Positions 1-64,000 of a stretch of 64,000 bases of DNA are shown here, piece by piece. Source of the stretch: Candidatus Aminicenantes bacterium (GTDB lineage Bacteria > Acidobacteriota > Aminicenantia > UBA2199); the NCBI GenBank assembly GCA_011049425.1, contig DSBM01000053.1:3689-67688 (forward strand), written 5' to 3'. Numbering within the stretch: position 1 is the first letter of the stretch; every line of letters begins with the position of its first letter. The translations under genes were made by a program, and so were the position numbers. The notes beneath the pieces were generated by a model. It searched no databases, was not told the origin of the DNA, and saw nothing but the letters and a program-made list of their open reading frames with translations.

Positions 1-411
1 AAGCCATGGGGCCGAAAAAGACGACCATGTTGCGCTTCTCCATCAACCACCATAACAGGATGGACACGTCGGACGAACCAATCACCAACTTCGGTTCCGG
101 AATTACCAGGGCGTCCAGGTAAGGCAACAGCAGGTTGGCCCCGTATCCCCCCCGGGCCGCCCACAAAGCGCGGATATCCTTTGCGTTGAACAGGGCTTGT
201 AAATCCGCCACTACCGCCTGGGGCGGCTTGGCCACAAAATCACCGCGATCCATGATGTTTGGAACTTCAACGGGGATCCAATCCATGCGTTTCAATTCCG
301 CCAACCCTTTGCCGCGATAGGGCTCACGCACGGGTGACGAAGGCACGAACAGGCCGACCCGGTCTCCTGGACGCAATGGCGGAGGCTTAAATAAAGCTTT
401 GCGGGGATTCA
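1..411 (-). CDS. ldcA: LD-carboxypeptidase (peptidase S66, muramoyltetrapeptide carboxypeptidase); C-terminal part lies outside the window
   Basis: Reverse-strand translation from the ATG at 409-411 gives MNPRKALFKPPPLRPGDRVGLFVPSSPV...IRALWAARGGYGANLLLPYLD...GSSDVSILLW, typical LdcA N-terminal motifs. It is absent from the ORF track because it runs off the window edge. Confidence 0.7.
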
Positions 412-416
412 TGGCT

Positions 417-3400
417 TTACTCCCTTAAGCCCGCAACCAGGGGCAGGATCACCCGCACCCGGGTGCCTTCCCGGTGCCGCGATTCCACGCGTAGGTTCCC
501 TCCGTGCAGGTCGACGATGCGATGAATGATAAACATGCCCAGCCCGGTTCCGCTGTCCTTGGTTGAGTAATCCATTTCAAACATACGTTCCACTTCGGCT
601 GCATCCATCCCGGTCCCGTTGTCCTCAAAGATCAACTCCACGCTTGATTCCCGCTTTTGAAGAGCGATTTTGACTTCCCCCGGCCCTTCTCCCATGGCTT
701 CAACGGCATTGGAAAGGATGTTTTTAACCATCTGGCGGATCTTTACGGTATCCATGCGCACCATGAGACTGCGAGGCTTCAGGTTTAACTGAAACGTGAT
801 ACCCGGATAAACCTGGCGAAAGTGGTTCACTTCTTCTCTAAGCAGTTGCTCCAGTTGAAAATCCTCGGCTTCAATGGTGTCGAGGCGGGACAGGTCGAGA
901 AAACCGTAAGAGACCTTTTTCAAGTGTTCGGTTTCATCCACAATAAAGTCGACCGATTTGCGAATTGTCTCCTCATAACCCACGCGCTTGTCCTCGAGTG
1001 ATCGCCGGATCTGCTCCGCGGACAACTTGATGGGAGTCAAGGGATTCTTGACCTCATGGGCCACCCTGCGACCCAGATCAACCAGGGTTTTCATGCGTGA
1101 AATTTCAGAAATATTTCGTTTCTGTGCGGCAATGCCGCGGATCATTTTGTTGAAGCCGTTGTACAACGCCTCCAGCTCATGTTCCCTGGGCAAAGGCTTC
1201 AGTATGGGAAGCCCGCCTGTTTCCACCTTTGCCATGCCCTGGTTGAGTGTACGTATGGGATCAAGAATACGGTCACGGAAAAAAACGGCCACGGCCACCC
1301 CGATCAGGCCCATGAAAAAAATCATTACAATGATAAAGTCCGCGTAAGAATCTCCACCGCCGTACAGGCCGGGCCAAACGTCATTGAAATCTATGCGGAA
1401 CACCAGGTCGCCGTTGCGAAAATAAATCGTTTGTCCCTCTTCACGGCTGCGAAATACATATTTCTGGTTGCGCTGGTTGAGCAATTCCAGGACCCGGGAA
1501 TCCACATACCCGGGAATGCGCCCGCGCAGGATCTGCCGGATATCCGAGGTGAACTCGCGTTCTCCGCTACGGAAAACCGTTACATCCGCATTGATCATGC
1601 GCGACAGGAAAAAGACCTGATTGCGGGATAATCCCTCTCTAACACCCATCATGCTGTTGACGATGTTCTGGGCCGTGCGTCCCTGGTCAAACGTATGGCG
1701 CATGCGCTCCCGCTGCAGCGAATTGCGATGAAAGTTCAACGAGAACAGGGAGAAAATTACCCCGGTGAACAGGACGATCAGCACGAGAATGGCAAAAACC
1801 CGCACGGAAAAAGAATGGGTCAGCCGCTTCCAGGGAATCACCGGCAACGACTTTAAAGCCGGCAGCATGGACAGGGCCAGAAAAAACAGCAGCAGGCGAA
1901 TCCACACCGCCAGGCGACCCAGCAGGGATGGCAGGCGATAGTAGATCATGATGGGGTCCGCCCCTCCGGTAAACACGTATCCGGCAAACAAGGCATTCTC
2001 ATGCTTGAAACGCACCCAGCGCCCGTCATGGCGAAACAGATCACTGACGTCCTGAAGGTTGACCTGCCCGGGGTTTTCCAGCACCTCCCGGTCCCGATTC
2101 AACTTTATGTAGTTCATGGGCGTCGGTCCCAGGCGCGGATCCAGAGCGAAAATATTTCGTTCATCTTGCTGGCGCAGGATCAGTTCAGGTGAATTGAGTA
2201 CCTGGATCACGATAAAACCCAAGTGGCGCCCCCGTTGAGATACGGAAATCGAGGCCCTTGCCATGGCGATCTCACGACCGTAGAGGCGCGCCCGCGCGTC
2301 TTCAACCGCCCAGACCGGGAAAAAACGTGGGGATTCATCCGGGACGTAGGGGATCTGGTGAGAGAACTGCCTGGCTACCTGCATATCGGGAGACAGGATG
2401 GTAATGCTGGAAGGAATGCTTTCCCTGGCCGCAAGCGTGTTGCGCCAGAGGTCACGCAGCGCGGTATCCCCCTCCATAGCGAAGAACAGGGAAAGGTCGG
2501 GTCCGGCCATATTCATTTCATGTACGATCTCACGGGCGATCAACTTGGCATAGTTCCCCTGGTTCAGAAAAATATGCCGCAGGTTGTTGGTGATAAACTC
2601 CCGCTTATTGGCTTCATCCCGGGTGGTGGTCAGCGAAAAGATCGACAATGCCAGCAAACCCATCACCAATACGCGCCGCAATATTCCCGGTCGTATAAGC
2701 AGCATGGCCGGAACCATGGCGGCGGTCAGGGCGAAAGGAACCAGCAGCGGAGGCCAAAGCCAGGACACTACCGCCACGACAGCCACCTGGAAAACCAACA
2801 GTCCCGCCCGGGCGGAAAACCGTGAAGGGAAACGCACCCGGTGGAGTCGCGGCAATGGAAAAACCTGCCACAAAAACAGGGTGATTACCAAGGCCAGAAA
2901 CTCTGGTTGCAGGCTAAAGGTGCCAAGATAAAAAGAGACGCGCTGTACCAAAGCATATCCGCCCCACACCGCGGCGATCAACGCCCCGTCGGTCAGAATC
3001 ACCGCCGGCTTGAACGGAATGGGTCGCCCCACCCGCGCAAAGGCCGGGAACAGCAGCCACAAACTCAGGGCCAGAACCTGGAACACCGACACCAGCGAAA
3101 GTCCGTCGACCTGGATCAGCACGGAGCCCCGGCTCCAGAAAGAAACCAGTAAAGCCGCGCCCAGCGTCAGCAACAGCGAGATCAAAGCGCTCAGCCAAAG
3201 GGTATACGAGCTCCTGCGGCGGGAAAGTCCCAGCAGCATCAGAATCAGGGCAAAAGCAGCGGGAAAGGCGGCCTTAAACAAATAGCGTTGCCGCAAATGC
3301 TGCAGCACCTGGTTGTGAACGACTTTGATATTCAGGACCAGGCGACCCTGCGCGGCACGCAGCGGCACACTGATAATATACACACCGGATAAGTCGTCGT

Positions 3401-3938
3401 AATCGTATTGATCCCGCGCTTGAGGAGGCGGGTTGCGCAGAATCAACAATTCGTACTGGGCCAGGGGCAAGTCAAAGCGACCCGGGATAAAATCGGGCGT
3501 CTCCTGGAGCAGCGGTGCAATGTAACGCAAATTGCCGCCGGCCTCCACCATCATGAAGATGCAATCGCCACGCCGTTCCAATCCCCAATCGCTTTTACCG
3601 CCGCTGAAAACCACTGGAGAGACAAAGACACTGCCGAAATACCATTGAATTCGTCCCTCCACCAGGCGGACCAGGGCCTCCCGGGGAAGCGGGTCCGGAA
3701 AATCCTTCCCGTCACGGAAAAGCGCGGCCAATTTGCGCGACCGCTCACGGATGGCCTGCATGCGCTCCTGCAGTAAGGCGTCACTTTCCGTTATCTGCGT
3801 GCGGATGCGGGCAACGACTTTTTCCTGAGATACGGAGGGAGCGAACGCAAAAACCCATACACCCGCCAGCAACAACAGGACCGCGGCCGGTAGCAGCCAG
3901 GCTACAAGCGGACGCCTTTTAGATAGTAGAGTTTCCAT
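417..3938 (-). CDS. Large multi-domain sensor histidine kinase (periplasmic domains, two multi-TM blocks, HAMP, HisKA, HATPase_c)
   Basis: 1173-aa ORF. The C-terminus has the H-box VAHEVKNPLTPI and the ATPase motifs DNGTGMD and GTGLGMFIIHRIV. Many hydrophobic helices, and a HAMP-like segment before the H-box. Confidence 0.8.
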   Translation of the reverse strand: METLLSKRRPLVAWLLPAAVLLLLAGVWVFAFAPSVSQEKVVARIRTQITESDALLQERMQAIRERSRKLAALFRDGKDFPDPLPREALVRLVEGRIQWYFGSVFVSPVVFSGGKSDWGLERRGDCIFMMVEAGGNLRYIAPLLQETPDFIPGRFDLPLAQYELLILRNPPPQARDQYDYDDLSGVYIISVPLRAAQGRLVLNIKVVHNQVLQHLRQRYLFKAAFPAAFALILMLLGLSRRRSSYTLWLSALISLLLTLGAALLVSFWSRGSVLIQVDGLSLVSVFQVLALSLWLLFPAFARVGRPIPFKPAVILTDGALIAAVWGGYALVQRVSFYLGTFSLQPEFLALVITLFLWQVFPLPRLHRVRFPSRFSARAGLLVFQVAVVAVVSWLWPPLLVPFALTAAMVPAMLLIRPGILRRVLVMGLLALSIFSLTTTRDEANKREFITNNLRHIFLNQGNYAKLIAREIVHEMNMAGPDLSLFFAMEGDTALRDLWRNTLAARESIPSSITILSPDMQVARQFSHQIPYVPDESPRFFPVWAVEDARARLYGREIAMARASISVSQRGRHLGFIVIQVLNSPELILRQQDERNIFALDPRLGPTPMNYIKLNRDREVLENPGQVNLQDVSDLFRHDGRWVRFKHENALFAGYVFTGGADPIMIYYRLPSLLGRLAVWIRLLLFFLALSMLPALKSLPVIPWKRLTHSFSVRVFAILVLIVLFTGVIFSLFSLNFHRNSLQRERMRHTFDQGRTAQNIVNSMMGVREGLSRNQVFFLSRMINADVTVFRSGEREFTSDIRQILRGRIPGYVDSRVLELLNQRNQKYVFRSREEGQTIYFRNGDLVFRIDFNDVWPGLYGGGDSYADFIIVMIFFMGLIGVAVAVFFRDRILDPIRTLNQGMAKVETGGLPILKPLPREHELEALYNGFNKMIRGIAAQKRNISEISRMKTLVDLGRRVAHEVKNPLTPIKLSAEQIRRSLEDKRVGYEETIRKSVDFIVDETEHLKKVSYGFLDLSRLDTIEAEDFQLEQLLREEVNHFRQVYPGITFQLNLKPRSLMVRMDTVKIRQMVKNILSNAVEAMGEGPGEVKIALQKRESSVELIFEDNGTGMDAAEVERMFEMDYSTKDSGTGLGMFIIHRIVDLHGGNLRVESRHREGTRVRVILPLVAGLRE

Positions 3939-4288
3939 TCCGGATCGCGACGGATAAAAAAGATGAATTTGTACATCACCGTGCGTTGAATACGGCGGTG
4001 GGTCAAATTCACGTTAAGAGACTGGATGGCATAGTTTTCCTCAATGTAGTTGGACGACCATTCCAGTTGCTCTACTTCGTAATCGCTCAACCGTGCAGAG
4101 AACTCGCGCACGAAACGAGGTGAACGCAAAAAACCGTTCAGGGTGAAGGGTTCCTCCATCTTAACCGACACCCGGGCGGCACAGATGGAATGCAGGCGGG
4201 AAAAATCATGGGCGTCGAATGCTTCCTGGACGGGTTGGAGTAAGAGGAATTGCTGCACCGCCACCGCCAGTGCAATCCAGATGCGCAT
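3902..4288 (-). CDS. Small secreted hypothetical protein immediately upstream of the kinase gene, overlapping it
   Basis: ORF 3902..4312; probable start MRIWIALAVAV with a signal-peptide-like N-terminus. No recognisable domain. Overlaps the kinase start by 36 nt. Confidence 0.4.
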   Translation of the reverse strand: MRIWIALAVAVQQFLLLQPVQEAFDAHDFSRLHSICAARVSVKMEEPFTLNGFLRSPRFVREFSARLSDYEVEQLEWSSNYIEENYAIQSLNVNLTHRRIQRTVMYKFIFFIRRDPEWKLYYLKGVRL

Positions 4289-4308
4289 CGCTGCTTCTCC
4301 CTCCCCGG

Positions 4309-4821
4309 TCAATAATGAAGCTGGGAGTTAACGGGATACCGACTGATCCGTTCCCGCCCCTTTAGAAAATCCAGCTCGATCAGGAACTCCACCCCAACCA
4401 CCTTTCCTTTCAAGCGTTCCACCAGACGGATGGACGCCAGCGCCGTACCGCCTGTGGCCAGAAGGTCGTCAACAATTACCACGTGATCGTTCTCGATGAT
4501 GCTGTCGCTGTGGATCTCCAGGGCATTGGTTCCGTATTCGAGCGTGTACTCTTCGCGAATCGTATCCGCCGGCAGTTTATCGGCTTTGCGGGCCAGGACC
4601 AAACCGCAACCCAGGCGGCGGGCCATGGCTCCACCGAAAATGAAACCCCGGGATTCAATGGCCACTATTTTATCGACGGAACCGTTCGCATAGGGGCGGG
4701 TCATCTGTTCCAAGGTCAAGTCAAATGCCCCTGCATCCATCAGCAGGGGGGTGATGTCTTTAAAAATGATCCCCGGTTTGGGAAAATCTGGAATATCCCG
4801 GATAAATGATTCAAGTTGCAT
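4309..4821 (-). CDS. apt: Adenine phosphoribosyltransferase
   Basis: From internal Met MQLESFIRDIPDFPKPGIIFKDITPLL...VVIVDDLLATGGT (PRPP-binding motif). Classic Apt, ~170 aa. Confidence 0.9.
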   Translation of the reverse strand: MQLESFIRDIPDFPKPGIIFKDITPLLMDAGAFDLTLEQMTRPYANGSVDKIVAIESRGFIFGGAMARRLGCGLVLARKADKLPADTIREEYTLEYGTNALEIHSDSIIENDHVVIVDDLLATGGTALASIRLVERLKGKVVGVEFLIELDFLKGRERISRYPVNSQLHY

Positions 4822-4898
4822 TTGCACCTCCTGAAAGCCGGATCGATCTCGATTCACTGCATTCGTGCGCATTCATCTTACTCTAAACCGGCCGGAAA

Positions 4899-5657
4899 TC
4901 AAATATCAGTGTTTTTCGGATATGTGTGTTGATCAATGCAAAACGGCACTTCCAGGTCATTGGCTTCCAGCAGCTCCTTGCGGGCGAACAGCTCCCGGGG
5001 CGTTCCCGCGCTGATCACCATGCCGCGGTTCATCAGCACAACCCGGTTACAGATCCGCATCACCATCTCCAGGTCGTGGGTGGCGATAACCCGGGTGGCG
5101 TCAAGATCACCGATGCGTTGCAGAAGGCGCCTGCGGCTGCCCGGATCCAGACTGACCATGGGCTCATCCAGGACAACGATAGCGGGACGCATGACCAGAA
5201 CCGTCGCCAACGCCGCTTTCTTTTTCTCGCCGAGGCTCAGGTGAAGCGGTGAGCGCTCCCGCAATTCCCACAGGCCCATCTCACGCAATACGGCTTCCGC
5301 CCGCTCCCCAGCCTCTGCTTCCGCCAATCCGAAATTCAGGGGACCGAACAGCACATCATCCATCAGCGTGGGCATGAAGAGTTGATGATCGGGATTCTGA
5401 AAAACCATCCCCACTTGGCGGCGCACGGCTTCCAGTCGGCCCCGCTCCACGACCATGCCGGCTACGCAAACCTCTCCCTGTCCGCGCAACACTCCATTGA
5501 TGTGCCGCAGCAGGGTGGATTTGCCGGCACCGTTTGGCCCCACTATGCCCAGACAATCCCCTTCCTGAACCCGCAATGACACGGAATTCAGACCGGGGGT
5601 CCCGTCAGGGTAATTAAAGGAGATATCCCGGATATCAATAATCGCCTGGCTGTTCAT
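4899..5657 (-). CDS. ECF transporter ATPase (EcfA/CbiO/BioM type ABC ATP-binding protein)
   Basis: Walker A GPNGAGKST, signature LSLGEKKK, Walker B VLDEP. Start taken at the internal MNSQAIIDIRDISFNY. Confidence 0.85.
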   Translation of the reverse strand: MNSQAIIDIRDISFNYPDGTPGLNSVSLRVQEGDCLGIVGPNGAGKSTLLRHINGVLRGQGEVCVAGMVVERGRLEAVRRQVGMVFQNPDHQLFMPTLMDDVLFGPLNFGLAEAEAGERAEAVLREMGLWELRERSPLHLSLGEKKKAALATVLVMRPAIVVLDEPMVSLDPGSRRRLLQRIGDLDATRVIATHDLEMVMRICNRVVLMNRGMVISAGTPRELFARKELLEANDLEVPFCIDQHTYPKNTDI

Positions 5658-6358
5658 AACGCGGCCACCACCACTATCGCCATTGCATATACGGGAAGAA
5701 ACAGCCACGCCTGACCCGGTATACGGGAACGCGACATTCGCAGCGGTCCCCCGCTATAGCCCCGGGAGACCAGGGCGGCGTGCTGATGAAAATGGAACTC
5801 GATTACTCCCAGCAGGAAGTGCCGCGTCAAGGGCGCCACCAGCGCCACGCGGCGTCGTCGGGAAAGGCGTCTGCCACTACGGGAACGCACGGCGTCCAGT
5901 GTGTCCCGGGCTTCGCGGCCCAGGCGGATCACCGACTGCAATGCCAGGGTGACAACCGAAACCACGATCGCCGGGGCCCGCAACTGGCCCAATGCAGCCA
6001 GGAATTCCCGCATACCCGCACCGCCCCAAACCAGGGCGGCGGCGCTGATGGTGACCACCGTTCGCATCATCAAATCGGCAAACACCTTGCCGCGTGCGGC
6101 CCCGCCCAGGGTTCCGAACAACCAGATCATCAACCCGAGTGCCACCATGAACGGCAGGGCACAAAGCAACATGCGCCCTGCCCTTTTCCAGGCCCGCTTT
6201 CCATGCGGAACCAGGACGGCCGCCAGGACAAAAACAAAGAGAAAGCGCGGCCACTCATCGCGGGGGATCCACAACAGGGCCGCATACAGCATCAGGAACG
6301 AAAGCAAGCGCATGCCGGGCCCCGGATAATCACCCGTAGTTGATCCCTGCCGGCTCAT
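5654..6358 (-). CDS. ECF transporter transmembrane T component (EcfT/CbiQ/BioN type)
   Basis: Multi-TM protein positioned between the S component and the ATPase. Overlapping start and stop with its neighbours. CbiQ-like hydrophobic profile and the Arg-rich loop ARDTLDAVRSR. Confidence 0.75.
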   Translation of the reverse strand: MSRQGSTTGDYPGPGMRLLSFLMLYAALLWIPRDEWPRFLFVFVLAAVLVPHGKRAWKRAGRMLLCALPFMVALGLMIWLFGTLGGAARGKVFADLMMRTVVTISAAALVWGGAGMREFLAALGQLRAPAIVVSVVTLALQSVIRLGREARDTLDAVRSRSGRRLSRRRRVALVAPLTRHFLLGVIEFHFHQHAALVSRGYSGGPLRMSRSRIPGQAWLFLPVYAMAIVVVAAL

Positions 6359-6365
6359 CTTGAGG

Positions 6366-6923
6366 CTACTCCGGTTGGGGAATAAACTGCAGCCGGGACT
6401 CCACAATGCGGATCAGGGGCGGCAGGGTAACGATCATGATCACGATCCCCGGAGCGCCCCGCACCACGGACACCAACCCCAGCACGCCCCGGGGAAGGTC
6501 CAGCCAGGTGGCCACTGCCAGCACCGCTCCCAACAGCACCAGGCGGTCCGCCAGCAATACCAGGATCACCGTGGCCCGTATGCTGAAACGCGAAAGCAGG
6601 TAGAGTCGGCGGGCCAGCAGTACCATAACGGCCCCTTCCAGGGCCATGATCCAGGCCACGGGTGGAAAGAACGGCGGCATCCCGGTCAAAACCGCGGAAA
6701 CCAGGGGAGAAAGTATGCCCACCGTCAGGCCCACGGGCCAGGCAGTCAGGCACCCGGCCATGATGATGGGTGGAAACATGGGCAGGAACTGGCTGCCCAT
6801 ACCCACGGCATGAAACACGATGGGAAGGACAAGGGCCACGGCCATAAAGAGCCCGCCCAGCAGCATGTCACGCCCCGAATAGCGGTATGTGTTGCGAACC
6901 GGATGATTCTGTAATGAGTCCAT
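6366..6923 (-). CDS. ECF transporter substrate-capture S component (BioY-like size, 185 aa, ~6 TM)
   Basis: Small polytopic membrane protein first in an S-T-A operon with a single ATPase gene. This is the dedicated-module architecture, as in BioYNM. Substrate is not assignable from sequence. Confidence 0.6.
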   Translation of the reverse strand: MDSLQNHPVRNTYRYSGRDMLLGGLFMAVALVLPIVFHAVGMGSQFLPMFPPIIMAGCLTAWPVGLTVGILSPLVSAVLTGMPPFFPPVAWIMALEGAVMVLLARRLYLLSRFSIRATVILVLLADRLVLLGAVLAVATWLDLPRGVLGLVSVVRGAPGIVIMIVTLPPLIRIVESRLQFIPQPE

Positions 6924-6998
6924 GATGCTCCTGATTATACACTTACGGAAAAAAAGTTGGAACCCAACTTTTCAGCTTTTCAACCTTTCAACTCTTAT

Positions 6999-9083
6999 CT
7001 ACGCCCGCCAATAGGTCGCGTAATCTTTGGGACCGGGCACATCAATGGCAAAAAAGCCGTCCTGGGGCAGGATTTGCAGCACACGACCGTCACGCCGCCA
7101 CTCCAGGTTCAATTCAAACCGATCCCCCACAGCCAGGTTGAGCGCATCCAACGCCAGCTCACATTCGATAACGGAACCGACCGCACCATTTCCAAAGCCG
7201 GGCTCGGGCGGAAGCACCAATTTGCGTACGGCCCCTCCGGGCAGGCGCAATCCCAACCGCAACTGTTCTTTGCGATGCAAACGCTCCTTTGCCTGATCGC
7301 GGGTGTCCACGCGAAGAAAGAAACGCCCGTCACCAAATCCGTAATACACTGCAACCAGTACCGATTCACCGGTATTCATGACGCCTTGTCCGGCATGGAT
7401 GTTCAAACGCCCGGCATCCCGCCACTCGAAAAAGTGGGTCACTTCCCCATCCAGAACCGGGTTCAACGGACGAATGGGGGGACGCGCCTTTATCAGGGAC
7501 TCATCCATTGCCGACGAAATCGGCATAATCAACTCCGTGGGTGGTTCAGTGCCGGTCAACTCGTATACCCGGCGTAGGTTGAGGCGAAATAAGCGATCAA
7601 ACACCTCCAGATCCCCGGTATGGTGCTCCGGACCAAACCACCAGAACCAGTCGCTGCCCTGGGCCACGTCCAGACAGTACTGCGCCTCTGCCGTTTCATG
7701 CTCGGAAAGTTGGTCTTTGTTGCGGATAAAATGATCCCTTGTGCGCTGGAGTTGTTTCCAGGCACGACGATCACTCTCGTCACCGATCCAGATATCAAAG
7801 TTCCCGTTGATCCACGAACCCGGGGACAGACTCCGCAGGCGTTCCGCCTTCATGGAAACCGCTTCACTCAGGGTCACGGCTTCCACCTGTTCATCCCGCT
7901 GAAGACGCGCCAGCAGATTGCGAAGGAAGGCCCGGCCGTTGTCGGGGTAGTGTTCCCAGGGATTCTCCCCGTCCAGGAACACACCCACCACCGCATCCTT
8001 GACCTGTTGACCAATTTCCCGCAAACGCAACATGAAATCCTCAACCGCTTCCTGAGGGTTCATTTTCTGGTAATGGAATCCAATCCGGTCGGAAAGATCG
8101 TGGTCGCGAAACAGGATGCGCAGTTCCCGTTTCCCCGCGATCCAGGGACGGTAGAGATGCTTATCACGCAAACCACTCCAATCCGCGTCTTTCCCGGGAT
8201 TCAAAGACCGCGCCAGGTTGATTTCGTCACTGGCCGTCCAGGTCACGCCGAGATCCTGAAAAAGATCCAGTACTTTCTCACTGAGACTCCCCTCGGAAGG
8301 CCATATTCCACGGGGCCGAACCCCGAAATGATGCTGCATGAAATCCAGCGCGTCCTGCACATGACGGCGGGCGTCGCCCTCCCAGTTAAAATCCAGATCA
8401 TAAAGCGGCAGTGTCGGATTGGCCACCCGGCCCACACGGGGATCCAGCAGCAGCGGCAGGATGGCATGGGTCATGGGCGAAGTCGACACCTCAACCAGGC
8501 CCTTTGACTCTAAATCGCGCCAGGCGGGGATCACGCCGGCCAGATGGTCGTGCTGCGCCTCGAAAAGCATGATCTTATCGGCCTCGGAAAAGCCGCGCCC
8601 CTTTTCGCGCAGACCCTGCACACGTTCGTCCGCCCGGGCGCGATCCGCATCAAACCAGGCCAGAGTCGACCAGACCTGCAGATCCCGCCAATCAGCGCTG
8701 GTTCCATTGCCTTGAGCCAATTCGCTTCGACGCGAATACAGCTCCTGGTAACGCGGAAATGGCTGGATCATGTGGACGGGATGCAATGAAAAAAAATGGC
8801 GCGCCATTAAAGTCTTTTCAACAGCATCCAGATCCGCCGCCGGTTTCTGCGCCACTTCCTGGAAGCGATCAATCTCTCCCGCCAGGTGTTTTTTTAACTG
8901 CAGCAACAGGCTGGGTACCAGGTTGACAGTGGAACGGACTCCGGGAAATTCGCCCAGCACCCCGGCCATACCACTGTAGTCTTTGATTCCGTGCAAACGC
9001 ACCCAAGGCAGTTCCGCTCTTCCGGAGAAGGGATTTACATACACCGGCTGGTGCATGTGCCACAACAAGGCAACGCGGATCAT
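6999..9083 (-). CDS. Glycoside hydrolase family 57 protein (alpha-glucan acting)
   Basis: From the internal start MIRVALLWHMHQPVYVNP, the GH57 N-terminal signature. ~694 aa with a C-terminal extension. RBS-less ATG at 9081-9083. Confidence 0.8.
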   Translation of the reverse strand: MIRVALLWHMHQPVYVNPFSGRAELPWVRLHGIKDYSGMAGVLGEFPGVRSTVNLVPSLLLQLKKHLAGEIDRFQEVAQKPAADLDAVEKTLMARHFFSLHPVHMIQPFPRYQELYSRRSELAQGNGTSADWRDLQVWSTLAWFDADRARADERVQGLREKGRGFSEADKIMLFEAQHDHLAGVIPAWRDLESKGLVEVSTSPMTHAILPLLLDPRVGRVANPTLPLYDLDFNWEGDARRHVQDALDFMQHHFGVRPRGIWPSEGSLSEKVLDLFQDLGVTWTASDEINLARSLNPGKDADWSGLRDKHLYRPWIAGKRELRILFRDHDLSDRIGFHYQKMNPQEAVEDFMLRLREIGQQVKDAVVGVFLDGENPWEHYPDNGRAFLRNLLARLQRDEQVEAVTLSEAVSMKAERLRSLSPGSWINGNFDIWIGDESDRRAWKQLQRTRDHFIRNKDQLSEHETAEAQYCLDVAQGSDWFWWFGPEHHTGDLEVFDRLFRLNLRRVYELTGTEPPTELIMPISSAMDESLIKARPPIRPLNPVLDGEVTHFFEWRDAGRLNIHAGQGVMNTGESVLVAVYYGFGDGRFFLRVDTRDQAKERLHRKEQLRLGLRLPGGAVRKLVLPPEPGFGNGAVGSVIECELALDALNLAVGDRFELNLEWRRDGRVLQILPQDGFFAIDVPGPKDYATYWRA

Positions 9084-9093
9084 AATAAAACAG

Positions 9094-9498
9094 TCAGCCG
9101 CTCTTCTGACAAAACTCCACCAGAACGCCGCCCAGACTCTTGGGATGGGCGAACGCAATGCGGGAACCATGCGCGCCCGGACGGGGTTCACTGTTCAGCA
9201 TGCGCACGCCCTTTTGCTCCATTTCCTTAATCTGAGCGGCGGCGTCATCCACGCCAAAAGCGATGTGGTGGATGCCGCCGCCTTTTTTCTCCAGGAATTG
9301 GGAAATGGGTGATTCCGGATTGAGGGGCTCCAGCAACTCAATGTGCACACCATCGACACTGAACATGGCCACTTTTACTCTCTGGTCAGGGACTTCTTCC
9401 GTTCCCAGAAAGGTCAACCCCAGAACATCCCGGTAATGAGAAACAGCGCTTTCCAGGTCTTTAACGGCGATGGCGATATGATCGATTTTCTGAATCAT
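9094..9498 (-). CDS. mce: Methylmalonyl-CoA epimerase (VOC/glyoxalase fold)
   Basis: MIQKIDHIAIAVKDLESAV...HIELLEP...GGGIHHIAFGVDD. Conserved metal-binding His/Glu pattern of Mce. Confidence 0.75.
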   Translation of the reverse strand: MIQKIDHIAIAVKDLESAVSHYRDVLGLTFLGTEEVPDQRVKVAMFSVDGVHIELLEPLNPESPISQFLEKKGGGIHHIAFGVDDAAAQIKEMEQKGVRMLNSEPRPGAHGSRIAFAHPKSLGGVLVEFCQKSG

Positions 9499-9650
9499 CC
9501 GAACCTCCATAAAAACAGTTCCCCATCATATGCAAAACCCGTTTCGAAATCAACCTTAGCGGATCAACCAAACCTGCGCATCATTCAACCTGGATTTGTT
9601 AAATTGAACACGTATTGGACAAACATGCCCAAATTGGTTATAGTTACACC

Positions 9651-10166
9651 ATGTCTCTTCCGCTTCAATCTCATAATCGGGTTCTTAAGTGGAAAGCGGT
9701 CATACCGGCTGCCCTCATGATTGCAATCGGCGCCCATGGCTGCCGATCCGTGGATACCTCCGGTTTTTCGATATCGGGAATGGAGCAGTTGGTGTTTCAA
9801 AAAGTCAACGAGCATCGCACCTCCCAGGGTCTTTCGGATTTGGAATGGAAATCGGATGTGGCTGACCTGGCCCGCAGCCACAGCCGGGACATGGCCGAAG
9901 GCACGGTTCCGTTCGGCCACGCCGGATTCAATGACCGCGTTTCACAACTGTCCAGGTTGTTCAGAGTCAGTGCCGCCGCCGAAAATGTGGGCCTGACATC
10001 CAACCTCGACTCACCGGCCCAGGTGGTGGTGGACGCCTGGATCGCCAATCCCACCCACAAGGAAAATATCGAAGACGATTTCAATACAACCGGGGTGGGC
10101 GTTGCCCGCAACGCCTCCAGTGATACCTGGTACTTCACCCAAATCTACGTCAAACTCCGGCCTTGA
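9651..10166 (+). CDS. CAP/SCP (PR-1-like) domain secreted lipoprotein
   Basis: Lipobox AIGAHGC, then the CAP-domain motifs EHRTSQGL, HSRDM, and the C-terminal GHYTQIV-like TWYFTQIYV. Confidence 0.7.
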   Translation: MSLPLQSHNRVLKWKAVIPAALMIAIGAHGCRSVDTSGFSISGMEQLVFQKVNEHRTSQGLSDLEWKSDVADLARSHSRDMAEGTVPFGHAGFNDRVSQLSRLFRVSAAAENVGLTSNLDSPAQVVVDAWIANPTHKENIEDDFNTTGVGVARNASSDTWYFTQIYVKLRP

Positions 10167-10177
10167 GGGCCACCGAG

Positions 10178-10450
10178 TCATTCTGCTTTATCTTCCCCAT
10201 CTTCGTTTTTCGATGTTTGAGACTCAGAATCTTGAATCAACCGGGCGAATTCATTTTCCAGCTTGCGGAATTCCCCCCGCTGCCGGTTGAGGATCTCCAT
10301 GCAGCGCCGGGCGGCTTCCAGGGCCTCCCGGGTCTTTTCCAGCAGGTCATCAATACCGATTTCGTCCTTGTTCAGTGCATCGGTAATGCGCTCCAGGACG
10401 GCAAAATTATGCTCGTAATTATCCACCTGATCCTTGCGGTTTGCCACCAT
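10178..10450 (-). CDS. xseB: Exodeoxyribonuclease VII small subunit
   Basis: 90 aa, FEEALARLEEIVEKLE-like helix (FAVLERITDALNKDEIGIDDLLEKTREALEAARRC). Stop-start overlap with xseA. Confidence 0.85.
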   Translation of the reverse strand: MVANRKDQVDNYEHNFAVLERITDALNKDEIGIDDLLEKTREALEAARRCMEILNRQRGEFRKLENEFARLIQDSESQTSKNEDGEDKAE

Positions 10451-12141
10451 TATTCCTCCTTGCGTTCCACTCGTTCCGTACCATCAAAAAAACGCAGACG
10501 GGCCCATGGCAGAGCACGAAAGGCTTTAGCCGTGGCGACCAATCTTTCATCCGGGCCGAATGTCATGGTAAACCCCTTTTCCAGAATGCGGTCCGGGTGG
10601 TTGGCCTGGGCGAGGTTTGCCCTGGCCTGCACGCCGTCTGTGGCTTTGCTCATGAAACGTTCCGCCCCGGATTCCGTTTCCTTGACCAGGTCCAGAAGTT
10701 TTGCGCCGGCATTATCCTGAAGGCGCTCAAGGCGACGGAAGTCCACCCGGGCCGCCGCCCTTTGAAGGCTCTCCCTTTCCCTCACCATAAAGGTGCCGAC
10801 GCGCAATTGAAAAGAGCGCTGCAGCTCTTTCAAACGATACGCGTTTTCCCGGTTCATGCGCATGCCGCTGCGCATGAAATCATGCATTCGATTCCGCAGC
10901 GCAGAACTCTCCCATTGCAGGCGTTTGCTACCCTGACGCGGCAATAGTTGCGCCCGGGCGCCGACTCGCTCCTTTTGCAGGCGATGCGCTTCAGAAAACC
11001 GCTCCACCAGCTTGCGCACCGATTCCCCCAGTCGGTTCTGCAAATCCAGGAACCTCTCCCGCAGAAAGCGTCCCACTCCGGAGGGTGTGGAAGGAGTGGG
11101 TGTAAAATGGGAACATATCTCTGCAGCGGAAAGATCCTTTTCATGACCAATGGCGGTCAAAACCGGGATACGGCAACGACAGATCCGGGCGCACAAACGG
11201 TAATCGTTAAATACCCCCAGGGATTGTTCACTGCCCCCACCACGCGCTATCACCACCGCGTGCGCACGCCAGGTTGGGTTGGACTCCATGAAATCCAATG
11301 CCGCGATCAACCCGTCCACGGCCCCGCTTCCCTCCATGCGCGTATCCAGAAATCCGATCCGGTAGCGATTCTCCAGCGGGCTCAACCCCGCCATGATATC
11401 GCGCACCGAAGTTCCCAGGGCTGAAGTCAACAATCCCACGCGGTTGATCAGCATGGGAAGCCTCAACTCTTTCTGCAGCTCCAGCAAGCCCTCACGACGC
11501 AAACGCTCCACGGTGAGATCCCTCTGGCTGCGCAGCCTTTCCCGGGTGAACTCAGGCATGATGTCCAACGCCCGCAAGCGCACATTGATGGTGTACTTGT
11601 GCGACAAGCCCGCCTCCACCTGCAGAAAAACCGGCAGGTCCTTTTCCAGCCCGGCAGCCACACCCGTAACGGACAAACGCTGCTCAATTCGTTGCCTTTC
11701 AGCCTGGCGCATCTCACAGGAAAACACCATGTCCTGTGTATCATCCTCGTCGCGAAGATCAAAATAGGTTGCCCAACGGTAGGCCTTCGGTTCAGACGCG
11801 ACTACGCCCCTGATCCAAAGGGCGGCCGGCAGAGCGGACCGTAGTATGGAATCGATGCGCTCCCGCAACTGGGAAACAGTGACCGACTCGGGAAGTCCAT
11901 CCGCCGGGGGCTCCGCCACAGCGGGTGCGGGATCCGTGACGGCATCATCAGCCCCGAGCCGGGCCAACTCCACCTCCACGTTACCATCGTAAAAATCCCA
12001 GCTCTTCTCCAACGCATTCCAGCGGTAGCCCCTGGATTTAAGGCGATCCTTTACCGGAAAGGCGTTGAACACGTGGATGCTGTTCTCGTCAAACGCCACT
12101 GTGACGGGATGTCCGTCAATAAGCAGTTGCACCCGTTTCAT
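10450..12141 (-). CDS. xseA: Exodeoxyribonuclease VII large subunit with a ~100-aa extra N-terminal domain
   Basis: OB-fold VSQLRERIDSILRSALPAALWIRGVVAS, then the catalytic core. Start taken at MKRVQLL (ATG 12139-12141); the ORF track allows 12264. The N-terminal ~100 aa precede the canonical OB-fold. Confidence 0.8.
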   Translation of the reverse strand: MKRVQLLIDGHPVTVAFDENSIHVFNAFPVKDRLKSRGYRWNALEKSWDFYDGNVEVELARLGADDAVTDPAPAVAEPPADGLPESVTVSQLRERIDSILRSALPAALWIRGVVASEPKAYRWATYFDLRDEDDTQDMVFSCEMRQAERQRIEQRLSVTGVAAGLEKDLPVFLQVEAGLSHKYTINVRLRALDIMPEFTRERLRSQRDLTVERLRREGLLELQKELRLPMLINRVGLLTSALGTSVRDIMAGLSPLENRYRIGFLDTRMEGSGAVDGLIAALDFMESNPTWRAHAVVIARGGGSEQSLGVFNDYRLCARICRCRIPVLTAIGHEKDLSAAEICSHFTPTPSTPSGVGRFLRERFLDLQNRLGESVRKLVERFSEAHRLQKERVGARAQLLPRQGSKRLQWESSALRNRMHDFMRSGMRMNRENAYRLKELQRSFQLRVGTFMVRERESLQRAAARVDFRRLERLQDNAGAKLLDLVKETESGAERFMSKATDGVQARANLAQANHPDRILEKGFTMTFGPDERLVATAKAFRALPWARLRFFDGTERVERKEE

Positions 12142-12320
12142 GCTTTCCACTATACCGCTTCCCCAAATCAGTGGCAACCATATAACATATGTAGAAGGTA
12201 GAGGAATCGCCACAAGCGGCTCAACTCTCCACTTCAGACTTTTGACTTTCAACTTGGTGCTCATGCCACCTGATACCTGCCTGCCCGCCGTAGCCTTGGC
12301 AAAGGCGGGTCACCTTCTTT

Positions 12321-12503
12321 TGCTGTGATGGGAACTTGGGAGAATTTGTGATGAAGATCTTGAGGTCCTGGTGATGAGAACTCATGAGGGCTTGTGATGA
12401 AAACCCATCACAGTGCCTATTAGCGCTTCATCACAGTTCGGCCGGCGATTCAGGGCTGCCCGGCCGGTTTCTTCATCACTATGACTCCCTCGTGGTATCA
12501 CCG
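12321..12503. repeat. Iteron-like array: four direct ~23-bp units with TGTGATGA core, then three to four inverted CATCAC(A/T) units
   Basis: CTGTGATGGGAACTTGGGAGAAT / TTGTGATGAAGATCTTGAGGTCC / TGGTGATGAGAACTCATGAGGGC / TTGTGATGAAAACCCATCACAGT, then ...TTCATCACAG...CTTCATCACT...TATCACC. Confidence 0.6.
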
Positions 12504-12722
12504 TGCTTTAACTTTTCACTTTCAACTTTCGACTTCTTCCCCCCTCAACTCCCTCAACTGATTTTTCCGGGCTGGTATGAAATTCGCCCCATTGTCTTTC
12601 TACCTTCTACATTCTACCTTCTACGGATTTGAGCGCGGCAGAGCAGTGCCACGGGCTCATTGCGCCCTGTGCGGGATCATGATAGAATCCAGCGTGACCC
12701 ATCCGGCCTCCTTAACAAAACA

Positions 12723-14057
12723 ATGGCATCATCCATGAATCCCCCGCAGACCACCGTTTCTTTTATCAGCCTCGGATGTTTCAAGAACACTGTAGACACA
12801 GAGGTTCTGGGGGGCATGCTGACGGAAATGGGAGTCCGCATTGTTTCTTCATACGAAGCGGCGGATTGGATCGTCATCAATACCTGCGGTTTTATTCAAC
12901 CCGCCAAAGAAGAGAGTATCAGTGAAATCCTTTCCGCCCTGGAAATGAAAACGAACGGCGAAGTCCAACATGTGGCGGTTATCGGCTGTTTGGCGGAACG
13001 CTACCTGGAAGAGCTGCGACAAAACTTTCCGGATGTAGACCTGATCTGGGGCGTCAACGATCCCCATAACCTGGCGACTGCTATCGCCCACGATCAACCG
13101 GCGCCGTACGGCAAAATTCCGGTATTTCTGTACGACCACACCCATTCCCGTATCCAGACCACACCACCCAATACCGGCTTTATCAAGATATCCGAAGGTT
13201 GTGACATGAAATGCAACTTCTGCGCCATTCCCGCTATCCGCGGCCCTTACCGTTCCCGGGACATTGAATCCGTGATCCGCGAAGCGGAAACCATGCGCAA
13301 ACGCGGGGTCGCGGAACTCAACCTGATTTCACAGAATTCCACTTACTTCGGACTGGACCACGGCCCCTCCTCCCAACTGCCTGTACTGCTGAAATCACTC
13401 TCCAGCCTGGGCTTCGACTGGATACGCGTTCTATACCTGATGCCTGAAGCGGTTACGGAAGAGATCCTGGAAGGTTTTTCTTATCCCGGCATTCTGCCTT
13501 ACTTCGACCTGCCTCTGCAGCACGTTGCGCCCCCCTTGTTGCGGCGCATGCGCCGCGGCGGTAGCGCAGACACATTCCAACGCCTGATCGAAAAAATCCG
13601 CCGCGATTTTTCCGCGGCAGTGATCCGATCCACCTTTATCACCGGGTTCCCGGGTGAAACGGAAGCACTATTCCAGGAACTCTGCGACTTCGCGCGGGAA
13701 CTCCGGATCGAACGCATCGGCGCATTCGCTTTTTCTCCGGAAGAAGGCACGCCGGCCTTTGACCTGGATGGCCGGGTCCCCCCCGAAGATGCCGTGCTTC
13801 GCCGCGAAGAGTTGATGGACATATCCGATGCCAACCTCGAAGCGTACAACCAACGTATTACCGGTACGGTCCAGTCTTTTCTGCCGGGCGGACCCTCTCC
13901 CTGGGAACAGGAAACCACTCTGGGCCGCATATCCTCCCAGGCTCCGGAAGTGGACGGCCTTACAGAAATCCGCGCTGATCTTTCCATGACCTCCGCCCCG
14001 ATATCCATTCGCATCACCGCTTCCCGTCAAAACATTCTGCAAGGAGAAAGCGCATGA
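12723..14057 (+). CDS. rimO: Ribosomal protein S12 methylthiotransferase (radical SAM MTTase with TRAM domain)
   Basis: ISLGCFKN N-terminal MTTase motif, radical SAM CNFCAIP, C-terminal TRAM. Confidence 0.8.
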   Translation: MASSMNPPQTTVSFISLGCFKNTVDTEVLGGMLTEMGVRIVSSYEAADWIVINTCGFIQPAKEESISEILSALEMKTNGEVQHVAVIGCLAERYLEELRQNFPDVDLIWGVNDPHNLATAIAHDQPAPYGKIPVFLYDHTHSRIQTTPPNTGFIKISEGCDMKCNFCAIPAIRGPYRSRDIESVIREAETMRKRGVAELNLISQNSTYFGLDHGPSSQLPVLLKSLSSLGFDWIRVLYLMPEAVTEEILEGFSYPGILPYFDLPLQHVAPPLLRRMRRGGSADTFQRLIEKIRRDFSAAVIRSTFITGFPGETEALFQELCDFARELRIERIGAFAFSPEEGTPAFDLDGRVPPEDAVLRREELMDISDANLEAYNQRITGTVQSFLPGGPSPWEQETTLGRISSQAPEVDGLTEIRADLSMTSAPISIRITASRQNILQGESA

Positions 14058-14527
14058 AATCTCCCTGGCTTACCATCAGCACGTTCTTTAACATCGGATA
14101 CCTTCCCCTGGCACCCGGCTCCTGGGCTTCCCTAATTGCCGCCGCTATCCTTTTCGCGGCGGCAAAACTGTTGAATCCCGCTTCATTTCTGTGGTTGCCC
14201 CTTGCCACCCTGCCGATCATCATTGTCGGCGTATACGCTTCTTCCCGCGCGGAAAAACTGTTGGACAGCAAAGACCCGCAACCCATTGTGATCGACGAAG
14301 TCGCCGGACAAATGGTATCTTTGTGGTGGCTCCCAGTAAACATTCCCGTTTATCTGGCGGCTTTCCTTTTGTTCCGGCTCTTCGATATCCTTAAACCCTT
14401 CCCCATCAATCGCGTAGATCGCAGTGTCCGCGGCGGCTGGGGTGTCATGTTTGACGATATCCTGGCGGGATTGTTTACCGCGGGAATCATCCACCTGTTG
14501 TTATTTATTTTCCACCAACCGGCCTGA
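14054..14527 (+). CDS. pgpA: Phosphatidylglycerophosphatase A
   Basis: GSWASL, IVIDEVAGQ, FRLFDILKP, GGWGVMFDDILAG: PgpA signature motifs. Confidence 0.85.
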   Translation: MKSPWLTISTFFNIGYLPLAPGSWASLIAAAILFAAAKLLNPASFLWLPLATLPIIIVGVYASSRAEKLLDSKDPQPIVIDEVAGQMVSLWWLPVNIPVYLAAFLLFRLFDILKPFPINRVDRSVRGGWGVMFDDILAGLFTAGIIHLLLFIFHQPA

Positions 14528-14602
14528 AGCCGCGTCAACATTGTCATGTAAATCCGGAAAGGGTTATAATCAATCTTTCTACTCAACCAACAGGAGGTTT
14601 TC

Positions 14603-15886
14603 ATGAAACGCACATTGATTCCAGCATTTACGGTTATCCTTTGCATGGGTATGATCCTTACAGCCATGCCGGACGAACCCAACAAAGTCCGTTATGTGCC
14701 TTATTCAACGGATCCCGTACTGGAACAGATCCGTGACCACTTCACGGCTTTAGAGAAACAGCGGCAGGAAGAAACCTGCAAAATCCAGCAGCGACATCGA
14801 AAAGAGAAGATGGAACAGCGAAAGCAACGCCGTAACATGAAATCCGATTTTTCCGGCGTTTATCCCCCCGCCTCACCGGAAGCGTTTACACGCATTTTCC
14901 ATTTCCCCCCCCAGGCTCAATACATGACATCCACTTGCTGGAGTTTCTGTACCACCTCGTTTTACGAGAGCGAAATTTTCCGCTTGACCGGTAAAAAAAT
15001 CAAACTGTCGGAAATGTGGACTCCCTACTGGGAACTTCTGGCCAAGTGCCGCGGCTATATCCGTGAACGGGGAAACTCATACGTGGCCGGAGGCGGCCAG
15101 GCCAACGCCTTTCAGCGCATCTGGAAAGAACACGGCGTGGTCCCGGCGGCAGCCTACACCGGGATCCTGAACGAGGGTGAGAAACACAATCACGGGCCCT
15201 TGATGAAGGAGTTGGCATCCTATCTGGATTACATCAAAAACAACGATTTGTGGGATGAGCAAGAGAACCTCCGCCATATCACGTTGATTCTGAACCGCCA
15301 TATGGGCGCTCCTCCAGAGCAATTCACCTGGCAGGGCCGGAAAATAACGCCCCACCAATTCCTGAAAGTCACGGGACTCAACATGGACGATTACGTATCC
15401 ACCATGTCCACCAGCTACTACCCCTTTCATACCTTCCAGGAATTCCGTGCCCCGGACAACTGGTGGCACAGCAAAGACTACCTGAACCTGCCCCTGGAGG
15501 AGTGGCTGGAAGTGATTCGTCGCGCCATGGAAAAGGGTTACACCATCAATATCGGTGGTGATACATCGGAGCCGGGAAAATGTGGCGAGCGGGACATCGC
15601 TTTCGTACCCAGCTTCGATATCCCCACCGATTCCATTAACCAGGATTCCCGCGAATTCCGCATCTACAACCGCACCACCGGCGACGACCACGGCATTCAC
15701 ATCGTTGGCCATACGAGCCACGACGGCTGGAACTGGTACCTTATCAAGGACTCCGGCCGTTCCGCCCGCAAAGGACAATTCGCCGGCTATTACATGTTCC
15801 GGGAAGATTACATTAAACTCAAAATGCTCACCTTTACCGTGCACAAAGATATGGTCAAGCATATTCTGTCCAAAATAAAAGATTGA
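14603..15886 (+). CDS. Papain-family C1B cysteine peptidase (aminopeptidase C / bleomycin hydrolase-like) with N-terminal signal peptide
   Basis: Active-site block QAQYMTSTCWSF (Q-x-x-x-x-x-C-W) and a C-terminal His/Asn region HIVGHTSHDGWNWYLIKDS. RBS AGGAGG upstream. Confidence 0.75.
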   Translation: MKRTLIPAFTVILCMGMILTAMPDEPNKVRYVPYSTDPVLEQIRDHFTALEKQRQEETCKIQQRHRKEKMEQRKQRRNMKSDFSGVYPPASPEAFTRIFHFPPQAQYMTSTCWSFCTTSFYESEIFRLTGKKIKLSEMWTPYWELLAKCRGYIRERGNSYVAGGGQANAFQRIWKEHGVVPAAAYTGILNEGEKHNHGPLMKELASYLDYIKNNDLWDEQENLRHITLILNRHMGAPPEQFTWQGRKITPHQFLKVTGLNMDDYVSTMSTSYYPFHTFQEFRAPDNWWHSKDYLNLPLEEWLEVIRRAMEKGYTINIGGDTSEPGKCGERDIAFVPSFDIPTDSINQDSREFRIYNRTTGDDHGIHIVGHTSHDGWNWYLIKDSGRSARKGQFAGYYMFREDYIKLKMLTFTVHKDMVKHILSKIKD

Positions 15887-15903
15887 AATGGGAATCAGCC
15901 TTT

Positions 15904-15924
15904 GGGGCCGCTTTCGGCGGCCCC
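15904..15924 (+). terminator. GC-rich hairpin GGGGCCGC-tttcg-GCGGCCCC directly after the C1 peptidase stop (no clean U tract)
   Basis: Perfect 8-bp stem with a 5-nt loop, read directly from the sequence, 18 nt after the stop codon. Confidence 0.35.
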
Positions 15925-15945
15925 GAAGGCTGAAATGTGGAGTGC

Positions 15946-15974
15946 TTGTCTTCCCCTGTCCGATGTTGTATAAT
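15946..15974 (+). promoter_or_regulatory. Sigma70-like promoter for rpmB (TTGTCT-17 bp-TATAAT)
   Basis: -35 TTGTCT at 15946-15951, 17-nt spacer, -10 TATAAT at 15969-15974, ~30 nt upstream of the rpmB TTG start. Confidence 0.45.
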
Positions 15975-16003
15975 ATCGCTCTGATTTCCAGGAGGGACCC
16001 GAA

Positions 16004-16195
16004 TTGTCGAAAGTATGCGAAATCTGTGGAAAACGCCCGGTTACAGGCAACAACGTAAGCCACTCCCATAAACTCACCAAACGCCGCTGGCTGCCGAACC
16101 TTCAGGCCGTTCGCGTGGACGTGGACGGCAAAACCCGGCGCATGCGCGTGTGCACCTCTTGCATCCGTTCGGGGCGAGTGCGCAAAGCCGTCTAA
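16004..16195 (+). CDS. rpmB: 50S ribosomal protein L28 (TTG start)
   Basis: SKVCEICGKRP...GNNVSHSHKLTKRRWLPNLQ: canonical L28 with a CxxC...CxxC zinc ribbon. Confidence 0.85.
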   Translation: MSKVCEICGKRPVTGNNVSHSHKLTKRRWLPNLQAVRVDVDGKTRRMRVCTSCIRSGRVRKAV

Positions 16196-16230
16196 TCGTA
16201 TAGCGCCTTTCTCCGGGACACACCGATTTC

Positions 16231-16737
16231 ATGAGCGAAATCACCCGTCCGACCCGGATTGCTCTCAAAACATCTCTCTTTCGCAATTCTTTTCGCGTGG
16301 CTGTAATCGGTGGCGGTACCGCCGGCGAAGAAATCCTGGCGTTGGCCGAAAAAATGGGCCGTCTGATCGCAACCAGTGGTTATTTGCTGGTGTGCGGAGG
16401 TCTGGGCGGAGTCATGGAAGCCGCATCCAGGGGGGCGAAGTCCTGCGGCGGCACCGTACTGGGGATCCTGCCGGGCTCGGTTCGATCCGAAGCCAACCCC
16501 TGGGTGGATATCGCGATCACCACGGGATTGGGTCATCTGCGCAACGCCCTGGTGGTTGGCAATGCCGATGTCGTGGTGGCAATAGACGGCCGGCACGGAA
16601 CCCTGTCCGAGATCGCCCACGCCCGTATTCAGAAAATTCCAGTCTTTGGACTCCGCACCTGGAACCTTCCACAGGTTCAACTTCTGGATAACCCGGAACA
16701 GGTAATCACGCAAATTCGCAAGTACCTTGAAGCCTGA
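16231..16737 (+). CDS. TIGR00725/LOG-family (SLOG Rossmann) protein
   Basis: VAVIGGG...LVCGGLGGVMEAASRGA...VVAIDGRHGTLSEI, typical of LOG/SLOG-cluster proteins. Confidence 0.65.
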   Translation: MSEITRPTRIALKTSLFRNSFRVAVIGGGTAGEEILALAEKMGRLIATSGYLLVCGGLGGVMEAASRGAKSCGGTVLGILPGSVRSEANPWVDIAITTGLGHLRNALVVGNADVVVAIDGRHGTLSEIAHARIQKIPVFGLRTWNLPQVQLLDNPEQVITQIRKYLEA

Positions 16738-17467
16738 AAACTATCGCGTCACCCTGGAATTTGACGGCACCAGCTATTCCGGCTGGCAATACCAGAACCC
16801 GGAAACTCCTACCATTCAAAGAGAAATCATGCGCGTCCTGCAGGTGATCGCCAAGAAACGCGTGGTAGTCACCGGAAGCAGCCGCACCGACGCGGGTGTG
16901 CATTCACGGGGACTGGTGGCCAATTTTCACCTCCCGGTCCGTATCCAGCCGGACTCATTGCAATTGGCCATGAACGCCTTATTGCCCAGAGACATTCGCG
17001 TTTCCACCTGTGAACGTGCCCACCCCAAATTCAACGCCCGCTTCGGCGCGTGCAGCAAAACCTATGAATACCGCATCTTTCGCGGCCGCACGCTTTCGCC
17101 CTTTGATTGCCGCTGGGTGACCCACATTCCCCAACCCCTGGATATTCGGGCCATGAAACGAGCCCTGCGTCATTTCAAAGGTTCGAAAGACTACTCCTCT
17201 TTCACTTCGGACACAGAGAAAAAAAACCGGGTGCGAACCATCAACCGCATCAGCCTGAAAAAACGGGGTGATACCCTGATCCTCACCGTAACCGGCCCCG
17301 CATTCCTGCGATACATGGTTCGCAACATTGCCGGCACGCTGATCGACGTGGGCCGGGGAAAGATCGAAGCCGCGGACATCCCGGCAATTTTTGCCGCCAG
17401 AGACCGGCGGCGCTCCGGCCGGACTGCCCCCGCCCGGGGGCTGACCCTTCAGCGCGTAGACTACTGA
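16727..17467 (+). CDS. truA: tRNA pseudouridine(38-40) synthase (TTG start overlapping the upstream stop)
   Basis: YRVTLEFDGTSYSGWQYQ, then the catalytic Asp block SRTDAGVHS. Confidence 0.85.
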   Translation: MKPENYRVTLEFDGTSYSGWQYQNPETPTIQREIMRVLQVIAKKRVVVTGSSRTDAGVHSRGLVANFHLPVRIQPDSLQLAMNALLPRDIRVSTCERAHPKFNARFGACSKTYEYRIFRGRTLSPFDCRWVTHIPQPLDIRAMKRALRHFKGSKDYSSFTSDTEKKNRVRTINRISLKKRGDTLILTVTGPAFLRYMVRNIAGTLIDVGRGKIEAADIPAIFAARDRRRSGRTAPARGLTLQRVDY

Positions 17468-17508
17468 AGCCGCTTTACTCATCCGGGGAAATTTCATATA
17501 ATCGATCC

Positions 17509-18066
17509 ATGCGCGTGTTTATCGGGATCAAGCCCGAAGGGGAGTTTTTAAACCAACTGGAAGCGGCTGTCGCCCCCCTGCGCCGAGAATTTCCCGGCTT
17601 GAATTGGGTCCCATCCCGGAACCGCCACTTGACCCTGCGCTTTCTCGGTGAGATAACCGACAAAGTGCTGAATGCGCTATGCGGACGCCTGGATGCCTTT
17701 CCGCCGCGGGTGGATCCATTCTCCATTCAAATCGACCGGTTGGGCGGATTTTCCGGCAGATCCGGCCTGCGTGTTGTCTGGGCGGGTATCCAGTCTTCTT
17801 TCCGCCTGGAAAAGCTGAAGAACTGGCTGGAGAAACAACTGGGCGATATGGGAATTGCCGCTGAGGATCGCCCATTTCATGCCCACATCACCCTGGCCCG
17901 CATCAGCAAACCCCTTACCGACCCGACTCTGCCACAAAAACTTCACCAAGCACGCCTGCCGGACTTGACTTTCCCGGTCGCTACCGTCCACCTGTTTCAA
18001 AGTCGCCTCTCCGCCAACGGACCACTCTACTCGATTCTAAAGGAGGTACCCCTTGAGCACGCATGA
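17509..18066 (+). CDS. thpR: RNA 2',3'-cyclic phosphodiesterase (2H phosphoesterase, LigT/ThpR)
   Basis: Two H-x-T-x motifs: HLTLRFLG and HAHITLAR. Confidence 0.8.
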   Translation: MRVFIGIKPEGEFLNQLEAAVAPLRREFPGLNWVPSRNRHLTLRFLGEITDKVLNALCGRLDAFPPRVDPFSIQIDRLGGFSGRSGLRVVWAGIQSSFRLEKLKNWLEKQLGDMGIAAEDRPFHAHITLARISKPLTDPTLPQKLHQARLPDLTFPVATVHLFQSRLSANGPLYSILKEVPLEHA

Positions 18067-18658
18067 GTGGACTTTTCTTTTATCTTCTTTGCTGCTTGGA
18101 TCCGTACCTTTCGGCTACCTCCTGTGTATTCTGATCACGCGGCGTGACATCCGCAAGGAAGGCAGCGGCAACATCGGCGCCACCAATGTGTTGCGCACAC
18201 TCGGACCGCTGGGCGGCGCGGCCACATTGCTGTTGGACATTCTCAAAGGCGCCTTACCGGTTTTGTACGGCCTTCATCATTTCTACAGTCCCTACCTGGT
18301 GTTGGCAGGCGGAGCCGCCGCCATTCTCGGTCACATGTATTCTCCATTTCTGAAGTTTCGCGGTGGCAAGGGCGTATCGACATTCCTGGGTGTTTTTGCC
18401 GTGCTTCACCCGTGGTCGGCCGTACTGTTCTTGGCGGGATTCTTTGCTGTTTTTTACTTTACGCGCCTGGCATCCGCCGCCTCTCTGACCGGTGTCGGTG
18501 TCGTTTTCTTTAGCCATCTGGTTACTCGGGTACCGATGATTTCCATGATTGTACTCTCTCTGGTTGTCTTGATCTTTCTTCGCCACCGCCACAACATCAA
18601 TGCCATTATCCGGGGAACGGAACGGCGGCTCCAATTGGGGAAATCCACACATGAATAA
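18053..18658 (+). CDS. plsY: Glycerol-3-phosphate acyltransferase PlsY
   Basis: GSGNIGATNVLR motif; polytopic, ~200 aa. Confidence 0.9.
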   Translation: MSTHEWTFLLSSLLLGSVPFGYLLCILITRRDIRKEGSGNIGATNVLRTLGPLGGAATLLLDILKGALPVLYGLHHFYSPYLVLAGGAAAILGHMYSPFLKFRGGKGVSTFLGVFAVLHPWSAVLFLAGFFAVFYFTRLASAASLTGVGVVFFSHLVTRVPMISMIVLSLVVLIFLRHRHNINAIIRGTERRLQLGKSTHE

Positions 18659-19646
18659 GATCCTGGTTGTCGGGGCCGGCTCCTGGGGCACGGCCTTTGC
18701 AGATTACCTCGCGCGTACACTCGGGCCCGTGCGGATTTGGGTACGCGAAGAAGAGGTGCTCCGCTCCATACGTGAAAACAAAGAGAACACACGCTTTCTT
18801 GCCGGTTTTCCCCTGTCGCGGAACCTGGTGGCCGTGGATGATTTGGAAACAGAGGCGGCAAATGCCGACATTCTGGTTCATGCGGTTCCATCCAAGTTCT
18901 CCCGCGGCATTTTTGAACGCCTGCGCGCCGTATTTGATCACCAGGTGATCGTCAACCTGAGCAAGGGTTTTGAAGCTTCTTCATTGATGACCCTTTCTCA
19001 ATTGGCCCGGGACGTAATGGGCGACCGCATCATCAGTCAGTGGGTCACCATTTCCGGGCCCTCATTCGCGCGTGAGCTGGCCCAGCACCACCCCACCGCG
19101 GTAGTCGCCGTTTCCCACATCGACACCCTGCTGGAGGATATTCAGCAATCCTTCTCTTCTCCACACCTGCGCATCTACCGCAACACTGATCTGGCGGGCA
19201 TTGAGGTGGCCGCATCCATGAAAAACGTCATGGCCATCGCTTCCGGGATCATCCATGGATCCGGATACGGGTACAATACCACTGCATCCCTCATCACCCG
19301 CGCCACCGTGGAAATCGCTCGCCTGGGGGGACGATTGGGCGGACGCAAAGAGACATTCTGGGGCCTGGCCGGTATCGGCGACCTCATGCTTACCTGTTTT
19401 GGACCCCTGTCACGCAATTTTCAACTCGGGGTGCAAGTGGCTTCCGGGCGTAGCCTGAACGAGATCGAAGACGAGATGGTCATGATCGCCGAGGGCGTGG
19501 AAACCACGCGTGCCGCATACAACCTGGCCAAGCGGCTCGAGATTGAAATGCCCATTACCGAAAAAGTATATGAAGTCCTGTTCCAGAATAAAAACCCACG
19601 CTCCGCCCTTCAGGAACTCATGCAACGGAGACTGAAACCCGAGTGA
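18651..19646 (+). CDS. gpsA: NAD(P)H-dependent glycerol-3-phosphate dehydrogenase
   Basis: MNKILVVGAGSWGTA Rossmann start, then the GpsA core (LSKGFE, GIGDLMLTC). Confidence 0.9.
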   Translation: MNKILVVGAGSWGTAFADYLARTLGPVRIWVREEEVLRSIRENKENTRFLAGFPLSRNLVAVDDLETEAANADILVHAVPSKFSRGIFERLRAVFDHQVIVNLSKGFEASSLMTLSQLARDVMGDRIISQWVTISGPSFARELAQHHPTAVVAVSHIDTLLEDIQQSFSSPHLRIYRNTDLAGIEVAASMKNVMAIASGIIHGSGYGYNTTASLITRATVEIARLGGRLGGRKETFWGLAGIGDLMLTCFGPLSRNFQLGVQVASGRSLNEIEDEMVMIAEGVETTRAAYNLAKRLEIEMPITEKVYEVLFQNKNPRSALQELMQRRLKPE

Positions 19647-21199
19647 ACCACAAATTGCGCTACTTTGTAAACGGTGACTCGCGGATTTTTAGCCTGGAAG
19701 GCGATGAAGTCCGAGTGGGCAAACTGAAAAACATGGATATCTGTTTGGAAGACGCCACGGTATCCCGCCAACATTGCCGCCTGGTTTTTTCACGCAAGGG
19801 ATGGGAAATTTGCGACTCAGACAGCACCAATGGTACCTTTGTCAACGGCCGCAGAATCCAACGCAAACTTTTGAAACCGGGAGACGAGATATCCATCGGC
19901 CGGGCTCGCATGCGTTACCTGGTGGAATCCACTCCGCAGCAATTCCATGACAGCACGGATCAGAAAATCTCCATGGTTCTGCCTGTAAGCAAAACCTTCA
20001 AAGTTCACGAAAGAGACAACCTGAAGCGTGAATTAAGCCATCTGGCGGAACTTACGGAACTGGGTCGGCACTTGATCGCCGCCTCCAGCCTTCATGACTG
20101 TTTTGAGCATGTGGGCAGAGCCATTTTCAACATCTTAAAGCCCCAACGCCTGTTTATTTTCTTTCATGATGACAATCGGGGTGAACTGGACCTGCGCTAC
20201 AGCCGCGATGCGGACGGGAATGCAGTTAAAACAGTGACCATTTCCCGCACCATTGCCATGAAAGCCATGGAAGAAAAGGTAGCCATTCTCTCTTCCGACA
20301 CCAAGGAAGACAAACGTTTCGAAAAGGCCGAGAGCGTGATCCTTTACGGCATTGTTTCCGCGGTTTCCATTCCCATTTGGACCAAACGCTCTATCTACGG
20401 CCTGATTTACGTGGATACCACCCAGTTAACCGAGCTGTTTTCCCAACGGGACCTGGAAGTGCTATCCACAATCGCCAACTTTACGGGTCTCACCATCGAG
20501 AGCATTCAGAGTCAACAACGCCTGGACCAGGAAATGAAACTGCGCAGTCGCTTGGAGCGTTACCACTCACCTGCAGTGGTTTCCCGCATTATGCAGGACC
20601 AGGAATCGGGTACCCGCGAGATCATGGCATACCGGGAAACCGAAGCCACAGTGTTGTTCATGGACATGGTGGGATTTACCGCCCGTGCCGAAAACATGAA
20701 ACCCGTTGATGTGGGGCTATTGTTGAACCATTTCTTTGCCGCCATGACAGAGATCATTTTCAAGCACAACGGTACTCTGGACAAATACATCGGAGACGGC
20801 ATCATGGCGGTTTTCGGTGCCCCCCTGGCCGTGGAGGACCATCAGAAGCGGGCGGTGAGCGCGGCACTGGAGATGGTGAACCAGTTGCGGGAAATCAACC
20901 GCGACTTCGCGCCGGACGATCCCATCCAGGTTCGCATCGGCATCCACACCGGACGTTTGATTTCCGGCGATTTCGGATCACCCAAGCGTTACGACTACAC
21001 CGTACTGGGGACCACAGTCAACATCGCATCGCGCCTGGAATCCGCCGTGGCCGGACCAAACCAAGTAGTGGTTTCGGAGTCCCTATACCTGAAACTGCGA
21101 AAACAATTCACATTTCAGAAGCTGGGGGAATTCAAACTCCAGGGAATCTCTTCACCCGTCACATCCTATAAAGTAAAACGACTCAAGGGGGAATCATGA
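19643..21199 (+). CDS. FHA domain - GAF domain - class III adenylate/guanylate cyclase protein (GTG start overlapping the gpsA stop)
   Basis: N-terminal FHA (VSRQHCRLVF...STNGTFVNGRRI). Central GAF-like region. C-terminal CHD cyclase (FMDMVGFTA...GDGIMAVFGAP...GIHTG). Confidence 0.8.
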   Translation: MNHKLRYFVNGDSRIFSLEGDEVRVGKLKNMDICLEDATVSRQHCRLVFSRKGWEICDSDSTNGTFVNGRRIQRKLLKPGDEISIGRARMRYLVESTPQQFHDSTDQKISMVLPVSKTFKVHERDNLKRELSHLAELTELGRHLIAASSLHDCFEHVGRAIFNILKPQRLFIFFHDDNRGELDLRYSRDADGNAVKTVTISRTIAMKAMEEKVAILSSDTKEDKRFEKAESVILYGIVSAVSIPIWTKRSIYGLIYVDTTQLTELFSQRDLEVLSTIANFTGLTIESIQSQQRLDQEMKLRSRLERYHSPAVVSRIMQDQESGTREIMAYRETEATVLFMDMVGFTARAENMKPVDVGLLLNHFFAAMTEIIFKHNGTLDKYIGDGIMAVFGAPLAVEDHQKRAVSAALEMVNQLREINRDFAPDDPIQVRIGIHTGRLISGDFGSPKRYDYTVLGTTVNIASRLESAVAGPNQVVVSESLYLKLRKQFTFQKLGEFKLQGISSPVTSYKVKRLKGES

Positions 21200-21987
21200 A
21201 ACGAGCCTGTATCTTGATCGTCATTCTGCCGCTGCTTGCGGCCTGCGCCAAACGCGGGCCGACATTGCCGGGTCAACTCAAACCCGGATCGGCCGAGTAC
21301 ATCCTCAACGAGGGGGTCTTTTACCTGAACCAGGGGCAAATTGACATGGCGCGGGAAAAGATCCAGGAGGCCTTAAAAAAGAAGCCCAACTCCAAAGCCG
21401 CCCACTATTCCATGGGTGTGGTCTATACCTACCTGCGGGACTTTCCCGCCGCCATAAAACACTTCAGAATCGTAATCAGCATGGACCCGGAATACTGGGA
21501 CGCATATAACTCGCTGGGCCTTATCTACATTGAGACCGGTGAATTGGACCTCGCCCGGCAGAACCTGCTCAAAGCCGCCACCGCGGACAAGTACCGCAAT
21601 CCGGAAAACGCTTACGTCAATCTGGCAATGCTGGAAATCAAACGTGAAGCCTATGACAACGCCTTGCGATATGTGGACAAAGGCATCACGCAAAACCGCA
21701 ATTTCGCCCCGTTACACAACCTGAGGGGCATTATCCTGGAAAAGCAGGGAAACCTGGATGAAGCGCTATACCATTACAAAAAAGCCCTGAACTGCCTGAC
21801 TGAAGAAGATGCGAACATCCTGCTCAACGTGGCCCGGGTCCACCATCTATTGGGACAGAAAAACAAAGCCCTGGACCTTCTGGATCAGGCGTTGGGACTG
21901 GCCAAGGACGAATTTACCACGCAGCGCATCCGCACGTTGATGCGCGAAGTGGAAGGCAAAAAAGAAGACACGGCCAACGACAACTAA
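21196..21987 (+). CDS. TPR-repeat lipoprotein
   Basis: Lipobox LLAACA, then several TPR-like A/Y/L-patterned repeats. Confidence 0.7.
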   Translation: MKRACILIVILPLLAACAKRGPTLPGQLKPGSAEYILNEGVFYLNQGQIDMAREKIQEALKKKPNSKAAHYSMGVVYTYLRDFPAAIKHFRIVISMDPEYWDAYNSLGLIYIETGELDLARQNLLKAATADKYRNPENAYVNLAMLEIKREAYDNALRYVDKGITQNRNFAPLHNLRGIILEKQGNLDEALYHYKKALNCLTEEDANILLNVARVHHLLGQKNKALDLLDQALGLAKDEFTTQRIRTLMREVEGKKEDTANDN

Positions 21988-24230
21988 CTTTTGCGCAGTG
22001 GCCGGATTTCCAGGGTTCCACCCTGCCCCGCGGATCGGTTGGGAATCAGGTGAAGGCGATAGTAGCAGCGGCTTTGGTAGCGGCGATAAAGGGGACTTCG
22101 CAGACTCCAACCGTCATTGTTCCCGGGGGCGACGTCCGCGTCAAACAGTTTAAGTTGGAACGGCGGCGGCCCGTCTCCATCCCAGACAACCTTCATTGTC
22201 CCCACCGGCACTGATGTCGTCAAAGTAAAAGAATAGACGCTACCGGGTTCCAGGTCGAACTTGCGCTGTTCAACCCGGCGCGGGTGTTGCGACGCGCCCA
22301 TCAAACGATGCAGCATCATGCCCTCTCCGTTTACCAGCGTGGGGTTGAAATCCGGTACCCGGGGAAGGATCACACCCAGCAGCAACACCATTGCAGACGC
22401 CATGGCGACAGCGAATGTGGCGTGGCGTTTTCGCAGGCGCAACGGGAGCAAAGCCAATACGCCAAGCCCCACCAGGAGAACCACCCAGATTGGATTGGGC
22501 CACCAACTCCAATTGCCGGGCATTTTGGCGAAGGACGGCAGCCATCCATCCAGATGAATTCCCAGGGGACTCAGGATCTGGAACATCAGCCCTGATCGAA
22601 TGGGAACATTGTGGGTAGTGGGCTGGTAGAGGGTCCAGGGATGGATTACCTGGAAGACGGTGACGCCGGCCGCATAAAAAGGCAGCCAGTGCCATGCCCG
22701 GCGCATCCACTGGTTGGGTCCTTCACGTAGGTATATCCACACAAAAAGCATGAGCGCCCAGATCACCGGAATCAAAGGCCGCGCCTGGGGACATTGCCCT
22801 CCCCGATGGCTCAGGAAAGCGTAATTAAAGACAAACACCGCCGCCGGTAAGGCCAACAAAAGATGAACCCGGTAACGCTTCCAATTGCGCAATGCCAGCC
22901 ACAATCCGGGAAACGCCAGGAAAAAGACCGGTGCATACGGCAGCAGCCCGTCCCGCTGGTCCAGGAAATAGTCCAGCAAGGTATCAATGCGCATCTGGAG
23001 GGGAATGCCGCGAAATACCACGTCACTGAAATGCATTTTCTGGGTATAGTTCAAATACACCGACATGGGCGAGAAATTGTGATAGGCGTAAAAGAGATAA
23101 CCCAGGAACAGGGCTTGAAACAAGAGCGGGAACACCCATAGTCGCCACAAAGCGCCGAAATTCCGCTGCCTGAGAAAAAACACAGTGAAGCCGGCCCCGA
23201 ATGCCCAGACAAAAATTGCGTACTTGACGCCCCAGAAAAACAATATCCCCAGCAAAAGCCCGGAGACCAGGATCGCCCGGGGGCGGTCGCGGTTATACAA
23301 AAGAAGATAGAGGGCCAACAAGAGAAAAAACAACACCTGGACTTCAGGGTAAGCGTGGATGGCGTGGAAAAACAACGGCGGGGTAAACAGGGCCACCAGG
23401 CACAATTGCAGGGCGAAGGTTCGCCGGAGTGACAGGCGCAGGCCGAACAGGTAAACCATCACCACCACGCCCGCACCGAACAGCCCCAACCAGGCCCGCA
23501 TGAAAAAGGCCCACCAAACCGGCGGCAGCGGCAACAGTACTATGGGGACCATGGCCACGGCCACGCCCGGCAGATGAATGGAATAGATAAAAGCGCCCTC
23601 AGGCGGCGGCAGATCATCGCGGAAAAGACGCGCCTGGAAACGGGCATCTTTCCAGCCGAAATATCCGTGAATGCCCATGGTCACTTTGGGAAGAAAGCGC
23701 CGATATTGATGTTGGGCGTATTGATTGGCTACGTTCAGATCACCGTCCCGGACCAACGACTGAGCGATCACCAGGTAATGCGGCTCATCACCCATCAAGG
23801 GGATTCCTTTCAGCGTGATGACCGCCGCCCCCGCCGCCAGCAGCAGCCAGGCCATAACAAACAGGGCGACCAGGCGCCGCCGCATGGAAAGGCGGTCGAA
23901 AAGGATGCGGATGCGCCGCACAGCCTGATGTCGGCCCAGCACATTAAGCGCCAGGACAAGGGCCACGACCCACGTCAAAATACTGATGCGCAGGGAAAAT
24001 TCCACCGCGTCCCAATACGTCAGCCGCGCCGGCCAGGCCAACAGCCCCAAGCACAGCCAACGATAAGCCGCAACCATTTTGCGCCTGGGGTGCCACAATA
24101 CCGTAGCGGCCAGTGCCAGGATCAGCGCCAGGAGCGCCGGCAAAGAAACGACAGTCACCTCGAGGGCCAGGCCGGTCAGGCCCGCCGCGGTGATGAGCCA
24201 CTGCAGGATAATGCGCTGCCGGGAATGCAT
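21984..24230 (-). CDS. GT-C fold membrane glycosyltransferase (ArnT/PMT-like) with C-terminal extracytoplasmic domain
   Basis: More than 10 TM helices. A DE-containing first-loop motif GDEPHYL. A ~150-aa soluble C-terminal region. Start chosen at MHSRQRI; the ORF track allows 24350. Confidence 0.55.
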   Translation of the reverse strand: MHSRQRIILQWLITAAGLTGLALEVTVVSLPALLALILALAATVLWHPRRKMVAAYRWLCLGLLAWPARLTYWDAVEFSLRISILTWVVALVLALNVLGRHQAVRRIRILFDRLSMRRRLVALFVMAWLLLAAGAAVITLKGIPLMGDEPHYLVIAQSLVRDGDLNVANQYAQHQYRRFLPKVTMGIHGYFGWKDARFQARLFRDDLPPPEGAFIYSIHLPGVAVAMVPIVLLPLPPVWWAFFMRAWLGLFGAGVVVMVYLFGLRLSLRRTFALQLCLVALFTPPLFFHAIHAYPEVQVLFFLLLALYLLLYNRDRPRAILVSGLLLGILFFWGVKYAIFVWAFGAGFTVFFLRQRNFGALWRLWVFPLLFQALFLGYLFYAYHNFSPMSVYLNYTQKMHFSDVVFRGIPLQMRIDTLLDYFLDQRDGLLPYAPVFFLAFPGLWLALRNWKRYRVHLLLALPAAVFVFNYAFLSHRGGQCPQARPLIPVIWALMLFVWIYLREGPNQWMRRAWHWLPFYAAGVTVFQVIHPWTLYQPTTHNVPIRSGLMFQILSPLGIHLDGWLPSFAKMPGNWSWWPNPIWVVLLVGLGVLALLPLRLRKRHATFAVAMASAMVLLLGVILPRVPDFNPTLVNGEGMMLHRLMGASQHPRRVEQRKFDLEPGSVYSFTLTTSVPVGTMKVVWDGDGPPPFQLKLFDADVAPGNNDGWSLRSPLYRRYQSRCYYRLHLIPNRSAGQGGTLEIRPLRKS

Positions 24231-24368
24231 GGGAAAGCCATTATCGCATAGCTCCCTTGGGGGCGCAATGAAAAAACCAGGGCATTCCGCGACGTCTAAC
24301 CGTCCGCGTTGGGAACGCTCTCCAGCGAACGGGAGCCCGCTTCCCGGCAAGCGGCCACGAAAAAGCGG

Positions 24369-26333
24369 TTAGGTCATGTTTTTGTGGATAAAGTGGATCA
24401 GGTCACGGGTTTGAATATCATTGGACCCGGTTTCCTCAATGGCATCCTTGAACATGACGGAACAATAGGGACACGCAGTGACTAAAGTGTCCGCGCCGCG
24501 GGCGCAGGCATCCTGTATGCGAGCGTGACTCATGCGACCTTCGCCCTCTTCCTCTTTCCACATGCCGCCGCCACCGGCGCCGCAGCAAAACGACTTGTCG
24601 CGGTTATGGGTCATTTCCACCAGGCAACCGTCTTTAACAGCGGCCCGAAGCAAGCGACGCGGCGCATCGTACTCACCCTGGTAGCGGCCCAGGTAGCAGG
24701 GGTCATGAAAAGTGACACGATGCGACTTTGTTCCGGCATGCAACCGCAATGAACCGTTGTTGACCAGTTCTTCCAGCAGTTGGGTGTAATGCATCACCGC
24801 ATATTCACCACCCATGCGCTGGTATTCATGCCGCAGCACATGCAATCCATGGGGACACATGGTAACAATGCGGCGGAATTTATAACTGTTCAGATTTTCA
24901 ATGTTCTCCATGGCCAAAATCTGAAACAGGTATTCGTGCCCCGCCCTGCGTGCCGGGTCACCGCAGCATTTCTCACTGTCTCCCAGGATGGCAAAATCCA
25001 CCCCGGCCTTTTTCAGTACTTCCACCAGCATGCGGGTGTGCTTCTGGGCATGGCTGTCATAAGCGCCTTCACAGCCCACCCACAACAACACATCGGTTTC
25101 ACCCTTATCCGCGATCAAGGGTACATCCAGGCCTTCCATCCACTTGGAACGTTCCTGGGCGTTGATCCCCCAGGGATTGCCCTGGTTCTCCAGGCCGCGA
25201 AAAAGGGTCTGCAGCTCTTCGGGAAAACGGGATTCCATCATCACCCCGTACTGGCGCATTCCCGTGATTTTGGGGATGTGCTCGTTGAACATGGGGCAGA
25301 CTTCCATGCAGGCGCCACAAGTGGTACATGCCCAGATTTCCTCTTCGCTCACCACTTCGCCCAACAGGGTTTTTAAATCATCCCGCGGTGTCTCACCGAT
25401 TTCCAGCAAATGGAGTTGCATTTTGTGCAGCAACGCTTTGGGGGAAAGCGCCTTGCCTGTGCGCAAAGCCGGGCACACATCATCACAACGGCCGCACTCG
25501 GCACAGGAAAACAGGTCCAGCAGGTCTTTGCGGGTCAGGTCCACGATCTTGGGTGTTCCGAAATACTCCTGTTCTTCCAAATCAACCACGGGGATCTCGG
25601 CACGCACACCATGATTCTTGAAAAACAGGTTGACCGGACCGGCCACCAGGTGGAGATGCTTGGAAAAGGGGATCAGGACACCGAATGCCATTACCACCAG
25701 AATATGCAGCCACCACAAGACCCGCAACCACACTTCCTGGGTTGCTTTCGACATTATCGCAGGCAGCCAGTGGGCTTTGACCCATACCGCCAGAAAATTG
25801 CCGGAAACCATCGTTTCGGGACCGTAGAGTTTCAGGGCTTCATAAAAAACGAAACTCAGCATAAGCGTGGAGATAAAACCCAGAATCACTGCGGATTCCA
25901 TTGAAGGGATATCCAGGGTTGACGGCCGGAACACATAGCGCCGCACCAGGAAGAAAACCGCCGCCAGCAGGATCATGCCCGCAAAGATATTGGCGCCGAA
26001 CAGCACCACCGTACGAATCCCGCCTTGTCCCAGCAGGTTGAAGCCGGAAAAGAAACCTTCAACCACATGGTTGATGGTGACCAACAGGTAAACCAGGAAT
26101 CCCCAGAATATCATTGAGTGGAAAAAACCCACCACGGGCCGGTTCTCATAAGCGCAAAGCTGCAGCACCACGCGACGCAGGGCGTACCAGAAGCGCACCA
26201 GCGGCCGGTCACTCCTTTGGAACGGCCGTCCCCGTTGAATCAACAGCGCCTTGCGCCGAAACTCCCGCATGGCCAGAAAGACCGCTGCCAACGCCAACAA
26301 AACGAAAACGGTTTTTTCAATCAGTGTCAACAT
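24369..26333 (-). CDS. Fused membrane-anchored heterodisulfide-reductase-like Fe-S oxidoreductase (HdrE/NarI-like TM domain + HdrD-like 2x[4Fe-4S] + two CCG domains)
   Basis: ~6 N-terminal TM helices. Ferredoxin motifs CAECGRCDDVCP and CTTCGACMEVCP. CCG-type motifs CCG (CCGDPARRAG) and CCGAGGG...CPYC. Confidence 0.75.
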   Translation of the reverse strand: MLTLIEKTVFVLLALAAVFLAMREFRRKALLIQRGRPFQRSDRPLVRFWYALRRVVLQLCAYENRPVVGFFHSMIFWGFLVYLLVTINHVVEGFFSGFNLLGQGGIRTVVLFGANIFAGMILLAAVFFLVRRYVFRPSTLDIPSMESAVILGFISTLMLSFVFYEALKLYGPETMVSGNFLAVWVKAHWLPAIMSKATQEVWLRVLWWLHILVVMAFGVLIPFSKHLHLVAGPVNLFFKNHGVRAEIPVVDLEEQEYFGTPKIVDLTRKDLLDLFSCAECGRCDDVCPALRTGKALSPKALLHKMQLHLLEIGETPRDDLKTLLGEVVSEEEIWACTTCGACMEVCPMFNEHIPKITGMRQYGVMMESRFPEELQTLFRGLENQGNPWGINAQERSKWMEGLDVPLIADKGETDVLLWVGCEGAYDSHAQKHTRMLVEVLKKAGVDFAILGDSEKCCGDPARRAGHEYLFQILAMENIENLNSYKFRRIVTMCPHGLHVLRHEYQRMGGEYAVMHYTQLLEELVNNGSLRLHAGTKSHRVTFHDPCYLGRYQGEYDAPRRLLRAAVKDGCLVEMTHNRDKSFCCGAGGGGMWKEEEGEGRMSHARIQDACARGADTLVTACPYCSVMFKDAIEETGSNDIQTRDLIHFIHKNMT

Positions 26334-26367
26334 TTGGCTTTTGCCTCCTTGGTGTTCCCCGGCCGAT

Positions 26368-27162
26368 TCATGTGCCAGCCACTGATACCCTGGCTATTTT
26401 GCGGTTCAAAAAAACTTCCCCCACACGGCGGAACCGTTCCGGAAAATCGGTGACAAAAAAATCGTCCTCTTGATCGGGGGGTTCGTGGTTGAGCCAGCCC
26501 CGGTTACCCAGAATCAATTCCACCTGCCTGGCGGTCGTCAAACCCGAGTCGATGAGGCGGATCGCTTCGCCCATTACGGCCCCGACAACTTTACTGAGTA
26601 CCGGATAATGCGTACAACCCAGCACCAGGCTGTCGATACCCGCCTTTTTCAAAGGCAGTAAGTACTCTTCCGCCACCATTCGCGTCACTGTGTGATCCAC
26701 CCATCCCTCTTCCACCAGCGGAACAAACAGGGGACAATCCCGGGAGATAATTTCCAGATCGGGGTTACGCCTGCGAATGGCCTTTTCATAAGCTCCGGAC
26801 ATAATGGTGGCGGTGGTTCCAATCACACCTGCTTTTTTGCGGCTGAAGTCTACCGCGGCCTCGGCGCCGGGTTCAATCACGCCGATCACAGGCACCTCCA
26901 GGTTTGCCTGAAGGTGGGGAACCGCGTAAGAAGAAGAGGAGTTGCAAGCCACCACGATCAGTTTGACCTCGTGATTCACCAAAAAATGCGCGTTCTCCTC
27001 TGAAAAGCGAATGATGGTTGATTCCGACTTCGAGCCATACGGCAGGCGTGCCGTATCTCCCAGGTAGATCACTCGCTCCCGGGGCATTCGTTGCTTAATG
27101 GCGCGATATACAGTCAGGCCGCCGATACCGGAATCGAATACGCCGATGGGTTTTTTATTCAT
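26368..27162 (-). CDS. murI: Glutamate racemase
   Basis: IGVFDSGIGGLTV, VVACNSSS, LVLGCTHYP: both catalytic Cys blocks present. Confidence 0.9.
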   Translation of the reverse strand: MNKKPIGVFDSGIGGLTVYRAIKQRMPRERVIYLGDTARLPYGSKSESTIIRFSEENAHFLVNHEVKLIVVACNSSSSYAVPHLQANLEVPVIGVIEPGAEAAVDFSRKKAGVIGTTATIMSGAYEKAIRRRNPDLEIISRDCPLFVPLVEEGWVDHTVTRMVAEEYLLPLKKAGIDSLVLGCTHYPVLSKVVGAVMGEAIRLIDSGLTTARQVELILGNRGWLNHEPPDQEDDFFVTDFPERFRRVGEVFLNRKIARVSVAGT

Positions 27163-27733
27163 CCTGTTTCAGAAAGGCGAAGTTGGGGCGGAAAGGGCGA
27201 GACAGGTCGATATGTCCACTGAGCGTTTTGACTTCATTGCCCGCCACCATTATGCGTACGGAACGGATCTCTCTGAAATTAAAACATATGTTGTTTACGA
27301 TAAACTGAATAAACTCCAACTCTGACCGGCTTCCCCCGGGGAACCCGGTCATCAGAGCCTGATTGAAATCCAATACCAGGACCCGATCCGCTTCAACGTA
27401 GTACAATGCGCGAATTTGTGTGCCTTCCGGCACCGGGGCCCGGTCCTCTTCCCGCGGTTGCAGCAACAGGCGCAGGAATTCCCGATAAAGCTCAGTGCGC
27501 GTGGCTGGACGTGGGATACGCTTGGATATGGGTATCATGCGCCAATCCGTCCGGTCCATGTAAAACAGTTTCAGATCTACGGTGTCGGCCGGCGAAACTT
27601 CCGCTGTTCCGTCCGCGGCATCCGCGGGGGTGGGCGCGACCTGATCTTTTCCAGAGGAAAGAAAGATCATCAGGGCGACGGCAAAAAAAACCACAGCCAG
27701 TAAGACCAGCGGAACAATCAGTTTCTTGTTCAT
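27155..27733 (-). CDS. GerMN-domain (sporulation/germination-like) secreted protein
   Basis: Signal anchor, then a GerMN-like domain. Stop-start overlap with both neighbours. Confidence 0.6.
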   Translation of the reverse strand: MNKKLIVPLVLLAVVFFAVALMIFLSSGKDQVAPTPADAADGTAEVSPADTVDLKLFYMDRTDWRMIPISKRIPRPATRTELYREFLRLLLQPREEDRAPVPEGTQIRALYYVEADRVLVLDFNQALMTGFPGGSRSELEFIQFIVNNICFNFREIRSVRIMVAGNEVKTLSGHIDLSRPFRPNFAFLKQDE

Positions 27734-28857
27734 TTATAACGCTGGTTATGATAAGTGACAAACTGGGCGATCCCCGTGTAGATACCCCCGGCCACACGGC
27801 TGAGGAATCCATCCCGGGCCAACAGTTTTTCTTCGTCAGAATTGGAAAGAAAAGCGATCTCCACCAGCACCGCGGGCATGGCCGCGCGCATGAGCACACG
27901 AAAGGGAGCCTGTTTCACACCGCGGTTACGGGTATTCATCACCTCGTTGAGCTGGTTCTGAATGTAGGTGGCCAACTTGGAAGATTCCTTGATGTACTCC
28001 GTCTGGGCCATGTTCCACAAAATGAGCCTCAAGTCATCGGCCGCAGCGGGATCAAAAGCGTCTCCTCCCATGGAAGTGTTTTCTTTCCGCGCCAGTTCGG
28101 AGGCCTCCTTGTCCGTGGCCTCCAGGCTGACATAGTATGTTTCCGTACCGCGAGCACCGCGCCGGTAAGAAGAATTGACGTGAATCGAAACAAATACCTG
28201 GGCTTTCTGGTTATTGGCCATGGCCGCCCGCGAATCCAGGGAAATCTCTGAGTCGCTGTCCCGCGTCATGACCACCCGCAAACCCAAACGTGACTCGATC
28301 AACTGCTTTACTTTCAGGCCCACTTTGAGCGTAATGTCCTTTTCCACCAGGTCGGTTGTTCCAGCCCTGGCGCCCAGGTCGGTACCGCCATGACCCGGAT
28401 CGATGCAGATCGTATTGATGCTTGTTCCCTCGGGACGATCCGGCGCAGACACGGCTTCAACCTGGGGAGGTTGCGAGACCGCAGTTGGATTACCGGAGTC
28501 GGCCTCGAGATCAAATACCACGCGGAAAGGATTTTCCAGGACAAACTGCCGCTGGAAGCGAACCGGTATGTGGGTAACCACCCGGTAAACCGTGCCGTCA
28601 TGGCGCGGCAAAACATCCACCCGCTGAACGCAACGGCTTTCCTTTAACTGGATATTTTCAGGATCCGTACGTGCCGCCTGCTGCAGCCGCAAGTCAAAAC
28701 CGTTGTCTCGTGAAGAGACACTATAGGCAAAACTGCGGTCTGCTTCGAAAACGAGGCGGGTGTAATCCGAATAATCAAAAGAGCGTACGCTGACGTTTAA
28801 GCAGAAGGCCGTGACCGGCAGCAGCAGCAAGCCGATAATCATGGTAGTATGTTTCAT
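27730..28857 (-). CDS. N-acetylmuramoyl-L-alanine amidase (AMIN domain + Amidase_3)
   Basis: N-terminal AMIN-like domain (TRLVFEADRSFAY...NGFDLRL). C-terminal Amidase_3 (IDPGHGGTD, TRDSD). Confidence 0.85.
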   Translation of the reverse strand: MKHTTMIIGLLLLPVTAFCLNVSVRSFDYSDYTRLVFEADRSFAYSVSSRDNGFDLRLQQAARTDPENIQLKESRCVQRVDVLPRHDGTVYRVVTHIPVRFQRQFVLENPFRVVFDLEADSGNPTAVSQPPQVEAVSAPDRPEGTSINTICIDPGHGGTDLGARAGTTDLVEKDITLKVGLKVKQLIESRLGLRVVMTRDSDSEISLDSRAAMANNQKAQVFVSIHVNSSYRRGARGTETYYVSLEATDKEASELARKENTSMGGDAFDPAAADDLRLILWNMAQTEYIKESSKLATYIQNQLNEVMNTRNRGVKQAPFRVLMRAAMPAVLVEIAFLSNSDEEKLLARDGFLSRVAGGIYTGIAQFVTYHNQRYK

Positions 28858-29139
28858 TGAACCGTCTGTACTTTTACCCGCATTCCGCTTTGGATCCCAA
28901 GTCGGACAAATACGGGAAGATGGGGATTATAGCATACCCGGCAGCGCAAAGGAAACGGGGGCCAGTTGACATTCCGAGGCCTTTGAACCATCCTGTAATC
29001 AGAAACCCGCATTTTGCGCGGATTCCGCTGCAGGGAGTAGAGGGATCGCAAAAGCAAAAAATCTTTCTCCCCGGGTGTTGCAATTCCGCGACTGCACTGA
29101 ATCAACGCAGTTGGAAAATGCGGGACTAAGGGGGATATC

Positions 29140-29349
29140 ATGTCTACAGTCAAAGTTATTGAATTGATCGGTGCATCCGATAAGAGTTGGGAAGACGCGG
29201 CGGCCAACGCAGTCCGCGAAGCATCGGAAACCGTGTCCAACATCGTCGGCGTGGAAGTGACCGCCCAGACCGCCAAGGTGTCCAACAGCCGGATCACCGA
29301 GTATCGCTCTACCGTAAAAGTAGCCTTCCGGGTTAAAGCAGATCGATAG
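29140..29349 (+). CDS. Dodecin-family flavin-binding protein
   Basis: 69 aa, VIELIGASDKSWEDAAANAV...VEVTAQ...VKVAFRV: dodecin fold pattern. RBS GGGGGA. Confidence 0.7.
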   Translation: MSTVKVIELIGASDKSWEDAAANAVREASETVSNIVGVEVTAQTAKVSNSRITEYRSTVKVAFRVKADR

Positions 29350-29424
29350 GTAAAGAAGGTGACAGGAGACATTAACCCCTTGCCTTCGCCATTCACCCGC
29401 CTCCTGCCACCTGTCCCCTGCTTT

Positions 29425-30333
29425 TTATTTGAATTCTCGGGCCCATGCGGGCGGCGGGCATTCCACCTCTGTCCGTGCCCCCGTATCCGGGTGGGGAAAC
29501 CTCAATTTCCAGGCGTGCAGGCTGTAGCCCGGGTCTCCGGGCAACGCCCCGCCTTTTTTGGGAAGACCACCCGGACCGTACAGGGGATCGCCCGCCAGGG
29601 GATGACCGCAGGCCGCCAGGTGGATGCGGATCTGGTGGGGCCGCCCGGTTAAGATCGTGACTTTCGCCAGGCTTTCGTCTCTCTGCTCACTCCTGTATAT
29701 GACTTCCACATGACTTTCGGCCGCGCGACCGGTCTCGGAAGCGGCGTGTAAGGTACCCAGTGGCGCATAGGCAACGGAGCCGATGGGAACACGGACAACG
29801 AAAGCCTCCGCCAGATTAGTGCCGGCCACCCGGGCCAGATAAATCTTAACGAAGCGTCCAGCCTGCAGCGCCGCTCCCAGGGTTTTCGCCGCATGGTGAG
29901 TCCGCGCAAACATTACGGATCCGGAAGTCCAGCGTCCCAGACGATGCATGGGCGAACAGGCATTGCCATAGAACTCCCTCACCCTGAACAGAAGCGTGTT
30001 TTCCAGGAAATTGGCTCCGGGCAATACGGGCAGGCCGGCCGGCTTGTTTGCCACAAGAAAGGAGTCCTCTGTGCGAATAACCTGAAAATCGTTCGGCGCT
30101 TCCGGTTCCCTCCAGGGCGGCCGGTGCCACTCCAGTTTATCTCCATTCTGCATTCGGGTCTCGGGGTCCACGGCGACACCATTGCGCAAAACCTGGCCGG
30201 CACGGATCCGCTCCCACCACTCTGCGGCTGTGGAATGGGGATAATGCCGGGTATAGAAATCCAGCAGGCGGGCGCCCGCATCCGCCGCCGATATCCGGTC
30301 TTGGTAGATATGGCCATGATTCAGTTTGTTCAT
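29425..30333 (-). CDS. RluA-family 23S rRNA/tRNA pseudouridine synthase
   Basis: HRLGRWTSG catalytic Asp/Arg-containing block (HRLD-type), then the RluA family core. Start at MNKLNHGHI. Confidence 0.8.
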   Translation of the reverse strand: MNKLNHGHIYQDRISAADAGARLLDFYTRHYPHSTAAEWWERIRAGQVLRNGVAVDPETRMQNGDKLEWHRPPWREPEAPNDFQVIRTEDSFLVANKPAGLPVLPGANFLENTLLFRVREFYGNACSPMHRLGRWTSGSVMFARTHHAAKTLGAALQAGRFVKIYLARVAGTNLAEAFVVRVPIGSVAYAPLGTLHAASETGRAAESHVEVIYRSEQRDESLAKVTILTGRPHQIRIHLAACGHPLAGDPLYGPGGLPKKGGALPGDPGYSLHAWKLRFPHPDTGARTEVECPPPAWAREFK

Positions 30334-30367
30334 TCCGATCCCTGCAACCTGCCTCCCAGTCCACATA

Positions 30368-30391
30368 AGGGCGACCGGCCGGTCGCCCCTA
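30368..30391. repeat. REP-like palindromic element GGGCGACCGGCCGGTCGCCCCTAC (copy 1 of 3)
   Basis: Perfect 20-nt palindrome plus a CCCCTAC tail. Identical at 45242-45266; near-identical at 43457-43480. Confidence 0.7.
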
Positions 30392-30454
30392 CATTTTCAA
30401 CTTCTTCCCTTTTATGCCCGAAAGGGTACTCCAACTTTTCAACTTTTTTATCTT

Positions 30455-31429
30455 CTACTTCGCCACGATCCCGCTGCCCAGCCAAGCGATATAGCAGATA
30501 TAGACGGCCAGCAGAAAAGCGCCCTCCCAGCGGTTGATCATTCCGGGACGGCCGCGGAAACCGCGCCCGATCACGAACAGCGAAACCGTGAGCCCGAGCA
30601 TGACCACGCCATCCCGCCATACCACTTCAGGAGCGGTACGAAAAGGGTGGATCACTCCGGCCAGGCCCACCACGGCTAAGGTGTTGAAAAGGTTCGAGCC
30701 CAGGACGTTGCCCAGGGCGATATCGTTCTCGCCTCGACGCACCGCGGCTACGGCGGATGCCAGCTCCGGCAGAGAAGTGCCCAATGCCACGATGGAAAGA
30801 CCGATCACCAGCTCAGACACACCCAGCCCCCGGGCCAGGCGCACGGATCCCCATACCAGCATACGCGAACTGACCGCCAGGAGAACAAGTCCGGCCAGGG
30901 TCCAGGCAACGGCCCGCTGCTTGGGCATGGGGTGGGTTGATAGGTCCACCTCAATTTCCGAGCCAAAGGCATCCGCTCCGGATTGCCGGCCGCTGCGAAT
31001 GGTCCAGGCCATCAGAGATGCAAAAAGCAATAGCAGCACAACCGATTCCCACCTTGCCAGGTTACCGTCCAGTACGAGGCCAATGGCCATAAGCGTGACG
31101 ATCGTCAGGAGGGGAAGTTCGGCGGTTAACACTTTGGAGCGAACCATAACCGGCCGGGCCAGTGCGGCCAATCCCAGGATCAGGGCGATATTGGCGATGT
31201 TCGAACCCCAGCCGTTGCCCAATCCCAGGTCCGGGTTGCCGTCCAGGGCCGCCAGGGTGGACACAATCATTTCCGGCAGCGAAGTTCCGAATCCGACCAC
31301 CACCATGCCGATCAAAAGCGGCGGAAGGCCGGCGTGCTGCGCAGTGGATGAAGCGCCCAGCACAAAACGATCCGCACTCCACGCCAGCAATGCCAATCCG
31401 GCCGCCACGGCCAAACCCGCGGTCCACAT
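30455..31429 (-). CDS. CaCA-family Na+/Ca2+ (cation/Ca2+) antiporter, YrbG-like
   Basis: Two alpha-repeat motifs GTSLPEM...GSNIANI and GTSLPELASA...GSNLFN. Confidence 0.85.
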   Translation of the reverse strand: MWTAGLAVAAGLALLAWSADRFVLGASSTAQHAGLPPLLIGMVVVGFGTSLPEMIVSTLAALDGNPDLGLGNGWGSNIANIALILGLAALARPVMVRSKVLTAELPLLTIVTLMAIGLVLDGNLARWESVVLLLLFASLMAWTIRSGRQSGADAFGSEIEVDLSTHPMPKQRAVAWTLAGLVLLAVSSRMLVWGSVRLARGLGVSELVIGLSIVALGTSLPELASAVAAVRRGENDIALGNVLGSNLFNTLAVVGLAGVIHPFRTAPEVVWRDGVVMLGLTVSLFVIGRGFRGRPGMINRWEGAFLLAVYICYIAWLGSGIVAK

Positions 31430-31720
31430 GCACCACCTCCAGCGCCCATTATCGCATGGATTTCAGGCAGGGGAAAGTCCCGGGAACAGCGCTTTGATGG
31501 CTGGAATTGCATATTTTCGCTTTCTCCGACCGCCGCTTGCTTTTTATCCGTATCCAGGATACAATATGGATCCATTCAAGAGAATCATCCGCAAATCTCT
31601 ATAAACGGGCTTTCCTGATCAGTCTTTTGAAAAATCCAGTTGATCCCGATCGCTGCTGAACCGGACTTCTGCATGAAATGTGATTCGGTTTGCCCACGAA
31701 CTCGGGACGGGAACGCAGAC

Positions 31721-33442
31721 ATGCAGACACAACTTTTTGAAAACCTGGGATTGAATGACAGCCTGACGGCGGGGATCAATGATTTGGGATTCACCACTCC
31801 AACCCCCATCCAGACGCAGGTGATCCCTCACATTCTGGAGGGAAAACGCGACCTGGTGGGCCTGGCCCAGACGGGAACAGGCAAGACCGCCGCTTTCGGA
31901 CTGCCCCTGGTACAACAAGTCAACCTTCAGACGCCCCATATCCAGGCCCTGGTGTTGAGCCCCACCCGGGAGCTCTGTCTGCAGATCGCCCGGGACATCA
32001 AATCCTTTGCCCGCCACATCAAGGGCTTCAAGGCCCTTGCCATCTACGGAGGTGCCAGCATGGAGACCCAGGTCGCCGGCCTGAAGCGTTCTCCCCAGAT
32101 CGTGGTGGCCACACCCGGCCGCCTGCTGGACCTGATGCGCCGCGGCAAAGTCGATCTTTCTTCTCTGGACTCTCTGGTGCTGGATGAAGCAGACGAGATG
32201 TTGAACATGGGTTTTGCGGAAGATCTTACCGCCATATTGGCGGGCACTCCCTCAGATAAGCGTACTTATCTCTTTTCCGCCACCATGCCCCGCGAAGTAG
32301 CCGCCATCGCCGCCGGCTACCTGACCGACCCGAACGAGATCACTTCGGGCCCGCGCAACTCCGGTGCCGAGAATGTCCATCACGTGTACTACACCGTTGC
32401 GGCCAGCAACCGCTACCAGGCCTTGAAACGCATCGTTGACATGTCCCCGGAAATCTACGGCATCGTATTCTGCCGTACCCGCCAGGAAACCCGGGAGGTG
32501 GCGGATAAACTGGCCCTGGACGGCTACAACGCAGACGCCCTCCACGGCGACCTGTCGCAGGCCCAGCGAGACCATGTGATGGACCGGTTCCGCAAAAAGA
32601 ACCTGGCCCTGGTTGTGGCCACAGACATCGCCGCCCGTGGCCTGGATGTCACCGATCTGACCCACATTATCAACTACAACCTCCCCGACGAGCTGCAGAG
32701 CTATACCCACCGCAGCGGCCGTACCGGGCGTGCGGGGAAAAGCGGAACTTCCATCGTCATCATCAACCGCAAGGAAACCCACAAGATCCGCATGATTGAA
32801 AAACTGACCGGCAAGCAGTTCGAAGCGCGTCCCGTTCCGGACGGAAAGGCCGTATGCGCGCAGAAATTAGCCCACTTCATCCACCGGATCCAGAACGCCG
32901 AAGCCATTGACCCCGGCATGGAGCCCTTCATGGAGCCGATAGTACGCGAATTGACCGCCATGGATAAAGAAGACCTCATCCGCCGTTTAATTTCGCTTGA
33001 ATTCAAGCGCGTATTGGAAGACTATCGCCGGGCTCCGGACCTGAACGCGCGCGAAAAACCGGACCCCCGGAACAAGACGAACAAACCCTCTTTCTCAGCC
33101 ATGCCCATGACCCGTTTCCGTATCAACGTGGGCCGTCGTCACGAAATCTCGCCCCCGGCAGTGATCGGCATGGTCAATGACCTCTCGGGAAAACGCGACA
33201 TCCAGATCGGGCGCATCGAAATCAAGCAGTCATTTTCCATTTTTGAAATCGACCGCTCCTTCGAGCACCTGATCCTGAAGTCTTTTCACAATGCCCGCTT
33301 CTCTGGAACCCCATTGATGATCGAGGTGGCGCCGGCAGCACCCCCCGCTTCGCGGACCATCCGCAACATCCGCAGCAACGGCTCCCGGCAGCACCGCAAG
33401 GGCCCGGCTTTGGGCGCAGGAATCGGAAGCCGAACCTGTTAA
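31721..33442 (+). CDS. deaD: DEAD-box ATP-dependent RNA helicase (DeaD/CsdA type with C-terminal DbpA-like RNA-binding domain)
   Basis: Q motif FTTPTPIQ, AQTGTGKT, DEAD, SAT, HRSGRTGR. Start taken at MQTQLFENLGL. Confidence 0.85.
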   Translation: MQTQLFENLGLNDSLTAGINDLGFTTPTPIQTQVIPHILEGKRDLVGLAQTGTGKTAAFGLPLVQQVNLQTPHIQALVLSPTRELCLQIARDIKSFARHIKGFKALAIYGGASMETQVAGLKRSPQIVVATPGRLLDLMRRGKVDLSSLDSLVLDEADEMLNMGFAEDLTAILAGTPSDKRTYLFSATMPREVAAIAAGYLTDPNEITSGPRNSGAENVHHVYYTVAASNRYQALKRIVDMSPEIYGIVFCRTRQETREVADKLALDGYNADALHGDLSQAQRDHVMDRFRKKNLALVVATDIAARGLDVTDLTHIINYNLPDELQSYTHRSGRTGRAGKSGTSIVIINRKETHKIRMIEKLTGKQFEARPVPDGKAVCAQKLAHFIHRIQNAEAIDPGMEPFMEPIVRELTAMDKEDLIRRLISLEFKRVLEDYRRAPDLNAREKPDPRNKTNKPSFSAMPMTRFRINVGRRHEISPPAVIGMVNDLSGKRDIQIGRIEIKQSFSIFEIDRSFEHLILKSFHNARFSGTPLMIEVAPAAPPASRTIRNIRSNGSRQHRKGPALGAGIGSRTC

Positions 33443-33511
33443 ATTGCGATTCAACAATAATTGTCTGTGAAACGGGGGTTCGTAGCAGAAGCACGTTCTC
33501 TTTTTCAGCGG

Positions 33512-34174
33512 TTATCTGGATGGAGCCAACAGATTCATAAGAATGGAAAAGGAACGATCCACCACGGCGGCTTCCAGGATAATGGTGAACTCACTGTAGG
33601 TTGAGACCACTTCAACCACGTTGATTCCCGACCATGCCAGGGGCTTGAGCAGGCCGTAGTGGATCCCCGGAGTAAAGATGACGGATTCGTCCAGGCGCAC
33701 GGAAACGGCGGCCAGGTTTTCAAGAGATTGGATCAATGTTTCCCTTACAAAAAAACGTACCGCCTTGTCCATAACGTCTTCACCGAGTACCAGCGTTATC
33801 TCGTTTACTCCCTGCGTAAGAGTAATAAACGCGTCGCCGTCCTCCTCAACTGATTCCAGCAAACGTTTCAGGCAATAATAAACTGATGGAGAGTGTCGAT
33901 ACGTCAATTCGCCCAGGCCGGACCGGACCGCAATTTTCCCCACGCCACGCAACGCTTTTTCAAGGTATGAACGCTTCCCGGATACCGACTCCTTCATGCG
34001 ATTCAAGGCCATCATCACGGCAGAGTCCGAAAGGTCGCGCATCAACTGTTTTTCCAGACCCGGCCTCAGTTCACGGGCCAGGGCCGAGAGATTGAGAATA
34101 TCCCTGGACATGGCTTCTTCGATAAAAGGGCTCTTGATCAACCACTCTGTTAACGCGTCGCTGATTGTTCGCAT
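33512..34174 (-). CDS. ACT-domain protein (aspartokinase regulatory-domain-like), divergent from the lys operon
   Basis: The C-terminal half resembles ACT repeats (FITLTQGVNEITLVL..., GINVVEVVSTYSEFTIIL). N-terminal ~90 aa unassigned. Confidence 0.4.
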   Translation of the reverse strand: MRTISDALTEWLIKSPFIEEAMSRDILNLSALARELRPGLEKQLMRDLSDSAVMMALNRMKESVSGKRSYLEKALRGVGKIAVRSGLGELTYRHSPSVYYCLKRLLESVEEDGDAFITLTQGVNEITLVLGEDVMDKAVRFFVRETLIQSLENLAAVSVRLDESVIFTPGIHYGLLKPLAWSGINVVEVVSTYSEFTIILEAAVVDRSFSILMNLLAPSR

Positions 34175-34283
34175 GTTAAATTTATAACATTGTGTTGTAT
34201 TTTTGTCAATATTAACTAATTTTTTGACTCACTCCCTCGCAGCAGCGTAGACTTCGGGCGTATTGAAATCAAAGGAGGCTAAC

Positions 34284-34457
34284 ATGAACAATCCGGTTGA
34301 ATGCCCTGTCTGCGGGGGGGGGCTGGATCTGCCTGAAGATGCCGTTCAGGGAGAACTGATCACCTGCCCGGAGTGCAACAGTGAGTTGGAGTTGGTAACA
34401 GTATCTCCTCTCAAGTTAGAGGAAGCTCCCGGCGAAGCAGAGGACTGGGGCGAGTGA
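34284..34457 (+). CDS. lysW: Amino-group carrier protein LysW
   Basis: [57 protein letters not shown]: zinc ribbon plus the acidic tail ending EDWGE, the LysW hallmark. RBS AGGAGG. Confidence 0.85.
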   Translation: MNNPVECPVCGGGLDLPEDAVQGELITCPECNSELELVTVSPLKLEEAPGEAEDWGE

Positions 34458-35668
34458 ATCCGAAAACCGTCCGTGTCCTGGACACCACGTTGCGTGAAGG
34501 GGAACAGACTCCCGGAATCTGCTTCCCTCCACACGCCAAAGCGGCGATTGCCGACATTCTGGAAACCATGGGCATCGATATCATTGAAGCCGGCCATCCG
34601 CTCGTCAGTTCAAGGACCTGGGCGGGGGTGCTGGCCGTGCGCCGCCGGATCCGCCGGGCCCTGGTTGCCGCCCACGCGCGCACAAAGCCCGGAGACCTGG
34701 TTGCAGCCCTGGACTGCGGGGTGGATCTTGTGGGAATCTTTTTCTGCGTTTCCGACCAGCGCTTGGCCCACCACGACATCACCCTGAACGCCGCCATTGA
34801 TCGCATCTGCTCTATCATCCGTCAGAGCAAGGAACAGGCACCTGAAGTCCTGGTTCGATACACCCCAGAGGACACGGTGCGCTCCGCCTGGAAGAACGTC
34901 CGACAGGCGGCGTGTGCCGCGGTTGATGCCGGAGCGGACATTATCAGTGTAGCGGACACCACCGGCGCCATGATTCCCGGGGGGGAACACTCCCTGAAGC
35001 CCTATGTGGCCCGCATGCAAGACGAATTTTCCCGCCGTGGATTGAATGCGGAAATCGCCGTCCATTGTCATAATGACCGTGGTCTGGCATTGGCGAACGC
35101 CCTTGACGGCATCCGCGGGGGGGCGACAATCGTGGACGCATCGGTATTGGGACTGGGGGAACGTGCCGGCATCGTTGATCTGGCCACCTTGCTGTCTGCT
35201 CTGTGCAACGATATGGGACTTGACCACCATTGGGATCTTACCCGGCTTCCGCATCTCTACAACACAGTCAGTCGCTTTTCCGGTATCCAGCCCGGCGTAA
35301 ACGCTCCAATCATCGGCCGCCACGCGTTTACCCACTGCGCCGGGGTTCACACCCAGGCCGCGCTCAACAATCCGGTACATTACGAAAGCCTGCACCCGGA
35401 AATGTTCGGGCGCTCCCGCAAAGTCGCGCTGGACCACATGTCAGGCATGTCTTCCCTGCGCTACTCCCTGGAGCAAATCGGATGCGACGAATTGGACCCG
35501 GAATTGACGACACGGCTGTTGGATGAGGTTAAACATATCGGTCACTCAGGTAGATGCATTGATCTGGTTGAACTGCGCTGGCTGGTGGATTCAATTAGAT
35601 CCGAATTTTCCTCTGGAGAAAATCATGATTCATATCACCCTTGTTCATTCGCTGATCCGGCGGGATGA
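34454..35668 (+). CDS. Homocitrate synthase (HMGL-like DRE-TIM fold)
   Basis: [11 protein letters not shown], then the catalytic core HCHND (HCHNDRGLA). Assigned to homocitrate rather than isopropylmalate synthase from the lysW/lysX context. Confidence 0.7.
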
Positions 35669-36470
35669 AAAACTCATTATGCAGGCTTTTGATCGCCACC
35701 CGCGCGTTCGCTGGACCGCCCTGGATGACCGTAGACATTGCCTGTCACCCAACCTCTCTTTGCCACACACGGATCTGTATTTTTGCCGCAGCCTTTCCCA
35801 GGGCAATACCCTGGCCTGGCTGGAGTACCTGGGGAATCAAGACCAGCGCTGTGTGAACTCTTTCGAGGTGGTACGGACCTGTGGAGACAAATTCTCCACT
35901 TCACTTGCCCTGCAGCGTGCGGGTGTACCCCAACCTTTGTTCTGCCTGGCATTGACGGCTGAGCAGGCCTTGTGTGCAATGGAAGAAATGGGATTCCCCG
36001 TGGTCGTCAAGCCCCTGGTCGGTTCCTGGGGACGCCTCATTGCGCTGATCAAAGACAGGGACGCGGCCGAAGCCGTACTCGAGCATAAAACCCGCTTGGG
36101 CGGTGTCGCGCATCAGCACATCTACATCCAGGAACATATATCGAAACCCGGCCGGGACATCCGTGCGTTTGTGGTCAATGATGAATGCATCGCCGCCATT
36201 TACCGCGAGTCTTCGCACTGGATCACCAACACCGCCCGGGGAGGAAAGGCTTTTAATTGCCCGATCACGGATGAAATCCACGAAATCGCGCTGAAAGCAT
36301 CCTTGGCCGTTGGTGGAGGCATTCTTGCCGTTGATTTGCTGGAAAGTGATCACGGCCTGCTGGTCAACGAAATCAATCATAACATGGAGTTCAAAAACTC
36401 CATTGACGTTACCGGTGTAAACATCCCGGAGCGAACCTTGGAAGGGCTTTTGAGCCTTGTGGAGAATTGA
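35625..36470 (+). CDS. lysX: Alpha-aminoadipate--LysW ligase (RimK-type ATP-grasp)
   Basis: ATP-grasp core ([14 protein letters not shown], ...NEIN). RBS GGAGAA-ATG at 35625. Confidence 0.8.
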
Positions 36471-37505
36471 ATGTCGAAAATCACCGTTACTGTTGCCGGC
36501 GCTTCCGGATTCACCGGTGGAGAATTGCTGCGTTTACTCTTATTCCATCCACGCGTAGAGGTTATCGCCGCCACTTCAGAACGCAATCGCGGCAAACCTG
36601 TTGCGTTGATTCACCCCAACCTGTATAGACACACCCGCCTGCGTTTCTCTTCGATGGAAGAGTTGCCGAGCAGTGACTTTCTCTTTCTGGCCCTTCCCCA
36701 TGGAGAAAGCAGCCGGCGTATCCACCTTTTGAGTGACAAGGCGTCAAAAATCATCGACTTGAGCGCGGATTTCCGCATTGCGGATCCAACCGTTTATCGT
36801 CAATGCTACGGCAAAGAGCACCCCGCTCCAGAATGGCTCAGTCAATTTATTTACGGCATCGTGGAAGTAAACCGCGAGCGTATCCGTACCGCAACCCGCG
36901 TCAGCGGGGCCGGGTGCAATGCCACTGCCGCCATTCTGGCATTATGGCCCCTGGCCCACGCCGGACTGCTCGACGACAGCTGGATCATCTGTGATATCAA
37001 GACCGGCACCAGCCAGGCGGGAGCCGCCCATTCCGCGGCCGGCCATCATCCCGTCCGCAGCGGGTCAGTGCGCAGTTACAAGCCTACCGGACATCGGCAC
37101 GGCACCGAGATTCGAAATTGCTTGAACCATGAACAGATCAGAATCAGCACCACCGGCCTCGACATTGTTCGCGGCATTCTGGCTACCTGTCACCTTTCTC
37201 TTCCCGCGGGTCTGGATGACCGCAAACTGCGGGGGGTTTTCAGAGCCGCCTATGCGGAAGAGCCGTTTATCCGTATCGTCAAAAAGTCATCTGGAGTTTT
37301 TCGCTATCCGGACCCTCGCCTGCTGGCGGGAAGCAACATCTGTGATATCGGTTTTGAAATCAATCGCGATGAGAACAGTCTGGTCGTTCTTTCCGCCCTG
37401 GACAATCTGATGAAGGGAGCGGCCGGGCAAGCAATCCACTGCATGAACCTGATGGCCGGGTTTCCCGAGACCTGCGGCCTTCAATTTCAAGGGCTATATC
37501 CCTGA
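36471..37505 (+). CDS. lysY: [LysW]-aminoadipate-6-phosphate reductase (ArgC family)
   Basis: GASGFTGGELLRLL NAD site; active Cys block SGAGCNAT. Confidence 0.85.
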   Translation: MSKITVTVAGASGFTGGELLRLLLFHPRVEVIAATSERNRGKPVALIHPNLYRHTRLRFSSMEELPSSDFLFLALPHGESSRRIHLLSDKASKIIDLSADFRIADPTVYRQCYGKEHPAPEWLSQFIYGIVEVNRERIRTATRVSGAGCNATAAILALWPLAHAGLLDDSWIICDIKTGTSQAGAAHSAAGHHPVRSGSVRSYKPTGHRHGTEIRNCLNHEQIRISTTGLDIVRGILATCHLSLPAGLDDRKLRGVFRAAYAEEPFIRIVKKSSGVFRYPDPRLLAGSNICDIGFEINRDENSLVVLSALDNLMKGAAGQAIHCMNLMAGFPETCGLQFQGLYP

Positions 37506-37515
37506 GGAGGAAGAG

Positions 37516-38157
37516 ATGTGTCGCATGTTGTTGATTCAGGACGACACCCCGTTTAACCCGGAACCGGACCTGATTGCCTTTCAGGATCTTTGCCGCGCCA
37601 GCCACGTTTACCAGGGGCACGGCTGGGGCATCGCCTACATGGATAACCGGGGCGAATGGCGCCATTATCGCAGTATCATTCCGATCTGGAAAGCAGACAT
37701 GGGCCGGATCCCCCCCACCCGCTGGCTTCTGGCTCATGCCCGCAGCGCTTTCAACAACGAAGGAATCCGTGTGGAAAACAACATGCCGTTTTTTCAGAAC
37801 GAGCGCAACTTCATTTTCAACGGTGAAATCCGCGGTGTACGCTTTCGGGCCCCGGGACGGATCGGCGCGGAAAAACTGTTCAATGTGATCAACCATTTCT
37901 GCGGCGACGATCTGCACACTAACCTTGAGAGAGCGGTCCATGCCGTCACGAGCCGCAGCCGCCATGTCCGGGCCATGAACATGATGCTGACGGAAAACGA
38001 CCGCACCATCGTGTTTTCCTACTTCACCCAGGAAGCAGATTATTTCACCCTTTACAAGCGCAAAACCGGCAATCGCACCACAATTTGTTCAGGCCGTTTC
38101 GGCCTCATCGAGGATTGGAGCTCCCTGGACAACCCCTGCCTGGAGATGGTCTCGTGA
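37516..38157 (+). CDS. Stand-alone class-II (Ntn, YafJ/EgtC-type) glutamine amidotransferase domain protein embedded in the lys cluster
   Basis: N-terminal MCRML (Cys2 nucleophile). LLAHARSAFNNEG...NNMPFF aligns with GlmS-type HTRWATHG...NAHPH. FNGEIRG aligns with the HNGxIxN oxyanion-hole block. Confidence 0.75.
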   Translation: MCRMLLIQDDTPFNPEPDLIAFQDLCRASHVYQGHGWGIAYMDNRGEWRHYRSIIPIWKADMGRIPPTRWLLAHARSAFNNEGIRVENNMPFFQNERNFIFNGEIRGVRFRAPGRIGAEKLFNVINHFCGDDLHTNLERAVHAVTSRSRHVRAMNMMLTENDRTIVFSYFTQEADYFTLYKRKTGNRTTICSGRFGLIEDWSSLDNPCLEMVS

Positions 38158-38948
38158 ACATCATAAAAATCGGCGGTGGTTCATCCGTAAATGTCGGCGG
38201 CATTCTCGATGACCTAAAGAAACTGGAAAGACCGGCCGTCATCGTTCATGGCGCCAATGCCTGGCGCGACGAGCTGGCCGGACACCTGAACCGGCCGATT
38301 CGCCGGTTGGTCTCTGAAAGCGGCCGTTCCAGTGTCTATTCCGACGACTCACTCCTGGACCTGCAGCTCATGGCCTACGCGGGCCTGCGCAATAAGCGTA
38401 TCGTAGAGATGTGCCAGCAGCGGGGATTTAATGCCGTGGGACTCACCGGCCTGGACGGCGGCCTGGTACGGGCTCGGCGCAACCCGGGGATCCGAATCGT
38501 GGAGAATAACCGGAAACGGCTTGTTCGCGATCTATCGGGCAAACCTGAAGCGCTGAACTTTCCCCTGCTGGACTACCTGTTGAAGTCAAATTATCTTCCA
38601 GTAATCACCGTACCCTTTCTCGACGAGAGAGGAAACGCGGTCAACAGCGAAAACGACGACCTGGTCAGCCTCCTTCACCGGGAATTGCAGGCGCAGCGCA
38701 TCTTTTTTTTCATTGAAGCCCCTGGACTGCTGCGGGATCCCCTGAACAACTCATCCATAATCCACCGCCTGACACCACCCGAGCTTGAAACGGAAATCAC
38801 GCGCTCCGATGGCAGAATGGGGCGTAAATTGCATGCGTTGAAAGCGATTCTGGCCATACCTCCTGTTACGGTTTTTATCTGTGACGGTCGGTTGGAGCAC
38901 CCCGTTCAGCATGCCCTAAACGGAAGCGGAACATGCATCAGCGCGTAA
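38154..38948 (+). CDS. lysZ: [LysW]-aminoadipate kinase (acetylglutamate kinase family; GTG start)
   Basis: VNIIKIGGGS...VIVHGAN: amino-acid kinase fold. Overlaps the upstream stop. Confidence 0.8.
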   Translation: MNIIKIGGGSSVNVGGILDDLKKLERPAVIVHGANAWRDELAGHLNRPIRRLVSESGRSSVYSDDSLLDLQLMAYAGLRNKRIVEMCQQRGFNAVGLTGLDGGLVRARRNPGIRIVENNRKRLVRDLSGKPEALNFPLLDYLLKSNYLPVITVPFLDERGNAVNSENDDLVSLLHRELQAQRIFFFIEAPGLLRDPLNNSSIIHRLTPPELETEITRSDGRMGRKLHALKAILAIPPVTVFICDGRLEHPVQHALNGSGTCISA

Positions 38949-38971
38949 TGTCGCGGTCGGAGCCGCGGCAA

Positions 38972-40117
38972 ATGAACTTTTCCGCCAATCGCGGCATACG
39001 CCTGATCAAGGGCGAAAACGCCACTATTTATGATGACTGCGGTCGCACCTACATCGATCTGGCCTCCGCACACGGAGTCGCCGCGGTCGGGCATGCCCAC
39101 CCGGCCGTTGCCCGGGCCGTGGCTTTTCAAAGCCAACATCTGCTCAGTTGCCCGGGCAGTTTTTCCAATGATGCCCGCGACAGATTGATCTCAGCCCTTT
39201 CCCGGGTAACGCCTCCCGCCCTTAACCGCTTCTTTTTCTGCAACTCCGGCACGGAAGCGGTTGAAGCCGCCCTGAAACTGGCCGCTATCAGTAACGGCAG
39301 ATCACGATTTGTCGCGTTTAAAAGGAGCTTTCACGGACGCACCATCGGCGCCCTGGGCGTAACCTGGCCTCCCGGGTACCGCGAACCATTTCATTCCCTA
39401 TTGCCGCAAGTGACGTTCCTGCCTTTCAACCAGGTGGAAGGCTTGATCAAAGCGATTGATCATACCGTGGCGGCCGTAATCGTGGAAGGAGTTCAGGGCG
39501 AAGGGGGTGTGTACCCGGCCCGGGCGGATTTTCTTTGCGAAATCCAGTCAGCCTGCAACGAGAGCGATGCATGCCTGATTCTGGATGAAATCCAGACTGG
39601 AGGCGGTCGGACCGGAAAATTCTGGGCGCACAGCCACTTCGGGGTTACGCCGGACATCATCTGTTTCGCCAAGGCCCTGGGGGGAGGCTTCCCTTTCGGT
39701 GGCATCGCCTGCGGACCGCGGATAATGGAAAAACCCGGAATTCATGGCTCTACGTTCGGCGGCAACCCCGTGGCCTGCGCCGCAGCCGCCGCAGCCCTGT
39801 CTATTATTGAGTCCCAGGACCTGTGCGTTATGGCCGCTGAGAAAGGCGAGATCATCATCGAGCAATTGCAGCGGGAGCCCTTGCCCGGGGTTCGAGATAT
39901 CCGCGGCCTCGGATGCATGGTGGGAATCGAACTGGAATACGCCGTTACGCCATTGCTCAAACGGCTGCAGGCACGGGGCGTCATCGCCCTGGCGGCCGGG
40001 CCTCACGTCATGCGTCTGCTACCGCCGCTGACAATCCCGGAAGAACAATTGCTCCGTGCCCTGGATACATTGATCACACTATTGAAAAACCCCCATCCCA
40101 AAAAACCATGTTCATGA
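38972..40117 (+). CDS. lysJ: [LysW]-aminoadipate semialdehyde / acetylornithine aminotransferase (class III PLP)
   Basis: GTEAVEAALKLA, LILDEIQTGGGRTG, PLP-Lys block FAKALGGG. Start may be as early as 38933. Confidence 0.8.
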   Translation: MNFSANRGIRLIKGENATIYDDCGRTYIDLASAHGVAAVGHAHPAVARAVAFQSQHLLSCPGSFSNDARDRLISALSRVTPPALNRFFFCNSGTEAVEAALKLAAISNGRSRFVAFKRSFHGRTIGALGVTWPPGYREPFHSLLPQVTFLPFNQVEGLIKAIDHTVAAVIVEGVQGEGGVYPARADFLCEIQSACNESDACLILDEIQTGGGRTGKFWAHSHFGVTPDIICFAKALGGGFPFGGIACGPRIMEKPGIHGSTFGGNPVACAAAAAALSIIESQDLCVMAAEKGEIIIEQLQREPLPGVRDIRGLGCMVGIELEYAVTPLLKRLQARGVIALAAGPHVMRLLPPLTIPEEQLLRALDTLITLLKNPHPKKPCS

Positions 40118-42498
40118 AAAATGTTTCGTATTGGCAGGCTCTCCCATATGTCTATCGTGCGTTTCTCTGGTGTGTTCACAATACCCTGGAACATTGTGAA
40201 CTAACCATCGACTGGCCGAAACGAGCGGAAAAGCTGGTGGGCATGGAGGTTCCGTTTTGTCCGACCCGACTCCTGCTCCAGGACGCCTCGGGTTTGAATT
40301 TAGTCCAGGACCTGATCTCCAGTACAGTGAACGGGTCGCGACTCCCGCCCATGGACCTGGTGGTGGATCACGGCATCATTACCGAGGACTTCGGCAATAA
40401 ACAGTCTGCCGCGCGCAATCGCCGCACGGAAATGAATGCCAATCACCACCGTTACCGTTTTTTTAAAGATGCCTCCAGGATAATCCCTTCATTGACCATT
40501 CATCCCCCGGGATCGGGGGTGATTCATCAACTCAACCTGGAACGCCTGGCACCGCAAAAAGCGTCATTCAGCCTCGATACCCCCCAGGATTGCGTTCTGG
40601 GCACCGACTCTCATACCCCGATCATCAATGCCCTCGGCGTTCCGGGTTGGGGAGTCGGCGCCCTGGAAGCGCTCTACGCCGCCTGTTTCGGCCCCGTATC
40701 TCTGGCCATCCCTCCGGTCACCCAGGTTGTATTGCGTGGGAAACTTCGCGCAAATTGCACACCCACCGACCTGGCCCTCCACCTGGCCCACCGACTCAGG
40801 AGGATCGGCATCAATGGGACCTGGGCGGAATTCAGCGGTCCCGCCCTGGATTATCTGCCTATCGCGGATCGGGCCGTTCTTGCCGGCATGGCCCCTGAAT
40901 ACGGCTGCCAGATGGCGTTTTTTCCCGTGGATCATTGCGGGATCGCTTTCATGGAACGAATCGTGGGATCCGTGCGGACGCAACGCTGGCGGAAGGTCGC
41001 CCAAATAAGGGGGCTATGGCGCGAAAACCGTCCAACGCGACCGGTCGCGTGTGAAATCATTGTTGACCTGGATCAACTGAAGCCCTGCGCTTCAGGGCCT
41101 GAATACCCCTGGCAGCGGGTAACCGCAATATCTACAAAACCCGTGCGCCTGGCGGCCATCACTTCATGCACAAACGGCGCCCACCCGAGAATGTTGATCC
41201 GCGCGGCACTGCTCGCCCGCAACGCCTTGCGAGCCGGGATAAGTCCGGCTCCACGAATCAAAACGGTTCTCGCTTTATCCTCAACCCGGGTTATGGCTTT
41301 TTTGCGCGAAAGCGGCCTGGCTTCGTACCTTGAACAAACCGGCTTCTTTGATTGCGGCATCGGCTGCGGACCGTGCTTAGGCCATTGCGGTTCACTCCCG
41401 CCAGAGACCACGCAAGGCAACGATCAAGGCTGCGCCGTCATTTCCGGCAACCGTAATTTCCCCGGACGCATCCACCCGGAACTCGACGCGGTTTTTTTGG
41501 CATCGCCGGAACAAGTGGTAGCCGCGACCTTGATGGGTCGGTGGGGTGGAGTCATCGACCCATGCTCGTCCCATCCATTCGCCCGCCTGTGGGCCGAACA
41601 AGCGGAGGTTGAACACTACCAGGCCCAGTGGAACAATGCCCACATTCCCCTGCAAACTGAAAAGTTGTTGCGCCGGGAAGCCCAAGAGCATTGGCATCAT
41701 TTCAGGGCCGAACCTTCTGGTGAAATACAGGGGCTCCGGAAAATCACCGCATCTCCCCTTGCCGATATTGGAACACCTTCCTGGATAAAAAGCGGCAGCC
41801 TGAACAACGCCGGGGTATTGGTTAAACTCGGTGACGGGATAACCACCGACCATATTTCACCCGTCGGCCCGATCCCCCGGGAAAGCGAGTCGGGGCGATT
41901 CATTCTCATGAAATCCGGCCTGTCAACAACTCCGCAAAGTTATGCTGCCTGGCGCGCCAATGCCGAAGTCATGATCAGGGGAGGATTCACGTCACCACGC
42001 CTGCACAACCTGCTGCTGACGGAGCAACCTTCAGGGGGATATACGGCAATCCGGGGAAACAATCACACCTTGCCGATCTGGAAGGCGGCGCGAATCTATC
42101 GCTTCCGGCGCGTACCGCTGATTGTTCTGGCGGGCAAAGAATACGGAGCCGGTTCGGCGCGCGACTGGGCAGCTAGGGTGACCCGCCTGCTGGGCGTTGA
42201 AGCAGTAATTGCGCTTTCTTTTGAGGAAATCCATCGCCGCAACCTGATCACCATGGGCGTTATTCCCTTGCTTTATAATCAAGACAACCGCCACGACATC
42301 TACGCCATCGGGGCCGAGCACCGCTTGACCATCCGCCAACTCAAAGATCTGGCACCGGAAAGCCGGCAGGATTGCATTGTTCGCGATCCCATGGGGCGGA
42401 CTGCAACGATTCCACTTACTTCCGCCATCAGGACGGAATGGGAAGCCAACCTGCTTATGCGAGGTGGTATTCCAAGCCGCATGGAAAAACACGTGTAG
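40114..42498 (+). CDS. Aconitase-family hydro-lyase, single-chain (~795 aa), translationally coupled to lysJ; candidate homoaconitase
   Basis: LGTDSHTP, ITSCTNGAHP, CGPCLGHCG, NRNFPGR and the swivel-domain GSARDWA: the full set of aconitase cluster-ligand and substrate motifs in AcnA domain order. Confidence 0.75.
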   Translation: MKNVSYWQALPYVYRAFLWCVHNTLEHCELTIDWPKRAEKLVGMEVPFCPTRLLLQDASGLNLVQDLISSTVNGSRLPPMDLVVDHGIITEDFGNKQSAARNRRTEMNANHHRYRFFKDASRIIPSLTIHPPGSGVIHQLNLERLAPQKASFSLDTPQDCVLGTDSHTPIINALGVPGWGVGALEALYAACFGPVSLAIPPVTQVVLRGKLRANCTPTDLALHLAHRLRRIGINGTWAEFSGPALDYLPIADRAVLAGMAPEYGCQMAFFPVDHCGIAFMERIVGSVRTQRWRKVAQIRGLWRENRPTRPVACEIIVDLDQLKPCASGPEYPWQRVTAISTKPVRLAAITSCTNGAHPRMLIRAALLARNALRAGISPAPRIKTVLALSSTRVMAFLRESGLASYLEQTGFFDCGIGCGPCLGHCGSLPPETTQGNDQGCAVISGNRNFPGRIHPELDAVFLASPEQVVAATLMGRWGGVIDPCSSHPFARLWAEQAEVEHYQAQWNNAHIPLQTEKLLRREAQEHWHHFRAEPSGEIQGLRKITASPLADIGTPSWIKSGSLNNAGVLVKLGDGITTDHISPVGPIPRESESGRFILMKSGLSTTPQSYAAWRANAEVMIRGGFTSPRLHNLLLTEQPSGGYTAIRGNNHTLPIWKAARIYRFRRVPLIVLAGKEYGAGSARDWAARVTRLLGVEAVIALSFEEIHRRNLITMGVIPLLYNQDNRHDIYAIGAEHRLTIRQLKDLAPESRQDCIVRDPMGRTATIPLTSAIRTEWEANLLMRGGIPSRMEKHV

Positions 42499-42816
42499 CA
42501 TCGGCCGCACCCCCCACTTCGCGGACCACACGCAGCAACGGCTCCCGGCAGCACCGCAAAGGCCCGGCTCCCGTCCGCGCCACCGCATCGTCATAATCTT
42601 TAACGGCGGGCATCGCAATCGTGTCTGTTTTCCACCCTTCAGGTTGTCCACGATCACTCCCTAATTTCCCGAAGTGATTGGATGGGCACACGGGCGAAGG
42701 AGCCTTCATTGGGGAAAGAAAAACATTTGCTTTAAAAACACTTGATTGGCGTGCGCATTCAGCGTATGCTGCGGTTGCGGCTGAACCCAACCCGCAAAAA
42801 TTTCGTGAGGCGAAAA

Positions 42817-43419
42817 ATGAAACTTCACTTTTTTCTCTGCATTCCCCTGTTGGTAGTGGCCATTCCGGACTTGGCGGGCGCGGATATTCCCCGAAAAATC
42901 AGTGACATCCCCACCTACGCGGATGCAAAGAGAGACACCGCGGCCGAGGCCGAATACAAGGCTCAGATGGAAGGAGAAGAAGACAGCGAAAGCGGTCGCA
43001 GCGAGATCATCCGCATCTATTCCGTTGCCTCCGCGCCGGAACCGGTGGCCCGCTTCTACATCAAACAGCTCAAAGCAAGCGCGGGCATGCCGGAAATCAC
43101 GGAAGAGCCCGCTCCCGGAACCGTGATTGCCCCATGGTATGAATTGGAATTCTATAGGCCGCAGGATTTTGAAAACCAGTACGAATACGACACCCTGATC
43201 TACGACGGCAAATGGGTGAAATCCTGCCTGGAAAACCGCGAACCCTGGTCGCCGGGTCAATGGCTGGGCCAGGCCAACCTCATGTGGGAAGTCTACACCG
43301 CGGACAGTGAGCGGAAGGAATACCTGGTCGGAATTGAAGATATGAGCGTGGATAACCAGAACCACACGTTTATCCCGCGAACCCGCATCTTTATCCAGGT
43401 GGTAAGGGAAGAAGAATAA
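42817..43419 (+). CDS. Secreted hypothetical protein
   Basis: Start MKLHFFLCIPLLVVAIP (signal peptide). Acidic mature protein with no recognised domain. Confidence 0.5.
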   Translation: MKLHFFLCIPLLVVAIPDLAGADIPRKISDIPTYADAKRDTAAEAEYKAQMEGEEDSESGRSEIIRIYSVASAPEPVARFYIKQLKASAGMPEITEEPAPGTVIAPWYELEFYRPQDFENQYEYDTLIYDGKWVKSCLENREPWSPGQWLGQANLMWEVYTADSERKEYLVGIEDMSVDNQNHTFIPRTRIFIQVVREEE

Positions 43420-43456
43420 AAAGTTGTTGAGATAGTTGAAGGCGGAGAAACAGAAC

Positions 43457-43480
43457 AGGCGACCAGCCGGTCGCCCCTAC
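43457..43480. repeat. REP-like palindromic element (copy 2, AGGCGACCAGCCGGTCGCCCCTAC)
   Basis: One mismatch relative to copies 1 and 3. Lies in a convergent intergenic region. Confidence 0.65.
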
Positions 43481-43616
43481 ACCTTCCCTCAATAACTTTT
43501 GTCTTTCCTTTGCGCCGGTTTTATGCCTTCTACTTTCGCGACCACCAGCCCCCTGCCACCTGATACCTGTCACCTGCCACATTCTTTCCAACTTCCCCAA
43601 CTCTCCAACTTTTTTT

Positions 43617-44468
43617 CTATAACTCCCCGGCCGCAAATGTATCACCGCGGCTGACATCACCCGTCTTGAACCCCAGCGTAAACCAGCGCACCCGTTGCGC
43701 GGATGTGCCGTGGGTAAAGGCATCGGGCACCACGAAGCCCCGGGTACGCTTCATCACGTTGTCATCCCCCACGGATGAAGCTGCGTTCATGCCTTCTTCG
43801 ATATCGCCCTCTTCGAGGATGTTTTTCATGCGCTGGGCATGGTGGGCCCAGATGCCGGCCAGGAAATCGGCCTGGAGTTCCAGGCGGACATCCAGGCGAT
43901 TGGCCTCGCGTCGACTCAGCCGTTGTTTTTCAGCATGCACTTTTTCGAGGATGCCCAACTGGTTCTGCACGTGGTGCCCGATCTCGTGGGAAACCACGTA
44001 CGCCCAGGCGAAATCACCGCGGGCTCCCAACTTCTCTGTCATGGCCTGCAGAAAGGCCAGGTCGATGTAGACCGTTTCATCACCCGGGCAGTAGAAAGGT
44101 CCCACCGCGGCCTGGGCGAATCCGCATGCCGACTCCGTGGCGCCGCTGAAGATCACCAGCCTGGCTTCCCGGTATTGCTGCCCCTGGCCGCGAAAAATTT
44201 CATGCCAGACATCCTCGGTATCGGCCAGGACAACGGCCACGAACTCCGCCAGTTCTTTTTCCGCCTCGCTCATAGGGCGGGCACTTTCCTGTTGGGCGGC
44301 CTGGGGAATCTGCAGGTTCTGCACCACCTCGCCGGGATCTCCGCCCAACAACAGGATAACCACCGCGGCCACAATCCCCAGTAATCCGCCGGCGGCGGCC
44401 ACGCGCCGGCCGGTCGAACCACCGCGAATCTCTACATTGTCACTTTGTCTTCTGCCTTTCCAGCGCAT
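43617..44468 (-). CDS. Membrane-anchored neutral zinc metallopeptidase (YpfJ family)
   Basis: HEIGHHVQNQLG zincin motif plus a downstream Glu-containing helix. N-terminal TM anchor. Confidence 0.8.
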   Translation of the reverse strand: MRWKGRRQSDNVEIRGGSTGRRVAAAGGLLGIVAAVVILLLGGDPGEVVQNLQIPQAAQQESARPMSEAEKELAEFVAVVLADTEDVWHEIFRGQGQQYREARLVIFSGATESACGFAQAAVGPFYCPGDETVYIDLAFLQAMTEKLGARGDFAWAYVVSHEIGHHVQNQLGILEKVHAEKQRLSRREANRLDVRLELQADFLAGIWAHHAQRMKNILEEGDIEEGMNAASSVGDDNVMKRTRGFVVPDAFTHGTSAQRVRWFTLGFKTGDVSRGDTFAAGEL

Positions 44469-44605
44469 GTTACCTCGCCTTGAATCCCCGGTTCAGCACC
44501 GGTCCTGTTTTCTGTAATCTACTGCCAATTAAAAAATTATTCAACAAAGCGTCACGGCCTCAAATGCATCAGCCCGCAAAACAGCGCCAGCGGCTGGATT
44601 GCCCG

Positions 44606-45223
44606 CTACTCGCGGACACAACGAATCGACAATCCTTCACCCTTATGCCCGCTGCGGGAACGACGAACCACCGTATTGTGGGAGTACACATAGCGGCTCC
44701 AGCCATACCGGGCGCTGACCTCGGACGCCGACCAGAAGCAGCCCATAAAGCCCAGGGCGTGAAAACCGCCTTTGTGACCGCGATAGCCGCCTGGGAGTAC
44801 AGATAAGCCGCTCTCATTGGTGGCACCGGCATTGGGAACCTGCCAGAGATCATGGGCCTTCATCTTACCGCCGGCGTCCGCATCGCCCCCCAGGCCGGTG
44901 ATCAACATATCCCACTCCTCATCACTGGGAATATGCCACCCTTGCGGCGCCAGCCCGCGCGGATCGTTCAAGGCATACCAGTTATACAGTTTGCCGAAAA
45001 CGGCATCGTTTTCAGAATTGTTGTCCACATGACACCAGGCCGGTTGCTCTTCTTTGGCCGCGTTATTCCATTCCTCAGGCGATCCGGCTTCAGGAATGGG
45101 GTCACCATTACGAAATGTGCATGCATCCAGGTTCCGTACCATCCACTCCTGGTCACCGATCTTTACACTATTCATGCCGACCTCCTGCTGAATCATTATC
45201 GAAAGTATTGCAGCCAAAATCAA
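44606..45223 (-). CDS. Fibrobacter succinogenes major paralogous (FISUMP, TIGR02145-like) domain protein
   Basis: KIGDQEWMVRNLDA...GKLYNWYA...GWHIPSDEEW: the FISUMP domain signature. Start uncertain (45223 or 45175). Confidence 0.65.
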   Translation of the reverse strand: MILAAILSIMIQQEVGMNSVKIGDQEWMVRNLDACTFRNGDPIPEAGSPEEWNNAAKEEQPAWCHVDNNSENDAVFGKLYNWYALNDPRGLAPQGWHIPSDEEWDMLITGLGGDADAGGKMKAHDLWQVPNAGATNESGLSVLPGGYRGHKGGFHALGFMGCFWSASEVSARYGWSRYVYSHNTVVRRSRSGHKGEGLSIRCVRE

Positions 45224-45241
45224 TGCATTCTCCCCAACTTT

Positions 45242-45266
45242 CGGGCGACCGGCCGGTCGCCCCTAC
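45242..45266. repeat. REP-like palindromic element (copy 3)
   Basis: CGGGCGACCGGCCGGTCGCCCCTAC between the M28 stop and the FISUMP start. Confidence 0.7.
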
Positions 45267-45288
45267 TTTTCTCTTTTATCTTTTCACT

Positions 45289-46875
45289 TCATTTTTCCAT
45301 CGGAAAAGTAAGGTTGTTTTTCCACGTCGGCGGGGTGCGGGAATCGTTGATGCGGCGCACCAGCCACAATGCCGCCTGGATGGTCTGGCGCAGGCCGCCC
45401 AGGTCCCAGTTCGGGTTGTATTCATCCCGCACAGTGTGATAATCCCCAAGCCAGAAGCGGGTATAATGCCGCTCGCCATCCACCTCTTCTTCCCCGGCTG
45501 AGATCCACACCGCCGGGATTCCCCGGCGCGCGAAGGCGAACTGGTCGGAACGGTAAAACAGCCCCTGGTTGGCCAGGGAAAATTGGGAATACCCCAGGCC
45601 GGCGGCGGCGGCCGTTTCACGTATCAAATCCTCGAAAGTGGAAAAGCGCGCGCCGATCCCCATCAGGGTGGTGGACGGCTTCCATACCGGGGTGGATTCA
45701 AAATTGATGTTGGCCACGATTGTAGAACGGTCTGTGTTATCCACGAAGTATTTTGACCCCAACAAACCCGCCTCCTCGCTGTTGCAGGCCAGCAAGGTGA
45801 CAGAGTAGTGAAGCGTGGATTGAAATTTCTTGAGGATTTTTGCCGCCACCACCATGGCGGCAACCGCCGTGCCGTTGTCAATCGCCCCGTTATAGACGTT
45901 GTCCCCACCGGCATCCGTTTTCCCCAGGTGGTCGATGTGGGCGCTGAGAACGATCCGTTGGCTAACCTTTCCGGGGATCGTGGCCACCACGTTGCGGTTC
46001 ATGATCGTTTCACATTTGTTGTTGCCGCTGATCGTGACCGGCAGGCCCAGATCTGCAGGCCGGAAATCCCGGGAAAGGGAATCCATGTACAGTGCCTCCA
46101 GCTCAATCCCCTTTCTCGCCAGTAACGTGCGCAAACTCTCTTCCCGGATCCAGCCCCGGAACACGAGGTCATTCTCGATCTGGGAGGGGATAAAAAGCTC
46201 ACCGTTGGTCCAGGAGTTTTTCACCACGTTCCAATCGTAGCCCGCGGATTCAGCCGTATGGATCAACAGGATGCCCATGGCCCCGCGGCGCACGGCCTCC
46301 TCGATGTGGTAGGTCCAGCGGCCGAAATAGGTCAACGTTTTGCCCTCGAAAATTTCCGGATGGTACAGACCGGGGTCGTTGACACGACTGACCAGGATCT
46401 TGCCCGAGATATCCACATCCTTGAAATCGTCCCAGTTCCATTGCTCCGCCTGGATGCCGAACCCCGTAAATACCAGTGGCGCGGTCAGGTTAAACCGCTT
46501 TTTCTCTTGTGTGCAGGTGCCCACCAGGTCGCGGATGTATTCCAGTCTTGCCTCGCCCGCTGAAAGCTGAATGGCTGAAGTGGTGAACTTCTTCAATGTA
46601 AACGGCTGCATGTACCCCTGCGCTCCCGCGGGCTCCAGATCCATGAATTTGAACAGGCTGCGCAGGTAGATCTCCGCCAGGTCGCCCCCGCGAGTGCCCG
46701 GGGCGCGGCCTTCCAGCAGGTCGTGTCCCAGGAATTCCACCACGGCCTGCATCTCCGCCCGTGAAATGCCCTGTAACCGCTTTTCAAAAGCGTCGTCCGC
46801 GGCTACGCCCCACACCGTCGTTCCCGCCAGAGCCAGCAAAAATACCATGATTCCCAACCGTTTTATCATGACCAT
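45289..46875 (-). CDS. Secreted M28-family aminopeptidase with PA domain
   Basis: Signal peptide, then NVVATIPG...LSAHIDHLG, NGAIDNGTAVAAM, CNSEEAGLLGSKYF: M28 zinc-ligand blocks. Confidence 0.85.
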   Translation of the reverse strand: MVMIKRLGIMVFLLALAGTTVWGVAADDAFEKRLQGISRAEMQAVVEFLGHDLLEGRAPGTRGGDLAEIYLRSLFKFMDLEPAGAQGYMQPFTLKKFTTSAIQLSAGEARLEYIRDLVGTCTQEKKRFNLTAPLVFTGFGIQAEQWNWDDFKDVDISGKILVSRVNDPGLYHPEIFEGKTLTYFGRWTYHIEEAVRRGAMGILLIHTAESAGYDWNVVKNSWTNGELFIPSQIENDLVFRGWIREESLRTLLARKGIELEALYMDSLSRDFRPADLGLPVTISGNNKCETIMNRNVVATIPGKVSQRIVLSAHIDHLGKTDAGGDNVYNGAIDNGTAVAAMVVAAKILKKFQSTLHYSVTLLACNSEEAGLLGSKYFVDNTDRSTIVANINFESTPVWKPSTTLMGIGARFSTFEDLIRETAAAAGLGYSQFSLANQGLFYRSDQFAFARRGIPAVWISAGEEEVDGERHYTRFWLGDYHTVRDEYNPNWDLGGLRQTIQAALWLVRRINDSRTPPTWKNNLTFPMEK

Positions 46876-46920
46876 CTCCTCTCTCCTATTCTAGGCCAAA
46901 GAAAGAAAATGTGGAATAAA

Positions 46921-46980
46921 AAGTTGAAGAGTTGGAGCGTGAAAAACCGGCAAGGGGCCAGGGGAAATTGGCGAGGGGGA
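46921..46980 (-). promoter_or_regulatory. Conserved ~60-nt upstream element (copy A) ~50 nt before the M28 peptidase start
   Basis: Coding-strand sequence TCCCCCTCGCCAATTTCCCCTGGCCCCTTGCCGGTTTTTCACGCTCCAACTCTTCAACTT. ~88% identical to copy B. Confidence 0.5.
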
Positions 46981-47045
46981 CAGGAGGAAGGCACTGCCCC
47001 CTCATTCTTTCTCGTTATTCGATATTCAGAACATGCCTTGGCTTT

Positions 47046-47127
47046 TTCATCACAAAGCCCGAAATTTTGCTCATCCACAAGGGGGCCCTTGCGTTCACAT
47101 CACTAGTACGACGAGTTCCCATCACAA
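47046..47127. repeat. Second iteron-like array: four CATC(A/C)ACA units at ~22-25 bp spacing in the divergent M28 / lipoprotein intergenic region
   Basis: TTCATCACAAAG (47046), TCATCCACAAG (47071), TCACATCACTAG (47096), CCCATCACAATA (47118). Confidence 0.55.
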
Positions 47128-47198
47128 TAATGAATTAAACGGCGGTGTTATATTTCTTGCCGATTTGCTAGAATTTGGCCACGACAGGAGGAAACACG

Positions 47199-47807
47199 AT
47201 GAAGAAATTCAAAAGTACACTGGTATTTTGCATCTCATTGCTCTTTTTCACCATGCTGTTCTTTGCCTGCAATGATAACGCCCCCACAGAAGACCCGATG
47301 AATGCAGCGCAGAAAGCGGAAACCGATGTGGATTCGCCGCCGGCCGCTGATGCCGCGCAAACAGCGCCGGCAAGTGAGGGAAAAGCCGTCAGTGGTTGGA
47401 AACAGGTTAATTATGAAGACTTTACTTTCATGATTCCCGCCGATTGGAAGCGGGAAAGCAACACCGACATCTGGTTCCCAAAAACAGAGAGCTTCGACAT
47501 GGGATTACCCTTGATTTCCCTGCAATGCGGGCTGATGCCGATTATGGCCGGCCAGACCGTTGACGAACAGATCAAGGAAATGATTCACGGGTCCGCGCCC
47601 AAAAGCAAAACCGCAGTGGACAAATGCAACATGAGCGGTCATACCTGGGAGGCTCACGACGACTTGAGCCACATGACCCTTACCCTGGAAGATCCACGGG
47701 GTGAAATGATAGCGGTCTATTTCTTTAACTGCCGGGTTCCGCGCAACCAGTTCACCAACTACAAAGAGATCTACCGCAAAATCCTGGATTCCGTGCAGTG
47801 CAACTGA
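47199..47807 (+). CDS. Lipoprotein of unknown function
   Basis: MKKFKSTLVFCISLLFFTMLFFAC lipobox. RBS AGGAGG. Slightly lower GC than the surroundings. Confidence 0.55.
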   Translation: MKKFKSTLVFCISLLFFTMLFFACNDNAPTEDPMNAAQKAETDVDSPPAADAAQTAPASEGKAVSGWKQVNYEDFTFMIPADWKRESNTDIWFPKTESFDMGLPLISLQCGLMPIMAGQTVDEQIKEMIHGSAPKSKTAVDKCNMSGHTWEAHDDLSHMTLTLEDPRGEMIAVYFFNCRVPRNQFTNYKEIYRKILDSVQCN

Positions 47808-47822
47808 AACCCGGCTGCTGAA

Positions 47823-50234
47823 TCAGTTCCGGCCCCCGCCGGCAAGATCGATACGGATTTCATTGCGATAGCGATTGCGGGCGCTTCCCTGGGTACCGAT
47901 CACACCCTGGGGCATGGTGTCGCTGCGCTCCCGCTTCCTGACAAAGGGAAATTCATCCACGTTCGCGCCTTTGCGCACGGTAAAACTCAGCGGATCAAGT
48001 ATTTGATCAGCGGGCGCCGGCACCCCGGAAAAATCCGTGCTCATAATCGGACTCATACTGGATCCCGTGTCGACGACCACATTGATCTCTTTTGTGTCAT
48101 GATGAATGGCCTCGCCCGAAAACACGTATCCCGCAACGCCATTACTTTTTTCATGCTTTTCCACCCGCCAACGGATCCGGGTATCGAGGGTGTAGTTGGA
48201 AGGAGAGATCGAAACAATTCGATTCGGCGTATCGGCTCCGGTGGACTCCAGCACACACTTCACCGCATAGGTCACCTCAACTTCGGCCTCACTTTCCCCC
48301 TTGGGCAGAAACAGGGTGAATTCAGCGTTTGTTGCTGCCGTATAGTTGTACGTGTACCCCTGCGAATCCAGGTTGCCGCTGTTGCGAATGCGAAAAGTCA
48401 TGCCGCTTTCACAATCCAGCACGAAATCGGTATCAGGGGCCGTGCTGTCCGGCGCCTTGCAGTTAATCTCTATTTTTTTGCTCTCCCGGCCATTGCCGTC
48501 AGGGCAGCTGGCGGTGACCACGGCTTCACCCACGGGAATGTTTTTGATGTGGTAGGTACCGGACACTTCGCGAGTGATGGTTTCGCCGCGGGAGGGCTTG
48601 ACCCGGATGGTGGCTCCCTTTAGATCGACTCCGTCTTTGTCGCGCACGTGGCCACGGACCTCACCGCAACAATCCAGTTCGAAATCGATGTCACCGTCCT
48701 TGCTCCCGGGGGCATCACAGCTGATGTCAACCGTTTGCGTCTGTTGATGCACGCCCGTTGCACAGGCCGCCGTAATCGTGGCTTCCCCCACCGGGATGTC
48801 GCTGATTTCAAAGGGGCTGTCGACTCGACGGGTAATGGTTTCATTCTGGGACGGCCTGACCTTGATGTTGACCTGCTTTAGTTCATTGCCGAACCTGTCG
48901 CGCACGTGGCCGCGGATCGTCCCGGCGCAATCCAGCTCAAAATTAGTAAAATCCTCCGAGATTCCGGGGATCTGGCAGGCGATGTCAACCGTTTTTGCTT
49001 GCTGGTGCACTCCCGCGGCGCAGGTAACGGTGACCGTGGCTTCACCGACCGGAATGTATTCGATGCGGTAGGGGCTGGAGACTTCACGGGTAATGGTTTG
49101 TCCCCCGGAAGGCTTGACCTCGATGGTCGCCCCCTCCAGTTCATTCCGCCACTTGTCACGGATGTAGCCGCGGATTTCCCCCTGGGGATGGTAGACGAGG
49201 TCCTCCCGGTACGTTTTTCCGGCGGTCAGCTTCAATGTCATTTTCACCGGTTGGCACTCCTTGTCCTCGGGATTGGTCAGGGTGCAAGGCATGCTCTCGG
49301 TCATGGAGATGCGCGGATCGGTCATACCGATATAGTCTTTGAAATAGCGACCGCCCTCGCGGGAGCGTGTCCGGTATGTGACGTTGTAGGGACCGGAGAG
49401 TTCGATCCGCACACCCTCCAGGGGATTGCCGTCGCGGTCCACCACCCGGCCTTCCATGCGCGTGGTGACGGGAATGACATTCAGAGAGACACCGACGGAT
49501 GATTTACTACCGTCAATGATCACTGGGGGGCTGACCAGCGGGTCACCCGCGAAGATAAAATTATAGCTGAAACCGACGATGCGGTGAAACACGTAGGAGC
49601 CGAAAAGGGTGGACGGAAACAGCTGCTTGAAGTAGAACTTTTCCAGGCCGTCGGTTTCATACACGAAATTGGCGGATTCGCCCGAGCTGGTTTCCCTGCT
49701 GGTCATGTCGAAGTATATGCCGGCGGGCTCTTCTTCCGCCTCTTCGGTCATAATGACAACGCCCTCTATGACGATCTGCTGGTATCTGCTTTCCATGGTA
49801 CCGACAACAATCGTGGAAAAGGAGCGCAAAAGCAGCGTGGCGCGCGCGTTTTCCTTATCAATTGCAGAAGGAAACAGCAGTTCTTCTTTGCCGCCGGACA
49901 ACTTAATAAAAACGATGCGGTCAACATCCGCCAGCGCGGCCGCGGGCAACGGGAAAGAGATCAACAGGGGATACCGCGGCGCCTTCTCTTCCATGGTGAT
50001 TTCGTAAGCGATTCCGAAGGTCTTTACCCCTTTGGCGCGGATGGGGGGCACGGTGGTCTTTTTGACCAGGGGTGGCTTCAAATCGGGACTGTTCCGGCCC
50101 GGGCTCCACTGCAAGCCATGAACCAGTTTTTTCAACTCAGGCACATCCCCGGCATTGGTTGGGGAAACGAAAAACAATGCGCATAAAATAAGAAAAAGAC
50201 CAGAGAGCACAATTCTGTCGCGGCGAAGTGTCAT
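47823..50234 (-). CDS. Large secreted/surface protein with three tandem ~86-aa CarboxypepD_reg-like (Ig-like beta-sandwich) repeats
   Basis: Signal peptide. Repeats GEIRGYIRD.../GTIRGHVRD.../GEVRGHVRD..., each ending ...DFxLDC. The nucleotide-level tandem repeat lies at ~48410-49185. Confidence 0.7.
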   Translation of the reverse strand: MTLRRDRIVLSGLFLILCALFFVSPTNAGDVPELKKLVHGLQWSPGRNSPDLKPPLVKKTTVPPIRAKGVKTFGIAYEITMEEKAPRYPLLISFPLPAAALADVDRIVFIKLSGGKEELLFPSAIDKENARATLLLRSFSTIVVGTMESRYQQIVIEGVVIMTEEAEEEPAGIYFDMTSRETSSGESANFVYETDGLEKFYFKQLFPSTLFGSYVFHRIVGFSYNFIFAGDPLVSPPVIIDGSKSSVGVSLNVIPVTTRMEGRVVDRDGNPLEGVRIELSGPYNVTYRTRSREGGRYFKDYIGMTDPRISMTESMPCTLTNPEDKECQPVKMTLKLTAGKTYREDLVYHPQGEIRGYIRDKWRNELEGATIEVKPSGGQTITREVSSPYRIEYIPVGEATVTVTCAAGVHQQAKTVDIACQIPGISEDFTNFELDCAGTIRGHVRDRFGNELKQVNIKVRPSQNETITRRVDSPFEISDIPVGEATITAACATGVHQQTQTVDISCDAPGSKDGDIDFELDCCGEVRGHVRDKDGVDLKGATIRVKPSRGETITREVSGTYHIKNIPVGEAVVTASCPDGNGRESKKIEINCKAPDSTAPDTDFVLDCESGMTFRIRNSGNLDSQGYTYNYTAATNAEFTLFLPKGESEAEVEVTYAVKCVLESTGADTPNRIVSISPSNYTLDTRIRWRVEKHEKSNGVAGYVFSGEAIHHDTKEINVVVDTGSSMSPIMSTDFSGVPAPADQILDPLSFTVRKGANVDEFPFVRKRERSDTMPQGVIGTQGSARNRYRNEIRIDLAGGGRN
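48410..49185. repeat. Three ~258-bp imperfect tandem repeats internal to the large surface-protein gene
   Basis: The repeated protein units map to this interval. Recurring nucleotide strings (e.g. cgcacgtggccgcgga..., gggatgtcgctgat...) are visible. Confidence 0.6.
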
Positions 50235-50424
50235 CTGATTATACCTCTGCCCGGAATAATCTCAAAAAAAAACAAAACTATCAACCCCCGCAAACGAAAC
50301 CCAAGCGTTCCATCACTTTCCGATCAGGATGTTCTGCCTTCTGCCACCTGTCTGTCCTTGTAGAAGGTAGAAAGTAGAAAAACGCATTGGGGCTGCTTTC
50401 GGCTTTATGCTTTCGACTGAATTG

Positions 50425-50484
50425 TCCCCCTCGCCACTTGCCTATGGCCCCTTGCCGGTTTTTCACTCTCCAACTTTCCAACTT
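50425..50484 (+). promoter_or_regulatory. Conserved ~60-nt upstream element (copy B) ~45 nt before the membrane-protein gene start
   Basis: TCCCCCTCGCCACTTGCCTATGGCCCCTTGCCGGTTTTTCACTCTCCAACTTTCCAACTT, followed by TATAAT at 50497-50502. Confidence 0.5.
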
Positions 50485-50526
50485 TATTTTTATTGCGCTA
50501 TAATATCCCTATTCGGAGGTCATCAC

Positions 50527-51306
50527 ATGCCGGACAAAGGAACCAAGAAAAAAGTCGTTCGTGTGGAAAGCCCGGAATCATCCGGGAAAGAAGTCAGTAA
50601 AGGCCGGGCGTTTACTCCCGCCCCGGAAGCCAAAAAGCGCGCGGGCAAAAAACGCCTGCTAGCGATCCTCTCCTGGATCGTGGCCATCGCCTGCGAAGCC
50701 GGAGCCATTTACCTGCTCCTGAAACCGCCCATCAACACCACCTGGCTGATCGTGCTGATCGCCGTGGACCTGGTATTTGTCGTGATCGGCTCGTTGCTGT
50801 GGAAAAAAGCCAACCGCCTGGATCCCGCCTCGGAGAAAGAGAAAGTCAGGTTCTTTGTGCAGAACCAGTTGGGCGTCATCATCGCCGTCATCGCTTTCCT
50901 GCCCCTGGTCATCCTCATTTTTACCAACAAGGACTTGACCGGTAAACAAAAGGGCCTGGTGGGAACCATCGCGATCATCGCCCTGGTCATTGCCGGCGTC
51001 ATGGGCGTGGACCTCAACCCGCCCTCCCAGGAACAGTACGCCGCGCAAACGGCCGAAGTTGAGTCTCTGACGGGGGGCCGCGACTTTGTTTACTGGACCA
51101 AGTCCGGCACCAAGTACCACATCTATTCCGATTGCCACGCCATCAACCGCAAGGTGACGGACCAGATCTTTGAGGGCACGGTGGCGCAGGCGCGGGAACT
51201 CAAGAACATCACCGAGTTGTGCAGCTTCTGCAGGAGCCGGGCGGAAAAAGAAAAGCAACTGCAACCCGCCCAGACCCCGGACAGCACCGAGGTGCAACAG
51301 GAATAG
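50527..51306 (+). CDS. Membrane protein (4 TM) with C-terminal Cys/His-containing domain, unknown function
   Basis: Start MPDKGTKKK with RBS GGAGG. Lys-rich N-terminus, four TM helices, C-terminal YHIYSDCH...CSFC. Confidence 0.55.
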   Translation: MPDKGTKKKVVRVESPESSGKEVSKGRAFTPAPEAKKRAGKKRLLAILSWIVAIACEAGAIYLLLKPPINTTWLIVLIAVDLVFVVIGSLLWKKANRLDPASEKEKVRFFVQNQLGVIIAVIAFLPLVILIFTNKDLTGKQKGLVGTIAIIALVIAGVMGVDLNPPSQEQYAAQTAEVESLTGGRDFVYWTKSGTKYHIYSDCHAINRKVTDQIFEGTVAQARELKNITELCSFCRSRAEKEKQLQPAQTPDSTEVQQE

Positions 51307-51376
51307 CGGACCGGTTCTCAAAAAAGCCTATTTTACGACCGGCACTGAACCGGGAACCTGATTCTTTGCCCTTTGC

Positions 51377-53536
51377 TTACTGGTGATCCTTGACTACCGC
51401 GATCAGTTCCGGCAGGTCCATGCCGATCGCCTTCAGGTGTTCGATGCGGGGTACGCCGTCCGCGGTCCAGCCACGGCGCTTGTACACCGCGTCCAATAGT
51501 TGTTCATAGCGATCTTCGCGCCAGCGCCGGTGGAGGGCCAGTTTCTCTTCCACGCTCTTGCCCTCGGGATCCACTTGGATCAGTTCACGCAACTGCTTGT
51601 CGTACCGTTCGCTGCGGGATTCGTATTCCTCCGCCGTCAGCGGCCCCATGGCCCGGTAAGGCGGGTAATCGTCGACCCGCCGGCCGTGCCCCATGCGCAG
51701 GTTGAACACGCGCTGGAAATTGTAGACCCGTTCGGACTGGCGGATCATCTCTGTTTTATCAATCGATTTCCCGGTTACGGCGTTGTACAGGTCCACGTAG
51801 TTCTGGACATGCTCGGGCACCTTGGCCGGCTCATCGGTCTCGGCGTTGTTTGCCGGTTCCACGTCGTTCCAGGGCAGCTTGCACAACCCCTGCAACCCGA
51901 ACCAGGTCCGGAACATGGGGAAATAGTGCAGGGCTTCGGCTTTGTCCTCAAAGGTAGGAATCTGGTTGTTGACCATGTCCATGAAGATCAGCCAGGCCTC
52001 GTCATGTTGAGGGCCCTTGTTGGTCATGTAGTAGCCGCCCTGCTGGGCCAGGGATTCCTTGGATTGATACTGGGACTGCTCCAAACCCTTGCCTTCGAAT
52101 CCGATATCGTTGAGGAACTCAGGATCCGCGCCGTAGGTGTCGACAAAGTGCTTTTTCATGTAACGGATGCCCTTGCCCGCGAGAACACCGAAACCCTCGC
52201 CCCGGGCCATCTGGTGAAGCATCTCCAGGGTGGCCTCCCAGTTGCCCCACTCCAGTTCCAGGCCGCCGGTGCGCTCTTTGTTCAGCACGCCGATCTCGTA
52301 GCACTCCATGACAAAAGCCGTGAGGGTGCCGAAAGAGATGGTGTCGATGCCGTAGGTATCACAGTAGAAATTGATCTCCAGGATGGCGTGGGGATCGAAA
52401 ATGGCCGGGTTGGCGCCGCAGCCGGCGGCGGTCTCGTACTCAGGACCGTCCACGATCACCTTCTCTCCCTTGTAGGGGCCGGTGCGGGGCACAAAGTCAT
52501 CCACGGCGTGGGCGCAGGACATGGTGCAACCGTACCAGCAGCCGTCGGGGACATTCTGGGTCATCAACTTCGTCCATACGGAGGAGTCGATCTTGTACGC
52601 ATCTTCGTGGTTGCCGAACTTGAAGTTCTTGACGGGCAGCAGGTCGTACTCGTCCATAATCTCCATCAAGTGTGCCGTGCCCACCTTGCGCATGCGGCAC
52701 TGCTCGTCATCCAGGGTCATGATCTCGCGGTGGAATTTCATGCCGGTTTTCTGAATCGTCTTCTGGTCCACCGGGTGGTTGGAATCACCGCGCAAATTGG
52801 AATACTTGACCACGATGGCTTTTATTTTCTTGTTGCGAAAAACCGTGCCGATGCCGCCGCGACCCGCCTGTTTCAGGCGCAGCCCCTTGCGGCGCTTGTC
52901 GTAGTAGGAAAAGTTCAGGCAGCCGATCCAGGCGTGTTCCGCCCCCCGGCCCGCGGACACGGTGGAGATGTGCTGGCGTTCGGTTTCGTTGTCCGCGAAC
53001 ATGTCGGTCATCTGCTCCGCCAGGATGTGGGAGTTGACCTCCTCGTCCGGGGCTTCAAAAATCTGGATGCGGCCCTCGTTGCCGTTGATAAAGATGATCA
53101 CGTCCCGTTCCGCTTTGCCCTGGATCTCCAGGGCGTCAAAGCCGGAAAACTTGAAATAGGGGCCGAAGTGGCCGCCCACATTGCTGTCGATCGGGATACC
53201 CGTAGTGGGCGAAATGGAAGTTACCAGTGATTTTCCCGCACCGGCATAGCTGGTGATGCCACCGATGGGACCCACGGCGATGTTGATTTCATTTTCCTCG
53301 GAGTCCCACTTGGTCTCCGGGTTCACGGCATCCCACAGCAGGCGCAAGCCGTAGCCTTTGCCCCCGATGAACTTCTCTTTCATTTCCGCGGGCACGGGTT
53401 TTTCGCGCACCTCGTTGAGAGACAGGTTGATGTACAGGGAGCGGTCCGAATAACCCTTTTCCAGGGGCCGCAACTCGTAGGTGAACTCTTTGAGCATCTT
53501 GTGCCGCGATTTCAGTTTTTCTATATTTTCTTTCAT
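51377..53536 (-). CDS. Tungsten-containing aldehyde:ferredoxin oxidoreductase (AOR family)
   Basis: AFOR N-terminal and C-terminal domains (FIGGKGYGLRLLWD, ...). Start MKENIEKLK with RBS GGAGG. Confidence 0.85.
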   Translation of the reverse strand: MKENIEKLKSRHKMLKEFTYELRPLEKGYSDRSLYINLSLNEVREKPVPAEMKEKFIGGKGYGLRLLWDAVNPETKWDSEENEINIAVGPIGGITSYAGAGKSLVTSISPTTGIPIDSNVGGHFGPYFKFSGFDALEIQGKAERDVIIFINGNEGRIQIFEAPDEEVNSHILAEQMTDMFADNETERQHISTVSAGRGAEHAWIGCLNFSYYDKRRKGLRLKQAGRGGIGTVFRNKKIKAIVVKYSNLRGDSNHPVDQKTIQKTGMKFHREIMTLDDEQCRMRKVGTAHLMEIMDEYDLLPVKNFKFGNHEDAYKIDSSVWTKLMTQNVPDGCWYGCTMSCAHAVDDFVPRTGPYKGEKVIVDGPEYETAAGCGANPAIFDPHAILEINFYCDTYGIDTISFGTLTAFVMECYEIGVLNKERTGGLELEWGNWEATLEMLHQMARGEGFGVLAGKGIRYMKKHFVDTYGADPEFLNDIGFEGKGLEQSQYQSKESLAQQGGYYMTNKGPQHDEAWLIFMDMVNNQIPTFEDKAEALHYFPMFRTWFGLQGLCKLPWNDVEPANNAETDEPAKVPEHVQNYVDLYNAVTGKSIDKTEMIRQSERVYNFQRVFNLRMGHGRRVDDYPPYRAMGPLTAEEYESRSERYDKQLRELIQVDPEGKSVEEKLALHRRWREDRYEQLLDAVYKRRGWTADGVPRIEHLKAIGMDLPELIAVVKDHQ

Positions 53537-53537
53537 A

Positions 53538-53927
53538 TCAGTCCTCCGTAACGATTTCGATGGCGGCGGTGGGGCACTCCTTGGCGCAGGCGCCGCAGGC
53601 AATGCACTTGAAAGGCACGATGCCTTCGTGGTAGGTTTGCATTGTCCCGGTCGGGCAGATGGCCACGCAAGCATAGCAACCGATGCACAAATTCTTGTTG
53701 AGCATGACAACACCCGCTTTGTTTACCGTCAACGCCATGGTGGGACATTCAGCCACACAGGTGCGGCACTGATTGCAAACGCTGAGGTCAAATTCGCCTC
53801 CAGCCTGATCCAGCACTTGAATACACGATTTTTCCGCCGACACCTCCTTAAAGTAAAGCTGGGAGCATACATCTTCGCAGGTGCGGCACCCGATACACTT
53901 TTCGGGATGGGTTTGCAAATACTTCAT
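53538..53927 (-). CDS. Poly-[4Fe-4S] ferredoxin, AOR electron-transfer partner
   Basis: Four CxxCxxCxxxCP-type motifs (CIGCRTCEDVC, CNQCRTCVAECP, CIGCYACVAICP, CIACGACAKECP). Adjacent to the AOR start. Confidence 0.8.
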   Translation of the reverse strand: MKYLQTHPEKCIGCRTCEDVCSQLYFKEVSAEKSCIQVLDQAGGEFDLSVCNQCRTCVAECPTMALTVNKAGVVMLNKNLCIGCYACVAICPTGTMQTYHEGIVPFKCIACGACAKECPTAAIEIVTED

Positions 53928-53999
53928 CGGCCTTCTTCTCCTTTCAATGACTCGATTTTTCGCTACCCATATACGGGCACACATGAATTCTAGGATTGA

Positions 54000-56900
54000 T
54001 TGCCTTTCGAGTCAACCGGATTTAATCCAAATTCGTAAAACAAACTGAAACTGGGGACGGTGCTTGTAAGTATGTAAATACGGATTTTTGGATAACAAAA
54101 GAGAAAGCCCGCCTGCGGCGAAATACCAGAACGGAACTTTGATTATCCTGTCAGTAAAAAGGGGCCAGGTCAACGACTGACCTTTCTTTGTCATTTTTTT
54201 GAATTGTATCATGAGTCGGCCGATCCTTATTGAATTCCCAGGCTCCTGAAAACCAGGTCCAACGGATATCTAAAAAAGAAATCTGAATGGTCAAAAATGC
54301 ACCCATTCCCGATTCACAGAAAAAGGCAGAAAATAATGAAAATGGAATTCTCGAGAAAAGTCAAACGTGGACTTGACCCATTTATCGGGTCTTTTATTCT
54401 TTTTCCGTAAGCGTTATATTTTTTTAATAGTGCTTGACCGGAGGATGCCATGCATAAGAGACCTTTGATCCTGATCGCATTTTTAATTATCGGTTCGTTC
54501 ATTTATTCACAGACGGGTCCCGATGAATTCTTTAACAGGAAGATCGGTGAGGACCGGGTCCTGATAGCCTACCCGGATATCGTGAAATATATGCAATATC
54601 TGGGAAAGAATTCTCTGCGGGTGGTCACCCGGAACGAGGGGCTCTCCACGCGGGGGAACCCGATGATACTTTCTTTCATTTCATCGGAGAAGAACATTGA
54701 AAACCTTGAAGAACTGATCAGAATGAACAGCCGAATGGCCAATCCCGACCGGATGAAAAGGCTGGAATCCCGGATGCTGATCGAAGACGGGAAGGCCTTC
54801 ATCCTGATCACCGGGACGATCCACTCCACTGAAATAGCCTCTTCCCAGATGATGCTGCTGCTTGCCCACCGCTTTGCAACGGGTTCCGGCGGGGAAATCG
54901 AGAACATTCTTGACAATACCGTTCTGATGCTGATGCCCTCCATCAATCCGGATGGGAACATTATGGTGACGGAATGGTATGAAAAGCATATCGGAACCGA
55001 ATATGAAGGCGGGCCGCTTCCTTTTCTCTACCATCATTATGCCGGACATGACACAAACAGGGATTTTTTCATGCTGAATCTCAAAGAGACAAAAGTGGTC
55101 AATGCCATTTTGCATAAGAGATATTTTCCCCAGGTCTTCCTGGATATGCACCAGATGGGAATAACAGGTCCGAGAATGTTCGTCCCGCCCTTCAAGGACC
55201 CGATGAACGATAACCTCGACCCGGTGCTTCTGAGAGAAACGGATCTGATCGGTTCATATATGGCATTCAAGCTCCAGGAAAAAGGAAAGAAGGGCGTGGC
55301 CTCGGGGTATGGTTTTGACGCATACTGGCCCGGCGGATCAAAAAATACAGCGTGGTATAAAAATGTTGTCGGTATCCTGACGGAACTGGCCAGCGTCGCG
55401 ATCGCCTCTCCCGTTTTTATAGACAAAAACGAATTGATGTCTTCGTCGAAGGGACTGCCGGAGTACAAAAAGCAGACGAATTTCCCCGACCCATGGGAGG
55501 GAGGATGGTGGCGGCTGAAGGATATCATCGATTATGAGTGTATTGCCGCGGAGGCTTTGTGCGAAGTTGTTTCCGCAAACAGGAAGAGTTTCCTTCAAAA
55601 TTATGTGAACTGCGGCATTGAAAGTATCCGGAAAGGCCGGGCGGGGGATCCGAAAGGTTATATTATCCCCGGCAGCCAGATCGATCAGACGGCAATGATG
55701 GCCTTTATCCGGAAAATGGCGGAAGGCGGCGTCAGGGTGTTCAGGATCGGCCGGGATAAGGTTTCCGGCGGACGGCTGATCAGCGACGGGTCCTATTACA
55801 TACCGCTCGCTCAGCCCTATGGCAATTTTGTCCGTTTGATGATGGAGAAACAGGTTTACCCCGAAATAAAATACATGAAAGAAGGACCTGTCATTGAACC
55901 TTACGATGCGGCCGGCTGGACCCTCCCGATACAGATGGGCGTTCAGTATCTGGAAGTGAACACAGAGCCTGCCGGACCGGGAGAGATGGAGGAAGTCAGC
56001 GGATTCACTACTTCGGCTGAGGCCCCGGAGGGACAGGGGGATCTGATGGTCATTCCGACCGGGGATACAGGAAGCGCGCTGGTGGTGAACCGGCTGTTGA
56101 GGAAGAAGGTTCCTGTATTCAGGAGCACTACCAACGGAACTCTTTGTAGGGGTGATTTTGCGATCAATGTAAAAAACATCGACAGGTCATTGATTGAGAA
56201 AGTACTGAAAGACACCGATGTGAAGGTCCGGATGGAGGAGGGAACGGATCCTGCCGGCCTGAAAGAGCTGAGAAAGCCGGAGATTGCGATATACCAGTCT
56301 TTCCTCCCCAGTATGGACGAAGGGTGGACCCGCTGGGTGCTGGATGAATTCGGGTTCGATTATTCGGTCATTCATAACGCTGACATGAAAAAAAGGAATT
56401 TACCGGGCAGGTTTGATGTCATTATCATCCCGGACATGGACCGGGAGGCTGTGGTGAACGGGAAGTATCGCGGGTATCGTGGGAAGTATTATGAGCGGAT
56501 GCCTTCGGAGTACAAGGGTGGGATCGGCAAAGAAGGGATCGAAAATCTGGTCCGTTTCGTGCGGGATGGAGGATCTGTTATTTTCCTGGATTCTTCATAT
56601 GAGATCGCAGCCACTGATTTCGAACTTCCCTTCGAGAATATACTTAAAGACAAACAAAATAGACGTTTCTATTGCCCCGGGTCGATATTGAAAGTAAAGA
56701 TCGATACAGAAGATCCGATCGGATGGGGAATGAATGAGGAAAATGTTCTGTTCTTTTCAAACGGCCCGGTCTTCCGGACAATGATGCCGGTGAATCATCA
56801 CATCCGCAGGCGTATTGTTTCCCGGTTTAAAGACAAAGGGCCCCACCTGGTCAGCGGCTTTTTGAAGGGGGGTGAGTTCCTCGACCGGGCTGTTTCATCA

Positions 56901-57057
56901 GCAGTGTTCGACTACTACAAAGGCAGCGTCATCCTGTTCGCCGGCAGAATCCAGCACCGGGGGCAAACGTTTGCCACCTTTAAAATGCTCTTCAATGCCC
57001 TTTATTATTCCGTGCTGAACTGATCTTACGGCCGGGTTACCTCAATACTGATAGGAA
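54000..57057. mobile_element. ~3 kb low-GC island (putative horizontally acquired segment) carrying only the M14 carboxypeptidase gene; no integrase or transposase seen
   Basis: Sharp fall in GC from ~60% to roughly 45-50% starting near 54000 and ending within 35 nt after the M14 stop. AT-rich codon usage. Borders a truncated ridA. Confidence 0.5.
54450..57023 (+). CDS. M14-family zinc carboxypeptidase (~857 aa, secreted) on a low-GC island
   Basis: HSTE (HxxE), HDTNRD, DMHQMG zinc and substrate motifs. Signal peptide LILIAFLIIGSFIYSQ. GC visibly lower than the flanks. Confidence 0.85.
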   Translation: MHKRPLILIAFLIIGSFIYSQTGPDEFFNRKIGEDRVLIAYPDIVKYMQYLGKNSLRVVTRNEGLSTRGNPMILSFISSEKNIENLEELIRMNSRMANPDRMKRLESRMLIEDGKAFILITGTIHSTEIASSQMMLLLAHRFATGSGGEIENILDNTVLMLMPSINPDGNIMVTEWYEKHIGTEYEGGPLPFLYHHYAGHDTNRDFFMLNLKETKVVNAILHKRYFPQVFLDMHQMGITGPRMFVPPFKDPMNDNLDPVLLRETDLIGSYMAFKLQEKGKKGVASGYGFDAYWPGGSKNTAWYKNVVGILTELASVAIASPVFIDKNELMSSSKGLPEYKKQTNFPDPWEGGWWRLKDIIDYECIAAEALCEVVSANRKSFLQNYVNCGIESIRKGRAGDPKGYIIPGSQIDQTAMMAFIRKMAEGGVRVFRIGRDKVSGGRLISDGSYYIPLAQPYGNFVRLMMEKQVYPEIKYMKEGPVIEPYDAAGWTLPIQMGVQYLEVNTEPAGPGEMEEVSGFTTSAEAPEGQGDLMVIPTGDTGSALVVNRLLRKKVPVFRSTTNGTLCRGDFAINVKNIDRSLIEKVLKDTDVKVRMEEGTDPAGLKELRKPEIAIYQSFLPSMDEGWTRWVLDEFGFDYSVIHNADMKKRNLPGRFDVIIIPDMDREAVVNGKYRGYRGKYYERMPSEYKGGIGKEGIENLVRFVRDGGSVIFLDSSYEIAATDFELPFENILKDKQNRRFYCPGSILKVKIDTEDPIGWGMNEENVLFFSNGPVFRTMMPVNHHIRRRIVSRFKDKGPHLVSGFLKGGEFLDRAVSSAVFDYYKGSVILFAGRIQHRGQTFATFKMLFNALYYSVLN

Positions 57058-57267
57058 CCCCTATTCCAAGGAACTGCCCTCACCCATGAGCACGGCCGCC
57101 AAGCTGGACAGGACCTGCAACGTCTGGGCCTCGATCCCTTTCGCATGGGGTCCTTTCCCGGGAACCACGGGCAATTGCCCGGATACGTAGACCAGGCCGT
57201 TGTGGATCACCGTCTGGCTGTAATATCCCGCCGGTGCCGACGCGTTTTCCGTAAACACGAATTCCAT
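57058..57267 (-). pseudogene. ridA: RidA (YjgF/TdcF) family gene truncated after ~70 codons at the island border
   Basis: MEFVFTENASAPAGYYSQTVIHNGLVYVSGQLP...LAAVLMGEGSSLE, then stop. Full-length RidA continues ~55 aa further, including the substrate-binding Arg. Confidence 0.55.
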
Positions 57268-57584
57268 TTCTTGCTCCAGGTACGTGATCTCTTTGGCGAA
57301 AACGATGCACCACGTCCCCCCCTTCATACCATGGAAAACCCGCGCGCGGACCTGGCCCTTGCGAAGTAAAGCAGACGGGCCGCAACCGCGTTTGTGGATA
57401 AAAACAGTTGAAGAGTTGAAGAGGAGGGAAGTTGAACAAGTTGAGGAGACTGGAAAGTAACTTTATACGTTTATACGCACCGGCCCCAAGTTTTTTTTCG
57501 TGCCTTATTCCTTCTTCGTTATTCCTTATTCAGAGCTTTGTCCTGTCACCTGTCTTCTGGTCTCCTGCCACCTTCTTTTTACTT

Positions 57585-58808
57585 CTATTCTCCCCGCAAC
57601 GCCACGATCGGATCCAGCATAGAGGCTTTACGCGCCGGGGAAACTCCGAAAATCAGGCCGACCAGCAGCGAGAACCCGAACGCGGCCAGGATGGAAGCCA
57701 GAGAAACGCTCGTGTTCCAATCGGTGGCAACCGCGATAACCAAGGCAACCGCGATACCGAGAGCGATGCCGATCAAACCGCCGCCCACGCTCAAAATGGC
57801 CGATTCAACCACGAATTGCCATGTAATGTCCTTGCGACTGGCCCCGACCGCCATGCGCAAGCCGATCTCTTTGCGCCGCTCACGAATGGCGATCAGCATA
57901 ATCGCCAATATGCCGATGCCGCCGATCAAAAGTGAAACCCCGCCGATACTGGCAATCAGGGCGGTAAAGGTGTCGGTTGTCTCGCGCTGGGCATCCATTA
58001 ATTCGGTCTGGCTCTGGATAGTGAAATCATCCGGTTTGTCGGACCGGTTCAGGCGATGGCGCTCGCGCAACAATTCTCGCACCTGGCGCTTCGCCGCCGC
58101 CATCTCGTCCGGGCCGTTCGTCTGCAGGTAAATCGAACTGATGTAATCCTGGTTAAAGACCCGGCGCAATGCCGTTTGAATGGGGATAAAGATCTGGTCG
58201 TCCTGGTCCACACCGTTCAGATCAACGCCCTTAGACTCCATGACGCCGATCACCTCGAACTGAATCTGTCCGACACGTATGGTCTTGCCGATGGGTTCAG
58301 TGCCCTCAAAGAGATTGTTGTCTACAGATCGACCCAACACCGCCACCCGCCTGGATGCACGATTTTCACTTTCGGAAAAAAAAATCCCCCTTTGTGTACA
58401 AAAACTGCGCACCTCGGGAAATTCGTGACTGGTTCCCACCACCGTGGTGTTGCTGCTCAGGTTGGCGAACTTGACCTGGACTTTTTTGCTTTGAATCGGC
58501 GCCGCGTTGCGAATCAGGTCGAGATTGTTCTTTATCGCCTCGACATCTTCGAGACGCAACGTGGTCACTGCACCACGCATCTGTGCACGCCCGGCGGATT
58601 TCTCTGCCTGGCCGGCATTGACAATCACCAGGTTGGTGCCCATGTCCCTGATCTTGCTCAGCACTTCTTCCTGGGCGCCGTTGCCGATGGCGACCATCAC
58701 GATAACGGCGGAAACCCCGATGATAATGCCCACCAACGCCAGGATCGAGCGCAACTTGTGCGCCATCAACTGCTTGCGGGAAATCTTAACGCTCCGTGCC
58801 AATCTCAT
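57585..58808 (-). CDS. ABC transporter permease (MacB/FtsX-type)
   Basis: N-terminal TM, large periplasmic domain, C-terminal FtsX 3-TM bundle. Start MRLARSVKI. Confidence 0.85.
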   Translation of the reverse strand: MRLARSVKISRKQLMAHKLRSILALVGIIIGVSAVIVMVAIGNGAQEEVLSKIRDMGTNLVIVNAGQAEKSAGRAQMRGAVTTLRLEDVEAIKNNLDLIRNAAPIQSKKVQVKFANLSSNTTVVGTSHEFPEVRSFCTQRGIFFSESENRASRRVAVLGRSVDNNLFEGTEPIGKTIRVGQIQFEVIGVMESKGVDLNGVDQDDQIFIPIQTALRRVFNQDYISSIYLQTNGPDEMAAAKRQVRELLRERHRLNRSDKPDDFTIQSQTELMDAQRETTDTFTALIASIGGVSLLIGGIGILAIMLIAIRERRKEIGLRMAVGASRKDITWQFVVESAILSVGGGLIGIALGIAVALVIAVATDWNTSVSLASILAAFGFSLLVGLIFGVSPARKASMLDPIVALRGE

Positions 58809-60022
58809 GACCGCATCGCCTCCACAGGTTGCAATTTGGCCGCCTGTCCGGCCGGCTGCATGCCCGCGGCGATGCCCACCAGGCTGGAAAGGACAACACC
58901 CAGCAAGATGGCCTGCCATGAAGTTGCGACCGGAATCCCGCTGAACAACTGCAGGGCGCGCGCGCTGATGCCGCCGAACACGATGCCGATGGCTCCGCCC
59001 GCAATTGTAACCGCCACCGCTTCCAGCAGAAACTGCATCTTGATGTCCTTGCTGCGCGCGCCCAGGGCCTTGCGCAGGCCGATCTCTTTTTTGCGTTCAC
59101 TCACCGAGATCAACATGATGTTGGCCACCACCACCCCTCCGGCGATCAACGAGATCCCCGCCACCAGGACCAGGAAAATACTGAAGGTGCCGGCGATTTT
59201 CGCCGCCATCTCCGCCACCTCTTCCGGCGCCACAACCCGGAAATCGTCGGGGATACCACGGCCGATACGGTGGCGTTCCCGCAGAATGGCGCGGATGTCG
59301 GCGGCAGCCCGGGTTACATCTGAATCGGGGTTGAGCAGGATCTTGATGCCGAAAAGGTAATCCACGTTGGCCACGCGTCGCAGGTATGTGGCCAGGGGGA
59401 CGTTGACGCGGTTGTCCATATCACCGCCGGACGCACTGGTTCCCTTGGTCTCCATTACCCCCTTTACCTGGAAATAGACATTGCCGACGCGGATCTGCTT
59501 CCCCACGGGATTCTCGCTGCCGAACAATTCGTTTTTTACCGTGGGTCCCAACAGGCACACCCGGTTGCGACTCGCCATATCGCTCTCAGAAATAAAATCA
59601 CCGGTTTGCACATCCCAGTCCCACACGTACGCCCAGGCCGGCGTGATGCCGAACATCGGGGCCGTGGCTGATCGTTCCCTATACTTGATCTCCGCATTGG
59701 GCAGGCGATTGAAAGGCGCCAGATCCTCAACCGCGCGTACTTGCCGTTGAATCGCCTCGGCGTCTTGCAGCGTCAACGTGGTTACCGGACCACCACTGAC
59801 GGGCCGGCCCATTTCCCTGCCGCCGCCGGCAAACACCATCAGGCTTTCAAAGCCGAATTTCTTTACGCGGTCCATTACCCGCTTCTGCGCTCCCAGGCCG
59901 GCGGAAACAATGATCGTCAGCGCGGTGATACCGATCACAATCCCGGTCATCATCAGGAAAGTGCGCTGCCGGTTACGCCCCAAACCACGGCAAGCGGTCT
60001 TGATCAGCCTAGTGGTTTTCAC
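58805..60022 (-). CDS. ABC transporter permease (MacB/FtsX-type), second copy
   Basis: Same architecture (LIKTACRGL...FLMMTGIVIGI). GTG start overlaps the end of the ATPase gene. Confidence 0.8.
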   Translation of the reverse strand: MKTTRLIKTACRGLGRNRQRTFLMMTGIVIGITALTIIVSAGLGAQKRVMDRVKKFGFESLMVFAGGGREMGRPVSGGPVTTLTLQDAEAIQRQVRAVEDLAPFNRLPNAEIKYRERSATAPMFGITPAWAYVWDWDVQTGDFISESDMASRNRVCLLGPTVKNELFGSENPVGKQIRVGNVYFQVKGVMETKGTSASGGDMDNRVNVPLATYLRRVANVDYLFGIKILLNPDSDVTRAAADIRAILRERHRIGRGIPDDFRVVAPEEVAEMAAKIAGTFSIFLVLVAGISLIAGGVVVANIMLISVSERKKEIGLRKALGARSKDIKMQFLLEAVAVTIAGGAIGIVFGGISARALQLFSGIPVATSWQAILLGVVLSSLVGIAAGMQPAGQAAKLQPVEAMRS

Positions 60023-60761
60023 GGACCGCCTCCTCGGCGGGCAGGGCTTCCAGCTCTTTTGCGGCATCCAGCGGCTCGGAGTTTACACGATCCTCGGCGA
60101 CCCCGCCGTCCGCGATGCGGATCACCCGGCGTGTATGGGCGGCGATATCGGGCTCATGCGTGACCAGCACGACAGTACGGCCCCTGCGGTTAAGTTCGGC
60201 AAACAGGGACATGATCTCCAGGCCGGAACGTGTGTCCAGGTTGCCCGTGGGCTCGTCAGCGAATATGATCTCGGGATCGTTAACCAGTGCCCGGGCAATG
60301 GCCACGCGCTGCTGCTGACCGCCGGACAGTTCACTGGGAAGATGGTGCGTGCGCTCGCCCAGTCCCACGGATTGGAGTGCTTCCCTGGCCAGTCTGGTCA
60401 AATCCTTGCGCTCGGAATAGATCAACGGCAATTCCACGTTCTCCAGCGCGCTGGTCCTGTCCAGCAGGTTAAAAGACTGGAACACGAACCCGATCACACG
60501 GTTGCGGATCTTGGCCATTTGTTCATCATCCATGCGATTGACTTCATGGCCGTCAAGCGTCAACGTTCCGCTGGTGGGTTTGTCCAGGCAACCCAGGATA
60601 TTCATCAAACTCGACTTTCCCGAACCAGACGTTCCCATGATGGAGACGAACTCGCCGCGGCGAATGTCCAGTGAGACGTCGTTGACCGCTACCACCCTGG
60701 CGCCGCCTTCTTTGCCGTAGATCTTAAACAGGTTTCTGGCCTGGATCAGCATATCACTCAT
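60009..60761 (-). CDS. ABC transporter ATP-binding protein (MacB/LolD family)
   Basis: GTSGSGKSS, LSGGQQQRVAIARAL, IIFADEPTGNLD. Confidence 0.9.
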   Translation of the reverse strand: MSDMLIQARNLFKIYGKEGGARVVAVNDVSLDIRRGEFVSIMGTSGSGKSSLMNILGCLDKPTSGTLTLDGHEVNRMDDEQMAKIRNRVIGFVFQSFNLLDRTSALENVELPLIYSERKDLTRLAREALQSVGLGERTHHLPSELSGGQQQRVAIARALVNDPEIIFADEPTGNLDTRSGLEIMSLFAELNRRGRTVVLVTHEPDIAAHTRRVIRIADGGVAEDRVNSEPLDAAKELEALPAEEAVRENH

Positions 60762-60772
60762 ACCGTTGTCCT

Positions 60773-61828
60773 TTACTCAAACGAAACCAGCACGGTCTCG
60801 CCTTCATCCAATCCGCTGGTGACTTCGATCATGCCGCCGCTGGTCCAGCCGGTTTCCACTTTTCGGGCTACAGGCTTTCCTTTCTCCATCACGGTGACGA
60901 AGCTCTGGCCCTTTTGCCGGTGGATGGCGCTCAAGGGAATGGTCAACACCCCCTTGCGGGTTTCGAGGAAGATAGAGACCTTGGCGCTCATCTCCGGGCG
61001 CAGGGTTTTGCCCTGATGGTCGGTGATCTTCAAGGTGACCACGTAGTTAACCACGTTGTCCTGGATCACCGCCTTGGGATAAACAGCTGTTACCACACCC
61101 TTGAAATCAATGTTTGAGTAAGTGTCTACTGAAAAAGTGGCGACTTGTCCATCTTTGATACGCCCGATGTCAGTTTCATCCACATAAGCCCAGACTTCCA
61201 GCCGATCAAGATCGATAATGGTCACAAAGGTGGGCGCGGCGAAGCTGGCGGCCACGGTTTCCCCCTCCTGGGTGGACACGGAAGCCACGATCCCGGTGAT
61301 GGGCGCCGTGATCTTGGTGTAATCCAATTGCACCCGGGCGTATTCAAGGTTGGCCCGGGCCTGCTCCAATTGCGCCTTGGCCACTTCAAAGGCTTTTTCC
61401 GCCAGGTCCACCTGGTTCTGGGAAATGTATTTTTTCTCTATCAGGGATTTCTGTCTGGCCAGGTCCAGTTTGGCGTAATCGAAATTCGCGGCCGTGTTGC
61501 GTTGATTGGCGAGGGCCTGGCTGTACTTCGCCTGCAATTCCGCGGGATCCAGCTCGGCAATGATCTGTCCCTTTTCGACAAAGTCACCCACATTGGCGTA
61601 AATGCGCTTGACCAGGCCGGAAACCCGTGAGCCCACCCGTACTTCAGCGCCCACCATGGGTTTGATAACCCCCGTTGCCAACACATTGGACCCGACATCC
61701 TTCCGGGTAACGGTTACCGTCTGCTGTTGACCTTTTTGCGCGTCTTTATCCGGACGCAACACGAAGAAGGCGGCCACAACCAGAACCGATGCCACCGCCG
61801 CCATCCACAAGTATTTTTTTTTATTCAC
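60773..61828 (-). CDS. Periplasmic adaptor (membrane fusion protein, HlyD/MacA family)
   Basis: Signal anchor, coiled-coil hairpin, beta-barrel and MP domains. Adjacent to TolC and the ABC genes. Confidence 0.85.
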   Translation of the reverse strand: MNKKKYLWMAAVASVLVVAAFFVLRPDKDAQKGQQQTVTVTRKDVGSNVLATGVIKPMVGAEVRVGSRVSGLVKRIYANVGDFVEKGQIIAELDPAELQAKYSQALANQRNTAANFDYAKLDLARQKSLIEKKYISQNQVDLAEKAFEVAKAQLEQARANLEYARVQLDYTKITAPITGIVASVSTQEGETVAASFAAPTFVTIIDLDRLEVWAYVDETDIGRIKDGQVATFSVDTYSNIDFKGVVTAVYPKAVIQDNVVNYVVTLKITDHQGKTLRPEMSAKVSIFLETRKGVLTIPLSAIHRQKGQSFVTVMEKGKPVARKVETGWTSGGMIEVTSGLDEGETVLVSFE

Positions 61829-63186
61829 TGCGCTTTCTCCTCAAAATTACGGATCCCCACCGCACGGTTGAGCACCGCCCGGGCAATATTGCCGTCCGCC
61901 AACGCTTCGATTTGGGTTTGCTCAGCGGTCACAAACGCGGTTTGCGCGTCGATCACATCCAGCATGGAACCCACGCCTTCCCGATACTCTCCCTCGGCAA
62001 TGTTGCGGCTCTCCAGCGCGCTGGCGTAATAAACACGCGCACTTTCCACCCGTTCCATCGCCTCTTTCACCTGCAGATAGGCGTTCCACACTTCCAGGCT
62101 GATCTGCCGGCGCAGGCCTTCCTGCTGAGCCTCAAGGCCGCCCAGGGCCAATTGCTCCTGCTTGACCCGCGCCGGACGCAGGAACCCGTCAAACACGGAA
62201 TAGCTCAAACTCAGGCCGATATGACCCGAGGCGTTCATGTCCGACAGGGCCAGCCCGTCAAAACCATATCCACCGAAGAGCGAAAGGGTCGGATAATAGT
62301 CGCTTCGGGCCAGGCGGATGTTGGCCCGCTGCGCGTTCATACGCTCGTTGATCTGGACCAGCTCCGGGCGATTCTGAAACGCCATCTCAACATGGATCTC
62401 AAATTGCCCTTCACTGAAATCCACTTCCCGGCCATCAGGACTTCCCTCCGCTTCCAAATCATCCACGATCGCAAGCGGCTCGTTTACGGATCTCCCCATC
62501 TCCAGGTTGAGCCGGCCCCGGGCCGCCAGGTGTGCATTGCGCGCCCGGATCAGAGACAATGTCATGTCCGCCTGTGCGACCTGGGCTTTTAAAATATCGG
62601 AACGGGTCGCCAGCCCGGTTTCAAACAGTGTCTGGGCGAAATCAAGGTGCATCTCCGCACGCCGCATCGACTGCCGCGCGGAATCCATCAGTCGTTCCGC
62701 CTGCAGCAGGCGGTAATAGGCTGAAATCACGTTGATCACAAGTTCTTCTTCATTCATCCGATGCCGGGCCTGCTCCGCGACCAGACCGGCCTTGGCTGCC
62801 CGGACCGTGGATATGGTTTTCCCGCCTTGAAAGACCGGGTATTGAAACGAGAGTCCGCCGCTGTAATGATCCTGGTTCAAAGTCCCGCCCGTATTTGAAC
62901 TGGATTCCAGGGATGAACTTCGACCACCGGCGTTGAACACAATCGACGGCCAATACCCGGAACGCGCGGCATCGACTCCCGTCCGGCTCTCTTCCACACT
63001 GAAGCGGGAAGCGCGAATCAGGGGATTGTTTTTCAGCGCGGCATCCACACAGTCGGCAAGCGAAAGCAGGGTTTTCCCTGCTTCCCCGGCCGGCAATGAA
63101 AACACGAAAAAGAAAAATAAAACCAGAAAAAAGGCAAAAAGTCCGTTGTTGAAATGAACCTGAAAATCAGGATGCTTTTTGTTCAT
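61825..63186 (-). CDS. TolC-family outer membrane efflux protein
   Basis: Two OEP repeats with heptad coiled-coil pattern. N-terminal signal peptide. Confidence 0.85.
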   Translation of the reverse strand: MNKKHPDFQVHFNNGLFAFFLVLFFFFVFSLPAGEAGKTLLSLADCVDAALKNNPLIRASRFSVEESRTGVDAARSGYWPSIVFNAGGRSSSLESSSNTGGTLNQDHYSGGLSFQYPVFQGGKTISTVRAAKAGLVAEQARHRMNEEELVINVISAYYRLLQAERLMDSARQSMRRAEMHLDFAQTLFETGLATRSDILKAQVAQADMTLSLIRARNAHLAARGRLNLEMGRSVNEPLAIVDDLEAEGSPDGREVDFSEGQFEIHVEMAFQNRPELVQINERMNAQRANIRLARSDYYPTLSLFGGYGFDGLALSDMNASGHIGLSLSYSVFDGFLRPARVKQEQLALGGLEAQQEGLRRQISLEVWNAYLQVKEAMERVESARVYYASALESRNIAEGEYREGVGSMLDVIDAQTAFVTAEQTQIEALADGNIARAVLNRAVGIRNFEEKAQ

Positions 63187-63418
63187 ATTTATTCCTCTGA
63201 ATCCTCAACTAAAAAAATCTCAATCATCACTTTCACGAATTCATTAACTTCCCGTAAGGGTGATATCAACAATCATACACTTTCCTCTCCAGCTCCTCAA
63301 CTTCCACCCTAACAAATAGCCACCAGCCCCTTCCCTGGTTTCCCCATGCCACTCGCCTCTTGCCATTTGCCCGTTTGTGTCCTGCCGCCTTTCTTTCCAT
63401 GATATAATTGAGCACGAA

Positions 63419-64000
63419 ATGCTGAGAATACATTATTTTACGGGGACCGGCAATTCCTGATTGGCGGCGCAGCAACTGTCCGCCCTGGCACAACACGACG
63501 GCATGGAAACGGAGTTGTCCGCCGTTACCAGGCGGAAAGCGCGCCCCGCGAAAGCCCCTGAACGCAACGACCTGGTGGTGTTTTCCTATCCCACCCATGG
63601 TTTTTCGCTTCCCTGGCGCATGCTGAAGTTCATCCTGGCCTATCCCCGCGGCCGGGCCCGGATATTTTTGATCAACAACCGCGCGGGCATGAAGTTCAGC
63701 CGTGTTTTTACCCCTGGAGTCAGCGGCATCGCCGTACTCCTGCCCCTGTTGATCCTCTGCATCAAAGGCTACCGCCCGGCCGGCGCACTGCCCCTGGATA
63801 CACCTTCCAACTGGGTAGTGGTCCACCCCGGCCTGTCTCCGCGTACCGTCCACGCGATCATGGAACGGCGAAAGCGCGACCTGCATAAGTTGTGGCAAAA
63901 AGTGACGGCGGGGAAACGCCGCTTCCCCACAAAATTCTGGATCATGATCCCACTGGACATCTTGGTTGCCCCTATAAGCGTAGCCTATCTGGCTTTCGGG
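63419..64000 (+). pseudogene. Flavodoxin-like (EFR1-type) protein gene interrupted by an in-frame TGA at codon 14; runs off the window
   Basis: MLRIHYFTGTGNS-TGA-LAAQQLSALAQ...LVVFSYPTHGFSLP. The flavodoxin phosphate loop and second FMN loop lie in one frame, separated by the TGA at 63458-63460. Confidence 0.45.

What the first reader, a model, noticed from the sequence alone, without database searches (positions are those of the whole stretch)
46921..46980. ~60-nt conserved leader/promoter element shared by the M28 peptidase gene and the 4-TM membrane protein gene
The two copies (46921-46980 on the minus strand; 50425-50484 on the plus strand) are ~88% identical (TCCCCCTCGCCA..TGGCCCCTTGCCGGTTTTTCAC.CTCCAACT.T.CAACTT). 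Both end 45-50 nt upstream of the start codon in the same orientation relative to the gene. Weaker copies of the 3' half (CTCCAACTCTTCAACT) precede the ridA stub (57404-57460, minus) and the flavodoxin-like gene (63268-63300). This looks like a regulon-specific promoter (an alternative sigma or activator site) or a 5'-UTR riboregulator controlling secreted and envelope proteins.
Basis: seen in the sequence. Interest (0 to 1): 0.6.

Follow-up and report, generated by a model that had tools for sequence, protein, structure and literature searches.

The report
Duplicated block of intergenic word repeats
The shared 60-nt sequence is real, but it is two inverted copies of a block of short tandem 7- and 8-base "word" repeats that fill many intergenic regions in this Aminicenantes lineage, sitting just upstream of ordinary promoters, and not a regulon-specific promoter or an RNA switch.

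Summary
The two 60-mers are 53/60 identical. The match extends to 68 nt, and its 22-nt exact core occurs only at these two sites.

The element is composite: four 7-nt units (YTYGCCN), a T-run linker, then two 8-nt units (YTYCAACT). Both unit types belong to a clade-specific vocabulary of intergenic tandem words in this Aminicenantes lineage. The octamer arrays also lie directly after stop codons and next to cytoplasmic housekeeping genes.

Both copies sit upstream of predicted sigma-70-like promoters whose -10 boxes recur in relatives, so they are probably not transcribed as leaders. Their offset to the -10 differs by 13 nt. They show no RNA structure and no Rfam match.

Copy B is ancestral, because the sister species carries it at the same locus. 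Copy A is absent upstream of the sister's M28 gene, where homology breaks inside the octamer array. More distant orthologous promoters carry different words in the same layout.

The only sequence-specific role I would commit to is that the last octamer supplies the -35 hexamer of the 4-TM gene promoter.

The arrays follow an orientation rule relative to gene ends that is already published for heptamer repeats in Xanthomonas and Nostoc. I file this as a new member of a known kind, of modest interest.

The parts
46915..46982 (-). Copy A of the 68-nt composite. Heptamer block 46947-46979, linker GGTTTTTCAC 46939-46948, two CAACT octamers 46921-46938.
   Evidence: (I1) and 99: lag-7 self-match 0.54, lag-8 self-match 0.79.
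50423..50490 (+). Copy B of the 68-nt composite, the ancestral copy. Heptamers CTCGCCA/CTTGCCT/ATGGCCC/CTTGCCG at 50426-50458, linker 50457-50466, two CAACT octamers 50467-50484.
   Evidence: The orthologous copy is in sister locus L075 at 655-752.
46888..46915 (-). Predicted sigma-70-like promoter of the M28 peptidase gene (TCCACA-16-TAGAAT), immediately 3' of copy A.
   Evidence: The same promoter sequence is present in L001. The TAGAAT -10 is also present in L002/L076.
50475..50504 (+). Predicted sigma-70-like promoter of the 4-TM gene (TTTCCA-18-TATAAT). Its -35 hexamer is the last CAACT octamer of copy B.
   Evidence: GCGCTATAAT at the same distance from the ATG in L075, L076, L079 and L203.
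45289..46875 (-). M28 family peptidase gene downstream of copy A. The likely start is ATG 46869, preceded by GGAG.
50527..51306 (+). Conserved Aminicenantes membrane protein gene (the '4-TM' gene) downstream of copy B. The in-frame upstream ORF from 50407 is an artefact, because the pyrimidine strand is open in this frame.
   Evidence: An 8-nt indel in the sister inside that extension breaks its frame.
47145..50287 (.). Two-gene module (lipoprotein 47199..47807 +; CarboxypepD_reg/Big_1 protein 47823..50234 -) lying between the two inverted copies. In a relative it sits in a different genomic context and lacks the element.
   Evidence: L209 5950-9089 matches window 47145-50287 at 86.7%.
43586..43611 (+). 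CAACT octamer array (3 units) ending 6 nt from the stop of the Zn-peptidase gene. On the gene's sense strand it reads TAG-AAAAAAA-GTTGGAGAGTTGG...
   Evidence: The orthologous array is at L079 12441-12469.
30429..30445 (+). Exact CTCCAACTTTTCAACTT, 10 nt from the stop of the Na/Ca-exchanger gene (30455..31429, -), with the purine strand in sense.
6962..6995 (+). Four-unit CAACT-type array 5 nt from the stop of the GH57 gene (6999..9083, -).
57405..57445 (-). Two CAACT-type arrays upstream of the truncated RidA-like ORF. They follow purine words (GAAGGT, CAGGTGA, GAATAAGG) that start at the FtsX gene stop.
63287..63371 (+). A degenerate CAACT pair (63287-63303) plus a four-unit YTYGCCN heptamer array (63345-63371) upstream of the flavodoxin-like gene. 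These are the same two word types as the element, in the reverse order.
12190..12630 (+). Word-rich divergent intergenic region between exonuclease VII and a radical-SAM gene, containing GTAGAAG, CAACT, CCACCTG, GTGATG/CATCAC and TTCTACC arrays.

Best explanation
The element is one block of lineage-specific intergenic short tandem repeats, present here as two inverted paralogous copies. Each copy is (YTYGCCN)x4, then GGTTTTTCAC, then (YTYCAACT)x2, on the pyrimidine-rich, G-poor strand that points towards the adjacent gene.

It lies at about -35 to -105 relative to an ordinary sigma-70-like promoter.

Shown:
- The composite and periodic make-up of the element.
- Its membership in a clade-wide vocabulary of intergenic words.
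- The variation in unit number and the turnover of words between orthologous loci.
- That copy B is ancestral, that the sister species' M28 upstream region lacks copy A, and that the junction lies inside the octamer array.
- That the arrays obey an orientation rule at gene ends.

Inferred:
- The arrays arise and change size by slipped-strand replication.
- Blocks are moved or copied by recombination between arrays. Here this is associated with a translocated two-gene module now sitting between the copies.
- The only sequence-specific function is that the terminal octamer (TTYCAA) serves as the -35 hexamer of the 4-TM promoter.
- The rest acts, if at all, through composition and orientation rather than as a specific binding site.

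The similarity between the two promoters therefore reflects common descent, not a shared regulon signal.
For: Periodicity: lag-7 self-match is 0.54-0.58 in the 5' half (p = 0.006-0.03) and lag-8 self-match is 0.79-0.86 in the 3' half (p < 0.0002).

Vocabulary: TRF finds 7-8-nt arrays in many intergenic regions (CAACTTTT, CTTTCAA, TTCTACC, CCACCTG, GTAGAAA, CCTTATT). The same heptamer word forms a 4-unit array at 63345-63371.

Clade specificity: CAACT-N3-CAACT occurs only in the window and its close relatives. One other locus (L042) had a single match and 68 loci had none, including the more distant Aminicenantes loci listed there.

Orthology: sister locus L075 aligns end to end with the window at 90% and carries copy B with 2 substitutions and one octamer fewer. 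Sister locus L001 aligns with the window only from inside the CAACT array onward and lacks the 5' half.

Turnover: L076, L079, L202 and L203 have the same layout upstream of the conserved GCGCTATAAT, namely heptamers, a T-rich linker, then CAACT-type units, but with other words and other unit numbers.

Substitution rate: the word region is 87% identical to the sister with 43 gap columns, against 78-87% identity at third codon positions.

Promoters. No structure or known RNA family.

Orientation rule: in the clade, 10 arrays abut stop codons with the purine strand in sense, against 1 the other way (p = 0.012).

No functional coherence among neighbouring genes.

The same class and the same polarity are published for GGGNATC heptamers (PMC4692102).
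Against: Copy B plus its promoter is better conserved between the window and the sister than synonymous sites are: 2 mismatches in 44-60 aligned positions against about 16% at third positions (p = 0.002-0.02). Some constraint on the upstream block therefore cannot be excluded.

The two 10-mers CCCCTYGCCR lie 21 bp apart, on the same face of the helix, as sites for a dimeric or tandem regulator would.

The arrays showed no indels among three assemblies of the same strain, although these are 99.97-99.98% identical and give little power. High slippage rates are therefore not demonstrated at this depth.

The promoters and transcription starts are consensus predictions supported by conservation, not mapped experimentally. 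Only 64 kb of the genome was visible, so further full copies elsewhere are not excluded.

Gene calls in the related loci come partly from a crude script of my own.
Confidence: 0.6

Rival explanations
1. The block is a shared upstream regulatory site. It would be an activator or repressor operator, or an UP-like module, whose duplication places the M28 peptidase and the 4-TM protein under common control.
For: Both copies have the same orientation and sit directly upstream of the core promoters. CCCCTYGCC direct repeats lie 21 bp apart in both copies. Copy B is more conserved against the sister than synonymous sites are.
Against: The offset to the -10 differs by 13 nt, which is not a whole number of helical turns. 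The site is absent from the sister's M28 promoter. It is replaced by other words at 4-TM promoters of species with 80-89% protein identity. The 21-bp spacing follows trivially from 3 x 7. nhmmer found no further full copy in about 2 Mb of related and metagenomic loci.
Confidence: 0.12
2. The block is a polar gene-boundary element. The C-rich, G-poor, unstructured strand is the one that would be transcribed by polymerases heading into the adjacent gene. It would act as a Rho-loading (rut-like) insulator against read-in or antisense transcription. The sequence of the words would be irrelevant, and only composition and orientation would matter.
For: C/G is 3.3 and the strand is 76% pyrimidine. 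It is less structured than shuffles. The orientation rule holds at gene ends in the clade. It also holds in metagenomic contigs of GC 0.38-0.70, 27 against 3. Words turn over while composition is kept. The same polarity is reported for other heptamer repeats (PMC4692102).
Against: There is no transcript or Rho evidence at all. For both copies the upstream neighbour is divergent, so there is no obvious read-in transcription to stop. The mirror explanation, that purine-rich outgoing transcripts are what matters, fits the rule equally well. The upstream-flank statistic in the clade is not asymmetric overall (12% against 10%).
Confidence: 0.12
3. The two copies are terminal inverted repeats of a mobile or invertible 3.4-kb cassette, acting as transposon ends or as a recombinase-driven inversion switch.
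For: The copies are inverted and bracket a two-gene module (I1). That module sits in another genomic context in a relative. Two JGI assemblies break inside the intergenic region that holds copy A.
Against: The module in L209 has no such repeats at its ends. Its homology with the window stops at 47145 and 50287, well inside the copies. The module contains no transposase or recombinase. Three independent assemblies show the same orientation. Copy B belongs to the 4-TM promoter region in the sister species.
Confidence: 0.05
4. The element is a 5'-UTR riboregulator or leader RNA.
For: It lies close to the start codons and has the same orientation as the genes.
Against: The -10 boxes, which recur in relatives, lie downstream of the element. 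There is no stable or shared fold, with z between -0.4 and +1.6. Rfam gives no hit at the gathering threshold or at E<=1. An 8-nt unit indel and a 30-nt indel separate the window from the sister in and next to the element.
Confidence: 0.03

Closest known systems
GGGNATC / GGGGA(C/T)T heptamer repeats of Xanthomonas and Nostoc (Rehm et al. 2015, PMC4692102)
   Same: Both are tandem 7-nt units of 2 to many copies, spread over the genome and over-represented in non-coding DNA. Unit number and sequence vary between related genomes at the same loci, and there is no functional coherence among neighbouring genes. The polarity is the same: the G/purine-rich strand is the coding strand just after stop codons, and the non-coding strand just upstream of ORFs.
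   Different: The words here are not G-tract (quadruplex) motifs. Several different 7- and 8-nt words are concatenated in a recurring order. The host is Aminicenantes. In Xanthomonas and Nostoc the repeats are under-represented between divergent genes, whereas both copies here lie between divergent genes.
TAACTGA intergenic direct repeats of marine Beggiatoaceae, cyanobacteria and Bacteroidetes (MacGregor 2015, PMC4679880)
   Same: Both are short intergenic heptamer arrays of 2-6 copies with a patchy phylogenetic distribution. Downstream genes have no common function, and the function of the repeats is unknown.
   Different: The TAACTGA repeats lie within a few nucleotides of start codons, probably in the leader. 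A translational role through S1, Csp or CsrA was proposed for them. Here the block lies upstream of the predicted -10, and other arrays abut stop codons.
Cyanobacterial STRR sequences and 'long simple sequence repeats' with 5-11-nt units (Mazel et al. 1990, from my own knowledge; Mrazek et al. 2007, as summarised in PMC4679880)
   Same: Both are families of tandem heptanucleotides in non-coding DNA. Heptamers are the dominant unit length, which has been attributed to polymerase slippage.
   Different: The arrays here are short (2-10 units) and mix 7- and 8-nt units in mosaics. Whether they exceed the statistical 'long' criterion genome-wide could not be tested.
Mosaic intergenic repeats: E. 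coli BIME/REP and pneumococcal BOX elements (from my own knowledge)
   Same: Both are modular combinations of short motifs in intergenic regions, with a variable number of internal modules. They occur as inverted pairs and lie next to REP-like palindromes (GGGCGACCGGCCGGTCGCCC, D5).
   Different: The element itself is not palindromic and shows no significant fold. Its modules are micro-tandem arrays rather than 30-45-nt boxes.
Sigma-70 promoter -35 hexamer and upstream region
   Same: The last octamer unit gives TTTCCA/TTCCAA 17-18 nt upstream of TATAAT in the window, L075, L079 and L203.
   Different: This is true only for copy B. In copy A the array ends 10 nt upstream of a separate -35 (TCCACA). 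The remaining 50 nt have no promoter-consensus counterpart.

Membership tests
Intergenic short tandem repeats with 5-11-nt units (LSSR / STRR / GGGNATC / TAACTGA class) | Head-to-tail repetition of a 5-11-nt unit | tested here: met
   Lag-7 and lag-8 self-similarity of the two halves against shuffles. TRF reports arrays of period 7-8 across the window.
Intergenic short tandem repeats with 5-11-nt units (LSSR / STRR / GGGNATC / TAACTGA class) | Strong bias to non-coding DNA, many loci per genome | tested here: met
   About 10 of the 27 intergenic regions of at least 40 nt contain word arrays. Arrays of 3 or more units are all intergenic in the clade loci.
Intergenic short tandem repeats with 5-11-nt units (LSSR / STRR / GGGNATC / TAACTGA class) | Unit number and sequence vary between related genomes at the same locus | tested here: met
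   There are 1, 2, 2 and 4 CAACT units at the 4-TM promoter in L075, the window, L203 and L079, and 2 against 4 units at the M28 promoter in the window and L001.
Intergenic short tandem repeats with 5-11-nt units (LSSR / STRR / GGGNATC / TAACTGA class) | Arrays longer than expected by chance (the 'long' SSR criterion) | tested here: inconclusive
   The two-unit motif occurs 7 times against 0.72 expected. The arrays in the element have only 2 and 4 units, and the whole genome was not available.
Intergenic short tandem repeats with 5-11-nt units (LSSR / STRR / GGGNATC / TAACTGA class) | Polarity relative to ORF ends (purine/G-rich strand coding after stops, non-coding before starts; Rehm et al. 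2015) | tested here: met
   In the clade the count is 10 against 1. In metagenomic loci it is 27 against 3 within -2..+8 nt of stops of ORFs of at least 300 aa.
Regulon-specific promoter (alternative sigma or fixed activator site) | Fixed register between the motif and the -10 / transcription start | tested here: not met
   The array ends 27 nt from the -10 in copy A and 14 nt in copy B.
Regulon-specific promoter (alternative sigma or fixed activator site) | The motif precedes a functionally coherent gene set in one orientation | tested here: not met
   Arrays also abut stop codons in the opposite orientation. Their neighbours include exonuclease VII, a radical-SAM enzyme, a pseudouridine synthase, a GH57 enzyme and a Na/Ca exchanger.
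Regulon-specific promoter (alternative sigma or fixed activator site) | The site is conserved at orthologous promoters | tested here: not met
   It is kept only at the sister's 4-TM locus. It is absent at the sister's M28 promoter and replaced by other words in L076, L079, L202 and L203.
Cis-regulatory leader RNA / riboswitch | Lies within the transcribed 5' UTR | tested here: not met
   The predicted -10 boxes, which recur in relatives, lie downstream of the element. This is a prediction, not a mapped transcription start.
Cis-regulatory leader RNA / riboswitch | Conserved, thermodynamically favoured secondary structure, or a match to a known family | tested here: not met
   z-scores run from -0.42 to +1.61 and the folds differ between copies. 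Rfam gives 0 hits at the gathering threshold and at E<=1.
Transposon / MITE terminal inverted repeats | The inverted repeats travel with the element and lie at its exact ends; a transposase or target duplication is present | tested here: not met
   The module in L209 lacks the repeats, and its homology ends inside them. No transposase domain was found.
Rho utilisation (rut) site | C-rich, G-poor, unstructured RNA of about 60-80 nt | tested here: met
   C/G is 3.3 over 68 nt and z is at or above -0.4.
Rho utilisation (rut) site | Rho-dependent termination downstream of the site | not testable with these tools
   This needs transcript 3'-end mapping or in vitro termination assays.

The most novel reading that the evidence does not exclude
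The word arrays, including this block, could be functional, orientation-dependent gene-boundary elements rather than slippage debris. The evidence for this comes from contigs spanning GC 0.38-0.70. There, (R)GTTGRRR octamer arrays begin -2 to +8 nt after the stop codons of Pfam-confirmed, functionally unrelated genes, almost always with the purine strand in sense. In this clade the same arrays point their pyrimidine strand into promoters. That would suggest a widespread boundary signal that is independent of the particular word. It could be a Rho-loading insulator against incoming transcription, or a 3'-flank signal for outgoing transcripts or ribosomes.
Probability: 0.15. Interest if true: 0.7.

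Novelty: new member of a known kind. Interest (0 to 1): 0.3.

Why it matters
For annotation, a striking 88% match between two promoter regions should not be read as a regulon signal in genomes whose intergenic DNA is built from tandem words. Such blocks can be copied and rearranged, and they break assemblies.

For biology, this extends the little-understood class of 7-8-nt intergenic repeats to Aminicenantes (Acidobacteriota). The class is known from cyanobacteria, Xanthomonas and Beggiatoaceae.

It also shows the words arranged in a recurring order, and it reproduces the published strand polarity at gene ends with unrelated words. If that polarity reflects function, it would point to a general, composition-based boundary signal in bacterial genomes.

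Tried and rejected
1. Exact scans for the 21-nt core GGCCCCTTGCCGGTTTTTCAC in genome contigs and metagenome contigs gave 0 hits. The pattern was too strict, because the sister copy differs by one base.
2. An exact-protein look-up of the M28 peptidase with start 46869 was not on record.
3. nhmmer with the A/B/sister alignment against all fetched loci (about 2 Mb) found no further full copy. Only octamer-array hits and one weak architectural match at L079 15399-15482 appeared.
4. Folding whole intergenic regions to test for long hairpins formed by purine and pyrimidine words gave z = -1.3, -2.0, -2.2 and +0.7. This is no consistent structure.
5. L081 seems to lack 117 nt of the array region compared with L079 despite identical coding DNA. 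The junction carries NN, so I treat it as an assembly artefact and not as a polymorphism.
6. A general flank statistic (outward purine content) is clearly asymmetric for downstream flanks (19% against 1%). It is not asymmetric for upstream flanks (12% against 10%), probably because co-directional gene pairs are counted twice. I did not rely on the upstream part.
7. The idea that stop-codon adjacency is produced by the array itself, since AGTTGA carries TGA in all three frames over three units, explains only the cases at -6, -14 and -22. It does not explain the main cluster at -2..+8.
8. Literature searches for Aminicenantes plus intergenic repeats, and for the array sequences as text strings, found nothing.
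9. I considered resemblances to integron attC core sites (GTTRRRY), to the CRISPR 8-nt tag (AUUGAAAG) and to the 16S 3' end from memory. I dropped them as untested look-alikes.

Full report
**1. Observation**

The 60-mers at 46921-46980 (-) and 50425-50484 (+) share 53 of 60 bases. Gap-free extension gives 68 nt at 87%, 46915-46982 / 50423-50490 (I1).

The exact 22-mer TGGCCCCTTGCCGGTTTTTCAC occurs only at these two sites, with none expected by chance. Both copies point towards the downstream gene. They end 42 nt (copy B) and 45 or 51 nt (copy A) before the start codon.

Three independent assemblies of the same strain match the window at 99.97-99.98% with no indels. In one of them (L206) the copy-A intergenic region was aligned directly and is identical over 351 nt. 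The arrangement is therefore real. A perfect 22-nt run is not unusual given 7 mismatches in 60 (P = 0.26).

**2. Anatomy**

The element is not a unique sequence. Its 5' half is four 7-nt units. In copy B these are CTCGCCA/CTTGCCT/ATGGCCC/CTTGCCG, with lag-7 self-match 0.54-0.58 (p = 0.006-0.03).

Its 3' half is two 8-nt units (YTYCAACT), with lag-8 self-match 0.79-0.86 (p < 0.0002). The linker GGTTTTTCAC joins the two halves. The strand that points to the gene is 76% pyrimidine, with C/G = 3.3.

**3. The element belongs to a vocabulary of intergenic words**

TRF and direct reading show that about ten of the window's intergenic regions are patchworks of short tandem words. These words are CAACTTTT, CTTTCAA, TTCTACC/GTAGAAG, CCACCTG/CAGGTGA, CCTTATT/GAATAAGG and CTTTCGN. 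There are also GTGATG repeats spaced about 20 nt apart and a REP-like palindrome.

The octamer motif occurs 7 times in the window against 0.72 expected. The heptamer word forms another 4-unit array at 63345-63371.

The organism is an Aminicenantes (Acidobacteriota) bacterium. Among the 75 loci held at that point, CAACT-N3-CAACT arrays occurred in the window and its close relatives. One other locus had a single match and 68 had none, including more distant Aminicenantes loci.

In relatives the words recur in a preferred order: A-run, (AGTTGGAG)n, GAAGGT, (CAGGTGA)n, GGAGGCAGG, CTGAATAAGGAATAA..AGAAGGAATAAG, GGCAAGGGGC, GTGATG repeats. The window has the same order at 43480-43616 and 57480-57584.

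The 68-nt element has this same layout, with CTYGCCN heptamers where other copies have CACCTGN.

**4. Position relative to promoters**

Consensus scans place sigma-70-like promoters just downstream of both copies. Copy A has TCCACA-16-TAGAAT at 46915..46888. Copy B has TTTCCA-18-TATAAT at 50475..50504.

The -10 of the 4-TM gene (GCGCTATAAT, 23 nt before the ATG) recurs in four related loci (L075, L076, L079, L203), while the sequence upstream of it changes. The M28 promoter has the same sequence in the sister, and its TAGAAT is kept in L002. Leaders would be only about 12-18 nt, so the element is upstream of the transcript. This is an inference from predictions.

In copy B the last octamer is the -35 hexamer, and this is also true in L075, L079 and L203. 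In copy A the array ends 10 nt before a separate -35. The distance from array to -10 is 27 nt in A and 14 nt in B, so the register is not fixed.

**5. Not an RNA element**

Folding of both copies and of the sister copy gives z-scores from -0.42 to +1.61, with different structures in each. Rfam finds nothing at gathering thresholds in the whole window, nor at E<=1 in 46700-50650.

The in-frame ORF that covers copy B (50407..) is an artefact of the stop-free pyrimidine strand. An 8-nt unit indel in the sister breaks its frame.

**6. History**

The sister MAG (GCA_016926835.1) aligns with the window over the whole of L075 at 90%. It carries copy B at the orthologous place, with 2 substitutions, one octamer fewer and 30 extra nt just upstream.

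Its M28 contig L001 aligns with the window only from inside the CAACT array onward. Upstream of the array it is unrelated and lacks the heptamer half, although it has four octamers. Copy B is thus ancestral. Copy A is a paralogous copy whose junction lies in an array.

Copy A is about as far from B (87-89%) as from the sister's B (85%). The duplication is therefore roughly as old as the species split.

The copies bracket a two-gene module (lipoprotein plus CarboxypepD_reg protein, window 47145-50287). In another relative this module lies next to POR genes without the element. In L076 the M28 and 4-TM genes are near neighbours.

I infer recombination or rearrangement among word arrays, possibly the splitting of a mirror-symmetric divergent intergenic region by the module. 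The exact path is not resolved. I see no transposase and no evidence of inversion polymorphism.

**7. Evolutionary behaviour**

Between the window and the sister, the word-rich part of the intergenic region is 87% identical with 43 gap columns, mostly whole units. Third codon positions are 78-87% identical. At 80-89% protein identity the same promoter carries other words in the same layout. This argues against a sequence-specific site.

There is one caveat. The 44-60 nt of copy B itself show only 2 substitutions against the sister, fewer than expected from synonymous sites (p = 0.002-0.02).

**8. Orientation rule**

In the clade loci, the 3' end of the pyrimidine-strand reading of every well-placed array faces the nearest gene boundary. 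In the window this end is often followed by a T-run. Ten arrays start at -14 to +10 nt from a stop codon with the purine strand (AGTTGRRG) in sense. Six face start codons at 42-64 nt. One abuts a stop the other way round (p = 0.012).

Among arrays next to stops of ORFs of at least 300 aa, 27 lie at -2..+8 nt with the purine strand in sense. Three lie in the other orientation (p = 8e-6).

Eight of ten such ORFs tested have clear Pfam domains of unrelated function: AFOR, beta-galactosidase, TonB receptor, MFS, DHQ synthase, a lyase, peptidase C69 and MCP. AGTTGA carries TGA in all three frames over three units, but that explains only the minority of cases at -6, -14 and -22.

The same polarity was reported for GGGNATC heptamers in Xanthomonas and Nostoc (PMC4692102).

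**9. Neighbouring genes**

Genes next to arrays in the window include exonuclease VII, a radical-SAM enzyme, a pseudouridine synthase, GH57, a Na/Ca exchanger, an ECF transporter component, MacB/FtsX, an outer-membrane efflux protein, and M28 and Zn peptidases. There is no secreted or envelope regulon.

**10. Conclusion**

The best explanation is a duplicated block of lineage-specific intergenic tandem words next to ordinary promoters (confidence 0.6). Its only committed sequence-specific role is supplying the -35 of the 4-TM promoter.

The rivals are a shared operator or UP-like site (0.12), a polar rut-like boundary element (0.12), ends of a mobile or invertible cassette (0.05) and a leader RNA (0.03).

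Compared with known systems, it fits the class of 5-11-nt intergenic tandem repeats (STRR, LSSR, GGGNATC, TAACTGA; PMC4679880, PMC4692102). It differs in host, in words and in the mosaic order.

No paper in the searchable library describes these repeats in Aminicenantes or these array sequences. I rate it a new member of a known kind, with interest 0.3. The cross-lineage stop-codon polarity of AGTTG-type arrays is the most interesting open thread.

Noticed in passing
window 30369-30396, 43457-43484, 45243-45270; L076 9370-9420: REP-like palindrome GGGCGACCGGCCGGTCGCCC followed by CTAC, in three intergenic regions. Relatives carry GTAGGGGC plus hairpins with variable loops. It often sits next to the word arrays.
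   Followed up: no
window 12320-12500 and 47040-47135: Repeats of GTGATG spaced about 15-22 nt apart. At 12320-12500 a GTGATG block faces a CATCAC block, forming a long imperfect palindrome between exonuclease VII and a radical-SAM gene.
   Followed up: no
L079 9838-9925, 15470-15565, 1200-1265: An insert of about 85 nt (TATAYTCAATGA...GATTGATTTTCC) interrupts CAACT octamer arrays at three separate loci of one genome. It looks like a small mobile element that targets the arrays.
   Followed up: no
L004 9466-9495 and 9654-9683; L079 12530-12559 and 15368-15397; window 57511-57540 (-): A unit of about 80 nt (CTGAATAAGGAATAA..AGAAGGAATAAG..GGTTCCTTTCGCTTCGCTGAAGGCAAGGGGC) looks about 90% alike, by eye, between two relatives of the window whose M28 and 4-TM proteins are 74% and 84% identical to the window's. 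It is multi-copy within genomes. This is better conserved than neutral DNA should be. It could be a small RNA, a protein-binding site or a recently spread element.
   Followed up: partly
metagenome loci L082-L201 (for example L083 4595-4640, L127 4371-4600, L198 2308-2350): (R)GTTGRRR octamer arrays of 3 to about 49 units start -2..+8 nt after the stop codons of long, Pfam-confirmed genes in contigs of GC 0.38-0.70. The count is 27 against 3 for the opposite orientation. Adjacent arrays of other words differ from contig to contig.
   Followed up: partly
window 33337-33409 and 42497-42569: A 73-nt direct repeat at 77% identity. One copy lies inside the 3' end of ORF 31721..33442, and the other starts at the stop of the ORF ending at 42498 (the Aconitase-domain gene of L206).
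   Followed up: no
L207 and L208, position 1 (= window 47101): Two JGI contigs of the same strain both begin 98 nt upstream of the lipoprotein gene, inside the intergenic region that holds copy A. The repeats appear to break assemblies. The sister MAG's contigs L001 and L075 are also very short.
   Followed up: partly
window 57061-57327 (-): A RidA/L-PSP-like ORF of only 88 aa (Pfam profile positions 2-63 of 121).
   Followed up: partly
window about 16004-16192 (+) and about 34284-34453 (+): Two 'intergenic' gaps in my crude gene calls contain small genes by eye. One looks like ribosomal protein L28 with a TTG start. The other looks like a LysW-type zinc-ribbon carrier protein ending in EDWGE.
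   Followed up: no
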